Shown here: positions 1 to 64,000 of the stretch, in pieces | How positions within the stretch are numbered: the first letter of the stretch is position 1 | Layout: the number at the start of each line of letters is the position of its first letter | NCBI GenBank assembly: GCA_032718475.1 | Contig: JAUCBJ010007250.1 | Location: 585 to 64,584, forward strand | Direction: 5' to 3' | DNA from: Nemertoderma westbladi | Taxonomy: Eukaryota > Animalia > Xenacoelomorpha | DNA length: 64,000 nt | Notes under the pieces: model-generated | The model's database searches: none | What the model saw: only the letters and a program-made list of their open reading frames with translations | Told to the model about the DNA's origin: nothing | Program-made: the position numbers and the translations under genes

Positions 1-614
1 AACATTTCCGCATCGATTGCGTCCAACACAAGCTTGGTTCCTTCACTATTAGGGCGAAGTCCAGACAGTCGTCTCCTCAACTCTTCGTCTCCTATGAATC
101 GCTGATAGTCTGACAGATATATGTCAATGGCGTCTCTAGTTCGCGGCTTCTCTGCTGCTGTTAATTCGCTTTCCACTTCGCTTTCCACCTCGCTTTCCAC
201 TTGAGAAGAAGTGGCGTCGGTTGATTCTTCATAGGTTGGCCGCTCATCATAAACCATATCCGCCATCTTCGCTCCGCGTTCGGGCGTCCGCTCCACAGTA
301 TCCGAACTACTGGAGCTATCGGGCCGCTGAGAACTAGGTTCTTGGCTAGGAGGTTGCTGCTGTTTTATAGCTTCTTCTTGATCCCGCTTGACTTGGGCCC
401 GAGTGCCTATGGCAGACCAACGGCGCTTCACTAACTTCGCAAAATGCGAAATCGCTTCTACCAACCTAGGTTCTGATACAACCACTGCAGGGGTTGCCCT
501 TCTTACAGTATGAGGGGTTTCAGACCTCGGTCTGGGATTCTCTACACTTTGATCTGAGAAACAGTCTGTTGTTTCTAGGAGACTATCTGACAGAGTTTGC
601 CTTGTGTCAGCCAT
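1..614 (-). CDS. gag: Gag N-terminus of element C (partial, frame continues to the window edge)
   Basis: Manual translation MADTRQTLSDSLLE...DAIDIYLSDYQRFIGDEELRRRL matches the element B ORFs at 38755 and 38196. Confidence 0.75.
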   Translation of the reverse strand, partial: MADTRQTLSDSLLETTDCFSDQSVENPRPRSETPHTVRRATPAVVVSEPRLVEAISHFAKLVKRRWSAIGTRAQVKRDQEEAIKQQQPPSQEPSSQRPDSSSSSDTVERTPERGAKMADMVYDERPTYEESTDATSSQVESEVESEVESELTAAEKPRTRDAIDIYLSDYQRFIGDEELRRRLSGLRPNSEGTKLVLDAIDAEM

Positions 615-1988
615 GTTTGTTTACACAGTTGAATGCCTACGGCTACAAATACAGTCAAAGTAAGTCTAGTAATTCAGTATCACCGTTAGCCTAATAATTA
701 ATTGCCGATACTGCTGCTCAGTGTAGCGTGATATATATATAATATATTAGAATACCGGTATGCTTATAATATATATATAAGTATGATTACAGACTAGATT
801 TGTCACAGAGTACCGGTATATAAATTTAGCACAAATATATATAAATATATAATAGGCCTATCGTGAATACCGGTATACAGCTGACACTTATAGTATATAT
901 AAGTATAATTATTACAGACTAGAATTAATTACAGAATACCGGTATGATTTCAGCTTAAATTTATAGAATAAATATAATAAGCCTATTGTAAATACCGGTA
1001 TGTCAATTATTTTAGAATAATTGAATTTCTGAATATTTTAGGGTTACTTGGTTACTTTAACTTACTCTGTTACCGTTATTTAAGCAGTAGTCCAACTGAT
1101 TTTGAGACCTAGTTGTTGTATGACAGGCCTACTATTTATAAATCGTTTGATTTGATTTATAATATTTATATACCCGTTTATATGGGTTTTTGTCAATATT
1201 TGAAATAAATGTTATTATTTCTGGGGGAGTCACTACACAGAAGCTGAACGCCTCTCAGTGAAGTGCTATTTATTTGACACTAAAACTGATAATTCTAATT
1301 TACCTAAGTTACTTAATTACTACAAATTACTTACGATACGGGTGAGATTAATTCTCTAGTTAAACACAACAAAATATTACGTACGAAATTTTTAGGGTAA
1401 TTTTACAGGAAGTCTACAAACCAGTCCAACAAAGGGTTAGATTTCTGGTTATTACAAAGGACAGGGTACTACGGTATTTAAATAATAAGTAGTAGTAAAT
1501 ATATTGTACTGTCCAGATAGGAAAATACCACCGCCTGACGACCTATAACCGTATCGCTATAGGTACTACGTTATGTATCACGGATTGTTCCTACCCAGAA
1601 GCTAATAGAGCTAACGAATGTGCCTATCAACCACTTTACAACACAAATATACTGCCTACACTAATTACTTCGGAAAGCACTGTACACTAAACCCTAAATT
1701 AGGTACAAGTACCGGTATAACAAATAATCAGTAGTTAAATATACTTGAACAGTTAAAAGAACCACGGCATCTGCTGGAGTGACCGAAGCACAAAGTCGTC
1801 AGTCTTTACCTACGCCAAGCAGCCCTGATGTAGTACCGGGGTTAGTTTAACTATAACGGTATGTATAACAAGCACAATTACTGTAGGAATAAACTTGGGG
1901 ACATGAATGTTGCGAATAATCGCATAAACTCTGAATAATAAATATTACGCTACCCGTACAGAATACTCAAACAAATACAAACCAAACG

Positions 1989-2500
1989 CTGGCAGACTAC
2001 TATTAAGCCTAAACAAACTACAGTATGTGCAGATTCTGAAACTGTTAGTTAGTATGCGTTCTAACACGGTAGTACGACTTACTCTTTAAGAGGGGATTGA
2101 CCTTACCGCTTATGGCTGCCCCAACTTACTAACGGCACTTGATCAGACCAACTCTACACACGCAGCAATCCCTTCAGACCTAAAAATAGCTAGACAACAA
2201 TCCAGCCTACAAATATTTAAGTAATAACTATTACGGTACCTGAACAGACCACACAAACAAACTCAGGCTAAAACACTGGCAGACTACGATCAAGCCTAGA
2301 TAAACTACAGTATATGCAGACTCTGAAACTGTTAGTTAGTATGCGTTCTAACACGGTAGTACGACTTATTCTTTAAGAGGGGATTGACCTTACCGCATAT
2401 GGCTGCCCCAACTTACTAACGGCACTTTATCAGACAAACTCTACACACGCCGTAATCTCTCCAAACTCAACAACAGTCAGACAGCAGCTCAGCCTACAAT
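1989..2500. repeat. ~287-bp tandem duplication in the leader of C
   Basis: CTGGCAGACTAC...GAAACTGTTAGTTAGTATGCGTTCTAACACGGTAGTACGAC occurs at ~1989 and ~2276; B has a single copy near 40137. Confidence 0.8.
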
Positions 2501-2766
2501 TATCTGAACAATCTGAGCAGGGTCACACGCCTTCTGCTCAATATTAGCCTACTAGAAAATAAAACCGACAGAAATAGGTAAAATCTCAATAAAAATTCAG
2601 GGCTGCAGTCCCTGATTAAGTACTAAGACCTACCAGTATACAATAATCAAATCGAATAATACTAAATGTACTTGTACAGCAGTACCGGTACCGGTTATGA
2701 CAGTTAGGCCTACTGACCTACAGAAGTACCGGTTCTTTGCAACCCTATTGCCTACTGCAATAAGAT

Positions 2767-2779
2767 TATAAACTGTTAC
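2767..2779 (-). promoter_or_regulatory. Non-tRNA primer-binding site of C (GTAACAGTTTATA), complementary to LTR 3531-3543
   Basis: + strand TATAAACTGTTAC (2767-2779) and GTAACAGTTTATA (3531-3543) are a perfect 13-bp inverted pair; the site abuts the LTR. Confidence 0.75.
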
Positions 2780-3928
2780 TGTTCGCGCTTTTGAAGACCT
2801 TTAGCAGTTTAACCCGCCAAAATTTATATGTCTTTTAGTTAATTAAAACACCTTTAGCATACGACAATATTTTATGCTAATACGCAAAACATTAGCCGAA
2901 GGCAGCCCATGCGCGATCATTCACCCGATGGATCTACACCCGGGAGGCTGAATTCGGATGCTTAAATTTTATTATTGCAGTGTAAGGTTGCAGTGTAAAC
3001 TTACTGTATTATTCGATAGATCGTTAATGATTAATTTCTGACAGATATTATTGGCTTTCGGGAAATATTAACAGTTCCTTTAGGACGTGGCGCTCTATCT
3101 ATTTAAACAGAACTAGGACTTATACTAAACGCAACGATACTGCTTATGATTAAAGTATAAAGCGTATTCTTTAGGAAATACTTTGTTACCAATCACAATC
3201 ATACACACTATTCTGCCGACCGTCAGTATATTTGATCACACATAAAGAGAGCAGTAATTGACTCATGTAGTGTCTGCTAAATAACATTAGATTCAATACA
3301 CACCACATTAATATAAATCGCAATTGTTATGTATAGCCGGTCTCTCTAACCTGTAGTGTATCAAGAAAATTGGGAATTTGGGTGATTTATCCGTATTATC
3401 CAAAGAGCAATATTTCCATCAACAAATAGGTACAATTAATAACTGACGGTAAATAACAGTACAAACAATATGATTAATGCAGTTAAATTAAGTGAGATAG
3501 TGAGTTCGTTCGATTAGTGAGATTAGTTTGGTAACAGTTTATACTTTCGATAATTTAAGCAGTTTTACTAGAGTTTCTAGAGCCGGTGTTTCTGGCTTAG
3601 ACAGCAATAACAACAAAGTATCAAGTAAAAACAGTAAGACTGAACACTCTCCTTATGATCGGCCGAAAAGCTACACGTCGACAGGAAAAATCGCTCTGAT
3701 TGGCTCAAGCCAAACAAAGAACCATGCGTCCAATGGCTGTTTCCATGTCAGCAACCAGCTGTTAGATGTCGTAATATGAATCATCACGGCTAAGCTGTGA
3801 AAGGTAGTTGGTGCATTGCAGGTTTTTTGCCTTACCATGTCCGCCAAAACACGTATATAGCAGAATGACTTTTATGTCCGTTAAAACACCTGTAACGGTA
3901 CCTTGCGGGCGAGGGGAATATATATACA
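2780..3928 (-). repeat. 5' LTR of element C
   Basis: Homologous to B LTR 4640-5743 (shared blocks such as AATATTAACAGTTCCTTTAGGACGTGGCGCT and AAAATCGCTCTGATTGGCT); ends ...GAACA on the - strand at 2780. Confidence 0.75.
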
Positions 3929-4634
3929 GTTAGAGAACCTTTTTAGAGTATTCCAGCGCCTGGGGGGAAACTGGATTGCGAAGCAAAAGGGGCCAGTTAT
4001 ATCCCACAGAAGCTTTTACAAAGTGCGTTTGCTAGAGTAGTGGAGGTCATGTCAGATATTGAATGTAGAGGAGGTAAGAGTCTTGGTAGAATTTTCTGCA
4101 TTGCTACAATATCTAAAAGTTCGTGAGGGAAACTAGGCCGTTTGCTATGGTTACAAGGCTCATTGTTAATGTCTATTGCGCCGGATAACATCGTTAGGAG
4201 ACTTACATCAATTTTGTATGAGATAGACAATGGGTTATGATCTGATATAGGTGGTTGATTTTGCAAGATATTAAGTTTCAGTTTGTCCAAGTCAGTATTG
4301 GAATTGCAAAGGCACCAATCCAGTTGTATCTGCAGAGACCCTCTCCAAAAGGTAATACCTCCATCGTTAGTAATATTCTTATGAACTAAGTGATTAATAG
4401 GTATCAGACTCATTTCCTTGATTATGTTGAGCAATGATTGGTTGAGCTTGATTATGTTTGTGTTTATTTTTTTATCTGGGTTTTGCGTAAATTTATAGGA
4501 TGGACACACATCATTCAAATTTCCAAGTCTCGAGTTTAGGTCTCCTGTAATTATGATGGGAAGGTTGTTGTAACTTTTCAAAATAAGCTGGCCGGTGAGG
4601 GAAGCAAAGTAGTGTTCTGTAAAGTACGGGGAGT
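3929..4634 (-). pseudogene. LINE ORF2 AP-endonuclease fragment (part 3 of 3), split by element B
   Basis: Motifs ITGDLN, LDW, SDHNP. Removing B and one CATAT joins it in frame to the segment starting at 41480, giving FMYIPPYDSPYFTEHY. Confidence 0.85.
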
Positions 4635-4639
4635 CATAT

Positions 4640-5743
4640 TGTTCGCGCTTTTAGACCTTTAGCAGTTTAACCTGCCAATTTTAGTTGTCTTCTTGTTTAT
4701 AAATCGACTTTAGCCTAGACCAATTATTTAATGTACTGAAGTTACATCCGCCGAAGCCAGTCTGTGCGCGATCATTCACCCACAGTTAAGGGAGACTGGA
4801 TTCGGGTGCTTTGAAGTTATTGCGGTGCAGACCTACTGTATTATTCGATTGATAGTTACTATATAATCTCTGACAAATATATTTACTTTCGGGGAAATAT
4901 TAACAGTTCCTTTAGGACGTGGCGCTTTAAGTATAAAAACAGAGTTATGACTTATACTAATCACAACTAGATGGCTACTGAGTTTCGTAAATAGCGCATT
5001 CTTTAGGAGATGCTTTATTATCTGTCACACTACTTCACACGACTTCACACTACTGCACACTGATCTGCCGACCGTCACTGAATTTGATCATATATAAGGA
5101 AGATCGCAACTGACACTTGTAGGGATTATGAAATAGCATTTAATTCACACAAAAACCACTATAATTTAAGTCGCAGTTGCTACCGGTAACCTGTTCCTCT
5201 CACCTTCAGTAATCAAGAAGATTGGGGGTTTTATGATTATTCATCGGTATTCTCCAAATATATCAGCAATATATATCCATATAACAACAATTAATAACAG
5301 AAGCAAATAATGCGGTGAACAATCAGTATGTGTTACGTAATGCATTGAGTTGTGTTATTCAGTATGTATGCAGGATAATAGATTTACGTTCTTGTAATCA
5401 AAGCCATCAGATGTTTAGGCCAAAGTCTGAAACTTCCAAAACAGAAGCACAGAAGAATTCTAAGCCGGTTATCTGGCTCAGAAAGGTAAACAAAGACCGT
5501 AATGCATTGCGCAGTTTTCCATAGGCCCCTGTTCAACATAAAATGAAAATCGCTCTGATTGGCTGAGCAGAACAAAGAGGTTCCACGTCTACAGGAAATC
5601 AGCTGACAGATTTCGTCATCTGAGCTCAAATCTTTTAGAGTATTATGCGCATTGCGGCAAAAATGACTTGTTATGTCCGCTAAAGCACCTACACTGTGCA
5701 TTGCGGGGAAAAATGACTTGTTATGTCCGCAAAAGCTTTTACA
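4640..5743 (-). repeat. 3' LTR of element B (1104 bp)
   Basis: Near-identical to 40645-41474; preceded on the - strand by the PPT. Confidence 0.95.
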
Positions 5744-5821
5744 CCGCTCCCAGAAAATGGGATTTAATTCTATAAAATATAAAAAATCACAGTTTCTAAA
5801 ATATAAAAATACTCTAAACAG

Positions 5822-6801
5822 TTAGTCCTTCTTACGTGAACGGCGTTTACGAAGTTTTTTGAGGCTAGCAAGAGTCCTTTTCTCTTTGGGGTGAGCTACT
5901 TTACTAGGAGGGCTATAACTCTTGGGTGAGGGGTGCAATACAATTGCATCGGAAGGTTTAGGGTTACAGTCGGTGTATCCGCCGGTCGAGGTACCCGGTT
6001 GATCGATATCAACCTCAGTGGAACGAGGTCGAACAACCTTCAGAGCGCGTTTCAAGACAGCAGCTCTTACTGGTCCCTGACGAGTCGTCTGCACGAGAGC
6101 GGTAGGCGGACCGTGAGTAGTGCAAAATTTCCTCGGTTTGATGGTTCTTTCTAACTCGCATTCTCGGGCTCTATATTCATAGGGTCGTCTATGAACTTCC
6201 TGTAGTTCTGGATGTGAGTTGATGAACAAGTCACCATATTCTGGATTTTGACGGATGAAGTTGATCAAGTTATAGGAATTAAGGTCATTAGGATTGATGT
6301 TCCTGAGATACTTGCGAACAAATTTGGTCGAAATATTCTCGCCAATGCGTTTCATTAGCTCGTAGCTCCGTGTACGAGATTTTTGCTCAACCGAAGCAAA
6401 GAGATACGGGTGAAATGCATAAACTCCTTCATAGGCACGTCCAGGGTAGTATCGATGACGTGACTCGCAGTGGAGATCCGCGTTATCTTCCCAGGCTCGA
6501 ATGTAGCGCAGGGCAACCATTTCATCTACACTTTCCAGATCTCGGTTGAAAGGGCAATCAAAACTTGCGTGTCCTTTAAACTGGCAATGATGGCATTGAG
6601 TCATAAATTGAGGGCAGACTGCGAAGATGTGTAAGTTATTGAGTCTACAATACGCACAATAGATCTCCATTGTAGGTTGGTCTTGGAAGTAGGAGCAGGG
6701 TACGTTGGAGTCCACCGGGGTGAAGTGGTCTCGAGATGCGCATAATCGGCAACGTTTCCTAGAAACATAATTGGCATGCCGATAATCGTATGCAGTGAGA
6801 C
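5822..6801 (-). CDS. C-terminal part of element B ORF2 (zinc knuckles, basic tail), cut off by insertion of A
   Basis: CAYCRLNNLHIFAVC and CHHCQFKGHASFDC align with the A ORF2 knuckles. Joins in frame with 25750-26550 across the TSD (GPQCL|TAYDYRHANYVSRKRCRLC). Confidence 0.9.
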
Positions 6802-8722
6802 TATAGAATTATATTCCCTAAATGCCGTGGATTTTCAAAATTTTATTTTATTCGAATTAACTTTGTAAAGATTGCTTTGAGTTCTCATTAGTATTGGTTC
6901 TATCTATTATGCATCTATCGGTCAAGTGGTTCAGTAGCTCAGTCGGTAGAGCGTTGGAAATTATATGTGTAGTAGGTATCGAGTTCGAATCCTAATAAGT
7001 GCGAATTATTTTTTGTGCAGAATTTCAACTCATTTAAATTAACCGCTACAAATTAATTGCATTTGTCTGTACCAATGAGACCGTAGTTATTTGATTGTAA
7101 CCAATGTCGTGCAAGTTATATATTAGCTGGACCAATAGCTATCTTTAAAACCTTGTTAGAATCTATAGAACAATCGAGAATTTTCTCGATTGATTGCGGC
7201 ACAAATTTAGTATATAAAGGTGCGATTTCGTTCATTAGTATACTTACACAAACTAATTCAATCCATCATTCACTTTCTGTCTTATTTCAGATTACATTGT
7301 TTATTGTATAATAGTTATTATATCTTTTGTAATAAAAGTCAGAAATACTAGTCACATCTCAGCCCTTTTCTATCTGTTTTACTATGGTTTCACTACGGTG
7401 AACAAACTCAGGGACAGGATGGCCGGCTAGAGATCGGGCCGCAGCAATGAACGGGAACATCACGGGAATGTAGACGAGAGACAACCCGCAATACCATCTT
7501 AGAGTTATTCGCCCATCGCCTGAAAGGTTAGACAGCGTTCGATCCTTGCTACCTAAGTGTAAGACCAAAAGATCAAAGGTAGACGTAGTGACGCGCTGTA
7601 AGCCCAAAATTACATCATAAGGACTGTACTGTCTTGATTCAGGAAAACCCACAGTAGACCTTCACATTCCTACGGGGGGAGGGAGAGAGAGCAGATACTA
7701 GTATGCAGATAGGACGTAGGCACACCGGTACAAGGCATACACATTGGTTAGGGTGCAGCAAACTGTACGCTTAACTCTTGCTAAGTACAGGTGTGTGTGC
7801 GACTATTTGCCGTACAACAGTGTCCATTACATCAGAACTTGTAGGCTAGGGGGTTGCTGTGTTTTCACCTGAATTGGGATTGTACCGTTCAGGCGGTAGG
7901 GCAGTTTACGCTAGGCGCAAATAAATTGAGGCTATCAGGGATATACTAACATCTACCGTGTCCCCGCCAACGCCCTAATAGGAAGTTACCCGGACTACCT
8001 GGGTGACTAAAATTCTAGATAGGAGCCAGGATAGCTATTAGTACCCGTACGCCTACAGTAGTAAACTAACACATCTCTTCTTTGTATCAGGGACCTGGTA
8101 CCTAAAATTGCCGAATTCTGGGCGTAGTATTAACCTTATGCCTGAATTTGAGTCCTGGAAATACGCAAGAGGGGAAGGAACCTTATCATTCGTGAGTATT
8201 GGACCTACAAGTTATAAAATTAGAATATTCGTAAAATGCACACCGTACCCAGTAATTATATATGTGAAGGAGCAAAACTGTTTTTTGACCGTTCAGAATT
8301 AACACACGCGCGTTAGAAATTATTTACACCTCGAAATATATAAAATTAACTTAGTCCGTACTGTGCTTTGCCCGCTAGTTAGACATCTCCAAATCTGCTC
8401 TATACCTAGCTAGCGTCCCTTTGCCCAACCATATAAATCACACCGCGGCAAAGTATACGAGCCTCTTAGTCCGTCAGTGAGTCAGCCTGATTTTAGGATT
8501 CGCTGCGCGGGATTTTGTTTTATCGAAGTTTGTCTGCTCGTAGACTGTTTTCTGCCTCACCGGTTATAAGAGATCGATACTGCAATATATTCGCTTACTT
8601 TGGGTTTACTGTTTTGGTGAGAAGGTCGGATTTATGATTTGATTTACAAACTTTACAGTAGGATATTGCAGGTATTGTTACCGTCTCTTCCGATAGTAGG
8701 AATAGGCGTATCTCTTCAATTA
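6802..8722 (+). repeat. 5' LTR of element A
   Basis: Matches 23829-25749 with about 3 substitutions seen by eye; begins TATAGAA, ends CAATTA; TATA-like motif at 7211, AATAAA at 7331. Confidence 0.95.
6928..7014 (+). ncRNA. tRNA-derived Pol III cassette in LTR A (degenerate; second copy 23955-24041)
   Basis: A-box TAGCTCAGTCGG (6935-6946), B-box GAGTTCGAATCC (6981-6992), T6 run (7009-7014). Acceptor and anticodon stems do not pair, so it is not a functional tRNA. Confidence 0.65.
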
Positions 8723-8733
8723 GTAGGAATGTG
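8723..8733 (+). promoter_or_regulatory. Non-tRNA primer-binding site of A (GTAGGAATGTG), complementary to LTR 7663-7673
   Basis: CACATTCCTAC at 7663-7673 is the exact reverse complement; no TGG start. Confidence 0.75.
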
Positions 8734-9530
8734 TTTTACTGAACTACGGTTCGGTAGGACTAAAGTTATTTGAAAATTTTGTATTTTGAGGTAAAAATTT
8801 GTATTTGATTAGCTAAGTGCTAATTTTTTGAAATAAAATTTGATTTGAACCGCGTGTGAAGTATTTTGGAATTGAATACCGGTGTTTAAAAGGGTTTAAA
8901 TACCATATTGTACCGGTACAAAATTTTCGTAAAGTAAAACCTAACTCTTTTGTTTTTTCAGGATTCAGAACTCATTTCTAGGCTGTAACGGGAGCAAGAC
9001 CGTGTTTAGCAAGTTTGGGAGATAGATAACTCAACAACTTTGGTTGGGAAAATCGCGTTTCGTCCGCAACGTTAAAAACGGAAAGGTTCACGTTCGGTTT
9101 GTATCTGGGAATCTGTTTTTCTGGAGAATTATTGGAGTGGGTGAGTTCGAAAAGTTGCATAAATAAGTTAGGCATTACCGTATTAGTTAAAATTATTGTG
9201 GGTTCCACTGTCTCAAGTATTTATGCATTCCATATGATTTCTTTGTTCATTGCTGAATTAGTCCGTATTATTGTATTTAATTTACCCTTCGATAACGCAT
9301 ATCGTTATCCGATTTATTTGTTATAAAATTGGCCGCTAGGCTAATTTTATTATATACTTATTCCGTGACATTTATTTGCTGTAAAATTGGCCGTTTAGGC
9401 TAATTTTATCCATCTGCTATAAGATCGGCCGGTAGGCTAATTTTATAAGACTGTAATTAGTACCGTTTAGATAAAAATACAGTAAACTCGATACTTTGAC
9501 ACTCACTTCACTTGACTTACAACTACTGAA

Positions 9531-12500
9531 ATGAGTGACAAACAAGACTATACGAAGAATACACAAACCGACTATGACTCATGTGACGCGGATAAGTCAG
9601 CAGCGGAAGAACCACAGGGGAAGACTCGCGAGCCTACCGAACCTACACCGTGTGCGTCACCAGTACATCCAACGGGAGTACCGGATGCCGTAGTACGAGG
9701 CGACGGCAGGACCGAGGACTTTCTAACTGTTCCGCAACCTAGATATAGGGAAACGGAAATGGTAAGTTCAGCAGGAAGCACAGAAAGTGTGGTTAGAAGC
9801 GTCGGTGGTTACATGGCGCATATTACCAGGAGTATTGGAGAAGGCCAACGCATATTAGACGGGTTGACCGCTCCGATGTCTCGATTCGAGTTCTACACCC
9901 TCCAGGTTAGAGTACAGAGTAAAGTATATAAGTCCGTAGATAATCTAGTTGGCCTACAAGATCTAGCTAGACAGAGACAGGACATGGATACTCAACTTAG
10001 AATCCTCGAGAAACTAATGATCACTAGAGAGAAACTGATTCAGTTTAAGTCGACGATTAGACAGATACAACAGGAACAAGCGGACCAGTTGCTAGGTGAG
10101 TCAGTTTCGGACGAATTATTACAGCCCGAGGAAGAACAGGAACTGTACCGACTGGATGGACAATTGAAACACCTGACGGATCACTTGCGCATGTGCGGCG
10201 AAGACGTCGGGGATTGGGAAACCGTGCCGGAGGCTACGAGGGAAACTTCACTCGCACAAATCGAACTGGCACCGGGAACACTAAATCAATCACTGGTGAG
10301 TATTCGTAGCGAAATCTGCGAAGGAAGTATGGTCACGTCAGAAGTCGCTCGACAACAGCAAGAATTCTGCCGACAACGACAAGAAATGGAAGAACAAGCT
10401 CAACTTCTAGTGATGCAAGCAGCAGTAGAGGAAGAGAAGCTACGCGTTGCGAATATAGTAAGAATATCTCATCTACAGGAACAAGCTGAATTAGAAGCAG
10501 CTGAAGTAGAAAGGTTAGAGTTAGACATTGCCCGACAAGCGGCAGCGGCAGCGGCCGAGTTAGAGCGACAAAACGCGGCGGCCGAGTTAGAGCGACAAAA
10601 CGCAGCGGCCGAACTGGAGCGACAAACGGCAGCGGCAGCGGCGGAATTAAAACGAGAAAGGTTAGTCTCAGAAGCACGGGCCGAAATGAGAACACGGCAA
10701 ATAAAAGCTCAATCTGCTATACGACAAGCAGAATTTGAGGCGCAACAACGACAAACGGAACAACGAGAGAAGACAGCTAAACTTCATTTCGAACTTGAGA
10801 AGAAGGCGAGAGAATTAGCGAACGCTGAGGAAGATCTGGATCAAAGGGCCCGCGATCGATCGATGAGATCTCGTGACGGACATGATTTGGACCAGTTAGA
10901 GGTAAGACATCGCCAAATTCAGGAACGGAAGAAGGAAGGAAGCGTAGGAGCACCCGGACGGGAACGACAATTAGTAAAGGACGTGTGTCAACGATTCCCA
11001 CAGGTAACTCATATGTTTGCACCGGTTACGACTAAGGAACCTGTTTCGATTGCGGGTAGTAGTAACATTTCTCCTATCCATGGTGCGACGGAACACAGGT
11101 TTGTTATTCCGGACGAGTTTACACCGCCAAGAGCAACGTCGTCGCCTATTCCGAAAGTCAAGGTAAGTAACCCACCGATTACGGATCGTAGTAGTTTATT
11201 GACCGGACCTGCACTACTGACGACAAAACAGGTGAGTCCACCGTCGACACCTAAACCCGTTACACACTACGCTTACCCAATGACGTTTCGACCAACAAGG
11301 CCTTTGGATTCAAATGCTGTCACTCGACCACCGGTTCAGTTTACATCGCAATCTACGACTTCGAGGAAGACTTGTGAGCCTACCGAACAACGGAGAACAG
11401 TGGATACGCGACCGGTTCAGTTTACATCGCAATCTACGACTTCGAGGAAGACTTGTGAGCCTACCGAACAACGGAGAACAGTGGATACGCGACCGGTTCA
11501 GTTTACATCGCAATCTACGACTTCGAGGAAGACTTGTGAGCCTACCGAACAACGGAGAACAGTGGATACGCGACCGGTTCAGTTTACATCGCAATCTACG
11601 ACTTCGAGGAAGACTTGTGAGCCTACCGAACAACGGAGAACAGTGGATACGCGACCGGTTCAGTTTACATCGCAATCTACGACTTCGAGGAAGACTTGTG
11701 AGCCTACCGAACAACGGAGAACAGTGGATACGCGACCGGTTCAGTTTACATCGCAATCTACGACTTCGAGGAAGACTTGTGAGCCTACCGAACAACGGAG
11801 AACAGTGGATACGCGACCGGTTCAGTTTACATCGCAATCTACGACTTCGAGGAAGACTTGTGAGCCTACCGAACAACGAAAGCGAGACGATGTTCCGAAA
11901 CGAACCGTTAGAATTAGTACGACGCAACGGACGCGAGCACGTCGACCACCATATCCAGATGATAGTAGTACTTCGAGCGAATCGGATTACCCGAAACGCG
12001 AGGTATTTAGAACAGGGGCGGCCGATGAATACAAACGCGAGCGTTCAGACAACTCCTTTGCAGACAATCCTCCACAGAATACACCAACACAGAAGGCGTT
12101 ACAACCAACGGACGCAATTAGTACACAACAGTTCGCCGACATCCTGCGACCAGTTGTCAATAAGTTGGCTCAAATCGAGGAACGTCTGGAGGAAGGTTAC
12201 ACCGACAGTTCGAGAAACTCCGAATTCGAACCCAATAAACACCCGAAGGAACCACAAAGACCGGTACCTTCAAACCCCACATCGTATCAAAGAAAAACGC
12301 CAAGAAGGGAGAACAACAACCCGGTTGCCAACCAAGGACGCGAAACTTTGAACGTTGCCGAGGAGATAGCGAAATTCGCAGCCAGACAGGGATTGCCGGT
12401 ACAACAACCACCGAAGTTTTCCGGTAGCTCAAAACACTGGCATACCTTCGTAGACTATATCGAATCCCAGATCGCCGTGTGCGCCTTTACATCACGGGAG

Positions 12501-15500
12501 AAGTTCAATTACCTGCTCCAAATGTTGTCAGGAGAACCTAAACGTTTGGCGGAGACCTTCGTTGGTGTACCGGACGCTTTCGAACTAGCGTACGATCGTT
12601 TGACTTCGATATACGGAGGTACAGTGAGTATGGCCAGGTCAGTAATAGAGGAACTCTGTAAGGGAGGGGCTATCACTAAACCCGTCGACTTACTAAAACT
12701 GGCTGACGAGATTAAGAACGCTATCACTACCTTAAGATCAATTGGACAACTTGATTACGGGAATACCCCTACAGTTCTATTAAAGATAATAGGACGACTC
12801 CACCATCGACTTCGTCGGGAGTGGAGGAAGGTCGAATACCAGCGAGAGGAGCGAGGAGGATTCCTAAAATTAGAAGATGTGTACCTTTTAATATCCAGGG
12901 AGGCGGTAGTTGAAACTCGATCTAACTATACCGACCAGCACATCGTGGCAGAAGGGATCACACTGCCATCCTCCAACCGACAAAAACCCCAGACAACATC
13001 CACAAAGACGGCCACTTACGCCACACCGACGGAATCACGACAATTCTCAGACGGTAATAGAGTATCTGCGCCCATTGGAACGAAACAGACGAGACAGCAA
13101 CTCAGCGCCGACTTCAACGGCTGCCAATACTGCGAACATTTAGGTAAGCGGTATATTGGTCACAAGTTACGAGGTTGTCGACAATTTCGCGAGTTGAACT
13201 CAGAAGAACGACGGCTGCAGATACGGCCACTGGACTCTTGTTGGCGGTGTACGCGACACGGACACGTCCGTAAGGATTGCCCAAATACCGACACTTGTCC
13301 ATCCTGTGGACGCAACCACGACGGTCTGCTCCACACAGACAGCCACACGCCGACGAAACGCTTCGCCAGGGAACACCCGGAAGCAGCAGCGAGATGTGAT
13401 GCGGCCTACCGAAAACGAGAATCGAAAACGACTCCAACATTCGTGACCCATATAGAGGATTGCTTTTCAGAACAATCCGGATCGTCGGACGAAGAATCAG
13501 ACGACGACGAATATTCTAATGGAGACGAACAACCGTCAATCGCGCTCCTGACCACTGACCAACTGAAGGGATTCAGTGTAATCCCGATTAAAGTTACTGG
13601 CACAAAGGGGAGCAAAAGAATCTACGCGATTCTAGACTCAGCCTCATCTCACAGTTACGTGGATGAAAAGATAGCTGACGTCGTAACGGATCTCAGACAA
13701 GGTAAACACGTCAGTTATACAGTAAGTAGTATGCACGGCCAGCGTGCAATACCAGTGACACGAGTTAAGTTGGACTTAGACTCTCTTCTTCCAAAATCGC
13801 AACACAGCGAGAGGGAGAGGTCTTTGTTGCCCTTTAGAGATCTAACCTTTGCGGCCACGAAGGACTTTAGTAACCTACTAGGTCCAGTGCCGGAACAATC
13901 TCTGGAGGACCGTAAGTATTTCAGACACCTTGGTGTACCCGAATGTCCTGTCAATTATAGATCGGTAGCAATGCTGATCGGGACGGACCAATTCAACCTA
14001 CATCAGGTGTGGGAAACCAGACCATCGGCAGTTGTAGCGGGAAACGCATACGCCTGCAGAACGCCGATAGGGTGGTATACTCGAGCGCCTGTGCGCACAC
14101 TAGACGTAAGTGACGAGGAAGACGACGTACAGAGTACATGTAGTTTATTGACTACAAACTCAATTCATTCCTTTTCACACGACGTGAACCATACTACGCT
14201 ACAGTCGACAAAACATGACAGACGTGTAACTAGTATGATAAGTCACAAGGAGCAGCTAACCCACAAGGTGAGTTTAGAACTTGGGGAGAAGACGAATCAG
14301 CTAGAGATTCCATCGACGACAGATGATAGGCTTGCGAGTCTACCTACCCCAACAACCTCAACAGTGCCCGTCGATATCGACGATGACGCGTTGAAAATTC
14401 ATCAGTTGGAACAAGCCGCCTTGGACAAAGAATTAACGGAGAAGACTATCAGGTGGTTAGAACAAGATACAGCTGAACCTGGTAGCTACGAACCTTGTAT
14501 GTCGGAACAGGAGAAACAATCTCTGAAGATCATGGAGGATACTATCCGACAGACGGAGGACGGACATTACGAGGTGGGTATGTTATGGCGTAGCCAAAGT
14601 CCTAAACTTATAAACAACTACCCACTGGCTTTAAGACGTCTACACTCAATACGGCAACGTCTATTAAAGGACGAGAAAGCCCATCTGCAGTACAACACTC
14701 AGATGGAGACGTATTTGACGAAGGGATACGCTATCCGAATGACTAACCCGGAGCAAGTGACCGACCAGACATACTACCTGCCACATCACTATGTGAGACA
14801 TCCCGACAAACCAGACAAAGTACGCGTAGTCAATGACTGTGCGGCTCTGTTTGAGGGAATGTCCCTCAATAGTGAGTTGATGGATGGACCGAACATGAAT
14901 AATTATCTTATGGGGGTGATTATGCGCTTCCGTCAGCGTCAAGTAGCCTTTACTTGCGACGTTGAAGCGATGTTTCACCAAGTGAAAGCGTTAGAGCGAG
15001 ACAGAGACAGTTTGCGGTTTCTCTGGTATCCGGAAGGGGACTTAAGTCTACCACCAGCGACTTACCAAATGCAAGTTCGCGTTTTCGGTGCCAGAGACAG
15101 CCCAAATTGTACGATGTACGCCTTGAAGCAAGCCGCTAGAGATCAGAAACATTTGTATGACCCAGAGATAATTAGAATTGTAGAACGTGACTTTTACGTT
15201 GATGACGGTTTACAAAGTTGCGACACAGTAGAACGTGCTACAACAGTAGCACATCAATTACGGGACTGCTTGGCGGGCGGAGGTTTTAACCTCACCAAAT
15301 TCGCCTCAAACAGTGCCGAATTAGTTGACTCATTCGGAACTACTGAGCGTGGAGGTGGTGACATAGACCTAGAGTTCGAACCACTACCGACGACTAAGGT
15401 GTTGGGGCTCTTTTGGGACCCAAACACAGACAACTTTCGAGTGAAGGTGAGACTGGACAGTCAAGGAAACACACTGACCAAGAGATCATGCTTGTCAAAG

Positions 15501-18500
15501 TTGAGCCGATTGTTCGACCCGTTAGGATTCATCAGTCCAGTGATACTGCAAGCCCGCATTTATATGCGCAGTATATGGAAGGATGGACTAACGTGGGACG
15601 AGCCGATCTCATCAGACCAAGTGGACTTATGGAAGACCTGGGAGGCGGAATTGTCTTCGCTAGAGGATTATTTCATACCCAGGGTTTACTTTCCATTACA
15701 GAGTACATTTCCTGACAACTTAGAACTACACTGTTTTTCTGACGCCAGTGACAACGGTTTTGGTGTGGCAGCGTATTTGCGCAGACAAGTAGAATCAGAC
15801 GAGTTCGATGTTTCGCTCATTACTTCCAAGGCTAAGACCATGCCTACTAAGTATATGACGACACCACGAGCCGAGCTACAAGCCGCGACCCTGTCAACCA
15901 CCATCGTGAACCTCATACAGACAGAACTACAGTCGAGTTTACAGATATTTTATTGGACTGACGCGACGTTGGTTTTATTTTACATAAACAACGACACACT
16001 CGAATTCAAGACATTCGTAGCTAACCGTCGCGCAGAGATTCTAGACCGTTCGATAAAAGAGGATTGGCGACATTGTCCCGGACCACAAAACCCAGCTGAT
16101 ATTGCGTCGCGAGGAATGATGCCTGAGGAATTCTGTAAACCGGAGAACAAAGAGTTTTGGCAACACGGACCCCAGTTCTTGCAGAAATCGACACAAGATT
16201 GGCCTCCGCTATACGACAACAAGTCCAACACCATTCCTAAGGACGCCGAAATCAAGAAACCAAAAAAGGGGAAGACAAAGAAAAGGACAACGGCGGCGAA
16301 ACTAAAGAAAAAACCGAAGGCGAAATGGAAGGATATAACTTCAAAGGTCAAGAGAGGAAGACTTGCGAGCCTTTCTACACCAGACATATCGCCAGACGGT
16401 CGACCAGACATATCGCCAGACGGTCAACCAGACACTTTACTAGACAGTCAACCAGACATTTTGCCAGACATATCACAAAATGTTCCACCAGACGCTAGTA
16501 ACACACTGACAAACAGTAAAGCCGCAGTTTCTCTATTGGAGCGGCCTTCTATTGACAAACAACTAGATACGTTACCAGACGTATCGCCAGACACATTACT
16601 AGACAGTCGACTAGACACTAGTAATGTATTGACTAACGATAAAGCCGCAGTTTCCCTATTGGAGCGGCCTTGTATTGACAAACTACCAATTTTGACACAC
16701 TTGAGCAACCATAAGCACGGTGAAACCTCATGTATTACAGATGTGGGTAGTACCTACGCTAATGTAAATACAGGTGTTACTCTGCGCTCAAGAGACATAC
16801 CGAACTTGCAACCTATAGTGAGACCTGGGATTAATGTCGGCAGGAAAATAAGTTTACCGAAACCTGCTGACCCCATAGAGTTCAAACCACCATTAACGAT
16901 CGACTTACAAAGTACCGACAATCAAGGTAAGAAGACGAAGAAGGACAAATTACTTGTAGACCCGGACGGATCAACAGTCAACAAGGGAATACTTACCGGC
17001 GGACCCGTGGGCCCTTCTAGTAATTCAAAACCTTCCAAAATCTCCATTGACTTACCTGATGACGTCACAAATACTTACGTCGACCGAATTGTAAACTTAA
17101 CAGACTCTTGGTCGAACGCTTGCCGAAAATTAGCGTGGATTGTACGTTTCGTACAATACGTTAAAGGCAAACGTGACTTTACACGTCGACTTACATTGGC
17201 TGAGATTGACAGGTGTGAGATTAAATTAATTCGCCATTACCAACTGCGATATTTCGCGCGCGAATTCACATCCATAAATCAAGGTCAACCAATCAAGTCG
17301 TCACCGATACTGAGTTGGAGTCCGATTATTTATAATGGCTTAATTTGTCATAAATCTCGGCTTCAAAACATTGACTTTAACACAAACTTTAGGTACCCAA
17401 TAATAATACCGCAACACCACGAACTACAACGTGCAATGATACTGGACGCACATTTACATCTGAAACACGCTGGAAGACACCACTGTCTTTCCTACTTACG
17501 TACTAGATTTGTATTAATTAGACCCAGTAAAGCATTGAGTTCAGTGACACGTACGTGTATTATTTGTAAAAAGGTACATTCTAGAATAGGTACCCAAGAA
17601 ATGAGTGAACTATCACAAGCACGACTTCAAGCATTCAGACCACCTTTTACAGAGACTGGAATTGATTGCTTTGGTCCCATACATACGAAACGTGGACGTA
17701 TACTAGTAAAACGCTGGGGACTGATTTTCACATGTATGTCCAGTAGGGCAGTTCACATTGAACGTGTGATGGATCTTTCCACCAACGCGTTTATACTAGC
17801 ACTGCGGCGATTTATCGCTAGACGCGGACTAGTAAAATGCTTGTACTCAGACCAAGGGACAAACTTTGTTGGTGCTCGGAATGAGATTGCTAGAGCCTTT
17901 AAGAGATTAGATCATGATCAAATCTCGAACGAACTGCAACCTCACAAGATTGTTTGGAAGTTTAATCCTCCAGATAGTCCTTGGAGAGGCGGAGTCTGGG
18001 AGAGATTGATTAGATCTATCAAAACGGCCATGGCAAAGGTCATTCCAGTAAACCACATATTAACAGACGACCAACTGACAACATTGTTTGTTGAAATCGA
18101 GGCAATACTAAATACTAGACCAATAGTATTAGTACCCGATGACAAACAATCTCAGTTCGCTTTAACACCAGCACACCTGCTTATGCAGGCACCGACCACA
18201 TTGACGCCGATTTCCATTCCAATGGAAAGTGATAGTTACGGTAGAAAAGCGTGGAAAATCACGCAACTACTGGCTAACAAATTCTGGGAAATATGGCAAA
18301 ACCATTATTTGCCCTCTATTTCTGCCAGAACAACATGGTACAATAACACCCGCGCATTAAAGCCGGGAGATCACGTGCTGTTGGCAGAAGTGAATCTAAA
18401 AAGACGCTTCTGGATAACAGGTGTCATTTTAGCCACACATCCATCTATGGATGGAGTGACAAGAACTGTGACGGTACGAACAATTGACGGTCGTACAGTA

Positions 18501-18587
18501 GACAGACCAACTCAACGTCTCGTACTTCTTGAAGAGACTCGTAACGAGTCTGGAGACTACAAATCTCCACCTAATACTAGTAAATAA
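9531..18587 (+). CDS. gag-pol: BEL/Pao Gag-Pol polyprotein (3018 aa)
   Basis: Coiled-coil N-terminus; PPKFSG...W Gag core; triple Cys/His cluster (CWRCTRHGHVRKDC, CPSCGRNHDGLLH); protease AILDSAS; RT YYLPHH and FYVDDG; RNase H HCFSDAS, PRAEL, YWTDA; integrase GIDCFGP, YSDQGTNF, WERLI. Confidence 0.97.
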   Translation: MSDKQDYTKNTQTDYDSCDADKSAAEEPQGKTREPTEPTPCASPVHPTGVPDAVVRGDGRTEDFLTVPQPRYRETEMVSSAGSTESVVRSVGGYMAHITRSIGEGQRILDGLTAPMSRFEFYTLQVRVQSKVYKSVDNLVGLQDLARQRQDMDTQLRILEKLMITREKLIQFKSTIRQIQQEQADQLLGESVSDELLQPEEEQELYRLDGQLKHLTDHLRMCGEDVGDWETVPEATRETSLAQIELAPGTLNQSLVSIRSEICEGSMVTSEVARQQQEFCRQRQEMEEQAQLLVMQAAVEEEKLRVANIVRISHLQEQAELEAAEVERLELDIARQAAAAAAELERQNAAAELERQNAAAELERQTAAAAAELKRERLVSEARAEMRTRQIKAQSAIRQAEFEAQQRQTEQREKTAKLHFELEKKARELANAEEDLDQRARDRSMRSRDGHDLDQLEVRHRQIQERKKEGSVGAPGRERQLVKDVCQRFPQVTHMFAPVTTKEPVSIAGSSNISPIHGATEHRFVIPDEFTPPRATSSPIPKVKVSNPPITDRSSLLTGPALLTTKQVSPPSTPKPVTHYAYPMTFRPTRPLDSNAVTRPPVQFTSQSTTSRKTCEPTEQRRTVDTRPVQFTSQSTTSRKTCEPTEQRRTVDTRPVQFTSQSTTSRKTCEPTEQRRTVDTRPVQFTSQSTTSRKTCEPTEQRRTVDTRPVQFTSQSTTSRKTCEPTEQRRTVDTRPVQFTSQSTTSRKTCEPTEQRRTVDTRPVQFTSQSTTSRKTCEPTEQRKRDDVPKRTVRISTTQRTRARRPPYPDDSSTSSESDYPKREVFRTGAADEYKRERSDNSFADNPPQNTPTQKALQPTDAISTQQFADILRPVVNKLAQIEERLEEGYTDSSRNSEFEPNKHPKEPQRPVPSNPTSYQRKTPRRENNNPVANQGRETLNVAEEIAKFAARQGLPVQQPPKFSGSSKHWHTFVDYIESQIAVCAFTSREKFNYLLQMLSGEPKRLAETFVGVPDAFELAYDRLTSIYGGTVSMARSVIEELCKGGAITKPVDLLKLADEIKNAITTLRSIGQLDYGNTPTVLLKIIGRLHHRLRREWRKVEYQREERGGFLKLEDVYLLISREAVVETRSNYTDQHIVAEGITLPSSNRQKPQTTSTKTATYATPTESRQFSDGNRVSAPIGTKQTRQQLSADFNGCQYCEHLGKRYIGHKLRGCRQFRELNSEERRLQIRPLDSCWRCTRHGHVRKDCPNTDTCPSCGRNHDGLLHTDSHTPTKRFAREHPEAAARCDAAYRKRESKTTPTFVTHIEDCFSEQSGSSDEESDDDEYSNGDEQPSIALLTTDQLKGFSVIPIKVTGTKGSKRIYAILDSASSHSYVDEKIADVVTDLRQGKHVSYTVSSMHGQRAIPVTRVKLDLDSLLPKSQHSERERSLLPFRDLTFAATKDFSNLLGPVPEQSLEDRKYFRHLGVPECPVNYRSVAMLIGTDQFNLHQVWETRPSAVVAGNAYACRTPIGWYTRAPVRTLDVSDEEDDVQSTCSLLTTNSIHSFSHDVNHTTLQSTKHDRRVTSMISHKEQLTHKVSLELGEKTNQLEIPSTTDDRLASLPTPTTSTVPVDIDDDALKIHQLEQAALDKELTEKTIRWLEQDTAEPGSYEPCMSEQEKQSLKIMEDTIRQTEDGHYEVGMLWRSQSPKLINNYPLALRRLHSIRQRLLKDEKAHLQYNTQMETYLTKGYAIRMTNPEQVTDQTYYLPHHYVRHPDKPDKVRVVNDCAALFEGMSLNSELMDGPNMNNYLMGVIMRFRQRQVAFTCDVEAMFHQVKALERDRDSLRFLWYPEGDLSLPPATYQMQVRVFGARDSPNCTMYALKQAARDQKHLYDPEIIRIVERDFYVDDGLQSCDTVERATTVAHQLRDCLAGGGFNLTKFASNSAELVDSFGTTERGGGDIDLEFEPLPTTKVLGLFWDPNTDNFRVKVRLDSQGNTLTKRSCLSKLSRLFDPLGFISPVILQARIYMRSIWKDGLTWDEPISSDQVDLWKTWEAELSSLEDYFIPRVYFPLQSTFPDNLELHCFSDASDNGFGVAAYLRRQVESDEFDVSLITSKAKTMPTKYMTTPRAELQAATLSTTIVNLIQTELQSSLQIFYWTDATLVLFYINNDTLEFKTFVANRRAEILDRSIKEDWRHCPGPQNPADIASRGMMPEEFCKPENKEFWQHGPQFLQKSTQDWPPLYDNKSNTIPKDAEIKKPKKGKTKKRTTAAKLKKKPKAKWKDITSKVKRGRLASLSTPDISPDGRPDISPDGQPDTLLDSQPDILPDISQNVPPDASNTLTNSKAAVSLLERPSIDKQLDTLPDVSPDTLLDSRLDTSNVLTNDKAAVSLLERPCIDKLPILTHLSNHKHGETSCITDVGSTYANVNTGVTLRSRDIPNLQPIVRPGINVGRKISLPKPADPIEFKPPLTIDLQSTDNQGKKTKKDKLLVDPDGSTVNKGILTGGPVGPSSNSKPSKISIDLPDDVTNTYVDRIVNLTDSWSNACRKLAWIVRFVQYVKGKRDFTRRLTLAEIDRCEIKLIRHYQLRYFAREFTSINQGQPIKSSPILSWSPIIYNGLICHKSRLQNIDFNTNFRYPIIIPQHHELQRAMILDAHLHLKHAGRHHCLSYLRTRFVLIRPSKALSSVTRTCIICKKVHSRIGTQEMSELSQARLQAFRPPFTETGIDCFGPIHTKRGRILVKRWGLIFTCMSSRAVHIERVMDLSTNAFILALRRFIARRGLVKCLYSDQGTNFVGARNEIARAFKRLDHDQISNELQPHKIVWKFNPPDSPWRGGVWERLIRSIKTAMAKVIPVNHILTDDQLTTLFVEIEAILNTRPIVLVPDDKQSQFALTPAHLLMQAPTTLTPISIPMESDSYGRKAWKITQLLANKFWEIWQNHYLPSISARTTWYNNTRALKPGDHVLLAEVNLKRRFWITGVILATHPSMDGVTRTVTVRTIDGRTVDRPTQRLVLLEETRNESGDYKSPPNTSK
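11330..11878 (+). repeat. 81-bp coding tandem repeat (~6.8 identical copies, 27 aa unit) in gag of A
   Basis: Unit RPVQFTSQSTTSRKTCEPTEQRRTVDT; GGAAGACTTGTGAGCC recurs at 11365, 11446 ... 11851. Confidence 0.97.
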
Positions 18588-19248
18588 TTAGGAGTTTACA
18601 AATAGACTTCCACGTACCTGTACACCGTAGTAAGGACAGCGGTAGAATTCCATTGTCTTTATATGTGAACATTGAGGGTAGTACCCTTATGTGTCACATA
18701 GGAGCGGGATTTGTAGGTATAAGAAATGGAATTCTACTTGGAACTCACAATATTGAGACATTTTCGAAATTTTAGACAATCCATTTGGATTTGAAAAATT
18801 TTAAAAATTTTCTCCAGTGAATAGATTTCAGGGTACAGTCGGGTGGAACTTAAAATTAGAGAAACAAGAGAGGAAGACTTGCGAGCCTTTCTTAAAATTT
18901 TTAATTAAATTTTACACGGTCTTGTTTCAATAAGTTACGTCAAAATAGACTCACCTATATTTATTACTAATTCTTGATTGCTTATTTTCTGATAATAGTT
19001 TGGGATCAAAAGGTGAGTATTTTAGACTCACGGCCAGTTTAGCCCAAATTCGTTTTTACTTCGGCAAAAAATTTTAGATAAGAAGCAGCGTGTCATTAAA
19101 GAAACCCTAGATCTTAGGCTATGGGTAGGAGGTTAGAGCGTTGTCGAAGCCCAAAGGGCAGACGAAACTCTCACGTCTCCTCACAACTAACTACAAACTC
19201 TGTTGTATTCCCTCTAGTAGTAATGATTATGTAACTACACCTCTAATT

Positions 19249-22200
19249 ATGGAGAAAGGGACACAAGGAGAGCCAAGATGGGGATATGATATCCAAGAGG
19301 AGGCAGCAGCGCCATTCGAAAGATTTGGAGCCAAGGATTACACTATATTTGGTATAAAAGAATTATCGGAAAGTACAGCGAAACTCGCGAGAACTAAATA
19401 TGACTCGAATGTATTAAAGAGAAGGCAAAACGCATTAAACGAAAGAATCGAAAGTTTGCGCCAAACCTTCAACGAACTTTACCCGTACGATGCTTTGTGT
19501 GACACGGGAGACATTAGCGAAGACCCCGATACTGAAATTAGTCGTTTGTATCATACCATGCAATACCTAAAGGCGCATGAACCTATGCCTGCGGTACGCG
19601 ATGAATTCGATGGAATGCATCTTTACAGACGAACTCGAGGGGACGATAGAGAAACCAAGGAAGCATTTTCAGTTTATAAACTTTATTATCAATGCGGTTC
19701 TTGTATGCGCGAACAACGAAATGCGATTCCGATGCGTTTGAATAAGGAAAATCCCGAACCGATATTGGCGAGGTGTTCGAATCATCAACAACTACGCTAC
19801 CAGGAAGGAGGGTATCCTTTATCGAATCCATATCATTCATTTGCTATGACCGGACCAAAGGCGGGAGAAACTGTCATTTACCCACCTAAGGTTGTTGAAC
19901 CCGATGTATTTGAACTTACGCTGGACGAGGCGAATCAGTCAACCCGCGAAAAGAAAGAAGCTCTTAGCCTATACAGAGCCTACAAGGCTTTCGAGAAAGG
20001 TGAGATGGAAGAATGGGGTGGAAGACTCGCGAGCCTACCTTGCCATTGGACGTCACACGATCAAACTTCAGCTAAGGAGATGACACCGGAAGTTTTCGAG
20101 AGCATAAACTTTGCTCAAAACGTTATTCAGAGATTACAGATTGCATCCCCGGAGAGGCCAAGAGAAATGCAACCGTATAGTACTTCAACTACGAAACCAT
20201 TGAGTACGACACTCAATTTCCCTATTAGTATACCAGTCCGACAGGATACGACGTACGAAATACCCATCGTGGATCATCCAGAAATCATTTCAAACTTGGA
20301 GTTTCTTCCTGCAGTTGTTTTCAGCGATATGAGTAAGATATATGATTTGCGTAGACATATTACTCAAAAGGTCGTGAACAACGTTCCACCTCATATTCAA
20401 GATTTTAAGGAACTGGATAGAGCTGGTGCCGACATAGCTCCGAGTAATCTGAAAGGATATCTAACCAAGACGATTCGTTTATGGATTGGAATCGGAACCT
20501 TCGAGTCGGATACGGATATTGCCGCAGATTGGCGAGGTAAGGTTATTCGTTTCGATGAGGATAAGGATATAGAGAAGATTTGGCAACCTTCGGAAGAATT
20601 GTTGGATGAATGGACTAGGACGTTTAGATCGTTTCAGGAAAACGGTTATATGTTTTACGATAACGAGGGCGGCAGTCATCAGCAGAGTTTGACTTCTAAG
20701 ACTATACAGATTAGAGCGGCGGACGGAGTCCTGCACGTTTTCAGTAGACAGAGGAGCGACAAACGAATGCCGATACCTCCAGCGAATACAAAGCGACACC
20801 ATCTTATCACCGATATAGTAAAGAAGATGGACCAAGCTTGTAATATTGACGCTAGAATGCTACCGAAGATGGTAAGAAACATGATTTTAGATAAAACTGT
20901 TGTAAAGGTTGGATCAGGAGTAAGGGAGGATTTAATTAGCGACTTCGTTGGCATGACGGACAGCGATGACCGACTACCGACACCATACGTCGACACTCGA
21001 CCTCTTATTCTGTGGTCTATAGAACAGGGATATTTTCGTGAGTATAATACTCAGAAGACTGGAACTGGATACATTTCCTACCTGTTATTCAATTGGGATT
21101 ATAAGGAAGGTAAAAGAAACAAGTATATTGAAACTTATGGAGAAGGTGATACTCCAGATATGAGTGAGTTTGAATCACAGCTTAAATGGAGAGGATGCGT
21201 GTATTGGGCTATTACGTCACCTCCAAGAGCGGTCTTACAATATTATTTAGCGATAGAGTCGTCAGTGAATGTTTGCCTAATCGCCGACATCGTGTCTCGG
21301 ACTCTCAAAAGACATCCACTTTGTCTCGGAGAAGATCATACGTTCTACATGGAAGGGAGAATTCGTACCGACGTGTTTAGACGATTCCTTGAACCCTTCT
21401 ACAACTCCGACGCTCAGTGCAATGCCTTTACTCGAGCAGGATTTAGTATATTTCGAGACGTGTATCTTCGCTGTGCGGGATCTCTTATCGAAAGACCATC
21501 TATGTTTACACTGTTACCCTATGAAGGAGAACGTATCGTGGAGATTACGGATGAATCACGGCAGACGCGCGCGCCTATCGGTCACCTTGGTGATGAATTC
21601 GAAGTAACTACTACGATCGCCGACGATCCTTTAGAGGAACTTCTTGAGATAGAAAGGAACCTCCCGAAGAAATCTCAGACGGAGATTCGACAACTTGAAG
21701 CAACAGATGCTATAGTTTGCCTACAACCTTCAGAAACCTACCAACCCATAGACCCAGATGATTACGATTATAGTATGGGAGGAAGCGCTCGACCGATTGG
21801 AGATCTTATATACGAACGAGTGTGGTACCCTGCTAATACGATGTGTAGTAAATGTGGCGTCGCTGGACATCATATGGCAAAGTGCAGTGGAAAGCACATT
21901 ACTACGACTCAGCTAATCTGTGGATGGTGTGGGGATCAAGGGTCTCATACCTTTTATACTTGCTGGAGATTTATGGCTCAATGTACTTACTGCAATATAA
22001 AGGGACATCGAGCATCTGAATGCCAACTGAGAGACATACCTTATGAACATGAATCTGTAAAACTCGTGAGGAAGTTATTTGATGAGTGGGAAGATTTGGC
22101 CGACGAACATGTATCGGCACAGAGAAGACGGTTTCCGATGAGAGCGCATCTCGGATTTTGGGCGGTAAATCCCCAGACGATGATGTCGGAAGGATACATC

Positions 22201-22974
22201 TCCGCTATGCCCCAATATGACGAACTTATCGAGGTTGTTGATATTTTGCCCCACGACAGCGGATTCCGAGTGGTGCGTGAGTATCTGTTACAGATTCACC
22301 CAGATAACAAAAACACGTGGAATTTTCAGAAAGTCGTAAATCGTATCACGTATGGTGAATTTGATCGTTTCCGAACCGAAAAGCGGAATAAAGGAGCTTG
22401 GTTAACCGTCGCATGGGCGTACCGAGCCGCGTTTTACCATAAACGTATACGAGCGAGCGTATTCGAGGAAGAAGAGGTCCTAGAGGCGACGAATATATCA
22501 GCCACTCCGGTTGCGCCGTCTGCACGTCACCCTCGGGAGGACGGGCAGGGTAGGATCATACGGGTCCAGAAAGTGGGCCAACAATTGAAGAAAATTATTA
22601 ATGTGGAAGAACGCAAGGGAGTTGAGCCGACTATTCGAGTTACTCGGGATACGGTATCACTTCCAAGAGAACCGGTAGGAGGATCGGGACATACACCAGC
22701 TGATCAACAGGGGGCGCAAGCTACTCTTGGGTCTGCGTCGTCCACTCCTCGCGCGTTCCCAGACGTTCTACCAACTGTAGCGACAACTGATCGGTCACGA
22801 GGAATTGGTCGAGGTTTTGGGATGCCAAATAGACGAATTTGCGAGGAAATAGTCGCACCGTCTCTCAACGTCCCAAGTAAACCAGTGACTCGCCCCAATA
22901 GTCCCATATCGCGAGCAAAGTCACCTGTGCGCAGTTTTCGAGGACGCGGCAGGGCTCGATCTACTAAGCGATAA
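19249..22974 (+). CDS. Element A ORF2: DEDDy-like 3'-5' exonuclease fold plus three CCHC zinc knuckles (first ATG 19249)
   Basis: IQIRAADG, LPKMVRNMILDKTVVKVGSGVREDL, YVDTRPL, YYLAIES resemble WRN/EXD2-type exonuclease motifs in order. Knuckles CSKCGVAGHHMAKC, CGWCGDQGSHTFYTC, CTYCNIKGHRASEC. The ORF is certain; the domain call is by eye. Confidence 0.75.
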   Translation: MEKGTQGEPRWGYDIQEEAAAPFERFGAKDYTIFGIKELSESTAKLARTKYDSNVLKRRQNALNERIESLRQTFNELYPYDALCDTGDISEDPDTEISRLYHTMQYLKAHEPMPAVRDEFDGMHLYRRTRGDDRETKEAFSVYKLYYQCGSCMREQRNAIPMRLNKENPEPILARCSNHQQLRYQEGGYPLSNPYHSFAMTGPKAGETVIYPPKVVEPDVFELTLDEANQSTREKKEALSLYRAYKAFEKGEMEEWGGRLASLPCHWTSHDQTSAKEMTPEVFESINFAQNVIQRLQIASPERPREMQPYSTSTTKPLSTTLNFPISIPVRQDTTYEIPIVDHPEIISNLEFLPAVVFSDMSKIYDLRRHITQKVVNNVPPHIQDFKELDRAGADIAPSNLKGYLTKTIRLWIGIGTFESDTDIAADWRGKVIRFDEDKDIEKIWQPSEELLDEWTRTFRSFQENGYMFYDNEGGSHQQSLTSKTIQIRAADGVLHVFSRQRSDKRMPIPPANTKRHHLITDIVKKMDQACNIDARMLPKMVRNMILDKTVVKVGSGVREDLISDFVGMTDSDDRLPTPYVDTRPLILWSIEQGYFREYNTQKTGTGYISYLLFNWDYKEGKRNKYIETYGEGDTPDMSEFESQLKWRGCVYWAITSPPRAVLQYYLAIESSVNVCLIADIVSRTLKRHPLCLGEDHTFYMEGRIRTDVFRRFLEPFYNSDAQCNAFTRAGFSIFRDVYLRCAGSLIERPSMFTLLPYEGERIVEITDESRQTRAPIGHLGDEFEVTTTIADDPLEELLEIERNLPKKSQTEIRQLEATDAIVCLQPSETYQPIDPDDYDYSMGGSARPIGDLIYERVWYPANTMCSKCGVAGHHMAKCSGKHITTTQLICGWCGDQGSHTFYTCWRFMAQCTYCNIKGHRASECQLRDIPYEHESVKLVRKLFDEWEDLADEHVSAQRRRFPMRAHLGFWAVNPQTMMSEGYISAMPQYDELIEVVDILPHDSGFRVVREYLLQIHPDNKNTWNFQKVVNRITYGEFDRFRTEKRNKGAWLTVAWAYRAAFYHKRIRASVFEEEEVLEATNISATPVAPSARHPREDGQGRIIRVQKVGQQLKKIINVEERKGVEPTIRVTRDTVSLPREPVGGSGHTPADQQGAQATLGSASSTPRAFPDVLPTVATTDRSRGIGRGFGMPNRRICEEIVAPSLNVPSKPVTRPNSPISRAKSPVRSFRGRGRARSTKR

Positions 22975-23828
22975 AAGGGAGGGCAAGGGTGGACGGAAGA
23001 CTCGTGGGCCTTTCTTATGATTTGTGATTTATTTTGAATTATATGTTTTATATTTAGAAAACTTATGCAATTTGTATTGTTCCGAATTTATGAAATTTAG
23101 AAAGTTTATATTTAGAAGGAACTTATATTTGAAAGATTTATGTTTCATATTTGAGATGCAAAAGGTTTATATTATTTTAAACTTATGCAGTTTATATTTA
23201 TATTTAAGTAAAGACTTATATTTAGTAAGATTTATATTTAGTAAGAATTTATATTTTATATTTACGTGATTATTTCGAACTTATGCAATTTATATCATTC
23301 CGAACTTATGCAATTTATATTGTTCCGGATATTATGCAATTTATAAGCAGTATTTGTATTTACAGTGAAATAGAAAGTTTTATAGATAGAAAATTTTGTG
23401 CTCAGAAAGACTCATATTTGTAATTATTCCAAACTTATGCAATCTACATTTAGGTACGAAAGTATTTGTAATTACTTGAATTTATGCAATATTTGAGATG
23501 CAATAGTAGATGGAAGACTCGCGAGCCTTTCTTATTGTTTTCATTTATTTGTATTTGTAATTGTTTGAATTTATGCAATATCTGAGATGCAATAGATTTA
23601 TATTGGTGAATTTAATTTAGATTTATATTGTACTTACTTAGTAAAGCCTTAACTACGTAAAGTTTGAATTTGTAATTATTTTTGTATCGAATCATTACGT
23701 AAAAAGGAAGTATTGTTTGAAATTTAATTGTAAATATGTAAGTACGCCCTAAGTATTCTATAGTTTGATTGATTATTGGTGAAAACCGTATATTTTATGC
23801 ACGATAATATCCTGTTTTCATGGAGCGG

Positions 23829-25749
23829 TATAGAATTATATTCCCTAAATGCCGTGGATTTTCAAAATTTTATTTTATTCGAATTAACTTTGTAAAGATT
23901 GCTTTGAGTTCTCATTAGTATTGGTTCTATCTATTATGCATCTATCGGTCAAGTGGTTCAGTAGCTCAGTCGGTAGAGCGTTGGAAATTATATGTGTAGT
24001 AGGTATCGAGTTCGAATCCTAATAAGTGCGAATTATTTTTTGTGCAGAATTTCAACTCATTTAAATTAACCGCTACAAATTAATTGCATTTGTCTGTACC
24101 AATGAGACCGTAGTTATTTGATTGTAACCAATGTCGTGCAAGTTATATATTAGCTGGACCAATAGCTATCTTTAAAACCTTGTTAGAATCTATAGAACAA
24201 TCGAGAATTTTCTCGATTGATTGCGGCACAAATTTAGTATATAAAGGTGCGATTTCGTTCATTAGTATACTTACACAAACTAATTCAATCCATCATTCAC
24301 TTTCTGTCTTATTTCAGATTACATTGTTTATTGTATAATAGTTATTATATCTTTTGTAATAAAAGTCAGAAATACTAGTCACATCTCAGCCCTTTTCTAT
24401 CTGTTTTACTATGGTTTCACTACGGTGAACAAACTCAGGGACAGGATGGCCGGCTAGAGATCGGGCCGCAGCAATGAACGGGAACATCACGGGAATGTAG
24501 ACGAGAGACAACCCGCAATACCATCTTAGAGTTATTCGCCCATCGCCTGAAAGGTTAGACAGCGTTCGATCCTTGCTACCTAAGTGTAAGACCAAAAGAT
24601 CAAAGGTAGACGTAGTGACGCGCTGTAAGCCCAAAATTACATCATAAGGACTGTACTGTCTTGATTCAGGAAAACCCACAGTAGACCTTCACATTCCTAC
24701 GGGGGGAGGGAGAGAGAGCAGATACTAGTACGCAGATAGGACGTAGGCACACCGGTACAAGGCATACACATTGGTTAGGGTGCAGCAAACTGTACGCTTA
24801 ACTCTTGCTAAGTACAGGTGTGTGTGCGACTATTTGCCGTACAACAGTGTCCATTACATCAGAACTTGTAGGCTAGGGGGTTGCTGTGTTTTCACCTGAA
24901 TTGGGATTGTACCGTTCAGGCGGTAGGGCAGTTTACGCTAGGCGCAAATAAATTGAGGCTATCAGGGATATACTAACATCTACCGTGTCCCCGCCAACGC
25001 CCTAATAGGAAGTTACCCGGACTACCTGGGTGACTAAAATTCTAGATAGGAGCCAGGATAGCTATTAGTACCCGTACGCCTACAGTAGTAAACTAACACA
25101 TCTCTTCTTAGTATCAGGGACCTGGTACCTAAAATTGCCGAATTCTGGGCGTAGTATTAACCTTATGCCTGAATTTGAGTCCTGGAAATACGCAAGAGGG
25201 GAAGGAACCTTATCATTCGTGAGTATTGGACCTACAAGTTATAAAATTAGAATATTCGTAAAATGCACACCGTACCCAGTAATTATATATGTGAAGGAGC
25301 AAAACTGTTTTTTGACCGTTCAGAATTAACACACGCGCGTTAGAAATTATTTACACCTCGAAATATATAAAATTAACTTAGTCCGTACTGTGCTTTGCCC
25401 GCTAGTTAGACATCTCCAAATCTGCTCTATACCTAGCTAGCGTCCCTTTGCCCAACCATATAAATCACACCGCGGCAAAGTATACGAGCCTCTTAGTCCG
25501 TCAGTGAGTCAGCCTGATTTTAGGATTCGCTGCGCGGGATTTTGTTTTATCGAAGTTTGTCTGCTCGTAGACTGTTTTCTGCCTCACCGGTTATAAGAGA
25601 TCGATACTGCAATATATTCGCTTACTTAGGGTTTACTGTTTTGGTGAGAAGGTCGGATTTATGATTTGATTTACAAACTTTACAGTAGGATATTGCAGGT
25701 ATTGTTACCGTCTCTTCCGATAGTAGGAATAGGCGTATCTCTTCAATTA
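23829..25749 (+). repeat. 3' LTR of element A
   Basis: Direct repeat of 6802-8722, preceded by TTTTCATGGAGCGG and followed by the TSD. Confidence 0.95.
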
Positions 25750-27600
25750 GAGACATTGTGGACCTTGATACCATTCCAAAACGTAGTCGTTGTCACTGCT
25801 CCTGGGCTCTGTGGGTTGAATCTCCTCGGATTCTAAGCAAATTAGTTCGTCTTCCAATTGCATAGCTGAGGTAGGTGTAGCTGTCTCCTCAAGCGAACCC
25901 ACTGTTTGAACTTCCACAATAGAATAACCTGTGGGGATTCGGGGTCTTTGTATAACAGAGGAATGTAAATTCTGTATACAAACGTCCTTGAAAATGGCGA
26001 ATCCAGCGCTGTGTAACTTCTCAGCAGCTGAGTCTCTTAGGCTGAGCTTGGTCAGAGCGCGGTCCTTGAACTGACTATCAACGTTACGGAACGGAGTCAG
26101 AAAGCGCCTAAAGCATTCGAAGCGGATGAATTGATTGTGTTCATCTAGCTTGGCGAGTTTGGTTCCAAGTAACAAGGGATGGGCGCGTATAGTACGACTG
26201 CACACATTGGCTAGCCAACCGGCAAGTGCGGCGTTCTCGAAGATAGTGTATATAGCTAATGAGGGACGAAGTGGAACACTCATGAAGCTATAAACAACGC
26301 CAGGTGCGGTCAATGGTCTGTCGAAGTATAATCGAGAATAATGATCTCCATATACTTGTTGATAGTTGATAGGGTTTCCGACTTTGAAATTCCATCCGTA
26401 TTCTTGAAAGGCAAGATGTCTGATGGAGGTTCGTTGTACTTTATTGATGCCGCTGGATGTATTGGCATACATAGTGTGGAAGAAACCTCGGCCTTCTGCC
26501 CAGGGAGCAATCAGCTGGGTGTCTACGAAAGGATATGGGATATTCTCCATATTCCTGTTGTATTCCTAATATGTCTTCCATTGATGGTAGAGAGCAGGGG
26601 AAAGCCTATGTCGTATTCAGAAATATTCATAAATACGATCTCAGTAGGAGGATTCAACATTCGAAGACCATCTCCAAATGAATTTATCCCCAATCATTAA
26701 GGGAGGTGAACAACCAGATTTATGACACATAATGGTACCAGCTGTTCACAGACTATCCGCGTGTCCTTTCAGTCCTTGTATCACGGTCGTGGACTTGAGG
26801 AAATTAGGGGTGGTTGATTATCTAATCAACAACAAGAGGAGTAGTGGTTGATACTATGAATATCAACACAATGGTACAGGGACAGGAGGTGCGGACACCA
26901 ATATAAGCATCCAAATAAACAGTAAGGGATGGGGAGGTTTAGTAGGAGCGGTACGATCAATACCACGACACCACTATGATTGATCGATCATCTCCCAAAA
27001 GCGCCGAGTGTGTTGGGAAGAGAAGATGGGAAGAAGAGGGTTTCTCTATCAACGTCTTGTATCCTCGATATCGATAGATAGAGGGAGAATAGTAGTAGGG
27101 AGGAGGAAGTATATGCGTGTAGTATCTATAAGATACCACAATGGACATGTTTTCCCTTTACGTCATTACTCATTCTTACTCTTTGATTGTGACACTGATC
27201 ACAATAATTGCAGGAAGAGGATGAAGTAAGAGGAAATTACAGCCTCCCGAAGGAGACCGTCCGCGAGCACCCGCGCCCCGGGGAAAACTATTCACATTAT
27301 GGACCCTGGACATTAATGTATGGTTTTTCTCCAGATGGTTCTCCTCTACTTGTCTTTACAAACATTCTTCCACATTCTCTCTTTCGATTTCGAATAGAAT
27401 TTTCGTGTTCGATTCTCAGTTTATCGTTCCGACTCCGCTGGGTATGATATTTAAATAGGATCATTTCCCTTTCGGTGTCTACATCGTCCGTATCGTGTAA
27501 ATCGATAGGATGACCAGTAGTTAAGAAGTCCATATACGTACCATTACGATGCGTATAGCAAGCGGTGAATTTTCTATAGTCCAATTCACGCGTGAGCTGT
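25750..27600 (-). pseudogene. N-terminal and middle parts of element B ORF2 (disrupted)
   Basis: IPYPFVDTQLI, YGWNFKVG, FRRFLTPFRNVD, AGFAIFKDV align with A ORF2 (PTPYVDTRPLI, FNWDYKEG, FRRFLEPFYNSD, AGFSIFRDV). The frame is broken upstream of ~26600, so the upstream limit is approximate. Confidence 0.8.
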
Positions 27601-29485
27601 CCTTTGACATTGGCGGTTCGATATAACGGCCATCATCCTCCGTAGTGGGTTGACTAGCATCGCCGCGTATTAAACCGCAATATCAACAAATGCTTGCAAT
27701 GGTAGGGTATATCGCTCCCTGATACCAAGATCATCTTCTATCAACTCAGCCATAGCTGCTATATGAGTTTATCAATATTATAATTAATTATAATTTAGGC
27801 TAGCGGTCGTCGCTGCCTCCCCCTCAATGCCCCCGGACAGCGCAAGATCCTCAGCGCTGATGTACTGTCACCGCTGTGCCTCTCGCCAACGTAGTAGCTA
27901 CACAACGACAACAATAACCAGCGCGAGTCACTCCACTGTCCGTCCCAAGGGCTTAGAATTACTTCAGGTTCTTGCTACAGAGGTAGGGCAACTTTCACAA
28001 CTGCGACTCGCTACTGTAAACACACTTTAGTAGTAACATTCACCTATAAACGCACAAATTCCACACAACTGTCACAAATTGTACATATTCGGGCCATTTG
28101 TCCGTTAGTCAAGTGCCTTCCAGAATGCCATGTTATTATTATGTATCCCTGGATACTAGCAGTGTGCTATTTATTCCGTATGTTATTCAATGGGGCAAGC
28201 TTTCTATTGTTCTTTTAACTCGCTTCTAATTCTAGCGTGGTTGTTGCTATGGTGACATTATATGGAAAGCTAGCAGTAGAATTAGGGTAATTCTCATGCA
28301 TACAGATCTGGGATGCTATTTAATAGTAATTCTTTAATTGTCAATATTCCCCTTTATACATGATTTTATGAATTTTATCGGCTATTGACTAGATATTGGA
28401 GATTCTCGCACACTAATATACTTAATAGGGTGAATCTCCGCTCCCATGATCTATTAATTAATGGAATTTTGGGAATGTTATAAATTGTATAAAATGACAA
28501 TTTATCAAATTCATGAGAGGATATGAATTTAAATTTATTTCCGTAAATTTTATTATTTAATATTAAAATAGACACAATTTTATTCCAGAACATGTCTGGG
28601 GACTAAGATCCTTAATTCTAGGGAATTTGTCCTTTTTAAGAGTATCGGTAAGTGCTATGATATCTTAATCGACAAGAATTTTAAAGGACCTGAATCCCAA
28701 CAGATCTGGACCTATAGATTTTTTTTTCGGCTTACAAACTCCTTAGAGTCTATTTGTCTGCATTTACTCCATTATAACATTTGTTTTAATAGATTTTTGT
28801 AAATATTAAATAGTTAATATTTAAGATGGGCACCGATTTATTCCAGAACTTGTCTGGGGACGTTAACCACTGATTCTAGAATTTTGTCTTTCAAGTATAT
28901 CGGTGGGTGACGCGATATCTTAATCGACTAGAATTACAGATGGTCAAAGGGTTTAACAGATTTATTTTGCGTTTTACGCTACTGTTAAATGGACATCATT
29001 CTACTATATGTATTATTTAATATACGGTATGAGAGCAATATTGTAAGAAGCAATGTCAGTAAGAAGAGGCAAGTCGTTTCCAAGGTCTACCCAGAGCTTG
29101 GTTTAGCAGAGACACAAGGATCTGAACTTTGCATTCCTAATACTCTACTTACCAATAATACTTGAGTATAGTAGGAGCTTTATTGTACTTTAATAAGTAC
29201 AGACATTTCATCTTACTGTAGTCACATATTTATAATATAATACGGACAGTAAGGAAAGAGAAAAAGAATTATTTCTCGCCGTCGCACTAAATATATAATA
29301 TATAAGTAATTAAGTAATAAACGCGAATATATATTGCACTAATCTACTAGATAATCGCTAAAATAACATTCTACTAAATAAAATTAAAGAAAACGATTAT
29401 AATAAAATTACATAATAATACATACATAAATATAAAATAATAAAAACAAATATAAAATATAGTCACACAAACACTCCAGCTGTTG

Positions 29486-30292
29486 TTAAGTTAGGGAGTC
29501 CCTAGATGTTTGTTGGATTAGGGAGGTGGTCGTGGGAAGAGTATCTTGCCTTCCATAGTTTCCGGAGAGTTCTCTGTCTCTTTCCAGTAAACATAAACGA
29601 CCAACTGGGCGATTGAGCTGCTGTGTCTCGATGACAATTCCAGGTTTCCTCTTCGTCCTGGAATAGTGACGATAGAAACATCGCTTCAAATACGCAACGG
29701 CCTTACAAAGCCGATTCCAGGATCTATAGTGGTCCATCGCTCCCGGCAGGAGAGGTGAGAGTCCCGGCGAGACGTCTGGTGTTACAGATCTCCATGCTCT
29801 CTCTCTGATCTCCACAACAGATCGGTTCGCGGTGGGGGAGTTTAGATCCACAGTGTCGTCCCTGGCAATGTGTAATACAGACAGATCTATCACGGGTTTA
29901 AATAACCTTGATTTACTCGTCCGGGTTTTAGGTTTGAGTTTCTCCGCTCCCTTGGCTTGTCTAATCTCAGCCGTGGTAAGATGGGGAGGCCATTCATCTT
30001 CTTTACTTAGGAAGTTGGGTCCACCTAACCAGTCTGGAGTATCTGTCAGTTCTTGAGGAGTTGCTCCTCTGGAAGCGACATCAGCTAGATTAATCGTCTC
30101 GGGACAATGTCTCCATTGATCTACATTGGAGTTAATATCGTCATTATCTGAGGAGTATGGCGTTCCCTCAGTTGGGTCGTCTACCTCACTGCTCTCCGCT
30201 TCCCATTCACTTACTTGGTATACCCGTTCAAAAAAAAACCGTTCGTTTAAAAAATATAAAATAATGTAGTCACATACCCACTCCAGACGCTG
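29486..30292 (-). CDS. Internally deleted, diverged duplicate of B pol (linker segments only), stop-free and in frame with the pol stop
   Basis: Mosaic of ~34100-34200, ~31860-32340 and ~30293-30457; both junctions keep the frame; no upstream ATG. Confidence 0.6.
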   Translation of the reverse strand, partial: QRLEWVCDYIILYFLNERFFFERVYQVSEWEAESSEVDDPTEGTPYSSDNDDINSNVDQWRHCPETINLADVASRGATPQELTDTPDWLGGPNFLSKEDEWPPHLTTAEIRQAKGAEKLKPKTRTSKSRLFKPVIDLSVLHIARDDTVDLNSPTANRSVVEIRERAWRSVTPDVSPGLSPLLPGAMDHYRSWNRLCKAVAYLKRCFYRHYSRTKRKPGIVIETQQLNRPVGRLCLLERDRELSGNYGRQDTLPTTTSLIQQTSRDSLT

Positions 30293-33200
30293 TTACGTTG
30301 GGGAGTCCCTAGATGTTTGTTGGATTAGGGAGGTGGTCGTGGGAAGAGTATCTTGCCTTCCATAGTTTCCGGATAGCTCTCTGTCTCTTTCCAGTAAACA
30401 TAAACGACCAACTGGGCGATTGAGTTGATGTGTTTCGAATACAATTCCAGGTTTCTTAAAGTTACGTCGCATGACGACGAGTTCTACCGATCGCACTAAA
30501 CCATCATCGGATATATGAGTCTCGATGATACGACCTGTCTGCCACCGCTTACGTGGAAGATCTGATTCCACAATAAGGACCATGTCTCCGGCGCTGACGT
30601 TTTCTTGCTGCGCAAACCACTTGGTTCGAAGTTTTAGCGTAGGCAAATAATGTTTTTCGAAATGGTCAGCGAAACGACGGGATAATAACTGCATTGTTGC
30701 CAAGTTTGTCGGCAGTATTCGTCTCCGTCCGTGATTTCCGATTGTGGGAGCATGGCTACAGGTTTCTTCAGTAGGAAATGCACGGGTGTTAGCGCTTCTA
30801 GGGAGTCGGGACTCGATGAGACTGGCATAAGCGGTCTCTCATTAAGATAGGCGGCGATTTCTTCCATTAACGTCCGCAAAACTTCGTCGGTGAGATACGC
30901 GCGGCAAGGCACTATAAAGTGAAATGCGGTCTTCACGCTCCTTATTAATCTCTCCCAACTTCCTCCCCACCAAGGGGCGTCGGTGGCGTTGAAGGTCCAG
31001 CTAGATGCTGTTACCCTTGGCTGATCGTCCACCTGTCTTTGGTTCCAATCGTTGACGTAAGCCTTGATTTCATTGTTGGCGCCAATGAAGTTTGTTCCCT
31101 TATCAGATCTCATCGTGTTGCTAGTTCCAAAGCGAGCGATCTGTCGGCGTAAACTCAGTATGAAGCTCTTGGTAGATAGATCGTTCACCATATCTAGACG
31201 GATCGCTCTACAAGTCATACAGACAAAGATGACACACCATCGCTTGACTATAGTCCTAGCACGATATACTTCAATAGGGCCAAATAAATCCACACCGGTA
31301 TTAGTAAAGGGTGGTTCATAGAAGCTTACTCGTTCCCTAGGTAATTCTGCCTCTCGCTGTGTTAAAGAAAAAAGCCTACTGATTGCTTTCCTACAGGGTA
31401 TACAGTTCCTAAGAACTTGGTTCAGAGCTCTACGGGGTTTATGGAAATAATAGCGAGTTCGAATTTCGCTCAGAACTCGTTCTCTACCAGCATGGTAAAG
31501 CCTACTGTGAACATCCACAATCATCTTGATTTGTATTTCAAGATTTCTAATGACTATGGGAAATTTAGTGTCAAAGGACAATGGAGCATTAGTTAGTCTC
31601 CCTCCAACACGTATTAACCCATCTATCATTGTGCTAGAGAAACGATCCCTTAAGCGCATCTGTGGATTTCTCACCAACAGGAAATACTTATCGGAATCTT
31701 CATAGCATTGCAGGAGTCTCAGTATCTGCTTATTGGTTTCTTCATGCTCTTGGTAACTGATCTTCTCCGTCAGAAACCTATCCGACACTTTGTATGTGGG
31801 AAGATCTTTAATAGCATGGACCTGCTCGGATGTCAGTGGAGCGGTATCACTAGCGATCTTCGTCCTGGAGTAGTGATGATGGAAGCATCGCTTCAAATAC
31901 ACGACGGCCTTACAAAGCCGATTCCAGGAGCTATAGTGATTTATCGCTCTCTGCAGGAGAGGTGAGAGTCCCTGCGAGATGTCTGGTGTTCCAGATTTCC
32001 AGTCTCTTTCTCTGATGTCTATAACAGATTTATTTGTGGTGGGGGAGTTTAGATCCACAGCGTCGTCCCTGGAGATGTGTAGTACAGACAGATCTATCAC
32101 GGGTTTAAATAACTTTGATTTACTCGTCTGGGTTTTAGGTTTGACTTTCTCCGCTCCCTTGGCTTGTCTAATCTCAGCCGTGGTGAGATGAGGAGGCCAT
32201 TCATCCTCTTCTTTACTTAGGAAGTCGGGTCCACCTAACCAGTCTGGAGTATCTATCAGTTCTTGAGGAGTTGCTCCTCTGGAGGCGATGTCGGCTGGAT
32301 TAATCGTCCCAGGGCAATGTCTCCATTGATCTACATTAGAGCGACTAAGTATAATGGCTACTCTGTTGGTAACGAAGACGCTGAACTGACAGACTTCATT
32401 GGTTATATACTCCAAAACGAGTAAAGCATCAGTCCAATAGACAGTTTTCTCCAGTGGATAGTCGATCTGTTCTGTTACATTCCGGCCGATGGCTGTAGCG
32501 TCTAGAGCCGCCTTTAACTCCGCTCGAGGAACTCGTAGTTTGTTGTTTATCAAGGCCTTAGAGGTGACCAAGGCAACTTTAATTCCATCCGGAGTTTCAA
32601 CCCTCAGGTAGGCTACTATACCTATTCCCATATCGCTGGCGTCTCCAAACACATGGAGTTGATAGGAATACGTGGGGAGAACGTGACCAAAATATGAACG
32701 GGAAATCATAAAGTTCTCGATGGAAGGTAGAGAATCTTCCCATTTCATCCACTTCTTTAGTAGTTCTCCCTTAAGTGGATCGTCCCACGAGTGGTTTTCA
32801 AGCCACATTTGTTGCACTAAGCTCCGAGCAACCAATATAACTGGGCTAATAAATCCCAATGGATCGAAATAAGTGCTCAGGATACTTAGACAAATCCGTT
32901 TAGTTCTAACTGGATTATCTCGCTGTTTTAACTGGAAAAACAAGATATCTCTCTCCGTGTCCCATTTCAAACCAAGCGTCTTGGTTTCCGGAAGATCGTC
33001 CTTGATGAGGTCCAGATCTTTAACACCTCGGTCTTCTACCGGGATCGATTCCAGAAACTCACGGGAGTTACTAGTGAATTTGGTTAGTCGAAATCCACCG
33101 CGTCGCAAACACTCTACCGTTCCCTTGGCAACATCAATGGCTTCTTTCACCGATGGGAGGGACTTTAAATTGTCGTCCATGTATATATCCCGTTTGATGT

Positions 33201-36200
33201 TGTCGATAACTGCTTTAGAGAAGGCGTCTCGGTTGTCATCAGCAGTGGTGCGCACTACTGAACAAGCGTTCGAGGGGCTCGAGATGATCCCGAAAGCCTG
33301 GATGGTCATCCAGTACTCCACCGGTTTTTGGTTGAGGTCTCCTTCAGGCCACCACAGAAATCGTAGGCTGTCTCGATCCCTATCCAGCGCCTTGACTTGT
33401 AAGAACATGCCTTCTATATCCGAAGCGAAAGCGATAGAATATTGCCGTAATCTTAATAGTATTCCCAACAAGGATTGGAGTAAGTTGGGTCCAGGCAACA
33501 ATTCGGAGTTCAGGGATTGGCCCATGTAAAGGGCGGAGCCGTCGAACACTACCCGGACTTCGTTGGGTTTACCGGGTTTGGGAACGTAATGATGTGTTAG
33601 ATAATACGTTCTCTCTGTGATGGGTGTTTCTTCCGGTACTCGCTCCGCGTATCCCTTATCGATAAATTTCTTCAGCTGGGTCTTATACATTTCCCTGGCT
33701 GAGACATTGGCCGTAAGACGCCGATGTAGTTGCGCGATTCTCTTCTCCGCTAATGGTCGTTATTTATAAAGTTGGGTTCTCGCCGTCGGAACGGAAGACC
33801 AATCTCATAGCGACCTTGATCTTTAAGAAAACGGGTAGTCGTTTCCTGAATCTGCTTGGCTCTCTCTTCCTCGACGGACAGGGCCTTGTCGTAGGAATTA
33901 GGCTCTACTGCTTCTTGAGTAAAGAATCGTATGGCGTGTTCATCGCGAATCTTATTGTTGTATCGATCTATCACCTCGTTTAATTCGTCGTTGTAGTTGA
34001 ATTGTCCGCCATAATTGATGAGATGGCACAGGTTTACTTGGTTTCGCCAAGTTTCATTTTCGGTGAGGAGGTCGATTGTATTTTCCTCGTCGAATAATTG
34101 GTTAATATCGTCATTATCTGAGGAGTATGGTATTCCCTCAGTTGTGGTTTCTCCCTCACTGATTTCTTCTTCCCATTCACTCACCTGATGTATCCTTTCT
34201 TGAGGGAGTCTTTCCATCAGTGTTCTACGGGAAGGTCCAGTGAAGTACCAACCTACTCTCGTTCTTCCCGCGTACGTTTGTAATGGTTGCGGTCAAGCAG
34301 GCCGTTTTTCTAATGTCTCTAGCGCCTCGTGCGCATTTTGGCCGATCAATATCTGTACCCCTGGGTAGTCGGTGTTGAATCTAGGGATATCATGCTGCTG
34401 GGTAAAATGATCTTCGTCCCAGTTGTAAGGTTCCACTTGGCTGGTAGCAAAGTTCTTTATCGCCACCATTTTTACTGACCTTATGCTATGTTCTCCTAGT
34501 TCATCCTGGGGAGTGGACAACGCGCCTACATAGTAATCTGTAGCTACTGTGGATTTCCAAACCTGCATAATTCCTGAAAGGTTCAACTTAGTTCGGAACT
34601 TGGGTTGTCCAGCAAAGATGTCTTCGGCTAGTTCTTTGTCGATGAATGTACCTGTGCTGCCGGAGTCAAGGAGGGCGTTTACTATAAGACTCTTACTTAG
34701 CCCGTGGACTCTCAGCTGCACCACTGGGAATTCCCGGATTCCGACGTTGGAAGTTGGCGCTTTCCAAGATGGTTGTCGGTCCGGAATAGTCAGTTGCGCT
34801 TCGTTATCGGTTTCAGTCTCATACGTAAGCGCTCGATACACTGCGGTGTTTATCATATAACAGGATTCGTTTTCGTCGGAGAATTCGTCCGTGTAGAATC
34901 CTTCCATCTCAGAGCTGTGGTCAGTGTCGTTCACATCACTGAATTGGACATGTAGTTCGGACTCACTTACCTGACTCGTGCGGGTTCTATCAAATTCTGT
35001 GTGCAGCAAGATATGATGTTTTGCGCCGCACTTAGTGCACCTCGTGTCTGAGTAACAGGTCCGCCGTTGGTGTCCTTGTCTGAGACAATTATAACACAAC
35101 CGCTTATCCCACATGACATCACGTCTATCCTTTAGGGATTTCTTCAAGAATTCATCACATCCACTCAAGCGATGGGGCCCGTCGCACAATGCACATTTGG
35201 GTTTGATGTTACTTACTTTAACCTGGGTTGTGTTGTGCACACTTGTTCTTTCCTCGGGCTTTCTTCCATGAATTCTCTTAGGAGACATGGGAGGAGTTGT
35301 TGTTACCTGTTCTCTCCTGTCACTGGTTCGAGACTTAGATTTACTTACTGTCTTTACTGTGTTTTGTTGACATAATAAGATCTTTCGGTGTCTTTCCCGC
35401 TGTTCTCCTTGTGGGAGGTCTGGCTTTCGCCGTCGTCTGTATAACACACTGGTGTTACCTTTCTCCTAGAAACGGGTTTTTCACTCACCTTATTTTCCGG
35501 TGTCTTCTCTCGGGACTGCTTTAGGAGCTGTAATCTTACCTCTCCATTTAAGAATGACATGAGATCAGCCATGGTAGGGTCTCTTTGTTGCTGGTCCATC
35601 ATATAGAGAACTCTTTTGTCCCAACGAGTACCTACTCCACCCTTTGGCAAAGTAGATGCTACGGCTCCAACAACCATGGAACTCTGATATTCATGAGACT
35701 TACCTAACCAATCTAGTTGTCTACAGATCTCCTGAATCTCATCGGAAAACTCTATAATCCCGCTGCTAAGGAACTTTCGGGGCGCTACTAATTTCGCATA
35801 CAAATACCTAGCTATGTTAGTCCTATTACCATACCTGATGTTTAGTGTATCCCAAACTTGTCTTAATCCATCTGGATGTCCAATAAACTTTAACGCCATT
35901 AACTTGGGAGGTCCTTCCAAGCACTCGATGAGGAATCTAAGTTTCTCTCCGTTAGATAGTACAGAGTTCTGTATGTTATCTTTATAATACTCATTAAAAG
36001 GTAACCATTTCATCTCATCTCCATTGAACTTGACGATCTCTCCCACCTTTACCGCTTGACGGGCTTCGGTTCTAGCCATTTGACGCATAAAACTTTCTTG
36101 GGCCATCGTATTATTTAATATCGAGTTATCGGTATATAAATTTCTCGGATTATGATCAGGTCTTATGGAATATCATTATCAACAGGTTTATAATTACCCT

Positions 36201-38755
36201 TAATAGGGGCTACTATAGGAGTTTCTACTTCACTAGCAGTATAGATGCGTGTAGGCTCCACACCTTGCGCATGAAATACTTCAGACCTAACAGGTTGACA
36301 CATTGTTACAGGTGGTGGTATACCCCTTTGTATATTTACTAATTTATCGCGTTCTAACGCGATACTCTGCTGCACTTCTTGCAATTCTAACCTACTCTCT
36401 CTTACTGTTCCCTTTAACTGCTGAACAGTCCCTTCCAACTCTCGGACCTGTTGGGAGGAACGTATACGATGTTCCTCCAGCTGCCCGAGCAGGAGATCCG
36501 TCCCCCGCCGTCCCTCATCCACCCACTCTACCGCCGAAGCGGGAGCCGCCAACATAGTAGCGGGTAGACGAGGGACGACGGGCGACAAATCGTTGATGTC
36601 TTGCTCGGCGTCCAGGACTGGGATTGATTCAGGGGCTGTTCTACTGGGCACAGGTAGTTTAGTACTGTGCAAAGGGAATTTAGAGTTAGGTTCTGGAAGT
36701 ACAGGGGTCTCTATCACAGAGGGAGTGGCTTCGAGAACAGGCCTAATTATTTCAGGCTCATCTACTATAGTAGGGAGTCTTTCTACCCTAATAATTTGGT
36801 CTGTAGGCGCAGGATTACTTAAATCTACACTAGCTAGTTGCCTTCTCACAGCTGGAGGCAAATTAGGCAATTTCTGCCGGTGCAACGCCCTTCTACGTCC
36901 GCTGGAACGAGATTTATTTCCTCTACCTTCAGGATCTGTTGTATCGCCTTCATCAGAGGATGTAAATCCCTGTCTCTTGGGAGTAGATCGACTTAGCAGC
37001 TGCATCTGAGTAGCTGTTCTCTGTTTGTTTAAGTAATCTTGCTTCACTTGAAGATTTTCCAGCTCTAGTTGGGCTGTCTCTTCAGATGCCCTCCGTTTTG
37101 CTTCTACCACGGCCTCTGCCGCTTTTCTTTCAGCTTCTGCCACCTTTCTTTCAACTTCTGCCGCTGCCGCTGCCGCTTTTCTTTCAGCTTCTGCCGCCTT
37201 TCTTTCAACTTCTGCCGCTGCCGCTGCCGCTGCCGCTGCTGCTGCCGCTGCCGCTTTTCTTTCAGCTTCTGCCGCTGCCGCTGCTGCTGCCGCCTTTCTT
37301 TCAGCTTCTGCCGCTGCCGCTGCTGCTGCCGCTGCCGCTGCCGCTGCCGCTGCCGCTGCCGCTGCCGCTGCTGCTGCCGCTGCCGCTGCCGCTGCCGCTG
37401 CCGCTGCCGCTGCCGCTGCCGCTGCCGCTGCCGCTGCCGCTGCCGCTGCCGCTGCCGCTGCCGCTGCCGCTGCCGCTGCCGCTGCCGCTGCCGCTGCCGC
37501 TGCCGCTGCCGCTGCCGCTGCCGCTGCCGCTGCCGCTGCCGCTGCCGCTGCCGCTGCCGCTGCCGCTGCAGCTGCCTTTCTGTCTTCTATCTGTTTTTTC
37601 TTTAGTTGTTCATCCTGCTCCATAGCGATGAGGATGCTTTCATCAAATTTAGCCTGCTCAGCGGCTAATATTTCCGCGTCTAACGAGTCCAACACAAATT
37701 TGGCCCCCTCACTATTAGGGTGAAGTCCAGCTAGCCTTCTCCTTAGCTCTTTGTCACCTATGAATCGTTGATAGTCCGACAGATAGATGTCAATAGCATC
37801 CTTCTTCTGAGGTTTCTCGGATGTAGCTTCGCTTTCCACCTGAGAAAAGGTAGCGTCTGTTGATTCTCCGTGGGTCATGCGCTCGGTTAGCTGAGCTTTC
37901 CATTGTGTCGTTCCCTGGACTTTAAGACTCACCCATTGGAACCAAGTCTTTACGGCCACTTGCAACGACGTGTCTTGGCTTCTCTTCGAAGCTTCCTCAA
38001 AGGCTGAAAGGATTAGTCTGATCCGTAAAATTCGTTCTCGCACTTGATAAAGCAGCTCTCCCTGCTCTTGAGGTCCTTGACGTTGTTGAAACAGGTGTTC
38101 CTCTAATCGCTCCAAAGAGCTGAAGAATCCCTGGACATATCCTGCTGCCGACCTCTTCCACACAGCTGGATCTCGAGTGTCCCTTACTACTCCCATCCTG
38201 TATAAGTCCTCCCAGGCAGCTTCCGATAAGTTAAACGGGAGTCCGGGTCCGGGGAAGTTCCATTGCGTCTCGACAATAGACCTTCAGTTCCTCCATCGTG
38301 TATCCCGCATAACTGTCCTTGGTCGATCGCTTACTTCTCGCCCAATCGATTTGATGTTCTTCCACAGCAATCAATACTCTAGTGAGTACGGCTCCAGGAA
38401 GAATTAGAAGTGGATCTGGATAAACCGCTTCTGTCATCCTTGCTCCGATCTCGGGTGTCAACTCTACAGTGTCTGAACTACTGGAGTTATCGGGCCGCTG
38501 AGAAATAAGTTCTCGGTTCGGGTGCTGCTGCTGTTTAACAGCTGCCTCTTGGTCCCGCTTGACTTGAGCCCTAGTGCCTATGATAGACCTATGGTGCTTT
38601 ACTAGCCTAGGGTCTGATACTACTACTGTAGGGATGACCTTTCTTACAGTAGGAGGGGACTTGGACTTCGGTCTCAGATTTTCTATACTCCTATCTGAGT
38701 CACAGACTGTTCTTTCTAGGAGACTATCTGACAGTGTTTGCTTTGTGTCAGCCAT
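30293..38755 (-). pseudogene. gag-pol: Element B gag-pol, broken by several frameshifts
   Basis: ORF pieces carry Gag core (KFNGDEMKW), CYNCLRQGHQRRTC, protease ALLDSGS, RT IYMDD, RNase H HVFGDAS and PRAEL, integrase GVDLFGP, SDKGTNF, WERLI. Some breaks could be sequencing indels. Confidence 0.92.
37135..37575 (-). repeat. (GCGGCA)n microsatellite encoding poly-alanine in B gag
   Basis: About 270 bp of nearly pure GCCGCT on the + strand, followed in the protein by AEAERKAA repeats. Confidence 0.95.
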
Positions 38756-40633
38756 GATTTATATTGCAGTTGAATGCCTACTACTATAACGACAGTTAAA
38801 GTAAGTCTAGTAATTCAGTATCAACTGTAAGCCTAGTAATTAATTACCGATACCGTTACTCAGTGTAACGTGATATATATATATATTAAAATACCGGTAT
38901 ACACTTATAGTATATATATAAGTATTATTATAGACTAGGGTTAGTCACAGAATACCGGTATATAATTTCAGCCTAAATTTATATAAATATATATAATAAG
39001 CCTACCGTAAATACCGGTATACACCTATAGTATATATAAGTATTATTATAGACTAGGATTAGTTATCAGAATACCGGTATATAATTTCAGCCTAAATTTA
39101 TATAAATAAATATAATAAGCCTACCGTAAATACCGGTAATGTCAATTATTTTATAATAACTGAATTTCTGAATTTTAGGGTTACTTTCCTTTACTTTATT
39201 ACTGTTATTAAGCAGTAGTCCAACTGATATTAAGACCTAATTGATGTATAACAGGCCTACTATTTTATAAATCTGTTTTAGTTGATTTATAATATATTAT
39301 GTACCCGTACAAGGGGTTGTGACAATAGTTTGAAATAAATGTTATTATTTCTGGGTAAGGAGTCACTGCACAGAAGCTGAACGCTCTCAGTGGAGTGCTA
39401 CTTGTTGGACACTAAAACGAATAATTCTACTTTACTAAGTTACTTATCACTACAAATTACTTACAATTACAGTTTGAGATTACAATCTCTAAATAAACAC
39501 CAAAAGTTACACGTACAAATTTTAGGGTAATTTTACAAGAAATCTACAAACCAGCCTAACAAGGAGTTAGAATTTCTGGTTCTTACAAACTGACAGGATA
39601 CTACGGTATTTGAAAACAATAAAGCAGTAGTAAGTAAATTGCATTATCCAGATAAGAAAATACCACCGTCTGACGACTTATAGTCTTAGCTCTATAAGTA
39701 CTACGTTATGTACCCGGAGTGTCCTTACCTATAAGTCAATTACCGCAGCCAACCAGAGCTAACGTGCCTATTAACCACTTTACAACACAAATATACTGCC
39801 TACACACTAAATTACTTTCGGAAAGCACTGTACACTAAACCCTAAATTAGGTACAAGTACTTATACAACAAATAACCAGCAGTTAAATATACTTGAACAG
39901 CTAAAAGAACCACGGTATCTGCTGGAGTGACCGGAGCACAAAATCACCAGTCTTTACCTACGCCAAGCAGCCCTGATGTAGTACCGGGGTTAATTTAACT
40001 ATAACGCTATGTATAATAAGCACAATTACTGTAGGAATAAACTTGGGGGGTTGTAGGTTGCGAATACTCGCATATACTCTGAATAATAAATATTACGCTA
40101 CCCGTGCAGACTATACAAACAAAATACAGACCAAATGCTGGCAGACTACTGTCAAGCCTAAATAAATTACAGTATATGGAGACTCCGAAATGGTTAGTTA
40201 GTAGGCGTTCTAACCAAGTAGTACGACTTATTCTTTCGGGGGGATTTACCTTACAGCACTGGATGCCCCCCACCTTCCTAACTAGCACTTTATCGGACAG
40301 ACACTCTACACACACTGCAATCGCTTCGGACCTAACAACAGTCAGACAACAATCCGGCCTACAAATTATTTATACAATCTGAGCAGGCTTACACGCCTTC
40401 TGCTCAATATTACACTTACAGATAAATAAACTGACAGAAATAAGTAAACCATACAAAGGAATAAGGGGTGATCAATCCCTAATCCCCTAACAGCCTGCAA
40501 TATACAATATTTTACAATCGAAATAATACTGGTACCTGTAAGTACCGGTTCGGGTGGTTAGGTAGTTAGGCCTACAGTTCACCGTCCAACCGGTACATTC
40601 GACTTTATTGCCTACGGTGCGATAAAGAAACAA

Positions 40634-40644
40634 AAATCTATTAT
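40634..40644 (-). promoter_or_regulatory. Non-tRNA primer-binding site of B (ATAATAGATTT), complementary to LTR 41380-41390
   Basis: + strand AAATCTATTAT (40634-40644) versus ATAATAGATTT (41380-41390; also 5375-5385 in the 3' LTR). Confidence 0.75.
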
Positions 40645-41474
40645 TGTTCGCGCTTTTAGACCTTTAGCAGTTTAACCTGCCAATTTTAGTTGTCTTCTTG
40701 TTTATAAATCGACTTTAGCCTAGACCAATTATTTAATGTACTGAAGTTACATCCACCGAATCCAGTCTGTGCGTGATCATTCACCCACAGTTAAGGGAGA
40801 CTGGATTCGGGTGCTTTGAAGTTATTGCGGTGCAGACCTACTGTATTATTCGATTGATAGTTACTATATAATCTCTGACAAATATATTTACTTTCGGGGA
40901 AATATTAACAGTTCCTTTAGGACGTGGCGCTTTAAGTATAAAAACAGAGTTATGACTTATACTAATCACAACTAGATGGCTACTGAGTTTCGTAAATAGC
41001 GCATTCTTTAGGAGATGCTTCATTATCTGTCACACTACTTCACACGACTTCACACTACTGCACACTGATCTGCCGACCGTCACTGAATTTGATCATATAT
41101 AAGGAAGATCGCAACTGACGCTTGTAGGGATTATGAAATAGCATTTAATTCATACAAAAACCACTACAATTTAAGTCGCAGTTGCTACCGGTAACCTGTT
41201 CCTCTCACCTTCAGTAATCAAGAAGATTGGGGGTTTTATGATTATTCATCGGTATTCTTCAAATATATCAGCAATATATATCCATATAACAACAATTAAT
41301 AACAGAAGCAAATAATGCAGTGAACAATCAGTATGTGTTACGTAATGCATTGAGTTGTGTTATTCAGTATGTATGCAGGATAATAGATTTACGTTCTTGT
41401 AATCAAAGCCATCAGATGTTTAGGCCAAAGTCTGAAACTTCTGATGACTTGTTATGTCCGCAAAAGCTTTTACA
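40645..41474 (-). repeat. 5' LTR of element B (830 bp; lacks ~275 bp present at ~5437-5712)
   Basis: Direct comparison with the 3' LTR; the missing part includes the CCAAT-box region. Confidence 0.93.
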
Positions 41475-41479
41475 CATAT

Positions 41480-41600
41480 GGTGGGATATACATGAAAAGT
41501 AAAGACGATCCATCTACTAAACGTAATTGAAAACAATCAGTATAGAATGATTCAATTGACAGAATTAAATGTTTCATTGATAAACGGTAAGAAATGGAGC
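41480..41600 (-). pseudogene. LINE AP-endonuclease fragment (part 2 of 3)
   Basis: Encodes ...LLFMYIPP, continuous with 4634 after removing B. Confidence 0.75.
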
Positions 41601-41614
41601 AGCCGCCACTTGGG

Positions 41615-41870
41615 TAGAGCTCAATACAGTTTGCAGTCAATGCAGGACATTGCTTTCGCCGTGAGGACCAGCCAGTGCATAATCTTGTACTTTGGCTGCC
41701 TCATGGAGTGAATAAGCATGGTGGCCAGCCCATGACTTTCTTGAGACGCATCTTAAAGGACACTGGCCTTGAAGATGCGGGTGATCTAGCAAATGTCATG
41801 GGTGATAGGGAGTTGTGGCGGTGCAATTTTGTCGAAAATGCAGCTGCAATGCAGCATGCCGATCCTAGAA
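41615..41870 (+). mobile_element. 3' end fragment of an RTE-type LINE
   Basis: GHCFRREDQPVHNLVLWLP...KDTGL...MGDRELWR resembles RTE ORF2 C-termini. Confidence 0.6.
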
Positions 41871-42109
41871 TACAGTTTAAATCGGGAAAGTTAACAGTAT
41901 GGTAACCCTGTCCACGAAGCTAAGGAAAATCAACTACTTTCGCTAAGAAAGATTTTCCTTAGCTGAGATGGTCTATTCATAGTGGGCTATTTTCCTTGTA
42001 TGGAGCAGATTTGGTTTTTTTGACCCCCGGCAAATCTAGCCTTTAAAAGTACCCTGAAATTTTGCATGTATATACTGCTCGGCGAGGCGCATCTTTTGGG
42101 CCGGGTCTC

Positions 42110-43540
42110 ATATCCAGGAAAAATCTGGTTTCCATGGCAACGGACTTAGAAAAAAGTCTATGTATTTCAAGTCAATATTTATAACTCTATTTATAGGAAA
42201 ACTATAATAGATATAAACTTGGGGTTTCGCAACACAACTATAAGGTCCATAGCAGATCCGATTGAGGCTAAATAGAAAATCCAGTTACCTTGGCAACCGG
42301 GATAAACAGATGTTAAAATTTATAAAATGTTAATTTGAGGCCTAAGGGCAAGGTGTTATGACTTGGGACCAACCCGTACCCCCACTATATAACTTATTCT
42401 GCATCCGAATTACATTGTTCTATTTTTCAGTTACCATGACAACCGCTGAAAACAGATGTTTTTATTCAAAACTTATTCATTTGGACATAGACTTCACGAT
42501 AAAATTTTACAAAACTGGGTATGTGTTATCTGGACAACTAGTTGGAACTTTTAGTGAAACTCAAATCATTCCAGAAATATCTAGTTACCGTGGTAACTGG
42601 AGTTTATTACAGATTATATCATTCAAGTCTATATTCATAACTCTATTTGTAGAAAAACCGCAATAGATATAAACTTGGGGTTTCTCAACTCAACTATAGG
42701 GCCATAGTCGAGCAGATTGAGGTAAATTAAAAAATCATGTTACCATGGCAACCAGGCTAAACAGATGTTCAAATTTAAAAATGATAATTTTAAGCAAAAG
42801 TTAAAGGTATTACAGTATGACATGGGACCAATCCCTACCCCCTCTATATAACTTATTCTGCATCCGAATTACGTTGTTCTATTTTTCAGTTTCCATGGCA
42901 ACTGCTAAAAACAGATGTTTTGACACAAAAATTGTTCATTTTGAACATAGACTAAGCGATAACATTCTCTGAAACTGGGTATGTAATACATGGACTCCTA
43001 TTTGGAACTTTTAGAAAAACTCAAAACTTCTAGAAATATCTAGTTACCATGGTAACTGGAATTTATTAAAATCCATTACATTAAAGTCTATTATCTCTAT
43101 TTGTACAACAACCATAATAGATCGAAACTTGAAGTTTTTCAACTCAATTATAAAGACAATTGTTGCGCTTATTGAGGTCAATTAGAAAATTCAGTTACCA
43201 GGCAACCAGGATAAACATATGTTTAAATTTATCAAATAATTACTTAAGCCATACATTTAGATATTACGACTTGGGACCAACCCCTACCCCCACTATATCA
43301 CTTATTCTGCATCCAATTAACGTTTTTATATTTATCAGTTTCCAAGACAACCACTGCAAACTGATGTTTTAACAAATACATCCTTAATTTTGGACATCCA
43401 CTACTCAATGAAACTTCTTGAAGTCAATTTGTGTCAAGGAACCACAAACTGGATCTTAATGTAAAACCGAGCAGTTCTAGAAAACTCCAGTTGCCATGGT
43501 GATGGGAGTTGAATTAAGACATATGACTTTTACCTAGGTA
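42110..43540. repeat. Diverged tandem array: ~152-bp subunits in ~455-bp higher-order units, each subunit with a GTTRCCATGGYAAC-like palindrome
   Basis: Palindromes at 42128, 42284, 42430, 42584, 42739, 42889, 43043, 43194, 43338, 43490; longer blocks recur at ~42181, 42637, 43092. Confidence 0.85.
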
Positions 43541-43559
43541 AACCAATGAACTGATGAGG

Positions 43560-43773
43560 CAAGTGTGTTTGATTTTCATTAGCTTCGTGGTTGCATTTCC
43601 TTAAGGAAATGCCTTTCTAGTAAATTAAGATTACACTGGTTTTTTACAGTATGAGTTTCACGAAGAAATATTATATGAAAAATAGACAAAAACCAGTTTA
43701 TATTCATGTTATTTAAAGTGTTAGTACCATTGATATTCCACGAAAAAATGTTTAAGTCAATAAACTGCCACAC
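43560..43773 (-). pseudogene. LINE AP-endonuclease N-terminus (probable part 1 of the split LINE)
   Basis: SWNING and IIFLRETH motifs; same strand as and upstream of parts 2 and 3. Confidence 0.65.
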
Positions 43774-43838
43774 TAACCCCTTTTCTTAAAAACCGAGTTC
43801 GGCATCTTCAGGCGGTCAACTTCTATGTAACTATTATA

Positions 43839-44457
43839 CCGGGTGTTCCACAATGATTGCCCCCCCCCCCCCCCCAGGCCAGCCAAAACTACCAGACATG
43901 CACCTTAGTGTACTATATCATTCGAAAGATAATTTATTTCTGAGCTTGCATGCAAAAATTTAGGGCCCAATACAAAAGTATAAAAATTTTATAGGCAATT
44001 CTTTAAACCGATCTTACTTTTCAATATTTGTGATTTAATCACAATTAAAAAAATATATAATTTATCCAGCGTTAGTCATCAGCTTTACAGCCATGTTTCC
44101 CCTTTGCAGCACGGGGAGCTCCTCGATAGTGGCAAAGGATGTTGGCCCTTAAAAGGTCCGTTTTGGTTTGAGTTCAGTTTGATTATGCCACAGAATCACG
44201 ACCCTCTCTAAATGTAACATCTCTAATCCTGTCAACCATACGTTTTTCTTCAGAGTCATCGAAGATTGTACTGCAACTTGTCATTTGAATTACTTTTGTT
44301 AGGCCTAATTCAGTAAAATTACAAAAGAATCACTAATACCGGTAACGTAATAACTGTAATATATTGCAATACAGCAAAACTGTTTAAACAGGTTGCAACC
44401 TGCAAAGCTAATAATGACTAACTAACGCTGGATAAATTTTATTTTATTTTTAATTGT
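43839..44457. mobile_element. Non-autonomous DNA transposon remnant (Tc1/mariner-like end, internal inverted repeat)
   Basis: TA|CCGGGTGTTCC start; imperfect inverted repeat ~44041-44090 versus ~44405-44457. No second TIR found. Confidence 0.4.
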
Positions 44458-45757
44458 CAATTCGTCAAGGAGACTGCCTCTCTCCTTTATTATTTCAATT
44501 ATTTATCAACGAGGTTTGAAGCTGAAATAGCTTGCTCTGGCATTGATTGTATTCAAATTGGTTCTTTGAAATTATTTTTGCTTTTGTACGCCGACGACGT
44601 TATCCTGGTTGCAGATACTGTACATAATCTGCAGATTTCATTGGATGTTCTAGAAAATTACTGCAAATACTGGTTACTGTCGGTTAATCTAGATAAAAGT
44701 AATATAGTAATATTTCGAAAAGGTGGAGGAGTGAGCAACAGTGAGAAGTGGACATATAAGGGAAATAATATGACGATCGTAAATTGTTACACATATTTGG
44801 GTATAGATTTCAGTCAGTTTCACGGGGAAATTTAATACTGCGCAGAAAAGCCTTGCAAATAAAGGGGAGAAAGTGTATTTCTCACTGATGCGGTACTTGA
44901 CGTTTTTTCCTAACATAGCTTTTCTTTAGCAAATTACCTATTCTGTTGCCTAGTCAAGCCGATTTTAACATATGGTTGTGCTGTATAGGGTTTTAATTCC
45001 GGTCCCGATGTTGAACGAGTTCATTTAAAATTTTTGAAAAACTTTCTAGGTGTCAAACCGTCGACTCCAAATTTTATTGTATATGGCGAGACTGGTGTTT
45101 TCCCGTTACAATTGGACCGCAAGTTACAAATTATAAAATATTGGTTAAAAATCTTAAAACTTCCTGATATGCGACTAGTTAAACAAGCATACCACATGCA
45201 GCTGTCGGATATACTTATCAAAAATTCGAAAAACTGGGCATCTCAAGTGCGAGACACTCTTAATTCGATCGGCCTATGTTGGGCTTGGAATCTTCAAGAT
45301 GTGCAGTGTAACGGCCAATTTCTTAGAGGTAAAGGAACGATTATACTCGCAGTATATTCAAATCTGGTGGTCTGCAAAACACTTGTCTCCCAAAGGTGCG
45401 CTTTATTTTAAGAACTTGTATGCAACGGATCCATATTTAAATAATTTGAGGGCGCATGTAACCTTACGTAGACTTATAGCCCGGTTACGCTGTTCTTCCC
45501 ATACGCTTTTAATAGAGTACGGTAGATGGTATAACATCCCCCGGGAGCGTAGACTCTGCCGTCTCTGTCACAAAAATGAAGTGGAAGATGAGTATCATTT
45601 CCTACTGGTTTGTAACCGTCTTAAAGAAATAAGGAGAAAATATTTAGGGGTTTATTTTTTGTTTAATCCTGGAGTAAATAAAGAACACGAACTTGTTACT
45701 ACCAAATCACAGGTGAAATTACTGAACTTAGGAAAATTTATTCTGTACGCAAATAAA
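44457..45757 (+). pseudogene. 5'-truncated LINE ORF2 (RT C-half plus C-terminal Cys/His motif; RTE-X-like, clade tentative)
   Basis: RQGDCLSPLLF, LLYADD, YTYLG, RLCRLCHKNEVEDEYHFLLVC; frameshifted. Confidence 0.85.
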
Positions 45758-45910
45758 TTAACCCTATTAAACCCGGGGGGGGGGGGGTCAATATGACCTC
45801 CCCGTGGATTTTTTATTATAATTCTGAAACAAACACAGTTGGGAATCTGAAATTTTATGACTTTTCCTAAAAATCTATTGTCTTCCTAGTAGTGAAAACC
45901 GTTTTCAAAA
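45758..45910. mobile_element. piggyBac-like terminal fragment
   Basis: TTAA|CCCT start exactly where the LINE coding sequence stops; no partner end seen. Confidence 0.35.
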
Positions 45911-46545
45911 ATGCAAGTGTGTCTCCTTGGAGGACTCCCCATAATACTTCAAATGGTTCTGTGTCACCATCAACAAAGCAGCCTTAACTGCATTCTTGGC
46001 CACTGTAGTCTGTTGGGACTCTTTCTGCGCCTTATAGAGGTTATTTCGGCACATATGAAGTTTGTGGTCATTAGTTTTTTCCTGTTTCGAAGGTATACAG
46101 GAACTGTTTCTGCAGCTGCTAACTTAACTGCTTCTGTAAAGGCAGTATATAGCCCTCACAGTAATCTGCCACCTCAGAGGCAAGAACCTCATACCTGTTG
46201 CTCAGCTGTAGTGTGAAGCTGGATCTCACACTTGGCTGTTGCAACAGAGAGGACCAGTCATGCCGCGGCAAGGCAGATTTCGTTGTTCTGCTAGCACGCA
46301 GACTAAGTCTTACCTTGGCCACAATAAGGCGGTGATCACTGGAGAAGGGTCGAAGTGTAAATGCATTACAGTCTTGTATAGATCTCCTGTATTTCCTATG
46401 AAACAGATTATGGTCTATCTGGGACTTGTGACCACTGGGACCACTATGAGTCCATAGCTTTCCAGTTTGATTCTTGAACTGGGTTCCAGTTGAAAACAAT
46501 CCATTTCCAGAGATAAAATCCCGAAGATGGATGGAATTTCGGTTT
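45910..46545 (-). pseudogene. RTE-type LINE endonuclease and linker fragment
   Basis: LWTHSGPSGHKSQIDH...SSDHRLIVAKVRL. Confidence 0.8.
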
Positions 46546-46839
46546 ACAAATCTTTTTCAAATCTGGGCAAATCATATTCCTATAATCATGTTGGAATTAT
46601 GTTCGTCTCAATAGGAATTAAATTCGCTTTTGAAAATGTTAGATTGGAACTATGTTAGTGCTATGCATCACAAGCATTGCCAGTTATGCTTTAATGACAA
46701 TAATCGCTGTATTAGAGTTATGTCATATTCGTAAGAATATCAACTCAATCCACTAGGATGCATTGATTTTGGGTGAATGAATGAATTCATATTATTATAA
46801 CTATCATTGGGTACAGCTTAGGAAAGCCAGCAATACCAT

Positions 46840-46915
46840 TCAGGTAGTGATGGGATTGAACTGATGACTTTTAGGTGGGAAGTCTGATGCTCTAACCATT
46901 CTGCTAGCAGTAGCG
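46840..46915 (-). mobile_element. tRNA-derived SINE head (degenerate)
   Basis: - strand TAGCAGAATGGTTAGAGCA (A-box) and AGTTCAATCCC (B-box) at tRNA spacing. Confidence 0.5.
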
Positions 46916-47482
46916 GCTCGGGGTAGACCTAGAAATACTACCTGATTCCATGTACTCTATGTACACAATTTACGTCCTCATGGCTTCCCATCTATCAGTA
47001 CCAGTTGTATTTTTCTATGGGTGTAAGTGCCCTGTCTAACTCCCACTATGTGATGGTGCTCTGGTCGCACAAGTTCTACGCAAGTCCCCATATACTGATG
47101 GAGCAACAATCTGCATTGGAAAAATGCTTTATATCACTGAAAAGAGGGGAAACTCTGTAATACTCGTTCCAAAAACCACTTATTCCCCAACCAGGTCTTC
47201 TGTGGTGTCCATATCTGAGACATGGATTCAGTCTGCCAGCCTTCCAATAGGCATAGTTAATTGGAGCGCTCTAGCCAAAGAAATTATCAGACAAGTTGCT
47301 GGTCGACCTGAACACATGGCTTGGATCATCGAAAGGTGGGACCCAATCTCAGTGATGAGGAGGTAGCTGATGAAGTGTATGCAAAGGTTCTCCCTGAGGA
47401 GCTGAATGTGGGCATACCACTGCCCAAGTTGGCCATCACGAAGCTCATAGTCCACAAGTTTATGAAGTTATCTGGAGTAGCG

Positions 47483-48593
47483 GGAAGCAGGACAATTCGG
47501 TCCCGGACAATTCGGTCCGGACAATTCGGTCCCGGACAATTCGGTCCCATTAATTTTGTGTTTTGGGACCGAATTGTGCGGGACCGAATTGTCCGGGACC
47601 GAATTGTCCGGATACTGACTAGGACAATTCGGTCCCAAAACATGCATATTAATGGGACCGAATTGTCCGGGACCGTATTGTCAGGGACCGAATTGTCCGG
47701 GACCGAATTGTCCAGGACTGAATTGTCAGGGACCAAATTTAATTGGTACTATATAATGGTGAATGTTCTAGAACCGTAACATATATTATTATATGGTAGC
47801 TAGTGTTTTTTTTACTAGTTAGTATTTTTTTTTAAATAAAAAAAATTTACTTTTTTTGGTAACATTATTAGTTATGGTAGCTATGGTGTTTTATAGAGCT
47901 TGTGAATTATAGTATATAGTATATATATAGTATATATATATTATAGTATAGCTAGTAATAGTATATATTTAAAATGTTTAAAACTGATTTTTTTTATATA
48001 TTGCGTAAGTATACTGTATGTGTTATTGGTTGGTTAACAAGCCTAAATTATTATCCTAGATAATATCTGGATCTCATTCAGGGACTGTTATAATATCATC
48101 AATATTGTTGGTAATTGATATAATCAGCAACAGTTTAGGCCTAATTCTGAAATATCAATGTTTTTACAAGTGTTTTTATAATTTCAAGGAAATGCTAGCT
48201 AGTAAAAAAAAACACTAGCTACACCTTAATAAATAATATATAATAATGTTCTTGAACACTTACCTATAACAAAAATAAAAAAAATGCAGTATTTTTAAAA
48301 TTTCAAAAAATAAAATTCTAGCAAGTAAATAACACTAGCTACCATAACAAATATCTCTACTAATGTTCTAGAACATTCACCAATATCAAAAAAGCACTAA
48401 AAAGTTGCTATCAGGAACCGGACAATTCGGTCCCGGACAATTCGGTCCTAGGACAATTCGGTCCTAGGATAATTCGGTCCCGGACAATTCGGTCCCATTT
48501 ATTTAGTGTTTTGGGACCGAATTGTCCTGGACCGAATTGTCCGGGACCGAATTGGCCGGACCGAATTGTCCGGGACCGAATTGTCCTACATCC
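47483..48593. mobile_element. Mutator-type foldback MITE with 15-bp subterminal tandem repeats
   Basis: TIRs GGAAGCAGGACAATTCGG and CCGAATTGTCCTACATCC; 9-bp TSD GGAGTAGCG (47474-47482, 48594-48602); many GGACAATTCGGTCCC units in both orientations. Confidence 0.85.
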
Positions 48594-48954
48594 GGAGTAG
48601 CGATGTATGGAGATACTTGTGGCAGAGTGGCTCATACAGTGCTAGTGGAAACAGTGTACCAACCTCAAAGATTCATTCAACTGTTGGTGTATTGTAATAA
48701 TAATAATTGGTAATAATAACAATATTGACAGTATATTAATAAAGTAAACTAAGTAAACCCTGTTGTTGTGGCTGTACGTACTATACTGCTATACTCAGTT
48801 ATATGGATACCGGTAGGCATTGTTCTGACTGCCAGAAGGCAGAATGTGCATTAGATCCTGGAGGTAGGATAGTAACTACTAGGCCAATTCCTAAAAACTC
48901 TCATTCTAATCTCGATACTTTTGAGGGCAGATTGCTCTGTCAAAGTTGTAAAGT

Positions 48955-50343
48955 GTGGGCAACCGTGACCCACCTAACGCCAACAGCGTTCTGGAAGACG
49001 ATTCATCAGACGAGGATGAGTTGTCTCAACTTGAACCTGCCACTTCCAGGCTGGAGTCAGTTGGTCTATCGACCGACAATACGGAAAATCCCAAAGTTAT
49101 TTACGAGCTGCTATGTTTTGTGCAGTTTCAAATTTCCTCAATGGACAAAACATCACTCGTTTCGGTTGTTTCAAATTTTTACTCCCTCTCTGAGGTAGTG
49201 GCTGCCAAAAGACTCCTCTTTGATGAAGCGGGTAAATGCGCATCCGCCGATCGTCCTCTGCCTGCGTGGGTGGGTCGGATGGGTAATAAAAAGAAAAAGG
49301 CCCACATTAACGATATATTTAATCTGTTCAATGAGAGCGCTTTTATCGATATCCCCACGAGACCTATATTTGTTGCGCTAAACACTTCTCGTCTACCCAC
49401 TTCCGATAATTTGTCGGCTAAGGCAGCAGTTAGGGACGAAGAAGTACGTGACCTACGGGACCTGGTTATTTCGCTAAAAGAGAAGGTTTTGATCCACGAC
49501 TCCCTATTGACCTCTTCTGTCTGTAGTCGGGAGGATTACTTGAAGCTAAAGCACTATGTTTTAAGTAACAATTCAGTCAACGTTGTGTCTGCTGGGGGAA
49601 CTCCTGGGTCAGCTACCGTGTGGAAACACCAAGTCGCCCCTCCTCCTCCGCCAGTGATCCTCGTTGATGGGGATACGGCGGACAGTCTGGATAATGCCCC
49701 GCTCCGGGCATATAGGGATACTCCGGGACCGGCTCCCGGCAATTACCCCCGTTCCAGAACCGGCCGGCCTCCGCAAGGCTATCGCTCTAGTGATGTTGGC
49801 GCCAACGTCTCGCTCCGCTCTCGGTCCACTGTACTCAACCATGATCTACCTTTACATTCAGGTTCTACTGGCGGTAATGCCGCAGCCGATTCTAATATTG
49901 ATGAGGATGGATTTCGTCTCGTCCGTAATAAAAAGAAACGTGCGGCTCCGCGATTTGGGACAGGAGATTTCTCGTCTGGGGATTTTGCTGATCTCTCGCT
50001 GGGCTCACCCTCTCGGCTAAAGAGGTTCCAGAAAGGAAGGGATCAAATATTTGTATCGCGATTTAAGCCGCATGTATCTGCTGACTTGGTTAAAAACTTC
50101 TTATCTGATAAACTTAACGTAGATGTGGACGTTGTTGAGAATCCTAATAAAATCAACAATTCGTATAACTCCTTTATTGTAAGCCCACCTGACGAGTCTT
50201 CCTTCTCTACACTCCTACAGTTGGATTCATGGCCAAAGGGTATAATTGTTAAGCGCTTTTGGCCTGCGCCGCGTTCCGGCTTCGCCAAACCGACATCCTC
50301 ACCGCCTTCGACCCGCAGGGTGGGTGAGTCACCAGTAGCCTGA
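48955..50343 (+). CDS. LINE ORF1 protein
   Basis: Directly upstream of ORF2; coiled-coil stretch, DGFRLVRNKKKR, IFVSRF and WPKGIIVKRF motifs typical of LINE ORF1. The true start may be ATG 48803 via a frameshift. Confidence 0.8.
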   Translation: MGNRDPPNANSVLEDDSSDEDELSQLEPATSRLESVGLSTDNTENPKVIYELLCFVQFQISSMDKTSLVSVVSNFYSLSEVVAAKRLLFDEAGKCASADRPLPAWVGRMGNKKKKAHINDIFNLFNESAFIDIPTRPIFVALNTSRLPTSDNLSAKAAVRDEEVRDLRDLVISLKEKVLIHDSLLTSSVCSREDYLKLKHYVLSNNSVNVVSAGGTPGSATVWKHQVAPPPPPVILVDGDTADSLDNAPLRAYRDTPGPAPGNYPRSRTGRPPQGYRSSDVGANVSLRSRSTVLNHDLPLHSGSTGGNAAADSNIDEDGFRLVRNKKKRAAPRFGTGDFSSGDFADLSLGSPSRLKRFQKGRDQIFVSRFKPHVSADLVKNFLSDKLNVDVDVVENPNKINNSYNSFIVSPPDESSFSTLLQLDSWPKGIIVKRFWPAPRSGFAKPTSSPPSTRRVGESPVA

Positions 50344-53300
50344 TAGGTTGCTGATATGGTTCTGTTTTATATACACATTACACAGTATAACTTTTGCGCT
50401 CATATACTCTACAGTGAAACTCTTCATTGATCATAAACTTAACATTATCAATGGCTATCCTAAACTCACTTAGAATATGCACTTATAACTGCAGTGGCCT
50501 GAATAATAACCCGGATGTCATTAAGGCTTTATGTGACTCGCATGACGTCGTTTTTTTTACAGGAAACCTGGTTGGTGAAGCAAAAATTGCCCAAATTAAA
50601 TTCGCTCCATAATGACTTTTTTAGTTCGGGTGTATCTTCCGTCGATTTGGCTGATGGTCCATTGGTCGGCCGTCCTTTTGGCGGGTTGGCTGTTTTATGG
50701 CGCAAACATTTATCCAGTTCAATAAATATAGTCAATATTAATGAAAGAATTATTGGTTGTAACATTAAAAGTACTGACGGTTCTAACACTCTGTTACTGA
50801 ATGTATATATGCCTTGTGAATCCGTTGATAATTTAGATTTGTATCTAGAGTTATTAGGTGAATGTTCTGCGTACATTGCTGAGCACCCTGGTTCTAAATG
50901 TGCTATTTTGGGAGACTTTAATACTGCTCCCGATCGACCGTTTGGTAATGAACTGAAATTATTTTGTGATTGTTTTTCATTGATATGGTCTGATTTACAT
51001 ATTCTACCCGATGACACTTTTTCATTTACCAGCCATGTACATGGCACAGTGTCGTGGTTAGACCACATCGTTTCCACCGCCGACTTTCATTCCTCTATTA
51101 GTAATATTACTGTCCTACGTGATCTTGTTTATGATGAACATTTACCCGTCTCAGTGACTGTATCTTTGCTGCTTAGTGCGTCCACACCTGGCAGTAGCAA
51201 TAACATCACTTTTTCCAATAACGCAACGTGGGATAAAGCCAGCGGTGAAAATATTTCAAAATATTCTCAAACTGTTGATGAACAACTACGTTTATTACAG
51301 TTACCCCTTTCTGCTTTAACTTGTTGTGATATTCATTGTGAGAATATTAACCATAAAATGTCACTAAATTCGTGTTATACTGATACTATTAATATTCTAC
51401 ATAGCTGTACATCAAAATTTATTCCTCAAAAAAGGGGTAATTCAATCTCCAATTGCATTCCTGGCTGGAATGAGTTTATAAAAGAAAAGCGGGCTGCGGC
51501 GCAGGAGGCTTTTCATATTTGGTGCGAACAAGGGCGGCCTAGGTTTGCCCTTGTATGGGAGGTAAAGAAAAAAACGGCCGCGCAATTTAAATTGGCTCTC
51601 CGAAATTGCAAACGGGAGGAAGGTGCTTTGCGAGCAGATCGCCTAGCGGCTTCTTTTATTAACTCCAGAAAAGATTTTTGGAGTTCAATAAAGAAAGCAA
51701 CAACTATTACAATGGGTTTAGCAACCTCTGTCGGCTCCGCCCACACTGAGGAAGAAATAGCCGATTTATTCAAATCTAATTATTATGATATTTTTAATTC
51801 AGTCCCTGTATCTGAAATTGACTCTACTTTTGTGCAGTGTAAGTTTTCTGAATGGGACGGCTCCAATAATGTCCATATTTCTGCTGATAAGGTGAAAGAT
51901 GCCATCAACGGTCTGCAGTGTGGAAAGGCTGCCGGGCCTGATGGCATCTTCCCTGAAAGTTATATTTTTGGCGGTAACCTTTTGCCAGTAATTTTGTGTT
52001 TATTGTTCAATTCATTTATAACTCATGGGTTTTTGCCTCAATCGTTAATTAATTCTAGTTTGTTGCCTATTATCAAAGATAAAAACGCTAGTATGAGTGA
52101 ACGTTTGAATTACCGACCCATAGCCAAAGCTACAGCTGGCTCTAAGGTTTTGGAAACGTGTTTGCTTCGGCTCGTTGCCATGCATTCCAATATATCTGAC
52201 AACCAGTTTGGTTTTGCAGAGGGCCTAGGTACAGAAATGTGTATTTTTGCCTTAAAACAAACAATTCACTTATATATTAGTAAAGACTCACCTGTGTATA
52301 CTGCCTTCTTAGACGCCTCGAAAGCGTTTGACCGCGTCAATCATAGTAAACTTTTTCGAAAGCTAATTGAACTTGGTGTTGTATTATTGGTATTGTAAGA
52401 CTCTTGGCCTTTTGGTATTCCCATCAACTAATTTATATTAGCTGGGGTTCTGCTTCTTCCGGTGCATTTTTGGTTTCAAATGGTGTCCGTCAAGGAAGTT
52501 TGCTCAGCCCCCTCTTATTTAACATTTATATGAATGACTTAAGTGTAGAACTCAACAAATCTAATGTTGGTTGTAGAGTTGGAAAGAGTCTTTTAAATCA
52601 CTTATTTTACGCAGATGACCTGTGTTTACTGTCGCCGAGTATTTTTGGGTTACGTGCACTAGTCAAGATATGTGAGCGTTACGGCGCTAAATTTGATATT
52701 TTGTTCAATCCACTGAAATCACACTGTTTGTATTTTATGCCCTATCGTTTTCACCGTGCAGGCGACATCTATCTCAATGGAAAACCGTTAGAGTGTGTTA
52801 AGCAGGTTTCTTACTTGGGACACATTATAAGCTGTGACCTTTCTGATGAAGCAGACATAAATAAAATTAAATCTTCTTTATTTTGTCGAGGTAATTTGTT
52901 AGTTAGAAATTTCTCTCGGTGTTCTCTTGGTGTTAAACTATGTTTGTTCAAAACTTATTGCTACAGTTTATATTGCAGCTCTTTGTGGTCTATTTTCCGT
53001 GTTCAAACTTTGCGACAAGTGAAAGTAGCCTATAACATGTGTTTTCGTCTGTTGTTTAAATACTCCCGCAGTGACGATGCAGACACAATTTTTGTTAATA
53101 ATAGAGTAAATACCTTTAAGGCCATTATGCGTGTTAAGGTCCGATATGAATCAAAATAAATTGTAAACTTTTATCTGACTAAGTAGTATATTTTCTAGAT
53201 TGATCTAACCGAATAATAAATATTATATCCTACAAACAGCTGTACTACGTTGTATAATCTAAGTAAAGGTCATATTACTGGATGGTGTAAGAGTCAATGT

Positions 53301-53655
53301 ATCGAGATTTGATTATCCCATTATAGTCATTTATATAAGGTATTTTTCCAGTGTTAATTACATTGCAATATAATTAAGGATTAAAGCAATATACACTTTT
53401 ATTGACTCTTACACGACACCCCTCGTTAAGAGCGGAGCTCATAATTTAAAATGCTATATGGAAATAAAGAACTTCCAAATAACATCCAAAAAATATATTT
53501 CTTATAACTAATATGGCCGCCTACTACGCCCGATTACTAAAAATATAATTATTCTGTAGGTTTAAACGAAATAATCAAATAATTATACCAAATACATTAT
53601 ATTAAGTAATTTGCATGTGTGGAACAAACATATTATAATTAATTATGTATGAATG

Positions 53656-54800
53656 CTACTGAATTGGGAATTGAAAACGAACTTTCTTTATTGATTTTGT
53701 TTTGTCAGATATATGATTTATTACGGGTTTGACCCTATCTAATGATATTACTTCATTTTTATCCCGTAATTTAATCGTAATAGTTTTTTCCTTGAGTTGT
53801 ACAATTTCATATGGCCCTTTGTACAATGGATGCAGCGAAGACCGCTTAATAGGATCACGAATCCATACATGAGTAGCTTTTTGTAGAGATTTAGGAACGT
53901 AACCTTTATTTGAATAATTTCTTCTTGGGGGAAGAAATTTGTCAACTTTTGCAAAAAGTTTTTGTACGAATTCTGGAACTGTTGGGGTATCTTTATGTGA
54001 TTCTGGCTCAAAAAATTGTCCAGGAAGTAACAATTCAGTTCCGTATAAGAGCTGAGCTGGCGAATTACCATGAATTCCTACGGCTGACCTTAAACCTAAA
54101 AGGACTAGTGGCAGTTCGTTATACCATGAAGAATTATTGCACTTCGCTCGCAATGAAGCTTTTAATGAGCGATGAAATCTCTCTACGAGACCGTTGCACG
54201 CTGGATGATAAGCAGTAGTTCTCGACCTATCAATTCCTAATTCTCGAATAAGCGCACTGAATAATCGAGACTCGAATTGTGAGCCACGATCAGTTATTAT
54301 TTTTCGTGGAACGCCGTATCGACTAACCCACGATGTCAGAAAAGCGTTTGCAATACTATCTGTTGTAATATCACGTAGTGGCGCAACCTCTGGCCACCTA
54401 GTAAATCTATCTATGGCTGTAAATAAGTATTTGTATCCACACGATGAAGGGAGAGGACCTACAATGTCTATATGTATGGTATCAAGTCTAGAGTAAGTTG
54501 GTATAGATTCTATTGGCATATTAATTTTACGAGTTACTTTTGATACTTGACAATTAACACACTCATTAGCCCACTGTTTTATTTATTTATTCATCCCTGG
54601 CCAAATGTATCTACTAGAAATGAGGCACAATGACTCTTTCCAACCAGGATGTGCAAGGTTATGAATTGAATCAAATATTTCCCGTCTTAATTGCACAGGC
54701 AAATAGGGTCTTAAGTTAATGGATGTGTCATCATACATTACAAATTGGTTCTCATTTACCGCAATTCGTTTCAAAGGTAAATTGGTTGATTTAAAAAATA
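53656..54800 (-). CDS. Gypsy integrase (frameshifted from the upstream ORF)
   Basis: HNLAHPG, HIDIVGPLP, ITDRGSQF, NGLVERFH, GPY motif. Confidence 0.9.
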
Positions 54801-54832
54801 ACAGTAGAGCCTTATCTTTTAACTGAAAATCC

Positions 54833-57800
54833 CTAATTCTCCGCTAATTCTCTCAAATTGTCAAATGAGATGGTTGAACAAGGTCTAGACAATGTGTCGG
54901 CTACGATATTGTCTTTTCCGGCAACATGTTTTATTTCACAATTAAATTCCGAAAGGAAAGATAGCCAACGGGACTGCTGTGGTGTCGGATTTTTCATATT
55001 TAAACAATGAACGAGAGGTTTGTGGTCAGTATATATTGTTATGACTTGTCCAAATAACCAATCGTAATGTTTGAGTGTTGTGTATATCGCCAGTAACTCA
55101 CGGTCAAATGCAGATTTTTTACTTTCAGTGGATGTAAGTTTTCGTGAAAAAAATGCTAGTGGTTCAGATTTTCCTTCTACCATTTGATGCACTACAGCAC
55201 CTACCGCCTGCCCTGATGCATCTGTCGTTATGGTTAATGGAGCCCCGGGTGATGGAAATGATAATGTTACAGTTTGTTTTAATGCCTCTTTTAGCCTTAT
55301 AAAAGCTGTATCTGCCTCCGGGGTAAATGAAAATTTTTCACTTTTCGATTTTGTGGACCTAGTTAGATCAGTAAGCGGAGCTGCAATAGATGAGAAGTTT
55401 GGAGTGAAACGGTGGTAAAAGCCACACATACCTAGAAACCTGCGCAGTGAGGATATGGTTTTTGGCCTTGGAAACTCGTCTATCGCTCTAATTTTCTCAG
55501 GGTTTGGACGAACGCCTGATTTAGTAACAATGTACCCAAGAAATAAAACTTCCTGCTGTATAAATGTACATTTGCTAATGCTAGCCTTAAGACCCCTTTC
55601 CTCTAATCGTTTAAGAACCGTTTCTATGTCTTTATAGTGCTGTTCTATGTTTTCACTGGCTATTAATATATCGTCAATATATCCAATTGCAAATTTTAAG
55701 TTGTAGAGGGTTGTATCAATTAGCCGCTGAAATGTTTGTGAGGCATTTCTTAATCCAAATGGCATTCGCCGAAAAGAAAACATACCAAATGGCGTGGTTA
55801 TTGCAGTTTTTTTAACATCATCAGGCGCGACCGGTATTTGGTGAAAAGCTGTTTTCAAATCAATTTTTGAAAAAATATTACAACCTCTACAATTGTTTGT
55901 AATGTCTGCAATGTTTGGCATAGGATAACAATCCCGGACAGTCAATCGGTTCAATTTCCTATAATCACCACAGGGTCTCCAGCTACCATTGGTTTTAGGG
56001 GCAAGATGGAGAGGCGAGGACCAGCAGGATTCACTACGCTCTACTATTTTTGAGTTCAACAAATCATCGAATTCTTTAGTAGCTATTTTGAATTTTTCTC
56101 CGTACAATCTCCGTGGTCTAGAAAAACATGGAGGTCCGGTTGTTAAAATATGATGTTCGATATCATGTTTGACAGGTGCATCTAAGCTTTCTGACGCAAA
56201 AACTGATTTATATTTTTGAGTAATTTTATTTAAACGATTATCTGAGGTAATTCGATTAATATTCGGATGCCCTTTTTTATGACTCTTTTGAAAATATATA
56301 TCTGACAAACATAAATCAATTTTAGGAGGGCCTGAACATCCTATGAATTCATTTCCTACAGTAAAATCGTCTAAAGTAAGACCTACAACGCTACCCATAA
56401 CACCTATAATGAAAAATAATGGTAATATTTTAAAGTTATGAAGAAAATAAGCACAAGGGTAACACGAAGTTAATATCAGTAATAGTAATATCACATTATT
56501 TTTAAATGATGAAAAATACCTACTATTACTTCTAAAAGATTCCCTCTTGTGAGTCGTATCACTTTCCTGAGAACGTTTTGGAATATGTTTAGAATTCGGT
56601 TGTTGTAATTTTGGAATGGGTGATTGCTCACATGAGACATTCTTGACTTTGTTTACACATGAGACGGACGTCCTATTCATACTATTAAGATTGCGGAAGT
56701 ATACCTTTCTATTTCTACAGTCTATGTTAATATTGTAGTGTTGATGAAGAAAGTCTAAACCAAGAATTGGTTGACTTACATCAGCAACAATAAATGTCCA
56801 TGAAAACAATTTATTGGATAGTTCCGGTATAGAAAAAGAAAGTTTACCTTTACCGTAAGATTTTATACTTGAGTGATTGGCAGCTGTTAAACTTTCAGAA
56901 TTTGGTACTAATTCTTCTAAGTACATTTTGAAACATGGTGGCAAAATGGAGAGGTCACTTCCGGAATCTACTAATAATTCACCTATAGGTAAAGCTTGTA
57001 CATGTATAGCGTTGACATCGCTAGTATTATTATAATTTTGATTTGAGTTACCTGGCATTGTTGAGCTTGCCTTAGAGAAATCTTTCCAGTTACATGGAGG
57101 TTCACACTTCGATGCCTCTTTACCGTAGGTGAAATGGTAGTAGCACCATGGCCCGGTTGGATTATATGAGCGAGATTCAGAACGTCGTCGGCTGGGAGTT
57201 CTTTGCCGACTTAGTGATCGTTGTTGCCATGAACGACCTCTACCATCTTCTCGATTAGATGACATAGCTCGTAGCTGTGTGTTGATTTGGTTAATCTGAT
57301 CAGAAAGCATCTGTTGCGATTGTACTAAGAGTCTTTGAGATTCTTGCAGGGCACCAAGTTCGGTAACGTGAGCAACTGGAAATAAAGATGATTGATCTGT
57401 TTTCGACTGATGCTGCTCCATCATCTTGTCTGCTGTTTCTGACAATCTTTCCAGGTTAAGGTCATCTAAAGTTGATAACACAATACTAATAGTGGGAGGA
57501 AGAATTTCAAGAAATCGCAATCTAACAACCTGCTCGTTGCCAGGTGCAAGACGCAACATCTGTCGCAAAGCCGCTGACGGTTTTCGATCGCCGAGCTCCT
57601 GTTCTGCCAGGAGTCTCCTTAAGCGTCTGTCATCACTATCGGCGAGGTGAGTGATGATGTTGCTCCGAATGATGTCAAAAGAATCCGTTACATTGACACC
57701 TGCATCTAATATTATCTCTGTAGGTAATGCTGCTAATAGATTCGATTTCATAGATGAATGACTGTGTCCCAGCAATACCGCTTCAACCTGGTGGAACCAA

Positions 57801-58051
57801 ACACGTGCGTCTTTTGGATAGAATTCAGGTAACCTTACCTTTTGTTTGATCTCACCTCCAGACGCCATTGGTTGTTGTTGGTTAGCTGATTGCGCGTGGC
57901 TGAGCATAATTTTAATAACAGTTAGGTTCTCTTTATCAAGTTCTTCAATGATTTCCTTTTTCGTTGCTGGCATTTTGAAATCGTCATTTTCAGCTCGTAA
58001 TTGACTGAGAACTTCTTCCAGTTGGCTCTTACGGTAAGTGTTTAAAGACAT
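54833..58051 (-). CDS. gag-pol: Gypsy Gag-protease-RT-RNase H
   Basis: LVDSGS, WRPCGDYR, MPFGL, YIDD, TTDAS, DRELLA, TDHKPL, VADTLSR. Confidence 0.93.
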   Translation of the reverse strand: MSLNTYRKSQLEEVLSQLRAENDDFKMPATKKEIIEELDKENLTVIKIMLSHAQSANQQQPMASGGEIKQKVRLPEFYPKDARVWFHQVEAVLLGHSHSSMKSNLLAALPTEIILDAGVNVTDSFDIIRSNIITHLADSDDRRLRRLLAEQELGDRKPSAALRQMLRLAPGNEQVVRLRFLEILPPTISIVLSTLDDLNLERLSETADKMMEQHQSKTDQSSLFPVAHVTELGALQESQRLLVQSQQMLSDQINQINTQLRAMSSNREDGRGRSWQQRSLSRQRTPSRRRSESRSYNPTGPWCYYHFTYGKEASKCEPPCNWKDFSKASSTMPGNSNQNYNNTSDVNAIHVQALPIGELLVDSGSDLSILPPCFKMYLEELVPNSESLTAANHSSIKSYGKGKLSFSIPELSNKLFSWTFIVADVSQPILGLDFLHQHYNINIDCRNRKVYFRNLNSMNRTSVSCVNKVKNVSCEQSPIPKLQQPNSKHIPKRSQESDTTHKRESFRSNSRYFSSFKNNVILLLLILTSCYPCAYFLHNFKILPLFFIIGVMGSVVGLTLDDFTVGNEFIGCSGPPKIDLCLSDIYFQKSHKKGHPNINRITSDNRLNKITQKYKSVFASESLDAPVKHDIEHHILTTGPPCFSRPRRLYGEKFKIATKEFDDLLNSKIVERSESCWSSPLHLAPKTNGSWRPCGDYRKLNRLTVRDCYPMPNIADITNNCRGCNIFSKIDLKTAFHQIPVAPDDVKKTAITTPFGMFSFRRMPFGLRNASQTFQRLIDTTLYNLKFAIGYIDDILIASENIEQHYKDIETVLKRLEERGLKASISKCTFIQQEVLFLGYIVTKSGVRPNPEKIRAIDEFPRPKTISSLRRFLGMCGFYHRFTPNFSSIAAPLTDLTRSTKSKSEKFSFTPEADTAFIRLKEALKQTVTLSFPSPGAPLTITTDASGQAVGAVVHQMVEGKSEPLAFFSRKLTSTESKKSAFDRELLAIYTTLKHYDWLFGQVITIYTDHKPLVHCLNMKNPTPQQSRWLSFLSEFNCEIKHVAGKDNIVADTLSRPCSTISFDNLRELAEN

Positions 58052-60839
58052 GTCCGGGTCACCAATATGTTAGGGTCCGATATGAATCAAAATAAATTGT
58101 AAACTTTTATCTGACTAAGTAGTATAATTTCTAGATTGATCTAACCGAATAATAAATATTATATCCTACAAACAGCTGTACTACGTTGTATAATCTAAGT
58201 AAAGGTCATATTACTGGATGGTGTAAGAGTCAATGTATCGAGATTTGATTATCCCATTATAGTCATTTATATAAGGTATTTTTCCAGTGTTAATTACATT
58301 GCAATATAATTAAGGATTAAAGCAATATACACTTTTATTGACTCTTACAATGCGCAAATCTATATTTTCCTTGTTTTCATTGCTAATTGGTGCTATTATA
58401 ACTAATTTTTCAGTGAACTCTGTTCTGATTGATCGGTGGCACAAGGTGCTTGATCCAAGTTTAACGTAATTATCGTATTCGGAATACATTGTTAAATTTC
58501 CTTTATTTTCGTACTTGGTGTAATTCTACTTTAATGTGCTGTATTTCTCAAATTTAGTTTAGTTAGTTCTGCCTTGTATGTACAATGGATCGTTTGTGTC
58601 CGAGATTATAAATAGATAATAATAAATAATAATTGTCAACACTCCTGAGACTCCTACGTTACAAATGGGCGCGGTTTCCTGATGATGCTCCAGGCATCTT
58701 GACTTATTATTCCTCTTTCCTTTAAGATGGGACCGCACTACTCATTTAAGTTCCAGCAACGTGTTGATAGGGATCATTGGCTGAGAGTCAAATCTGGGTC
58801 TCCATGGAGTCGTGAGATTAGAGCTTTGAAGGCTGTTGAGGAAGACATACTCCCTTTGTGTTTACACTGCGATCACTCACATTTGGGTTACTGCATGAAG
58901 GCCCTGACCAGGCATGCAAATGGATATTGGATATACAATCCCTATAAAATACCCTATAGAGGTGATGGGACCCCACAATGCCGATTCTGCAAGATATATT
59001 TGGTCATATTGATGCTGATTGTTTCCTTCTGTGACGGGACTTGAACAAGGAATTCGAGGTTTCAGCAATTGCCATTGAGCAAAGGGATAGGCGTGGAAAC
59101 CAAGAACTACTTCCCATTATTCAACAGAAGCCTTTTTGGTGGCATCAAGTGCATATCTTCAAACCAATATATTCAACGAGCACCTCAAAAATGATCTGAC
59201 TGAAACATTCATATAACTATGAATTTAAAGAATTATGGTTCATAAATTTTGCTAAATAAAAAATAAATATATTATATAGTGTTAATTAATTTATCAAATA
59301 AATGTGGTGTTAAGAACCGAATCCACAAATGTTCTCACTTTGGATCTCGAGGGGCTAGTAGTTCTTCGCTGGATGCACTGTAATCCAGGGGTTAGAAGGT
59401 CTAATATGTCGAGCCATCCTAAATCTTGTCTCAACTACCAGTACTAATTTTATCCAGTAGTCTTCCCACTAAGGTCCACCAAACACTGCTAAGCCCCCCT
59501 GAACAGTGGAAAAATCGATAATTTTCCTATTCAGGCGTACAGCTGTTGCTAACTACAGCAAATATTTAACCTCACCAGGGCTATGGTCTCTAGTAGGGAT
59601 GGAATCAATTTTATTACTCAAAGAAATGAAGCCTCACTAACTGAACCAACAGACAATCTCTAGTTCAGGGTTCGCACAAGGGCACGCGGCTAATTTAATT
59701 TTTATAATTTTATTAAAAATATATAAATTAAAACATGAATACCGAATGTGTAAAAAAACACAACACCGGTTTCTTTGTACTAAAATGTGTAATATAAAAA
59801 AAAAAAAATATATATATATAATAAAATATGTACTAAAATAAAATAAATAAAAGAAATTAAATCCCAATTGTCCCTAATCTGGCAAATACAGTGCAGCGAG
59901 TACTACTCACTCAATTTCGAGTCGGCGAAGCCGTTGCCCAATGCGTCTATTAAACCCAACATCGCCTAAGTAATGCGCTAATAACTCAGCAAATACCTAA
60001 TTTCAGTCCAAATTTAAACAATAATAAGGTGTGTTTTGTTGCGTCCCTAATTTAAATAATCGCTGCCCCTTATACTAAATTTTGGCTGAAATGGTTGGTT
60101 CTAATTATTAAACTAAAGCTCAAACAGTTTGTATATTCTGACTTAAAACGTTAGTACTTTAATACCGAATTGCGCTAAACAAATTTTGGTTATCAACTTT
60201 AGGTTGTCAAACTTAGATTAGTCGGACTAAAACATTTAACATTTGGATATAACATTTGGACTAAACTTGGTCTAAAACAATGGGAAATATAAAATTTGGT
60301 CTAAAAACATTTGGACTAAAATATCGAAGGTGTTTCCGGCCTGTCAACAATGTAAAACTGTTGCCAAAACCCGATATGATTTAAGAACCCCAACTGTAAT
60401 CCCTCCCCAATAGTGCTCCTAAAAAACGGCCCCGGTACTTCCCTTCATGAATGCAAGCACAGCACCTGTCATCTGACATCCTTCATCCAAAACCCCTGCG
60501 CGCTTGGCGGATGCGTCCCTAACATCTCTCTATCCCATTATTACGTAACCCAATGTATGCTACCGGTACGTAGAGCAGTAGCAGGTACTGCTACAGTAGT
60601 GAAGCAGAAAATAACACAGTCACGATAGTAACAGATTACATAATACTGTATTGCATAATCAGCAGTCATGCATATTTGCAACAAAGTTACTGGATTTCAG
60701 CAGTAAACCGTTAAAATTTTACACAAAATCCATAAGTATATTCACAAATCGAAGAAAATCAGAAGGAATAAGTAGGCCTATAATAAGAATAACTTTTAAT
60801 AATTAGCATTACAGTATTGTTGTATTTAATGTCGACCGG

Positions 60840-60975
60840 GGTGATGTGTTAATTGGCAAAATGGATGTGAAAGACGCCTTTAAAACGCTGCCGCTTTCCA
60901 AATCTGACTGGTCACTCTTCGGAATATGCTGGCAGGGTTTATTTTTCGTTTATGTCAGAATGGTATTTGAGAGAA
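60840..60975 (+). pseudogene. DIRS/Ngaro-type reverse transcriptase fragment
   Basis: Manual translation GKMDVKDAFKTLPLSKSDWSLFGICWQGLFFVYVRMVF resembles tyrosine-recombinase retroelement RT. Confidence 0.6.
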
Positions 60976-61505
60976 TGCTATTTCAAATTTGATGCAATCT
61001 CAACAACATTTGGAGGCATTTCTCCTGATGAAATTAAACAGGTATTGGCAGGTAATCTGGCATTTATGAATAGGCCCCTGTTTTCGGATTTTCCGGGCCC
61101 CTCTCTGGGTCCTACCACGCCAATGGAAGGATCTCATTTCAACTCTCAGAGATTGTTAGGTTAGTACAGTACATAGTTAACTAAAACTAATAGTTAAATA
61201 GTTATCGTAAAATATTAAGAATTTGTTACACCTTTACTACAGTAAGTTAACACACACAAATTTTCAGACACTTTCTTAAAAAAATGTAAATGTAGTAGGA
61301 TTTACGAAAATATTTCGAGATAATTCACTTCAGGTTCAGAGATTTATATAAATATATAAATTACGATCCTCCATGAGTACTATGATCACAAATAATATTT
61401 GACCAATCACCATAAATAAGAATTACCGTTTGCAAACAAACAATATTACAGTATTTTGCAAATACGCAGCCCATAACCAATATATCAAGTTTTATGAGGA
61501 TAGTT

Positions 61506-61877
61506 TTAGGTGTTGGAGCACATATAATACTGGTGAGTGTGATCGTAAAAGTAGGACCACCAGCGTCGGAGGGAATCCTTTACTAGTAGAGGACATCCGT
61601 CTACTACAGCGGTATTAAACTTGGGATCTATATCGTTGACTCCCGGGACGAAGTAACCCGACCAACCACCTCCGAACCACTGGATGCGGTAAAATATGAT
61701 CCTAGCATCGTATTTGTGCAATCCCAGGTAGGGGTACAATCCCGCCTTAAATTCACAATCCTCTGTTGGCCCTGCTGTGACCCATTTGCACTTTGCTTCG
61801 TTCACCACATGGGACACAAACTGGGACTGAACCAAGATGGGGAGTAACACGATAGCGAGAAACATTTTCGGAACCAT
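61506..61877 (-). CDS. Small secreted protein of unknown function (host gene, 123 aa)
   Basis: Signal-peptide-like N-terminus, 4 Cys, Trp/Tyr-rich body. Probable 5' UTR intron 61890-62300 (donor CAG|GTAAGT, acceptor TTTTCTCACTACAG). Confidence 0.75.
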   Translation of the reverse strand: MVPKMFLAIVLLPILVQSQFVSHVVNEAKCKWVTAGPTEDCEFKAGLYPYLGLHKYDARIIFYRIQWFGGGWSGYFVPGVNDIDPKFNTAVVDGCPLLVKDSLRRWWSYFYDHTHQYYMCSNT

Positions 61878-64000
61878 GATTGGAGATACCTGTAGTGAGA
61901 AAATAGTAGGAGAGATTAATAAGGATGGATACGAAATCGAGTTGATTATACATTACATATATTTTATTGTAACGGACATAATTAATTACGGACTTAATTA
62001 ATAAATCGTAACGGATTAAGTTAGTTAATTTGAAGTATTTAAAAATATTAATTTGATTCCACTCTGTTATTTTGATGGTTTTTGAGATTTCTAGTTTACA
62101 ATAATTTGAAAATTTAAAATCACAATAAGTAGGCCTAAATAAAGTCAATCTTGGCTCTCTTCGTTTTATACTGTATTAGGACCGTTTTGTATAAATTATA
62201 TTGTTTTGTACTATAATTGAAAAATCTACAACGAAATCAAGTTGAAGTGATAATTGTTCATTATCATACAGTATAATTGATATGAAGTAGAGGGACTTAC
62301 CTGAAACTCCACAACACTTATTAACAAAAAAAATATTGAAACTTTAATGTCGACTTCTACAAGTACAATATGGAAAATAGCATATGAGTGAAATAAATGG
62401 TTGAAGATGTGGTTCCTATAGAAATAGCTCTTATATCTGATGTCTATTAATCTTATAGATATGGCTTTCTATGCCGTTTACATCACAATACGTGTCTTTA
62501 TACTGCGTAACAATCTAATGATAACATCAAAAGATATGACAAGTGGATCATTAATGAACTTCAGAAGAAAGTTGAAATTATAAAAGAGCATTTATGATAA
62601 ACCACAAGAACTTATTCTGTCTTATGTTCCTTAATTGAACAAGAGGTAGTCCTAGAGTTTCATAACTTCAAAGTTAATTCATTGATATCAAAGTTGCTGT
62701 TCGTATTGCAGTTCTTTCAAACGTCTAACAAGCACGTGCACCTTATAAATAGTGTACTGTAGTCTTACATAATCGAGAACTGCGTGTCTTTGAAGATCTT
62801 TTGAAGATAAATTATTACACATCAATTTAATATGGTTATACTTAGCAGTCCTTTTGATGTCATCCTAATTGTCAAATATAATTGAAATGCATAAGCATCG
62901 TTTCATGTAAGAGACAAGTAAACCTACAGCTCTACATAGGTCTACTGTTACAGTATTAATAGGTACCATATGGAGGGATAAGAACATCACACTCACTCAC
63001 TTATCCATCCATTCTTCAGAGTTATTTCTGTCCGATATTCAATTGCAGTCAATCATAGTATATTTACTTGTAAAAGATTTGATCAGGTAAGTTCCATCAA
63101 TATTTTTATTAGATTATTACAATACATAGCTACCATACTCTTTAGAAATGTAAGTAGTATGCATATGTAGCTTTCGGCTTTTAAACAACTCGTTAACGCA
63201 GCTCAGATACCGTTTTGTTTTCAGCTCGTAAATGTAGGTATTATCTATCATGAAATGGAATTGATTTAGGGAAACGCAATGAAAGGATGAAAGTATAACA
63301 GCAAGCGCGTCAATCTTTAACTTCATATAAATATACTAAACCTATACACATACTTGTTACTCATACATACCGAGATTATTAATTTTAGATTTTTACATTT
63401 ACTATACAGTACTGTACATATTAGCTGCCGCATCCATTTCTATAATTAAATAAATATTTTTACAGAATTTAAGCGATTTATAAAGCAGCTCTGAACCCGT
63501 CTTTTTATTATGTATTTTTGGCGACAATTTTTATGAATTCAAACCTTGCTGTTAGCAACTTCGCAGCAAAAAATAAAAATCGAAACGTTTAGAACTTATG
63601 CATTTAATTTCATTGCTTTTACATCCTTTAATATATTAATATGAAGTTACAGATCATCGCGCTTGCTGTTACATTTATCTTTTTATTATCTATCATGTAG
63701 TTTTTATTGACAAAATCATAAAAAAATTAATATTTTAGAAAACAGCGTTAAAGTCAGTGAGATAATTTATTGTAGGATTACAATTCGCTGCAGTACATCT
63801 CGGAGTAGTGCTTTATTAATGTGTAACTTTTTATCTATACCCACAGACGTCCTGGGTACGAGCCCTGCAAGTGAACCAAGAATGTATTAATTTCGGCAAG
63901 AATGCTTTAAAGGGAAATACCAGAGCTATTACTACCAGCGCTTAGATGGTAGCTAAATGAGTACGGTTTCCTTTGGGGAGTGCTGTATAATAAATGGGTG

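Follow-up and report, generated by a model that had tools for sequence, protein, structure and literature searches.

Three BEL/Pao LTR elements, henceforth referred to as B, C and D, carry beside the 5' LTR a primer binding site (PBS) that is exactly complementary to a site within their own LTR, referred to as the partner. The complementarity spans 11–13 nt and begins with the base immediately following the LTR in every BEL/Pao element of the window with a visible PBS (3/3), and a tRNA-type (TGG) PBS was not found in B, C or D. By analogy with Tf1, these elements probably begin minus-strand DNA synthesis from their own RNA instead of from a tRNA. Self-priming had been proposed in an initial annotation of this DNA and was upheld as the best explanation. 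The window is the whole stretch of Nemertoderma westbladi DNA that was analysed (64,000 nucleotides).

Element anatomy and primer binding sites

The window is rich in repeats and contains nested LTR elements, four of which (B, C, D and E) were resolved by self-BLAST, open reading frames and Pfam; their features are collected in Table 1. Element B runs past the left end of the window, which places its 3' LTR and target duplication outside, and its visible parts are limited to the 5' LTR, 2.2 kb of leader and the beginning of gag. Element C spans 41474 to 4640 on the minus strand and is flanked on both sides by the target duplication CATAT. Its LTRs end in TG..CA and are identical at 821 of 830 positions outside a 274-nt gap in U3. 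Element D (6802–25749, plus strand) is inserted within the second open reading frame of C and is a young, intact-looking example, with LTRs identical at 1918 of 1921 positions. No BLASTN match was found between the D LTR and the LTRs of B or C.

Elements C and D carry the BEL/Pao domains DUF1759, Peptidase_A17 and DUF5641 in combination with the RT-RH-IN order, and B was counted as BEL/Pao by its homology to C in the LTR, leader and gag start. The purine tract GGAGCGG is common to C and D, both of which have paired LTRs and target duplications. Among the 120 listed of 491 matches, the closest RT-RNase H relatives of C and D are 37–45% identical, and those that are named come from marine invertebrates and fish. 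Element E, of Ty3/gypsy type, served as control.

Table 1 Features of elements B, C, D and E and their positions in the window.
Feature	Position	Strand	Remarks
B gag frame start	3..620	-	Homologous to C 38231–38758 region
B hairpin directly behind PBS	2740..2768	-	12 bp; z -3.98; 0/200 shuffles as stable
B PBS	2767..2779	-	Core 11 nt 2769–2779, sense GTAACAGTTTA; adjoins LTR; no TGG
B 5' LTR	2780..3888	-	1109 nt; TG..CA
B partner (putative self-primer 3' end)	3531..3543	-	751 nt from LTR 3' end
CCAAT-box motif common to B and C	3691..3704 (B)	-	Upstream of partner by 163 nt (B) and 178 nt (C)
C 3' LTR	4640..5743	-	1104 nt; partner copy at 5375–5385
C LTR site aligned to B partner	5419..5429	-	44 nt upstream of C partner; pairs with neither PBS
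C purine tract	5744..5751	-	
C gag-pol	30634..38758	-	Several frames; DUF1759, Peptidase_A17, Integrase_H2C2 (BEL/Pao)
C weak hairpin behind PBS	40603..40627	-	Homologous to that of B; z -0.18, no better than shuffles
C PBS	40634..40644	-	Sense ATAATAGATTT; adjoins LTR; no TGG
C 5' LTR	40645..41474	-	830 nt; lacks 274 nt of U3 relative to 3' LTR
C partner, 5' LTR	41380..41390	-	735 nt from LTR 3' end
D 5' LTR	6802..8722	+	1921 nt; TA..TA ends; target duplication GAGAC
D partner	7663..7673	+	1049 nt from LTR 3' end; 3' LTR copy 24690–24700
D PBS	8723..8733	+	GTAGGAATGTG; adjoins LTR; exact 11-nt complement of partner
D hairpin directly behind PBS	8734..8759	+	11 bp; z -3.37; 1/200 shuffles as stable
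D gag-pol	9531..18587	+	One frame, 3018 aa; Peptidase_A17, DUF5641, DUF1759, Integrase_H2C2 (BEL/Pao)
D second ORF	19249..22974	+	1241 aa; CCHC knuckles; weak 3'-5' exonuclease lead
D 3' LTR	23829..25749	+	
Control element E, Ty3/gypsy-type	53132..58349	-	282-nt LTRs; duplication ATGCG; TGG-type PBS

An extra open reading frame lies between pol and the 3' LTR, as the second ORF of D and as minus-strand pieces in C (25747–26550 and 5822–6670). The D protein and the first C piece are 27% identical over 303 columns (E 5e-24), and the second C piece is linked to it by a knuckle motif only. The exonuclease lead of the D protein is weak (atlas 0.92; PF01612 on 50% of the matched cluster), Pfam returned weak knuckles but no envelope-type match, a PDB search gave no match, and the single-sequence fold was unusable (pLDDT 30).

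Several other repeats were observed in the window. The B leader contains a 287-nt tandem duplication (1936–2503) that C lacks, the gag of D an 81-nt tandem repeat (11249–11977) and the gag of C an alanine-rich repeat of 9–18 nt (37062–37600). Between B and C, an open frame at 3997–4650 resembles by eye a LINE endonuclease fragment, with no Pfam match at E 0.001. A three-copy tandem repeat of about 450 nt (42108–43422), foldback/MITE-like inverted arrays of a 15-nt repeat about 1 kb apart (47483–48603) and a LINE-type element (Exo_endo_phos, RVT_1; 50503–53159) adjoining element E complete the list.

The B core (2769–2779) exactly complements 3531–3541, and the match extends to 13 nt when 2767–2779 is paired with 3531–3543. 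The C PBS finds its exact 11-nt complement in both LTRs. Apart from the PBS and the LTR partner copies, the 64 kb contain no complement of any of the 11-mers. When the LTRs were shuffled, matches of this kind arose with P = 5e-5 for B, 0.0012–0.0016 for C and 3.5e-4 for D (20,000 Markov shuffles each for B and C; the run used a B LTR 9 nt too long, without consequence), and the value for C rose to 0.015 once six offsets were allowed. As background, 0.44% of sampled window positions have a match of at least 11 nt within the preceding 1100 nt. The TGG-type PBS of control E has a longest self-complement of 5 nt (P 0.54). Four of the 11 PBS columns are invariant across B, C and D (P about 0.007), and the PBS sequence is not wholly free. 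With this qualification on the PBS sequence, the annotated view that pairing and not sequence is conserved was supported.

When the RNA was begun at the partner, the predicted minimum-energy folds of B, C and D all contained the PBS duplex, with predicted pair probabilities of 0.79–0.97 in B, 0.93–1.0 for 10 of 11 pairs in D and 0.08–0.2 in C. Additional 5' bases altered these predictions: the B duplex dropped to 0.0 with 60 or 100 extra bases, the D duplex stood at 0.8 with 60 and 0.0 with 420, and the C duplex at 0.4 with 60. Stable hairpins directly behind the PBS were found in B and D (Table 1), and none behind the PBS of control E. The weakness of the C stem may be private to this copy, since contigs of two public runs differ within it. 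Duplexes of the Tf1 side type did not beat shuffles in any of nine tests (P 0.08–0.87), a weak test for short helices.

The CCAAT box shared by B and C is presumably a promoter element, and the B partner itself reads TATAAA. In the D LTR, three CCAAT motifs, TATAAA at 412 and AATAAA at 530 all lie far upstream of the partner at 862. These promoter-like motifs suggest that the transcription start may lie away from the partner. The U3 of D also holds a degenerate tRNA-like segment (6910–7004) that carries a run of T and motifs resembling A and B boxes; ARAGORN reported it only at a relaxed threshold, and Rfam gave no match.

Covariation or a moved partner in B and C

The annotated homology of the B and C LTRs was borne out (70% by BLASTN), and the distances of the partners from the LTR 3' ends were confirmed. 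Between the two PBSs, 4 of 11 positions differ when no gap is allowed; with a gap, the difference amounts to two transitions and a 1-nt indel. Each difference is mirrored in the element's own partner, as had been claimed: duplexes with the own partner are exact (-13.9 kcal/mol for B and -8.0 kcal/mol for C), and crossed duplexes are weak (-3.8 and -2.3 kcal/mol). The PBSs are orthologous, since both are flanked by an LTR end and a hairpin that the two elements have in common, and they can be aligned.

The partners had been described as occupying equivalent positions, and they do lie in the same zone of the LTR, but five of six global alignment schemes placed the B partner 44 nt upstream of that of C and the sixth placed it 19 nt upstream. 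Forcing the two partners together lowered the alignment score in all six schemes. A pair-HMM with five parameter sets assigned 0.004–0.105 to the partner-on-partner register versus 0.65–0.95 to the upstream register. The distance from the partner to the conserved upstream anchor is 46 nt in B versus 84 nt in C, that to the downstream anchor 87 nt versus 76 nt, and the stretch between the anchors aligns poorly. Ungapped 25-nt flanks gave no decision, with 21 of 50 positions identical partner-on-partner versus 19 of 50 in the -44 register. A local tandem duplication in C that would reconcile both registers was unsupported (P 0.45).

Strict compensatory covariation was thus unsupported, because the alignment does not establish orthologous partner sites; what stands of the annotated claim is that the PBSs are orthologous and the changes mirrored, within a single evolutionary comparison. 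In one scenario the partners are orthologous and have changed, flanked by two larger indels; in the other the partner shifted its place and the PBS was rewritten accordingly. The data fit the two scenarios equally, and both fit a PBS copied from its primer. We infer that a moved partner with a rewritten PBS would be hard to reach through point mutation and selection alone. The difference between B and C is best read as a change carried from the partner into the PBS.

The pair is not a covariation test, because n = 2 and mirrored changes are to be expected in whichever RNA duplex is under selection. Mirroring is evidence for the importance of pairing and not for a role as primer, and it does not single out priming or re-templating. 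Copying of the primer into the PBS, which the annotation invoked, belongs to the standard LTR model (PMC7175516) and would follow from self-priming. The annotation had also ranked the B/C pair as the strongest support for self-priming; element D, the negative gypsy control and the 11 of 19 relatives described below weigh more. On its own the pair is of modest value, which lies in its being a natural test of PBS re-templating.

The family is large, with 6988 and 2289 matching contigs in two public runs. None of the 40 listed of 218 variant rows from four runs (40300–41600) fell within the C PBS or partner, nor did any of 21 variant rows (at least 30%) from two runs (40612–41402), in which both sites lie at thinly covered edges; contigs of these runs cannot phase sites 735 nt apart.

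Metagenomic relatives and a model of priming

An RT alignment was used to search metagenome contigs for relatives, and the best 80 of 540 confirmed stretches were taken (28 of 64 collection parts). A direct repeat was present in 37 of the 80; 34 were inspected, 21 had a usable LTR end, and 19 were retained after two same-family duplicates were dropped. These 19 do not represent 19 independent hosts, because accession prefixes recur among many of them and some group as sisters in the tree. A DNA pattern of the U5 end had no matches in metagenome and viral contigs, and viral contigs yielded no loci for the D RT, the D second ORF or the RT alignment.

A self-complementary PBS was observed in 11 of the 19 relatives, in two of them contiguously (11 nt, P 0.010; 10 nt, P 0.037), in nine only across a predicted splice junction. 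In these nine (L002, L011, L014, L025, L035, L049, L061, L071 and L076), a 10–15-nt complement of the PBS is formed across the junction of an LTR intron of 71–164 nt (GTAAG..YAG; each P at most 0.010), and the match begins 0–4 nt after the LTR. All nine donors read GTAAG, though the scan demanded only GT[AG]. With offsets of 0–1, which were applied first, one family (L049/L077) matched among 21 loci; offsets of 0–5 were chosen afterwards, and the same rule was applied to the shuffles. The other 8 relatives had no PBS complement (P 0.455 or more). Three of these 8 have TGG; in five of the 8 the LTR end coincides with the contig end and is uncertain. The LTRs of L003 and L014 end in TG..TA, and the TA..TA ends of D are accompanied by a clean 5-bp duplication.

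Of 14 elements (the 11 relatives together with B, C and D), 13 have a putative primer whose last two bases are A-C or A-U, and in 11 of these the next base is C. The loop between the paired sites measures 735–1049 nt in B, C and D versus 86–278 nt in the 11 relatives. A quick tree with 47 rows joined C to D (SH-aLRT 99) on long branches apart from the 45 sampled relatives, a placement obtained without named reference elements and in which the long branches may attract; relatives of the spliced type are scattered over the rest of the tree. A splice-junction primer was also considered for B, C and D and rejected, the contiguous match being equal or longer and the split matches lacking GTAAG donors.

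The preferred model takes as its observed base the element anatomy, the BEL/Pao identity, the missing TGG site, the exact complementarity, the B and D hairpins and the 11 of 19 relatives, and every step beyond the complementarity is modelled on Tf1. The 5' LTR copy of the partner would form the genomic RNA's 5' end, or lie close to it, and fold back onto the PBS. RT/RNase H would then cut just 3' of the partner, after A-C or A-U and usually before C, and the freed 3'-OH of the partner RNA would prime strong-stop DNA. Plus-strand synthesis would copy the primer into the new PBS, so that the PBS follows the partner, and copying of this kind could transmit single-base changes, an indel of 1 nt or relocation of the partner to an adjacent site. 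The LTR DNA of the spliced relatives lacks the complement, which arises only in the RNA. Persistence of the intron in both LTRs would fit a junction used as primer with the unspliced 3' copy as template; the self-primer of B, C and D would then be a version without an intron. Several observations weigh against the model: the promoter-like motifs away from the partner, the loss of the predicted B and D duplexes when the 5' end is lengthened, the Tf1-type side duplexes looked for and not found, the longer loop of B, C and D, and the 8 relatives with no complement.

A broader and rather speculative version, to which we give less credence than to self-priming of B, C and D, makes self-priming the rule in much of BEL/Pao, with a primer ancestrally spliced from an intron of the 5' LTR. 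B, C and D would have become intron-less, their primer site wandering as the PBS is rewritten; the B/C difference would be a 44-nt jump of the primer and not point covariation; and the exonuclease-like ORF may trim the primer.

Among the alternatives, the least improbable, though still unlikely, is that the duplex is selected but does not prime, the PBS pairing with the 3' LTR partner or with the leader so that the genome is circularised, packaged or switched. Long-range 5'–3' pairings occur in yeast Ty elements, mirrored changes would suit this duplex as they would any other under selection, and, judged by the promoter-like motifs, the partner could lie within U3 (the TATAAA of B) or deep in R-U5 (D). 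Yet in B, C and D the match begins exactly where the 3' end of a primer must sit, at the first base after the LTR, which leaves no room for another primer site; the shared A-C/A-U end and the missing TGG site likewise argue for priming.

A primer acting in trans is less probable again. It would be a host RNA (a tRNA half or small RNA) or a separate LTR-derived RNA (from a solo LTR or short transcript), and the LTR match would represent the primer gene or a by-product. The invariant PBS columns are in keeping with such a primer, as are the abundance of the family in the host (thousands of contigs) and the tRNA-like stretch of D at its relaxed threshold. The three PBSs differ, however, and each perfectly matches only its own LTR; furthermore, Rfam gave no match in 2600–9000 and no tRNA gene was detected in the window at the default threshold. 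A last reading, very improbable, takes the match for chance or for the inverted, functionless remnant of a single template switch. The background frequency of 11-nt matches and the P of 0.015 for C taken alone would leave room for it, but it is largely refuted by recurrence, in D with its unalignable LTR and in 11 of 19 relatives, nine of them across canonical splice sites.

Relation to known self-priming elements

If self-priming of this kind holds, BEL/Pao being the third LTR superfamily and an animal-only one, tRNA-independent priming would be common in animals, and the many BEL/Pao elements without a recognisable PBS would be explained. Annotation tools that require a tRNA PBS would be affected. 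The relation of such elements to host control of the kind that acts through tRNA fragments would be touched as well. The result would also bear on whether tRNA priming is ancestral or late, a question discussed in PMC3601003, where BEL/Pao is described as confined to animals.

No report of BEL/Pao self-priming was found by full-text searches of the literature or in passages of PMC3601003, PMC5443660, PMC6934838, PMC3118150 and PMC8220671; subscription papers, repeat databases and the supplements of PMC3118150 and PMC6317226 may hold one. In the main text of the BEL/Pao survey PMC3118150, the words "primer", "PBS" and "tRNA" have no occurrences. With the named superfamilies of this group (Semotivirus: BEL, Pao, Tas, Suzu, Sinbad, Dan and Flow), the elements described here share Peptidase_A17, DUF1759 and DUF5641.

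Self-priming has been described for Tf1 and Tf2 of Schizosaccharomyces pombe, Tj1, Tosmo1-3, Tcry1 and the Tf1/sushi group (PMC4600332, PMC5341516, PMC7175516). In Tf1, the RNA's initial 11 bases anneal to the PBS and RNase H cleaves between bases 11 and 12 (PMC7175516, PMC4600332, bioRxiv 10.1101/2022.12.06.519325), and the plus-strand cDNA generally ends in PBS sequence (PMC7175516). Elements B, C and D resemble this group in lacking a tRNA PBS and in having an 11-nt PBS beside the 5' LTR that is complementary to a site in the LTR (here 11–13 nt). They differ in that the C and D proteins are of BEL/Pao type and not of Ty3/gypsy chromovirus type, with no chromodomain match at E 0.001. Because their Pol is BEL/Pao, B, C and D are not members of the Tf1/sushi group, and the likeness is, as far as tested, one in the way of working. 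Their LTRs are also 1.1–1.9 kb long with a loop of 735–1049 nt, and nine of the BEL/Pao relatives, unlike the Tf1/sushi elements, would build the PBS complement by splicing. The primer of Tf1 is the 5' end of the RNA, whereas the partner here is a putative 5' end. Tf1 RNA further adopts a three-duplex "pretzel" in which both PBS-adjacent segments pair with the LTR downstream of the primer (bioRxiv 10.1101/2022.12.06.519325); these side duplexes were not found here, and a local hairpin stands behind the PBS instead in B and D.

Self-priming has also been predicted from sequence for the Tcn1 clade of moss chromoviruses and the TAR lineage of plant Ty1/copia, including Houba and Osr-1 (PMC6317226). 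Those are plant elements of other superfamilies, and the passages on self-priming in that study do not name BEL/Pao. The TAR lineage lies outside Ty3/gypsy, so that self-priming arose or persisted in more than one superfamily.

Follow-up and report, generated by a model that had tools for sequence, protein, structure and literature searches.

Self-priming of LTR retrotransposons is exemplified by Tf1, whose primer is the first 11 nt of its own RNA and is complementary to a site by the 5' LTR, according to the part of PMC7175516 that deals with priming. The corresponding part of PMC6317226 describes self-priming for the Tf1/sushi group and predicts it for Tcn1 and for the TAR lineage of copia elements, and the passages on self-priming in PMC3601003, PMC5443660 and PMC5006619 concern only gypsy-type elements or a hypothetical ancestor. 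According to the ICTV, a host tRNA primes the replication of BEL/Pao elements, a process that is poorly understood; their PBS is 18 nt long and complementary to the 3' end of host tRNA-Arg or tRNA-Gly, their LTRs measure 0.2-1.2 kb and their genomes 4.2-10 kb (PMC8742986). We found no published report of BEL/Pao self-priming in the literature searched, whose scope ended short of supplements, Repbase, GyDB and subscription papers. Term look-ups in the main text of the BEL/Pao papers PMC3118150, PMC554778, PMC6238403 and PMC8556966 gave no mention of a PBS or tRNA.

We analyzed three BEL/Pao elements, A, B and C, in a 64,000-nt stretch of DNA, the whole of which we call the window. A is a young copy, and it lies inserted within ORF2 of the older element B. 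The elements and their main parts are:

6802-25749, + strand: element A, 18.9 kb
6802..8722, + strand: 5' LTR of A, 1,921 nt, with TA..TA ends
9516..18587, + strand: gag-pol of A, a single open frame of 3,023 codons
23822..23828, + strand: polypurine tract (PPT) of A; the identical 7 nt precede the 3' LTR of B
23829..25749, + strand: 3' LTR of A, from comparison of the LTR pair
41474-4640, - strand: element B, an older copy with broken reading frames
40645..41474, - strand: 5' LTR of B, which has lost 274 nt internally, the CCAAT block among them
30293..38283, - strand: gag-pol of B, split into several frames
4640..5743, - strand: 3' LTR of B, 1,104 nt, TG..CA
2780..3900, - strand: 5' LTR of C; start approximate, 3' edge from alignment with B

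The two LTRs of A differ at 3 positions in 1,921 nt and the element is flanked by a 5-nt TSD (6797-6801 and 25750-25754); B also has a 5-nt TSD, and its LTR pair shows 9 mismatches. Pfam domains in the gag-pol of A comprise DUF1759, Peptidase_A17, Integrase_H2C2 (a zinc finger) and DUF5641, and the RT carries a YVDD motif; DUF1759, Peptidase_A17 and Integrase_H2C2 were found in pieces of B. Homology searches gave 410 homologs at E <=1e-20, with PF05380 in 120 of the 120 matches listed, and the closest named RT relatives among the matches listed come from marine invertebrates and fish (~40% identity). Judged by their Pao-type Gag-Pol domains, PR-RT-RH-IN order, paired LTRs, PPT and TSD, A and B are BEL/Pao elements (Belpaoviridae). 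C runs off the window edge and has no RT inside the window; B and C are related, about 70-80% alike, and C is assigned to BEL/Pao by its DNA similarity to B. One sequencing run, made up of contigs of uncertain kind and only conjecturally RNA, reached 28 of the 30 bins of A and contained neither RNA ends nor LTR joints.

Several other features of the window were recorded. The gag of A contains an 81-nt perfect tandem repeat (27-aa units; 11249-11977, + strand), the gag of B contains repeats of 9-18 nt at 37062-37760, and the pol of B has an internal duplication at 29441-32341. Outside these elements, a LINE-like non-LTR element (48952-53159, + strand) encodes an endonuclease and an RT domain within 50503-53159, and ahead of these lies an ORF of 463 codons that has no Pfam match; a 1.1-kb element at 47483-48593, with 65-nt terminal inverted repeats made of 15-nt units, is MITE- or DNA-transposon-like; and a 455-nt tandem array lies at 42108-43416.

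The original prediction was that A, B and C lack a tRNA site and that the bases adjoining the 5' LTR pair instead with a segment of the element's own LTR. The features concerned, with a Ty3/gypsy element of the same window, are:

8723..8733, + strand: PBS of A, adjoining the LTR, without TGG
7663..7673, + strand: putative self-primer of A, the complement of the PBS; it recurs in the 3' LTR, at 24690-24700
40634..40644, - strand: PBS of B, adjoining the LTR, without TGG; imperfect pairing may extend ~8 nt further
41380..41390, - strand: putative self-primer of B; second copy in the 3' LTR at 5385-5375
2767..2779, - strand: PBS of C, adjoining the LTR, without TGG
3531..3543, - strand: putative self-primer of C, 13 nt
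53132-58349, - strand: Ty3/gypsy element with 282-nt LTRs, a 5-nt TSD and a TGG-type PBS

We found that the perfect PBS-LTR pairings claimed for the three elements are exact at the positions proposed for them. They are also flush with the LTR boundary, as had been claimed, with the complement at offset 0 in all three elements and spanning 11 nt in A, 11 nt in B and 13 nt in C; the LTR edges of A and B were fixed from the LTR pairs and TSDs, independently of the pairing. No TGG occurs in the first 12 nt after the LTR of A, B or C, which upholds the claim that a TGG site is absent, and on this ground a PBS of the ICTV type (18 nt, for tRNA-Arg or tRNA-Gly) was not found in any of them. The Ty3/gypsy element, which serves as an internal control, has a TGG-type PBS.

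Simulation agreed with the claim that such matches are improbable by chance, as the needed word appeared in 6, 15 and 4 of 20,000 simulated LTRs (order-2 Markov) for A, B and C, and the observed length was reached in 2, 0 and 0 of 147 downstream control windows. The segments sit 360-860 nt into LTRs of 1.1-1.9 kb. Between the sites of B and C, 4 of 11 positions differ, and each change is mirrored in the element's own LTR. Both the B and C segments lie 175-190 nt past a shared CCAAT block and 735-751 nt ahead of the LTR end; they fall in the worst-aligned 100-nt block of the LTR alignment (47% identity), so they may not be orthologous base by base, and our reading does not rest on this pair by itself. 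Together, these analyses establish that pairing of the site with the element's own LTR is a real feature, well beyond chance.

We also considered other sources of a primer within the window and other features at the site:

6910..7004, + strand: degenerate tRNA-like segment in the LTR of A, a pattern match that excludes the putative primer; copy near 23937-24031
8734..8759, + strand: predicted hairpin directly after the PBS of A, z -3.3
2742..2766, - strand: predicted hairpin directly after the PBS of C, z -2.2

ARAGORN at default settings found no tRNA genes in the window. The tRNA-like segment of A, the only pattern of its kind in the window, has an A box and a B box, both intact, with a T run behind them; it was detected by ARAGORN only at a lowered threshold and was missed at default and by Rfam. 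We rejected it as the primer, as the near-complements of the A site in the window consist only of the two LTR copies and one site in ORF2 with 1 mismatch; it is possibly a Pol III promoter or an insulator. Likewise, we rejected the idea that the primer coincides with a ribozyme or some known RNA family, since an Rfam search of 2500-9600 returned only two chance microRNA rows. A hairpin adjacent to the PBS is not a general feature of these elements (z below -1.5 in only 3 of 22 families). No splice junction that would lengthen the primer was found in A, B or C. By eye, a donor-like site near the LTR end of A and an acceptor-like site at 8960-8961 flank the PBS (8672-8961, + strand); a gag-pol mRNA spliced there would be without the PBS.

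To extend the comparison to relatives, we scanned metagenomes with the RT alignment and kept the best 80 of at least 533 confirmed stretches (loci labelled L001 onward); viral contigs scanned gave no loci. Within these best 80, the LTR 3' end could be fixed in 9 families by comparing the 5' and 3' LTRs. Absence of the complementarity from sister families had been set beforehand as the finding that would count against self-priming, and the outcome did not refute it. A complement of 10-15 nt to the own LTR, located 2-4 nt after the LTR, is present in 7 of these 9 families, against 9 of 1,764 control windows (from the 9 families and A-C) with 10 nt or more. L035 showed no own-LTR match and was assigned to neither type, and L046 carries a TGG site and lacks a self-complement, the best being 4 nt. 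For the majority of the other loci the site could not be located, often because the contig had no LTR.

A cross-test of 18 families (A-C and 15 relatives from the best 80 of at least 533, 8 of the 15 having been chosen because they matched) showed an own-LTR match of 10-15 nt in 18 of 18, while only 4 of 306 foreign pairs reached 10 nt and none reached 11. The 18 families have 18 different sites, of which 17 begin with GT, B being the exception. We placed 81 of 82 element rows and 10 named homologs on a quick IQ-TREE RT tree, leaving out L075 as short. Self-pairing families from among these best 80 stretches occur on both halves of the marine BEL/Pao tree. The relatives L046 and L049, both with TGG-type sites, sit as a pair among self-pairing families, and A groups with B as its sister (SH-aLRT 99), both on long branches amid elements of marine invertebrates. 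As judged from these sequences, the trait is common to many marine BEL/Pao families and is not peculiar to A, B and C.

In 5 of the 7 pairing families with a fixed LTR end (from the same best 80 of at least 533 stretches), the complement becomes continuous only once a predicted GT-AG intron of the LTR is removed. The last 6-7 nt of the split complement follow a pyrimidine-rich AG acceptor, and the rest precedes a GTAAGT donor 72-164 nt upstream. We also ran a blind scan of the 59 loci among the best 80 that have at least 150 nt before the coding region. A junction match of at least 11 nt across GT[AG]AG..YAG was found in 12 of the 59, with the site starting GT in 12 of 12, and four wrong pairing rules used as controls gave 2, 1, 0 and 3 loci. 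Contiguous own-LTR matches in the same scan were not enriched (13 loci, compared to 10-16 in controls), so we treat L003 and L070 as weak cases; the contiguous cases L018 and L023 have fixed LTR ends. The contiguous match of L065 is backed by a precise loss, since this element lacks exactly the 168-nt intron of its sister L063. In L041, L056, L058 and L064, only the acceptor-side 7 nt could be matched with confidence, to a site that starts GT after CA or TA; these loci were left uncounted, the donor side being missing or uncertain in their contigs. We predict that the primer is built by splicing in most relatives, and no description of an intron-spanning primer was found in the literature searched.

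A and B carry a second ORF beyond gag-pol:

19129..22974, + strand: ORF2 of A, 1,281 codons, with a DEDDy/EXD2-WRN-like 3'-5' exonuclease-like domain (~residues 500-720) and three CCHC knuckles (residues 906-965)
25777..26547, - strand: exonuclease-like part of ORF2 of B, 27% identical to ORF2 of A; interrupted by the insertion of A
6254..6673, - strand: zinc-knuckle part of ORF2 of B, on the far side of the insertion of A

With residues 430-760 of ORF2 as the query, 24 of 30 Atlas matches were to DNA_pol_A_exo1 (0.92). A 5-sequence profile matched EXD2 at E 7e-4 and WRN at 0.43, a match that belongs to the profile and not to A alone. The ExoI DxE and the ExoII D align with three homologs, and at the acidic position of ExoIII (YxxxD in DEDDy enzymes) both A and B have Glu in place of Asp. 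Homologs among 1.84 billion representatives amounted to 5 matches, including three unnamed singletons with an exonuclease-like domain and knuckles; word-based homolog searches with ORF2 gave nothing new and ORF2 has no Pfam match. AlphaFold models of ORF2 were too poor to use (pLDDT 31 and 42), and Foldseek returned no match for them. Where the sequence of a self-pairing relative extends far enough past pol, no long ORF follows (the longest stop-free stretches measure 14-152 aa). As most self-pairing relatives thus lack one, we regard ORF2 as an extra of this lineage and not as part of a general mechanism. By its domain resemblance, the enzyme could trim RNA to the edge of a duplex.

We next consider where RNA might start relative to the putative primer, for which two features of A are needed:

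7211..7216, + strand: clearest TATA-like box of A, preceded by three CCAAT motifs; putative function
7920..7925, + strand: AATAAA of A, a motif downstream of the putative primer

The clearest TATA of A does lie about 450 nt upstream of the segment, which is the distance given in the original prediction. An AATAAA at 7331 precedes the segment in A, and none was found upstream of the segment in B or C; downstream of the segment, the motif is present in A and C, and in B in the 3' LTR only. Neither B nor C has a TATA 30 nt upstream of the segment, and in the relative L005 a TATA box, read by eye, lies ~31 nt before the first paired base. Given the distant promoter and the AATAAA at 7331 in A, and the lack of this TATA in B and C, the segment of A-C may be located away from the RNA 5' end, unlike that of Tf1. 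We looked for a conservation step that would mark the U3/R border between the B and C LTRs and rejected this approach, as there is no clean step. The predicted pairing of A is 0.92 if the RNA starts at the segment and 0.0 from the start implied by the TATA; that of C is 0.92 from the segment start and 0.07 or less from starts 8-170 nt upstream; and that of B ranges from 0.003 to 0.75 depending on the assumed start. Predicted pairing is thus high only for an RNA that starts at or near the segment.

The self-priming reading of these sites is supported by the geometry, the covariation and the own-LTR specificity described above. We read the PBS as a self-primer site because it lies where minus-strand synthesis starts, replaces the tRNA site, has a Tf1-like length and changes together with its partner. 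It is rather probable that A, B and C prime minus-strand DNA with an RNA segment of their own LTR after a Tf1-like RNase H cut. In this mechanism, RNA started in the LTR would have the segment close to its 5' end, as transcribed in the case of A, B and C, and in most relatives after a small LTR intron has been spliced out. The LTR-derived RNA segment would then anneal to the PBS, the RNA would be cut just after the segment, usually after AC and probably by RNase H as in Tf1, and RT would extend the 3'-OH of the primer through U5 and R. R would begin after the segment and end at a downstream poly(A) site, and strand transfer to the 3' LTR copy would follow as usual. In the intron-bearing relatives, one may speculate that the unspliced 3' copy would be unable to anneal to the PBS and that priming would thereby be confined to the 5' end.

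A different origin of the primer 3' end in A, B and C would be that the ORF2 exonuclease shortens an LTR-containing RNA (genomic RNA from its 3' end, or a short transcript of the LTR) until it meets the primer:PBS duplex, with the zinc knuckles helping annealing. ORF2 is indeed found in both A and B and resembles 3'-5' exonucleases in the Atlas matches (0.92), in the EXD2 profile (E 7e-4) and in the alignment of ExoI and ExoII, and with likely promoters 100-450 nt ahead of the segment, a model based on the RNA 3' end would have an R region available for strand transfer. However, self-pairing relatives manage without a long ORF after pol, the AATAAA motif is absent upstream of the segment in B and C, and the enzymatic assignment itself is strained by the ExoIII Glu of A and B, the lack of a Pfam match, the unusable structure models and an EXD2 match that the profile makes and A alone does not. 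We consider trimming improbable as the source of the primer end. With the cut and trimming taken together, self-priming by LTR-derived RNA is likely on the sequence data.

The remaining readings dispense with an LTR-derived primer. Pairing between LTR and leader could serve RNA folding, dimerisation, packaging or translation control, with priming left to a protein or an unrelated small RNA. Covariation speaks for selection on pairing and not specifically on priming, the segment of A may lie far from the RNA 5' end, and a hairpin is predicted after the site in A and C, all of which would suit such a role. Yet the pairing lies at offset 0-5 after the LTR, the point from which minus-strand synthesis has to start, its 10-15 nt fit the 11 nt of Tf1, and it stands in place of the TGG site: L046 has a TGG site and a self-complement of at best 4 nt. 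We rate a purely non-priming role as quite unlikely. Priming by a host tRNA half or other host RNA, of the Osser or Bianca type, with the LTR match a coincidence or by-product, has a precedent in the half-tRNA priming of Ty1/copia elements discussed in part of PMC6317226. It is very improbable here, since 18 different sites each match their own LTR and almost never another, and a chance match is excluded by the simulations, the blind scan and the control windows.

Returning to self-priming with the element's own LTR RNA, one can combine these results into a broader, tentative picture that we hold to be possible but doubtful as a whole: tRNA-independent self-priming would be common, and possibly the main mode, in marine BEL/Pao elements; many would splice an LTR intron and so depend on the spliceosome; and the giant A/B lineage would have dropped the intron and gained a 3'-5' exonuclease that finishes the primer 3' end. 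If self-priming is confirmed, a third superfamily would use it across much marine diversity, and tRNA independence would be a recurrent strategy, not a yeast oddity. In that case, building a primer by splicing would tie reverse transcription to RNA processing in a new way. Regulation through tRNA supply and tRNA fragments would not reach such elements, and annotation software for which a TGG site is obligatory would overlook them or score them as incomplete.

Two features in combination set the elements described here apart: an intron-less putative primer deep in LTRs of great length, and an exonuclease-like second ORF. Cer7-type BEL elements of Caenorhabditis elegans are said to carry an element-encoded tRNA-like primer outside the LTR and an ORF for an RNase D-like exonuclease. 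If so, they would be a BEL/Pao precedent both for host-independent priming and for ORF2; their reported primer is tRNA-like and outside the LTR, whereas that of A, B and C is a short LTR segment. With the Belpaoviridae as defined by the ICTV, the present elements share the Gag-PR-RT-RH-IN order, Pao-type domains, LTRs, a PPT, a 5-nt TSD and an extra 3' ORF, but A differs in its 18.9-kb length, its 1.9-kb LTRs, its lack of a tRNA site and an extra ORF that is exonuclease-like and not env-like (PMC8742986). In the TAR lineage of plant Ty1/copia elements (Houba, Osr-1), self-priming has been predicted from a similar LTR complement, as related in part of PMC6317226; these elements differ in superfamily (copia) and host (plants), and that part of PMC6317226 mentions no spliced primer. 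The closest likeness in arrangement is to the chromoviruses Tf1/Tf2 of Schizosaccharomyces pombe, Tf1/sushi and Tcn1, which, in the relevant passages of PMC7175516 and PMC6317226, also have no tRNA site and a complement of ~11 nt to their own LTR abutting the 5' LTR. Unlike Tf1, the present elements belong to BEL/Pao and not to Ty3/gypsy, their putative primer segment lies 360-860 nt into the LTR, and in most of their BEL/Pao relatives the complement exists only across a predicted intron. A, B and C belong to BEL/Pao, not to Tf1/sushi, and their priming most likely proceeds as in Tf1.

Follow-up and report, generated by a model that had tools for sequence, protein, structure and literature searches.

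The window analysed here is the whole 64,000-nt stretch of Nemertoderma westbladi DNA (contig JAUCBJ010007250.1 of assembly GCA_032718475.1, positions 585 to 64,584 of the forward strand). It contains element A (6802-25749), a recently inserted, intact 18.9-kb BEL/Pao LTR retrotransposon that carries ORF2 as an extra gene. The features of element A, in window coordinates, are:

6802..8722, plus strand: 5' LTR, 1921 nt, ends TA..TA, with GAGAC just outside
7663..7673, plus strand: predicted self-primer, 11 nt exactly complementary to the PBS
8723..8733, plus strand: PBS, directly 3' of the 5' LTR and self-complementary to 7663-7673
9141..9146, plus strand: splice donor, GTGAGT, for the joint from leader to ORF2
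9516..18587, plus strand: BEL/Pao gag-pol frame, 3023 codons from stop to stop
19186..19217, plus strand: acceptor AG with a branch-site-like ACTAAC and pyrimidine tract, 31 nt before the ORF2 ATG
19249..22974, plus strand: ORF2, an accessory protein of 1241 aa with no internal stop
20647..20667, plus strand: ExoI, YMFYDNE (D471, E473), aligned to D108/E110 of EXD2
20905..20931, plus strand: ExoII, KVGSGVRED (D561), aligned to D171 of EXD2
21244..21258, plus strand: ExoIII-like YLAIE (Y666, E670), placed by pattern and family alignment only
21844..22023, plus strand: three zinc knuckles of CCHC type, matched best in the PDB by yeast Air2
22080..22300, plus strand: unnamed conserved domain 3' of the knuckles, limits approximate
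23829..25749, plus strand: 3' LTR, preceded by the purine tract GGAGCGG

The LTR pair differs by three mismatches in 1921 nt, and the element is flanked by a 5-nt target duplication, GAGAC. Within its gag-pol frame, DUF1759, Peptidase_A17 and DUF5641 exceed the Pfam cut-offs. The gag-pol composition of BEL/Pao elements (DUF1759, Peptidase_A17, integrase and DUF5641) was found both here and in a neighbouring element, B, as were LTRs with a short target duplication (GAGAC in A, ATATG in B). BEL/Pao LTRs usually end in TG..CA, as those of element B do, while those of element A end in TA..TA. The family is abundant, with 23,336 contigs of run X1 alone matching element A, which is covered by contigs of four runs.

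Element B, also of the BEL/Pao type, lies on the minus strand (41474-4640) and is interrupted by element A, which inserted within B's own ORF2; without A, it is about 18 kb long. Its coding sequence is broken into several frames, and its pol is 44-46% identical to that of A. Positions 1-4020 of the window contain the 5' end of a third element, C, which is B-like and whose ORF2 falls beyond the window. The ORF2 of element B survives as two pieces:

25777..26547, minus strand: first piece, from YVDT through ExoIII (YTIFE, 26250-26236) to the linker
5822..6801, minus strand: second piece, carrying the knuckles, the conserved domain and the basic tail, on the far side of the inserted A

These correspond to aa 574-843 (27% identity, E 1.6e-20) and aa 886-1030 (31% identity, E 2.3e-17) of the ORF2 of A, and nothing in element B aligned above shuffles with aa 1-575, which include ExoI and ExoII. 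Decayed coding sequence upstream of 26547, suspected by eye, was discarded, none of five frameshift-aware alignments having beaten the best of 15 shuffles. With the B copy split by A, and nothing in it matching aa 1-575, conservation between the two elements therefore holds only from YVDT onward; the homologue in B described by the first-pass annotation is real over that part, and is without a match to ExoI or ExoII.

In all three elements, the PBS directly follows the 5' LTR and has a perfect complement inside it, the match ending exactly at the LTR edge and measuring 11 nt in A, 11 nt in B and 13 nt in C, and the PBS/complement pairs of B and C differ by compensating changes. Shuffled LTRs gave such a match in four of 20,000 trials for A and 31 of 20,000 for B. 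When 7663-8800 was folded on the assumption of a start at 7663, pairing probability exceeded 0.92 at ten of eleven positions. A PBS complementary to sequence in the LTR of the same element, the hallmark of Tf1-type priming, is thus present in A, B and C. In Tf1, according to the available text of PMC7175516, bases 1-11 form a duplex with the PBS, and RNase H cleaves after the last of them.

ORF2 starts 661 nt past the end of the gag-pol frame, and is therefore the ORF of about 1240 aa in the env position that had been reported at first pass. That report saw no obvious signal peptide or transmembrane anchor, and a hydropathy scan agrees: the highest 19-residue window scores 1.38, at aa 661 in the helix of ExoIII, and the five best windows in the scan all lie away from the N-terminus. 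The signal peptide and transmembrane anchor of an env protein were hence both missing from ORF2, as judged by hydropathy scan only, and with the best hydrophobic window at just 1.38, an env role is unlikely. The other landmarks had also been correctly read: IQI (20704), YVDT (20986) and YYLAIE (21241) are present, together with KVGSGVREDL (20905); the knuckles start at aa 866, 891 and 912, spanning aa 866-925; and the arginine-rich tail has 13 Arg in the final 60 aa. Pfam recognised a knuckle alone in ORF2, and weakly, and about 440 aa of extra sequence lie N-terminal to the nuclease region.

A search for relatives of ORF2 among 1.84 billion representatives, with aa 340-1070 as query, returned five matches at E <= 0.001, of which P0003 and P0006 were dropped, matching via the knuckles only. 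The others (P0004, P0005 and P0007) are metagenomic ENA proteins of 558-715 aa, known from protein sequence alone and each the sole member of its 90% cluster. They have in common the order of a nuclease-like domain, an acidic linker, three knuckles and a further conserved domain, in which E, A, D, R, G, P and Y are invariant in all five sequences. Word-index protein searches found no match for aa 340-1070 of ORF2 or for its alignment, and P0004 retrieved only itself; the DNA context of ORF2, P0004, P0005 and P0007 found no match in metagenome contigs, viral contigs or plasmids.

A profile of five sequences, the ORF2s of A and B with P0004, P0005 and P0007, placed human EXD2 first among 177,635 PDB sequences (E 2.3e-4) and Egalitarian second (E 0.027), with WRN at E 0.26 amid noise matches to HIV RT p51. 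The EXD2 alignment sets ExoI and ExoII in register and ends before ExoIII; the active site of EXD2 comprises D108, E110, D171, Y242 and D246 (PMC6648332, available sections). The profile of P0004, P0005 and P0007 alone, when aligned to ORF2, covered all three motifs (E 2.8e-20, within the window), and ORF2 alone gave a weak DnaQ/epsilon match over ExoI in NCBIfam (E 0.028). Pfam exonuclease families matched none of the five members, and ORF2 as a single query found no nuclease in the PDB. The earlier WRN/EXD2-type assignment thus gains support from the profile search and from relatives with clear motifs. The suggestion that ExoI was altered and the enzyme possibly dead did not survive: the sequence then taken for ExoI, WIGIGTFESD (20482), lies about 55 aa upstream of the region common to the relatives, and the true ExoI, YMFYDNE, has an intact D-x-E, with DTE, DVE and DTE at this position in the relatives.

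Structure predictions were poor, with pLDDT of 31 from the single sequence and 43 with the alignment, although the latter model shows the three-strand start and final helix expected of an RNase H-like fold. The fold check proposed at first pass gave a divided answer, Foldseek ranking EXD2 top with this poor model but at E 0.2 and TM 0.14. A VIA comparison of the same poor model with 48,161 chains gave no Z of at least 5. Among the best 50 VIA rows, six were exonuclease I, WRN, Nibbler (two), RNase D and ISG20 (Z 2.8-4.0) and seven were DNA polymerases, whose matches presumably fall where the proofreading domain sits; in models of this quality, such rows are only a hint of a nuclease fold. It could be argued that the resemblance to exonucleases is fortuitous or vestigial, with ORF2 being a divergent env or another fold, as there is no significant single-sequence or structural match and the top VIA row, below significance, is a coronavirus spike protein (Z 4.2, rmsd 4.5, 99 aligned). 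Yet this is very improbable, given three motifs in order and, as far as the alignment extends, in register with EXD2, the lack of a hydrophobic anchor, and a search of viral structures that, with the poor model, found no match at E 0.001. A DnaQ-like exonuclease fold is instead very probable for this region, although models of this quality cannot prove it.

Both the ExoI D-x-E following a hydrophobic strand and the ExoII Asp that characterise DEDDy enzymes are present in ORF2. The ExoIII Tyr is invariant in five of five sequences, and at the last acidic position, which lies outside the EXD2 match, A, B and P0005 carry Glu and the remaining two sequences carry Asp; ORF2 therefore has Glu (E670) where DEDDy enzymes carry Asp, making its motif DEDE. 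With ExoI intact, and D561 and Y666 kept, activity of the predicted enzyme is likelier than its loss, and is a reasonably probable reading of the motifs, in which this Asp-to-Glu change in ExoIII leaves the sole remaining doubt.

Variation among family copies bears on whether the domain matters to the element. Across 20560-21330, 40 of 72 variants among family-copy contigs were listed. Of these, 29 are silent and 11 are non-silent, where the same types of change would be expected to give 12.0 silent ones. This corresponds to a ratio near 0.16 in the dN/dS-type check proposed at first pass; the nominal p of 4e-8 is overstated, because the variants are not independent of one another across copies and were classed one at a time. 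Those listed for the codons of E473 and D561 are silent, and among those listed there is none in the D471, Y666 or E670 codons and no indel in 20560-21330. In gag-pol, 19 of 27 variants are silent, and in the rest of ORF2, three of five listed variants change residues, all in aa 1084-1217. ORF2 is a real, conserved accessory gene, with its nuclease domain under constraint. Some copies nevertheless have deletion joints (19388>21419 and 19408>21533; depth 479 in X2 and 491 in X3) that take out the nuclease region wholly or for the most part, and since such copies exist, the nuclease may not be needed in cis.

ORF2 also appears to have its own message. A GT..AG joint at consensus splice sites, 9139>19217, connects the leader to a point just before the ORF2 ATG in one contig of run X2; its short side is 29 letters, just under the caution threshold of 30, and it was listed in one of the four runs. 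X2 is labelled DNA by guess, and none of the listed runs is recorded as RNA, but its depth climbs towards the 3' LTR, from which we infer the behaviour of poly(A) RNA. Whether the contig represents RNA or a processed copy, the joint implies splicing. Hence ORF2 is likely expressed from spliced RNA, as env genes are.

A separate spliced message, outside the polyprotein, would also suit a counter-defence nuclease acting in trans, which would attack small silencing RNAs or their precursors, degrading them or trimming them wrongly, or would compete with Nibbler/Mut-7 or EXD1, host trimmers that share its fold. Such a product would be expected to tolerate nuclease-less copies; ORF2 diverges faster than pol (27-31% versus 44-46% identity); and the family is both abundant (23,336 X1 contigs) and recently active (3/1921 nt LTR differences). 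A silencing role was raised by Rodriguez et al. (PMC5408684), although in the portion of that paper available, bdelloid DEDDy ORFs do not clearly track copy number. As the silent excess in the domain signifies constraint, rather than an arms race, counter-defence is possible but doubtful.

The excision of gag-pol by splicing means that the element needs its unspliced RNA exported, and ORF2 might accordingly be an RNA-binding adaptor with little or no catalysis, comparable to Egalitarian, EXD1 and Maelstrom, or a Rev-like exporter resembling CERV of Cer1, that moves or packages unspliced genomic RNA. The accessible text of PMC10309623 has CERV made from spliced RNA, and ORF2 itself has knuckles and an Arg-rich tail, Egalitarian as the second PDB profile match, and Glu in place of the ExoIII Asp, a change seen in A, B and one of the three outside relatives. 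However, the four acidic positions and the Tyr are kept in all four sequences covering them, at 22-27% identity. Dead members of the DEDDy family usually lose catalytic residues, which counts against an adaptor, and makes it rather improbable.

The best explanation, put forward tentatively and at somewhat less than an even chance, with counter-defence and the RNA-binding or export role as near competitors, is that ORF2 is a knuckle-guided exonuclease trimming the element's own RNA and self-primer. By this scheme, ORF2 would be made from spliced RNA as a separate accessory protein of a BEL/Pao lineage, and would be a predicted active EXD2/WRN-type 3'-5' exonuclease, held on the element's own RNA by its zinc knuckles. 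The nuclease might then trim single-stranded 3' ends back to duplex, most plausibly those of the 11-nt self-primer, which would suit a less precise first cut of the primer. Taken together, own RNA as substrate and trimming of the primer are a plausible conjecture, a little weaker again, and of the three functions proposed at first pass, primer trimming fits the anatomy best, piRNA interference is possible, and nothing here favours support of a long RNA.

Several observations nevertheless weigh against primer trimming. Firstly, Tf1 makes an 11-nt primer by RNase H alone, in the account available in PMC7175516. Secondly, Terminons and Dada carry DEDDy domains with neither LTR priming nor a PBS, going by the available parts of PMC6431247 and PMC3706591. 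Thirdly, some copies are deleted for the nuclease region, and B is without an ExoI/II match. Fourthly, a separately translated protein would have to enter the particle. Finally, A and B are kin, and so not independent cases.

The remaining proposal, that ORF2 is a proofreading or processing aid for copying a very long RNA, would rest on analogy with nidovirus ExoN. It would accord with the lengths of the elements (18.9 kb for A, about 18 kb for B without A), and EXD2-type enzymes can act on DNA, as stated in the sections of PMC6648332 available. Against it, the nuclease domain is not fused to RT, and for the larger LTR elements Burro (over 30 kb) and Ogre (16-25 kb), the accessible part of PMC6431247 describes no domain of this type; an aid of this kind is very unlikely.

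Extended to its full form, the primer-trimming explanation would have a BEL/Pao lineage exchange tRNA priming for self-priming, with a spliced, knuckle-guided DEDE exonuclease maturing the primer. This is speculative, and on balance unlikely. If true, it would represent a two-part priming system of a kind not described for LTR retrotransposons, and a protein family, combining a nuclease, three knuckles and an unnamed domain, with relatives in other organisms. What DEDDy nucleases do once captured by retroelements has been an open question since 2017, at which time they had been seen only in low-copy rotifer elements. ORF2 comes from a young, intact copy of an abundant family in a different superfamily, with a selection signal in the domain and a splice joint. 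It also offers a defined candidate substrate, the 11-nt primer/PBS duplex, making the role testable with purified domain and short RNA. In addition, ORF2 widens the range of genes carried by BEL/Pao elements in the env position.

Among known systems, the EXD2 and WRN exonuclease domains (PDB 6k17, 2e6l) are the closest in sequence, providing the best profile match with ExoI and ExoII in register, but these are host enzymes, and EXD2 is membrane-anchored with Asp in ExoIII (PMC6648332, as available). The ExoII-to-ExoIII spacing is 71 aa in EXD2 versus 105 in ORF2. In priming, the likeness is to Tf1/sushi elements, with their 11-nt PBS complementary to their own LTR sequence, although these belong to the Ty3/gypsy group and RNase H makes their primer, with no extra nuclease described in the available text (PMC7175516). 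Terminons and Dada are likewise mobile elements with a captured DEDDy nuclease, for which 3'-end processing has been proposed, but in the accessible accounts they have no LTRs or PBS, and the Dada domain is inside the transposase (PMC6431247, PMC3706591). Roo and the mosquito carriers of Chuviridae-like glycoproteins are BEL/Pao elements with an extra captured ORF, yet that ORF encodes a membrane fusion protein (PMC13524379, in part), whereas ORF2 has no anchor and a predicted enzyme fold.

No report of such a gene, or of self-priming, in BEL/Pao was found among the titles and abstract openings listed, with Repbase Reports and most subscription journals outside that scope and prior annotation there possible. 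The caution over novelty in the first-pass annotation was nonetheless right. DEDDy ORF3s, bearing DEED instead of DEDD and of as yet unproven function, were published for the bdelloid Juno and Vesta LTR elements and Terminons by Rodriguez et al. (2017, PMC5408684), from whose available text the following comparison is drawn. Like ORF2, the Juno and Vesta ORF3s are non-env ORFs after pol, without a transmembrane segment and with catalytic residues kept except for one Asp-to-Glu change, and bdelloid ORF3s generally come from spliced messages, as inferred for ORF2. They differ in host, being in a bdelloid gypsy-like clade rather than BEL/Pao (a comparison by description), and in motif, as ORF2 has DEDE where the bdelloid group has DEED. 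Only ORF2 has three knuckles, a further conserved domain and the N-terminal extension of about 440 aa, and its nuclease is under purifying selection, in contrast to the neutral-looking env and GDSL ORF3s sequenced from bdelloids. Hence the accessory DEDDy gene is of a known kind, and it is the host superfamily, BEL/Pao, and the architecture that are new.

Each of the three BEL/Pao elements in the window, namely the intact element A, the broken element B into which A has inserted, and the B-like element C, has a PBS, directly after its 5' LTR, that is complementary to the element's own sequence:

8723-8733 / 7663-7673, plus strand: PBS / LTR complement of A, self-complementarity
40644-40634 / 41390-41380, minus strand: PBS / LTR complement of B, self-complementarity
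2779-2767 / 3543-3531, minus strand: PBS / LTR complement of C, self-complementarity

Between B and C, the PBS pairing shows compensating changes.

The LTRs of A terminate in TA..TA (6802 and 25749), in place of TG..CA, and the element is flanked by a clean 5-nt target duplication. Close to the start of its LTR is a tRNA-like stretch (6925-6995 and 23952-24022) with A-box-like and B-box-like motifs, in which ARAGORN called no tRNA. Its gag contains seven in-frame 81-nt tandem repeats (11249-11977). In pol, a long low-complexity insert (~16280-17000), including 12-nt repeats at 16379-16629, separates RNase H from integrase. The unassigned N-terminal part of ORF2, A's accessory frame, has a possible zinc site (C-x2-C...C-x2-H, aa 149-180, window 19693-19788).

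Element B has Ala-rich repeats of 9-18 nt (37062-37580), LTRs of unequal length, the 5' one being the shorter by ~270 nt, and internal duplications at 29441-30455 and 29650-30131, one being a 90% copy of the pol part at 31857-32341. Elsewhere, 15-nt repeats in inverted arrays spaced ~1 kb apart (47483-48603) resemble a foldback or MITE-type element, and the window also contains:

48952-53159, plus strand: non-LTR element, endonuclease and RT
53132-58349, minus strand: Ty3/gypsy-type element, 282-nt LTRs
3997-4650, minus strand: endonuclease fragment

Among the papers listed in literature searches, none mentions in its title or the opening of its abstract self-priming like that of the LTR element Tf1 in the BEL/Pao superfamily, and the self-complementary PBS may be of greater interest than ORF2.
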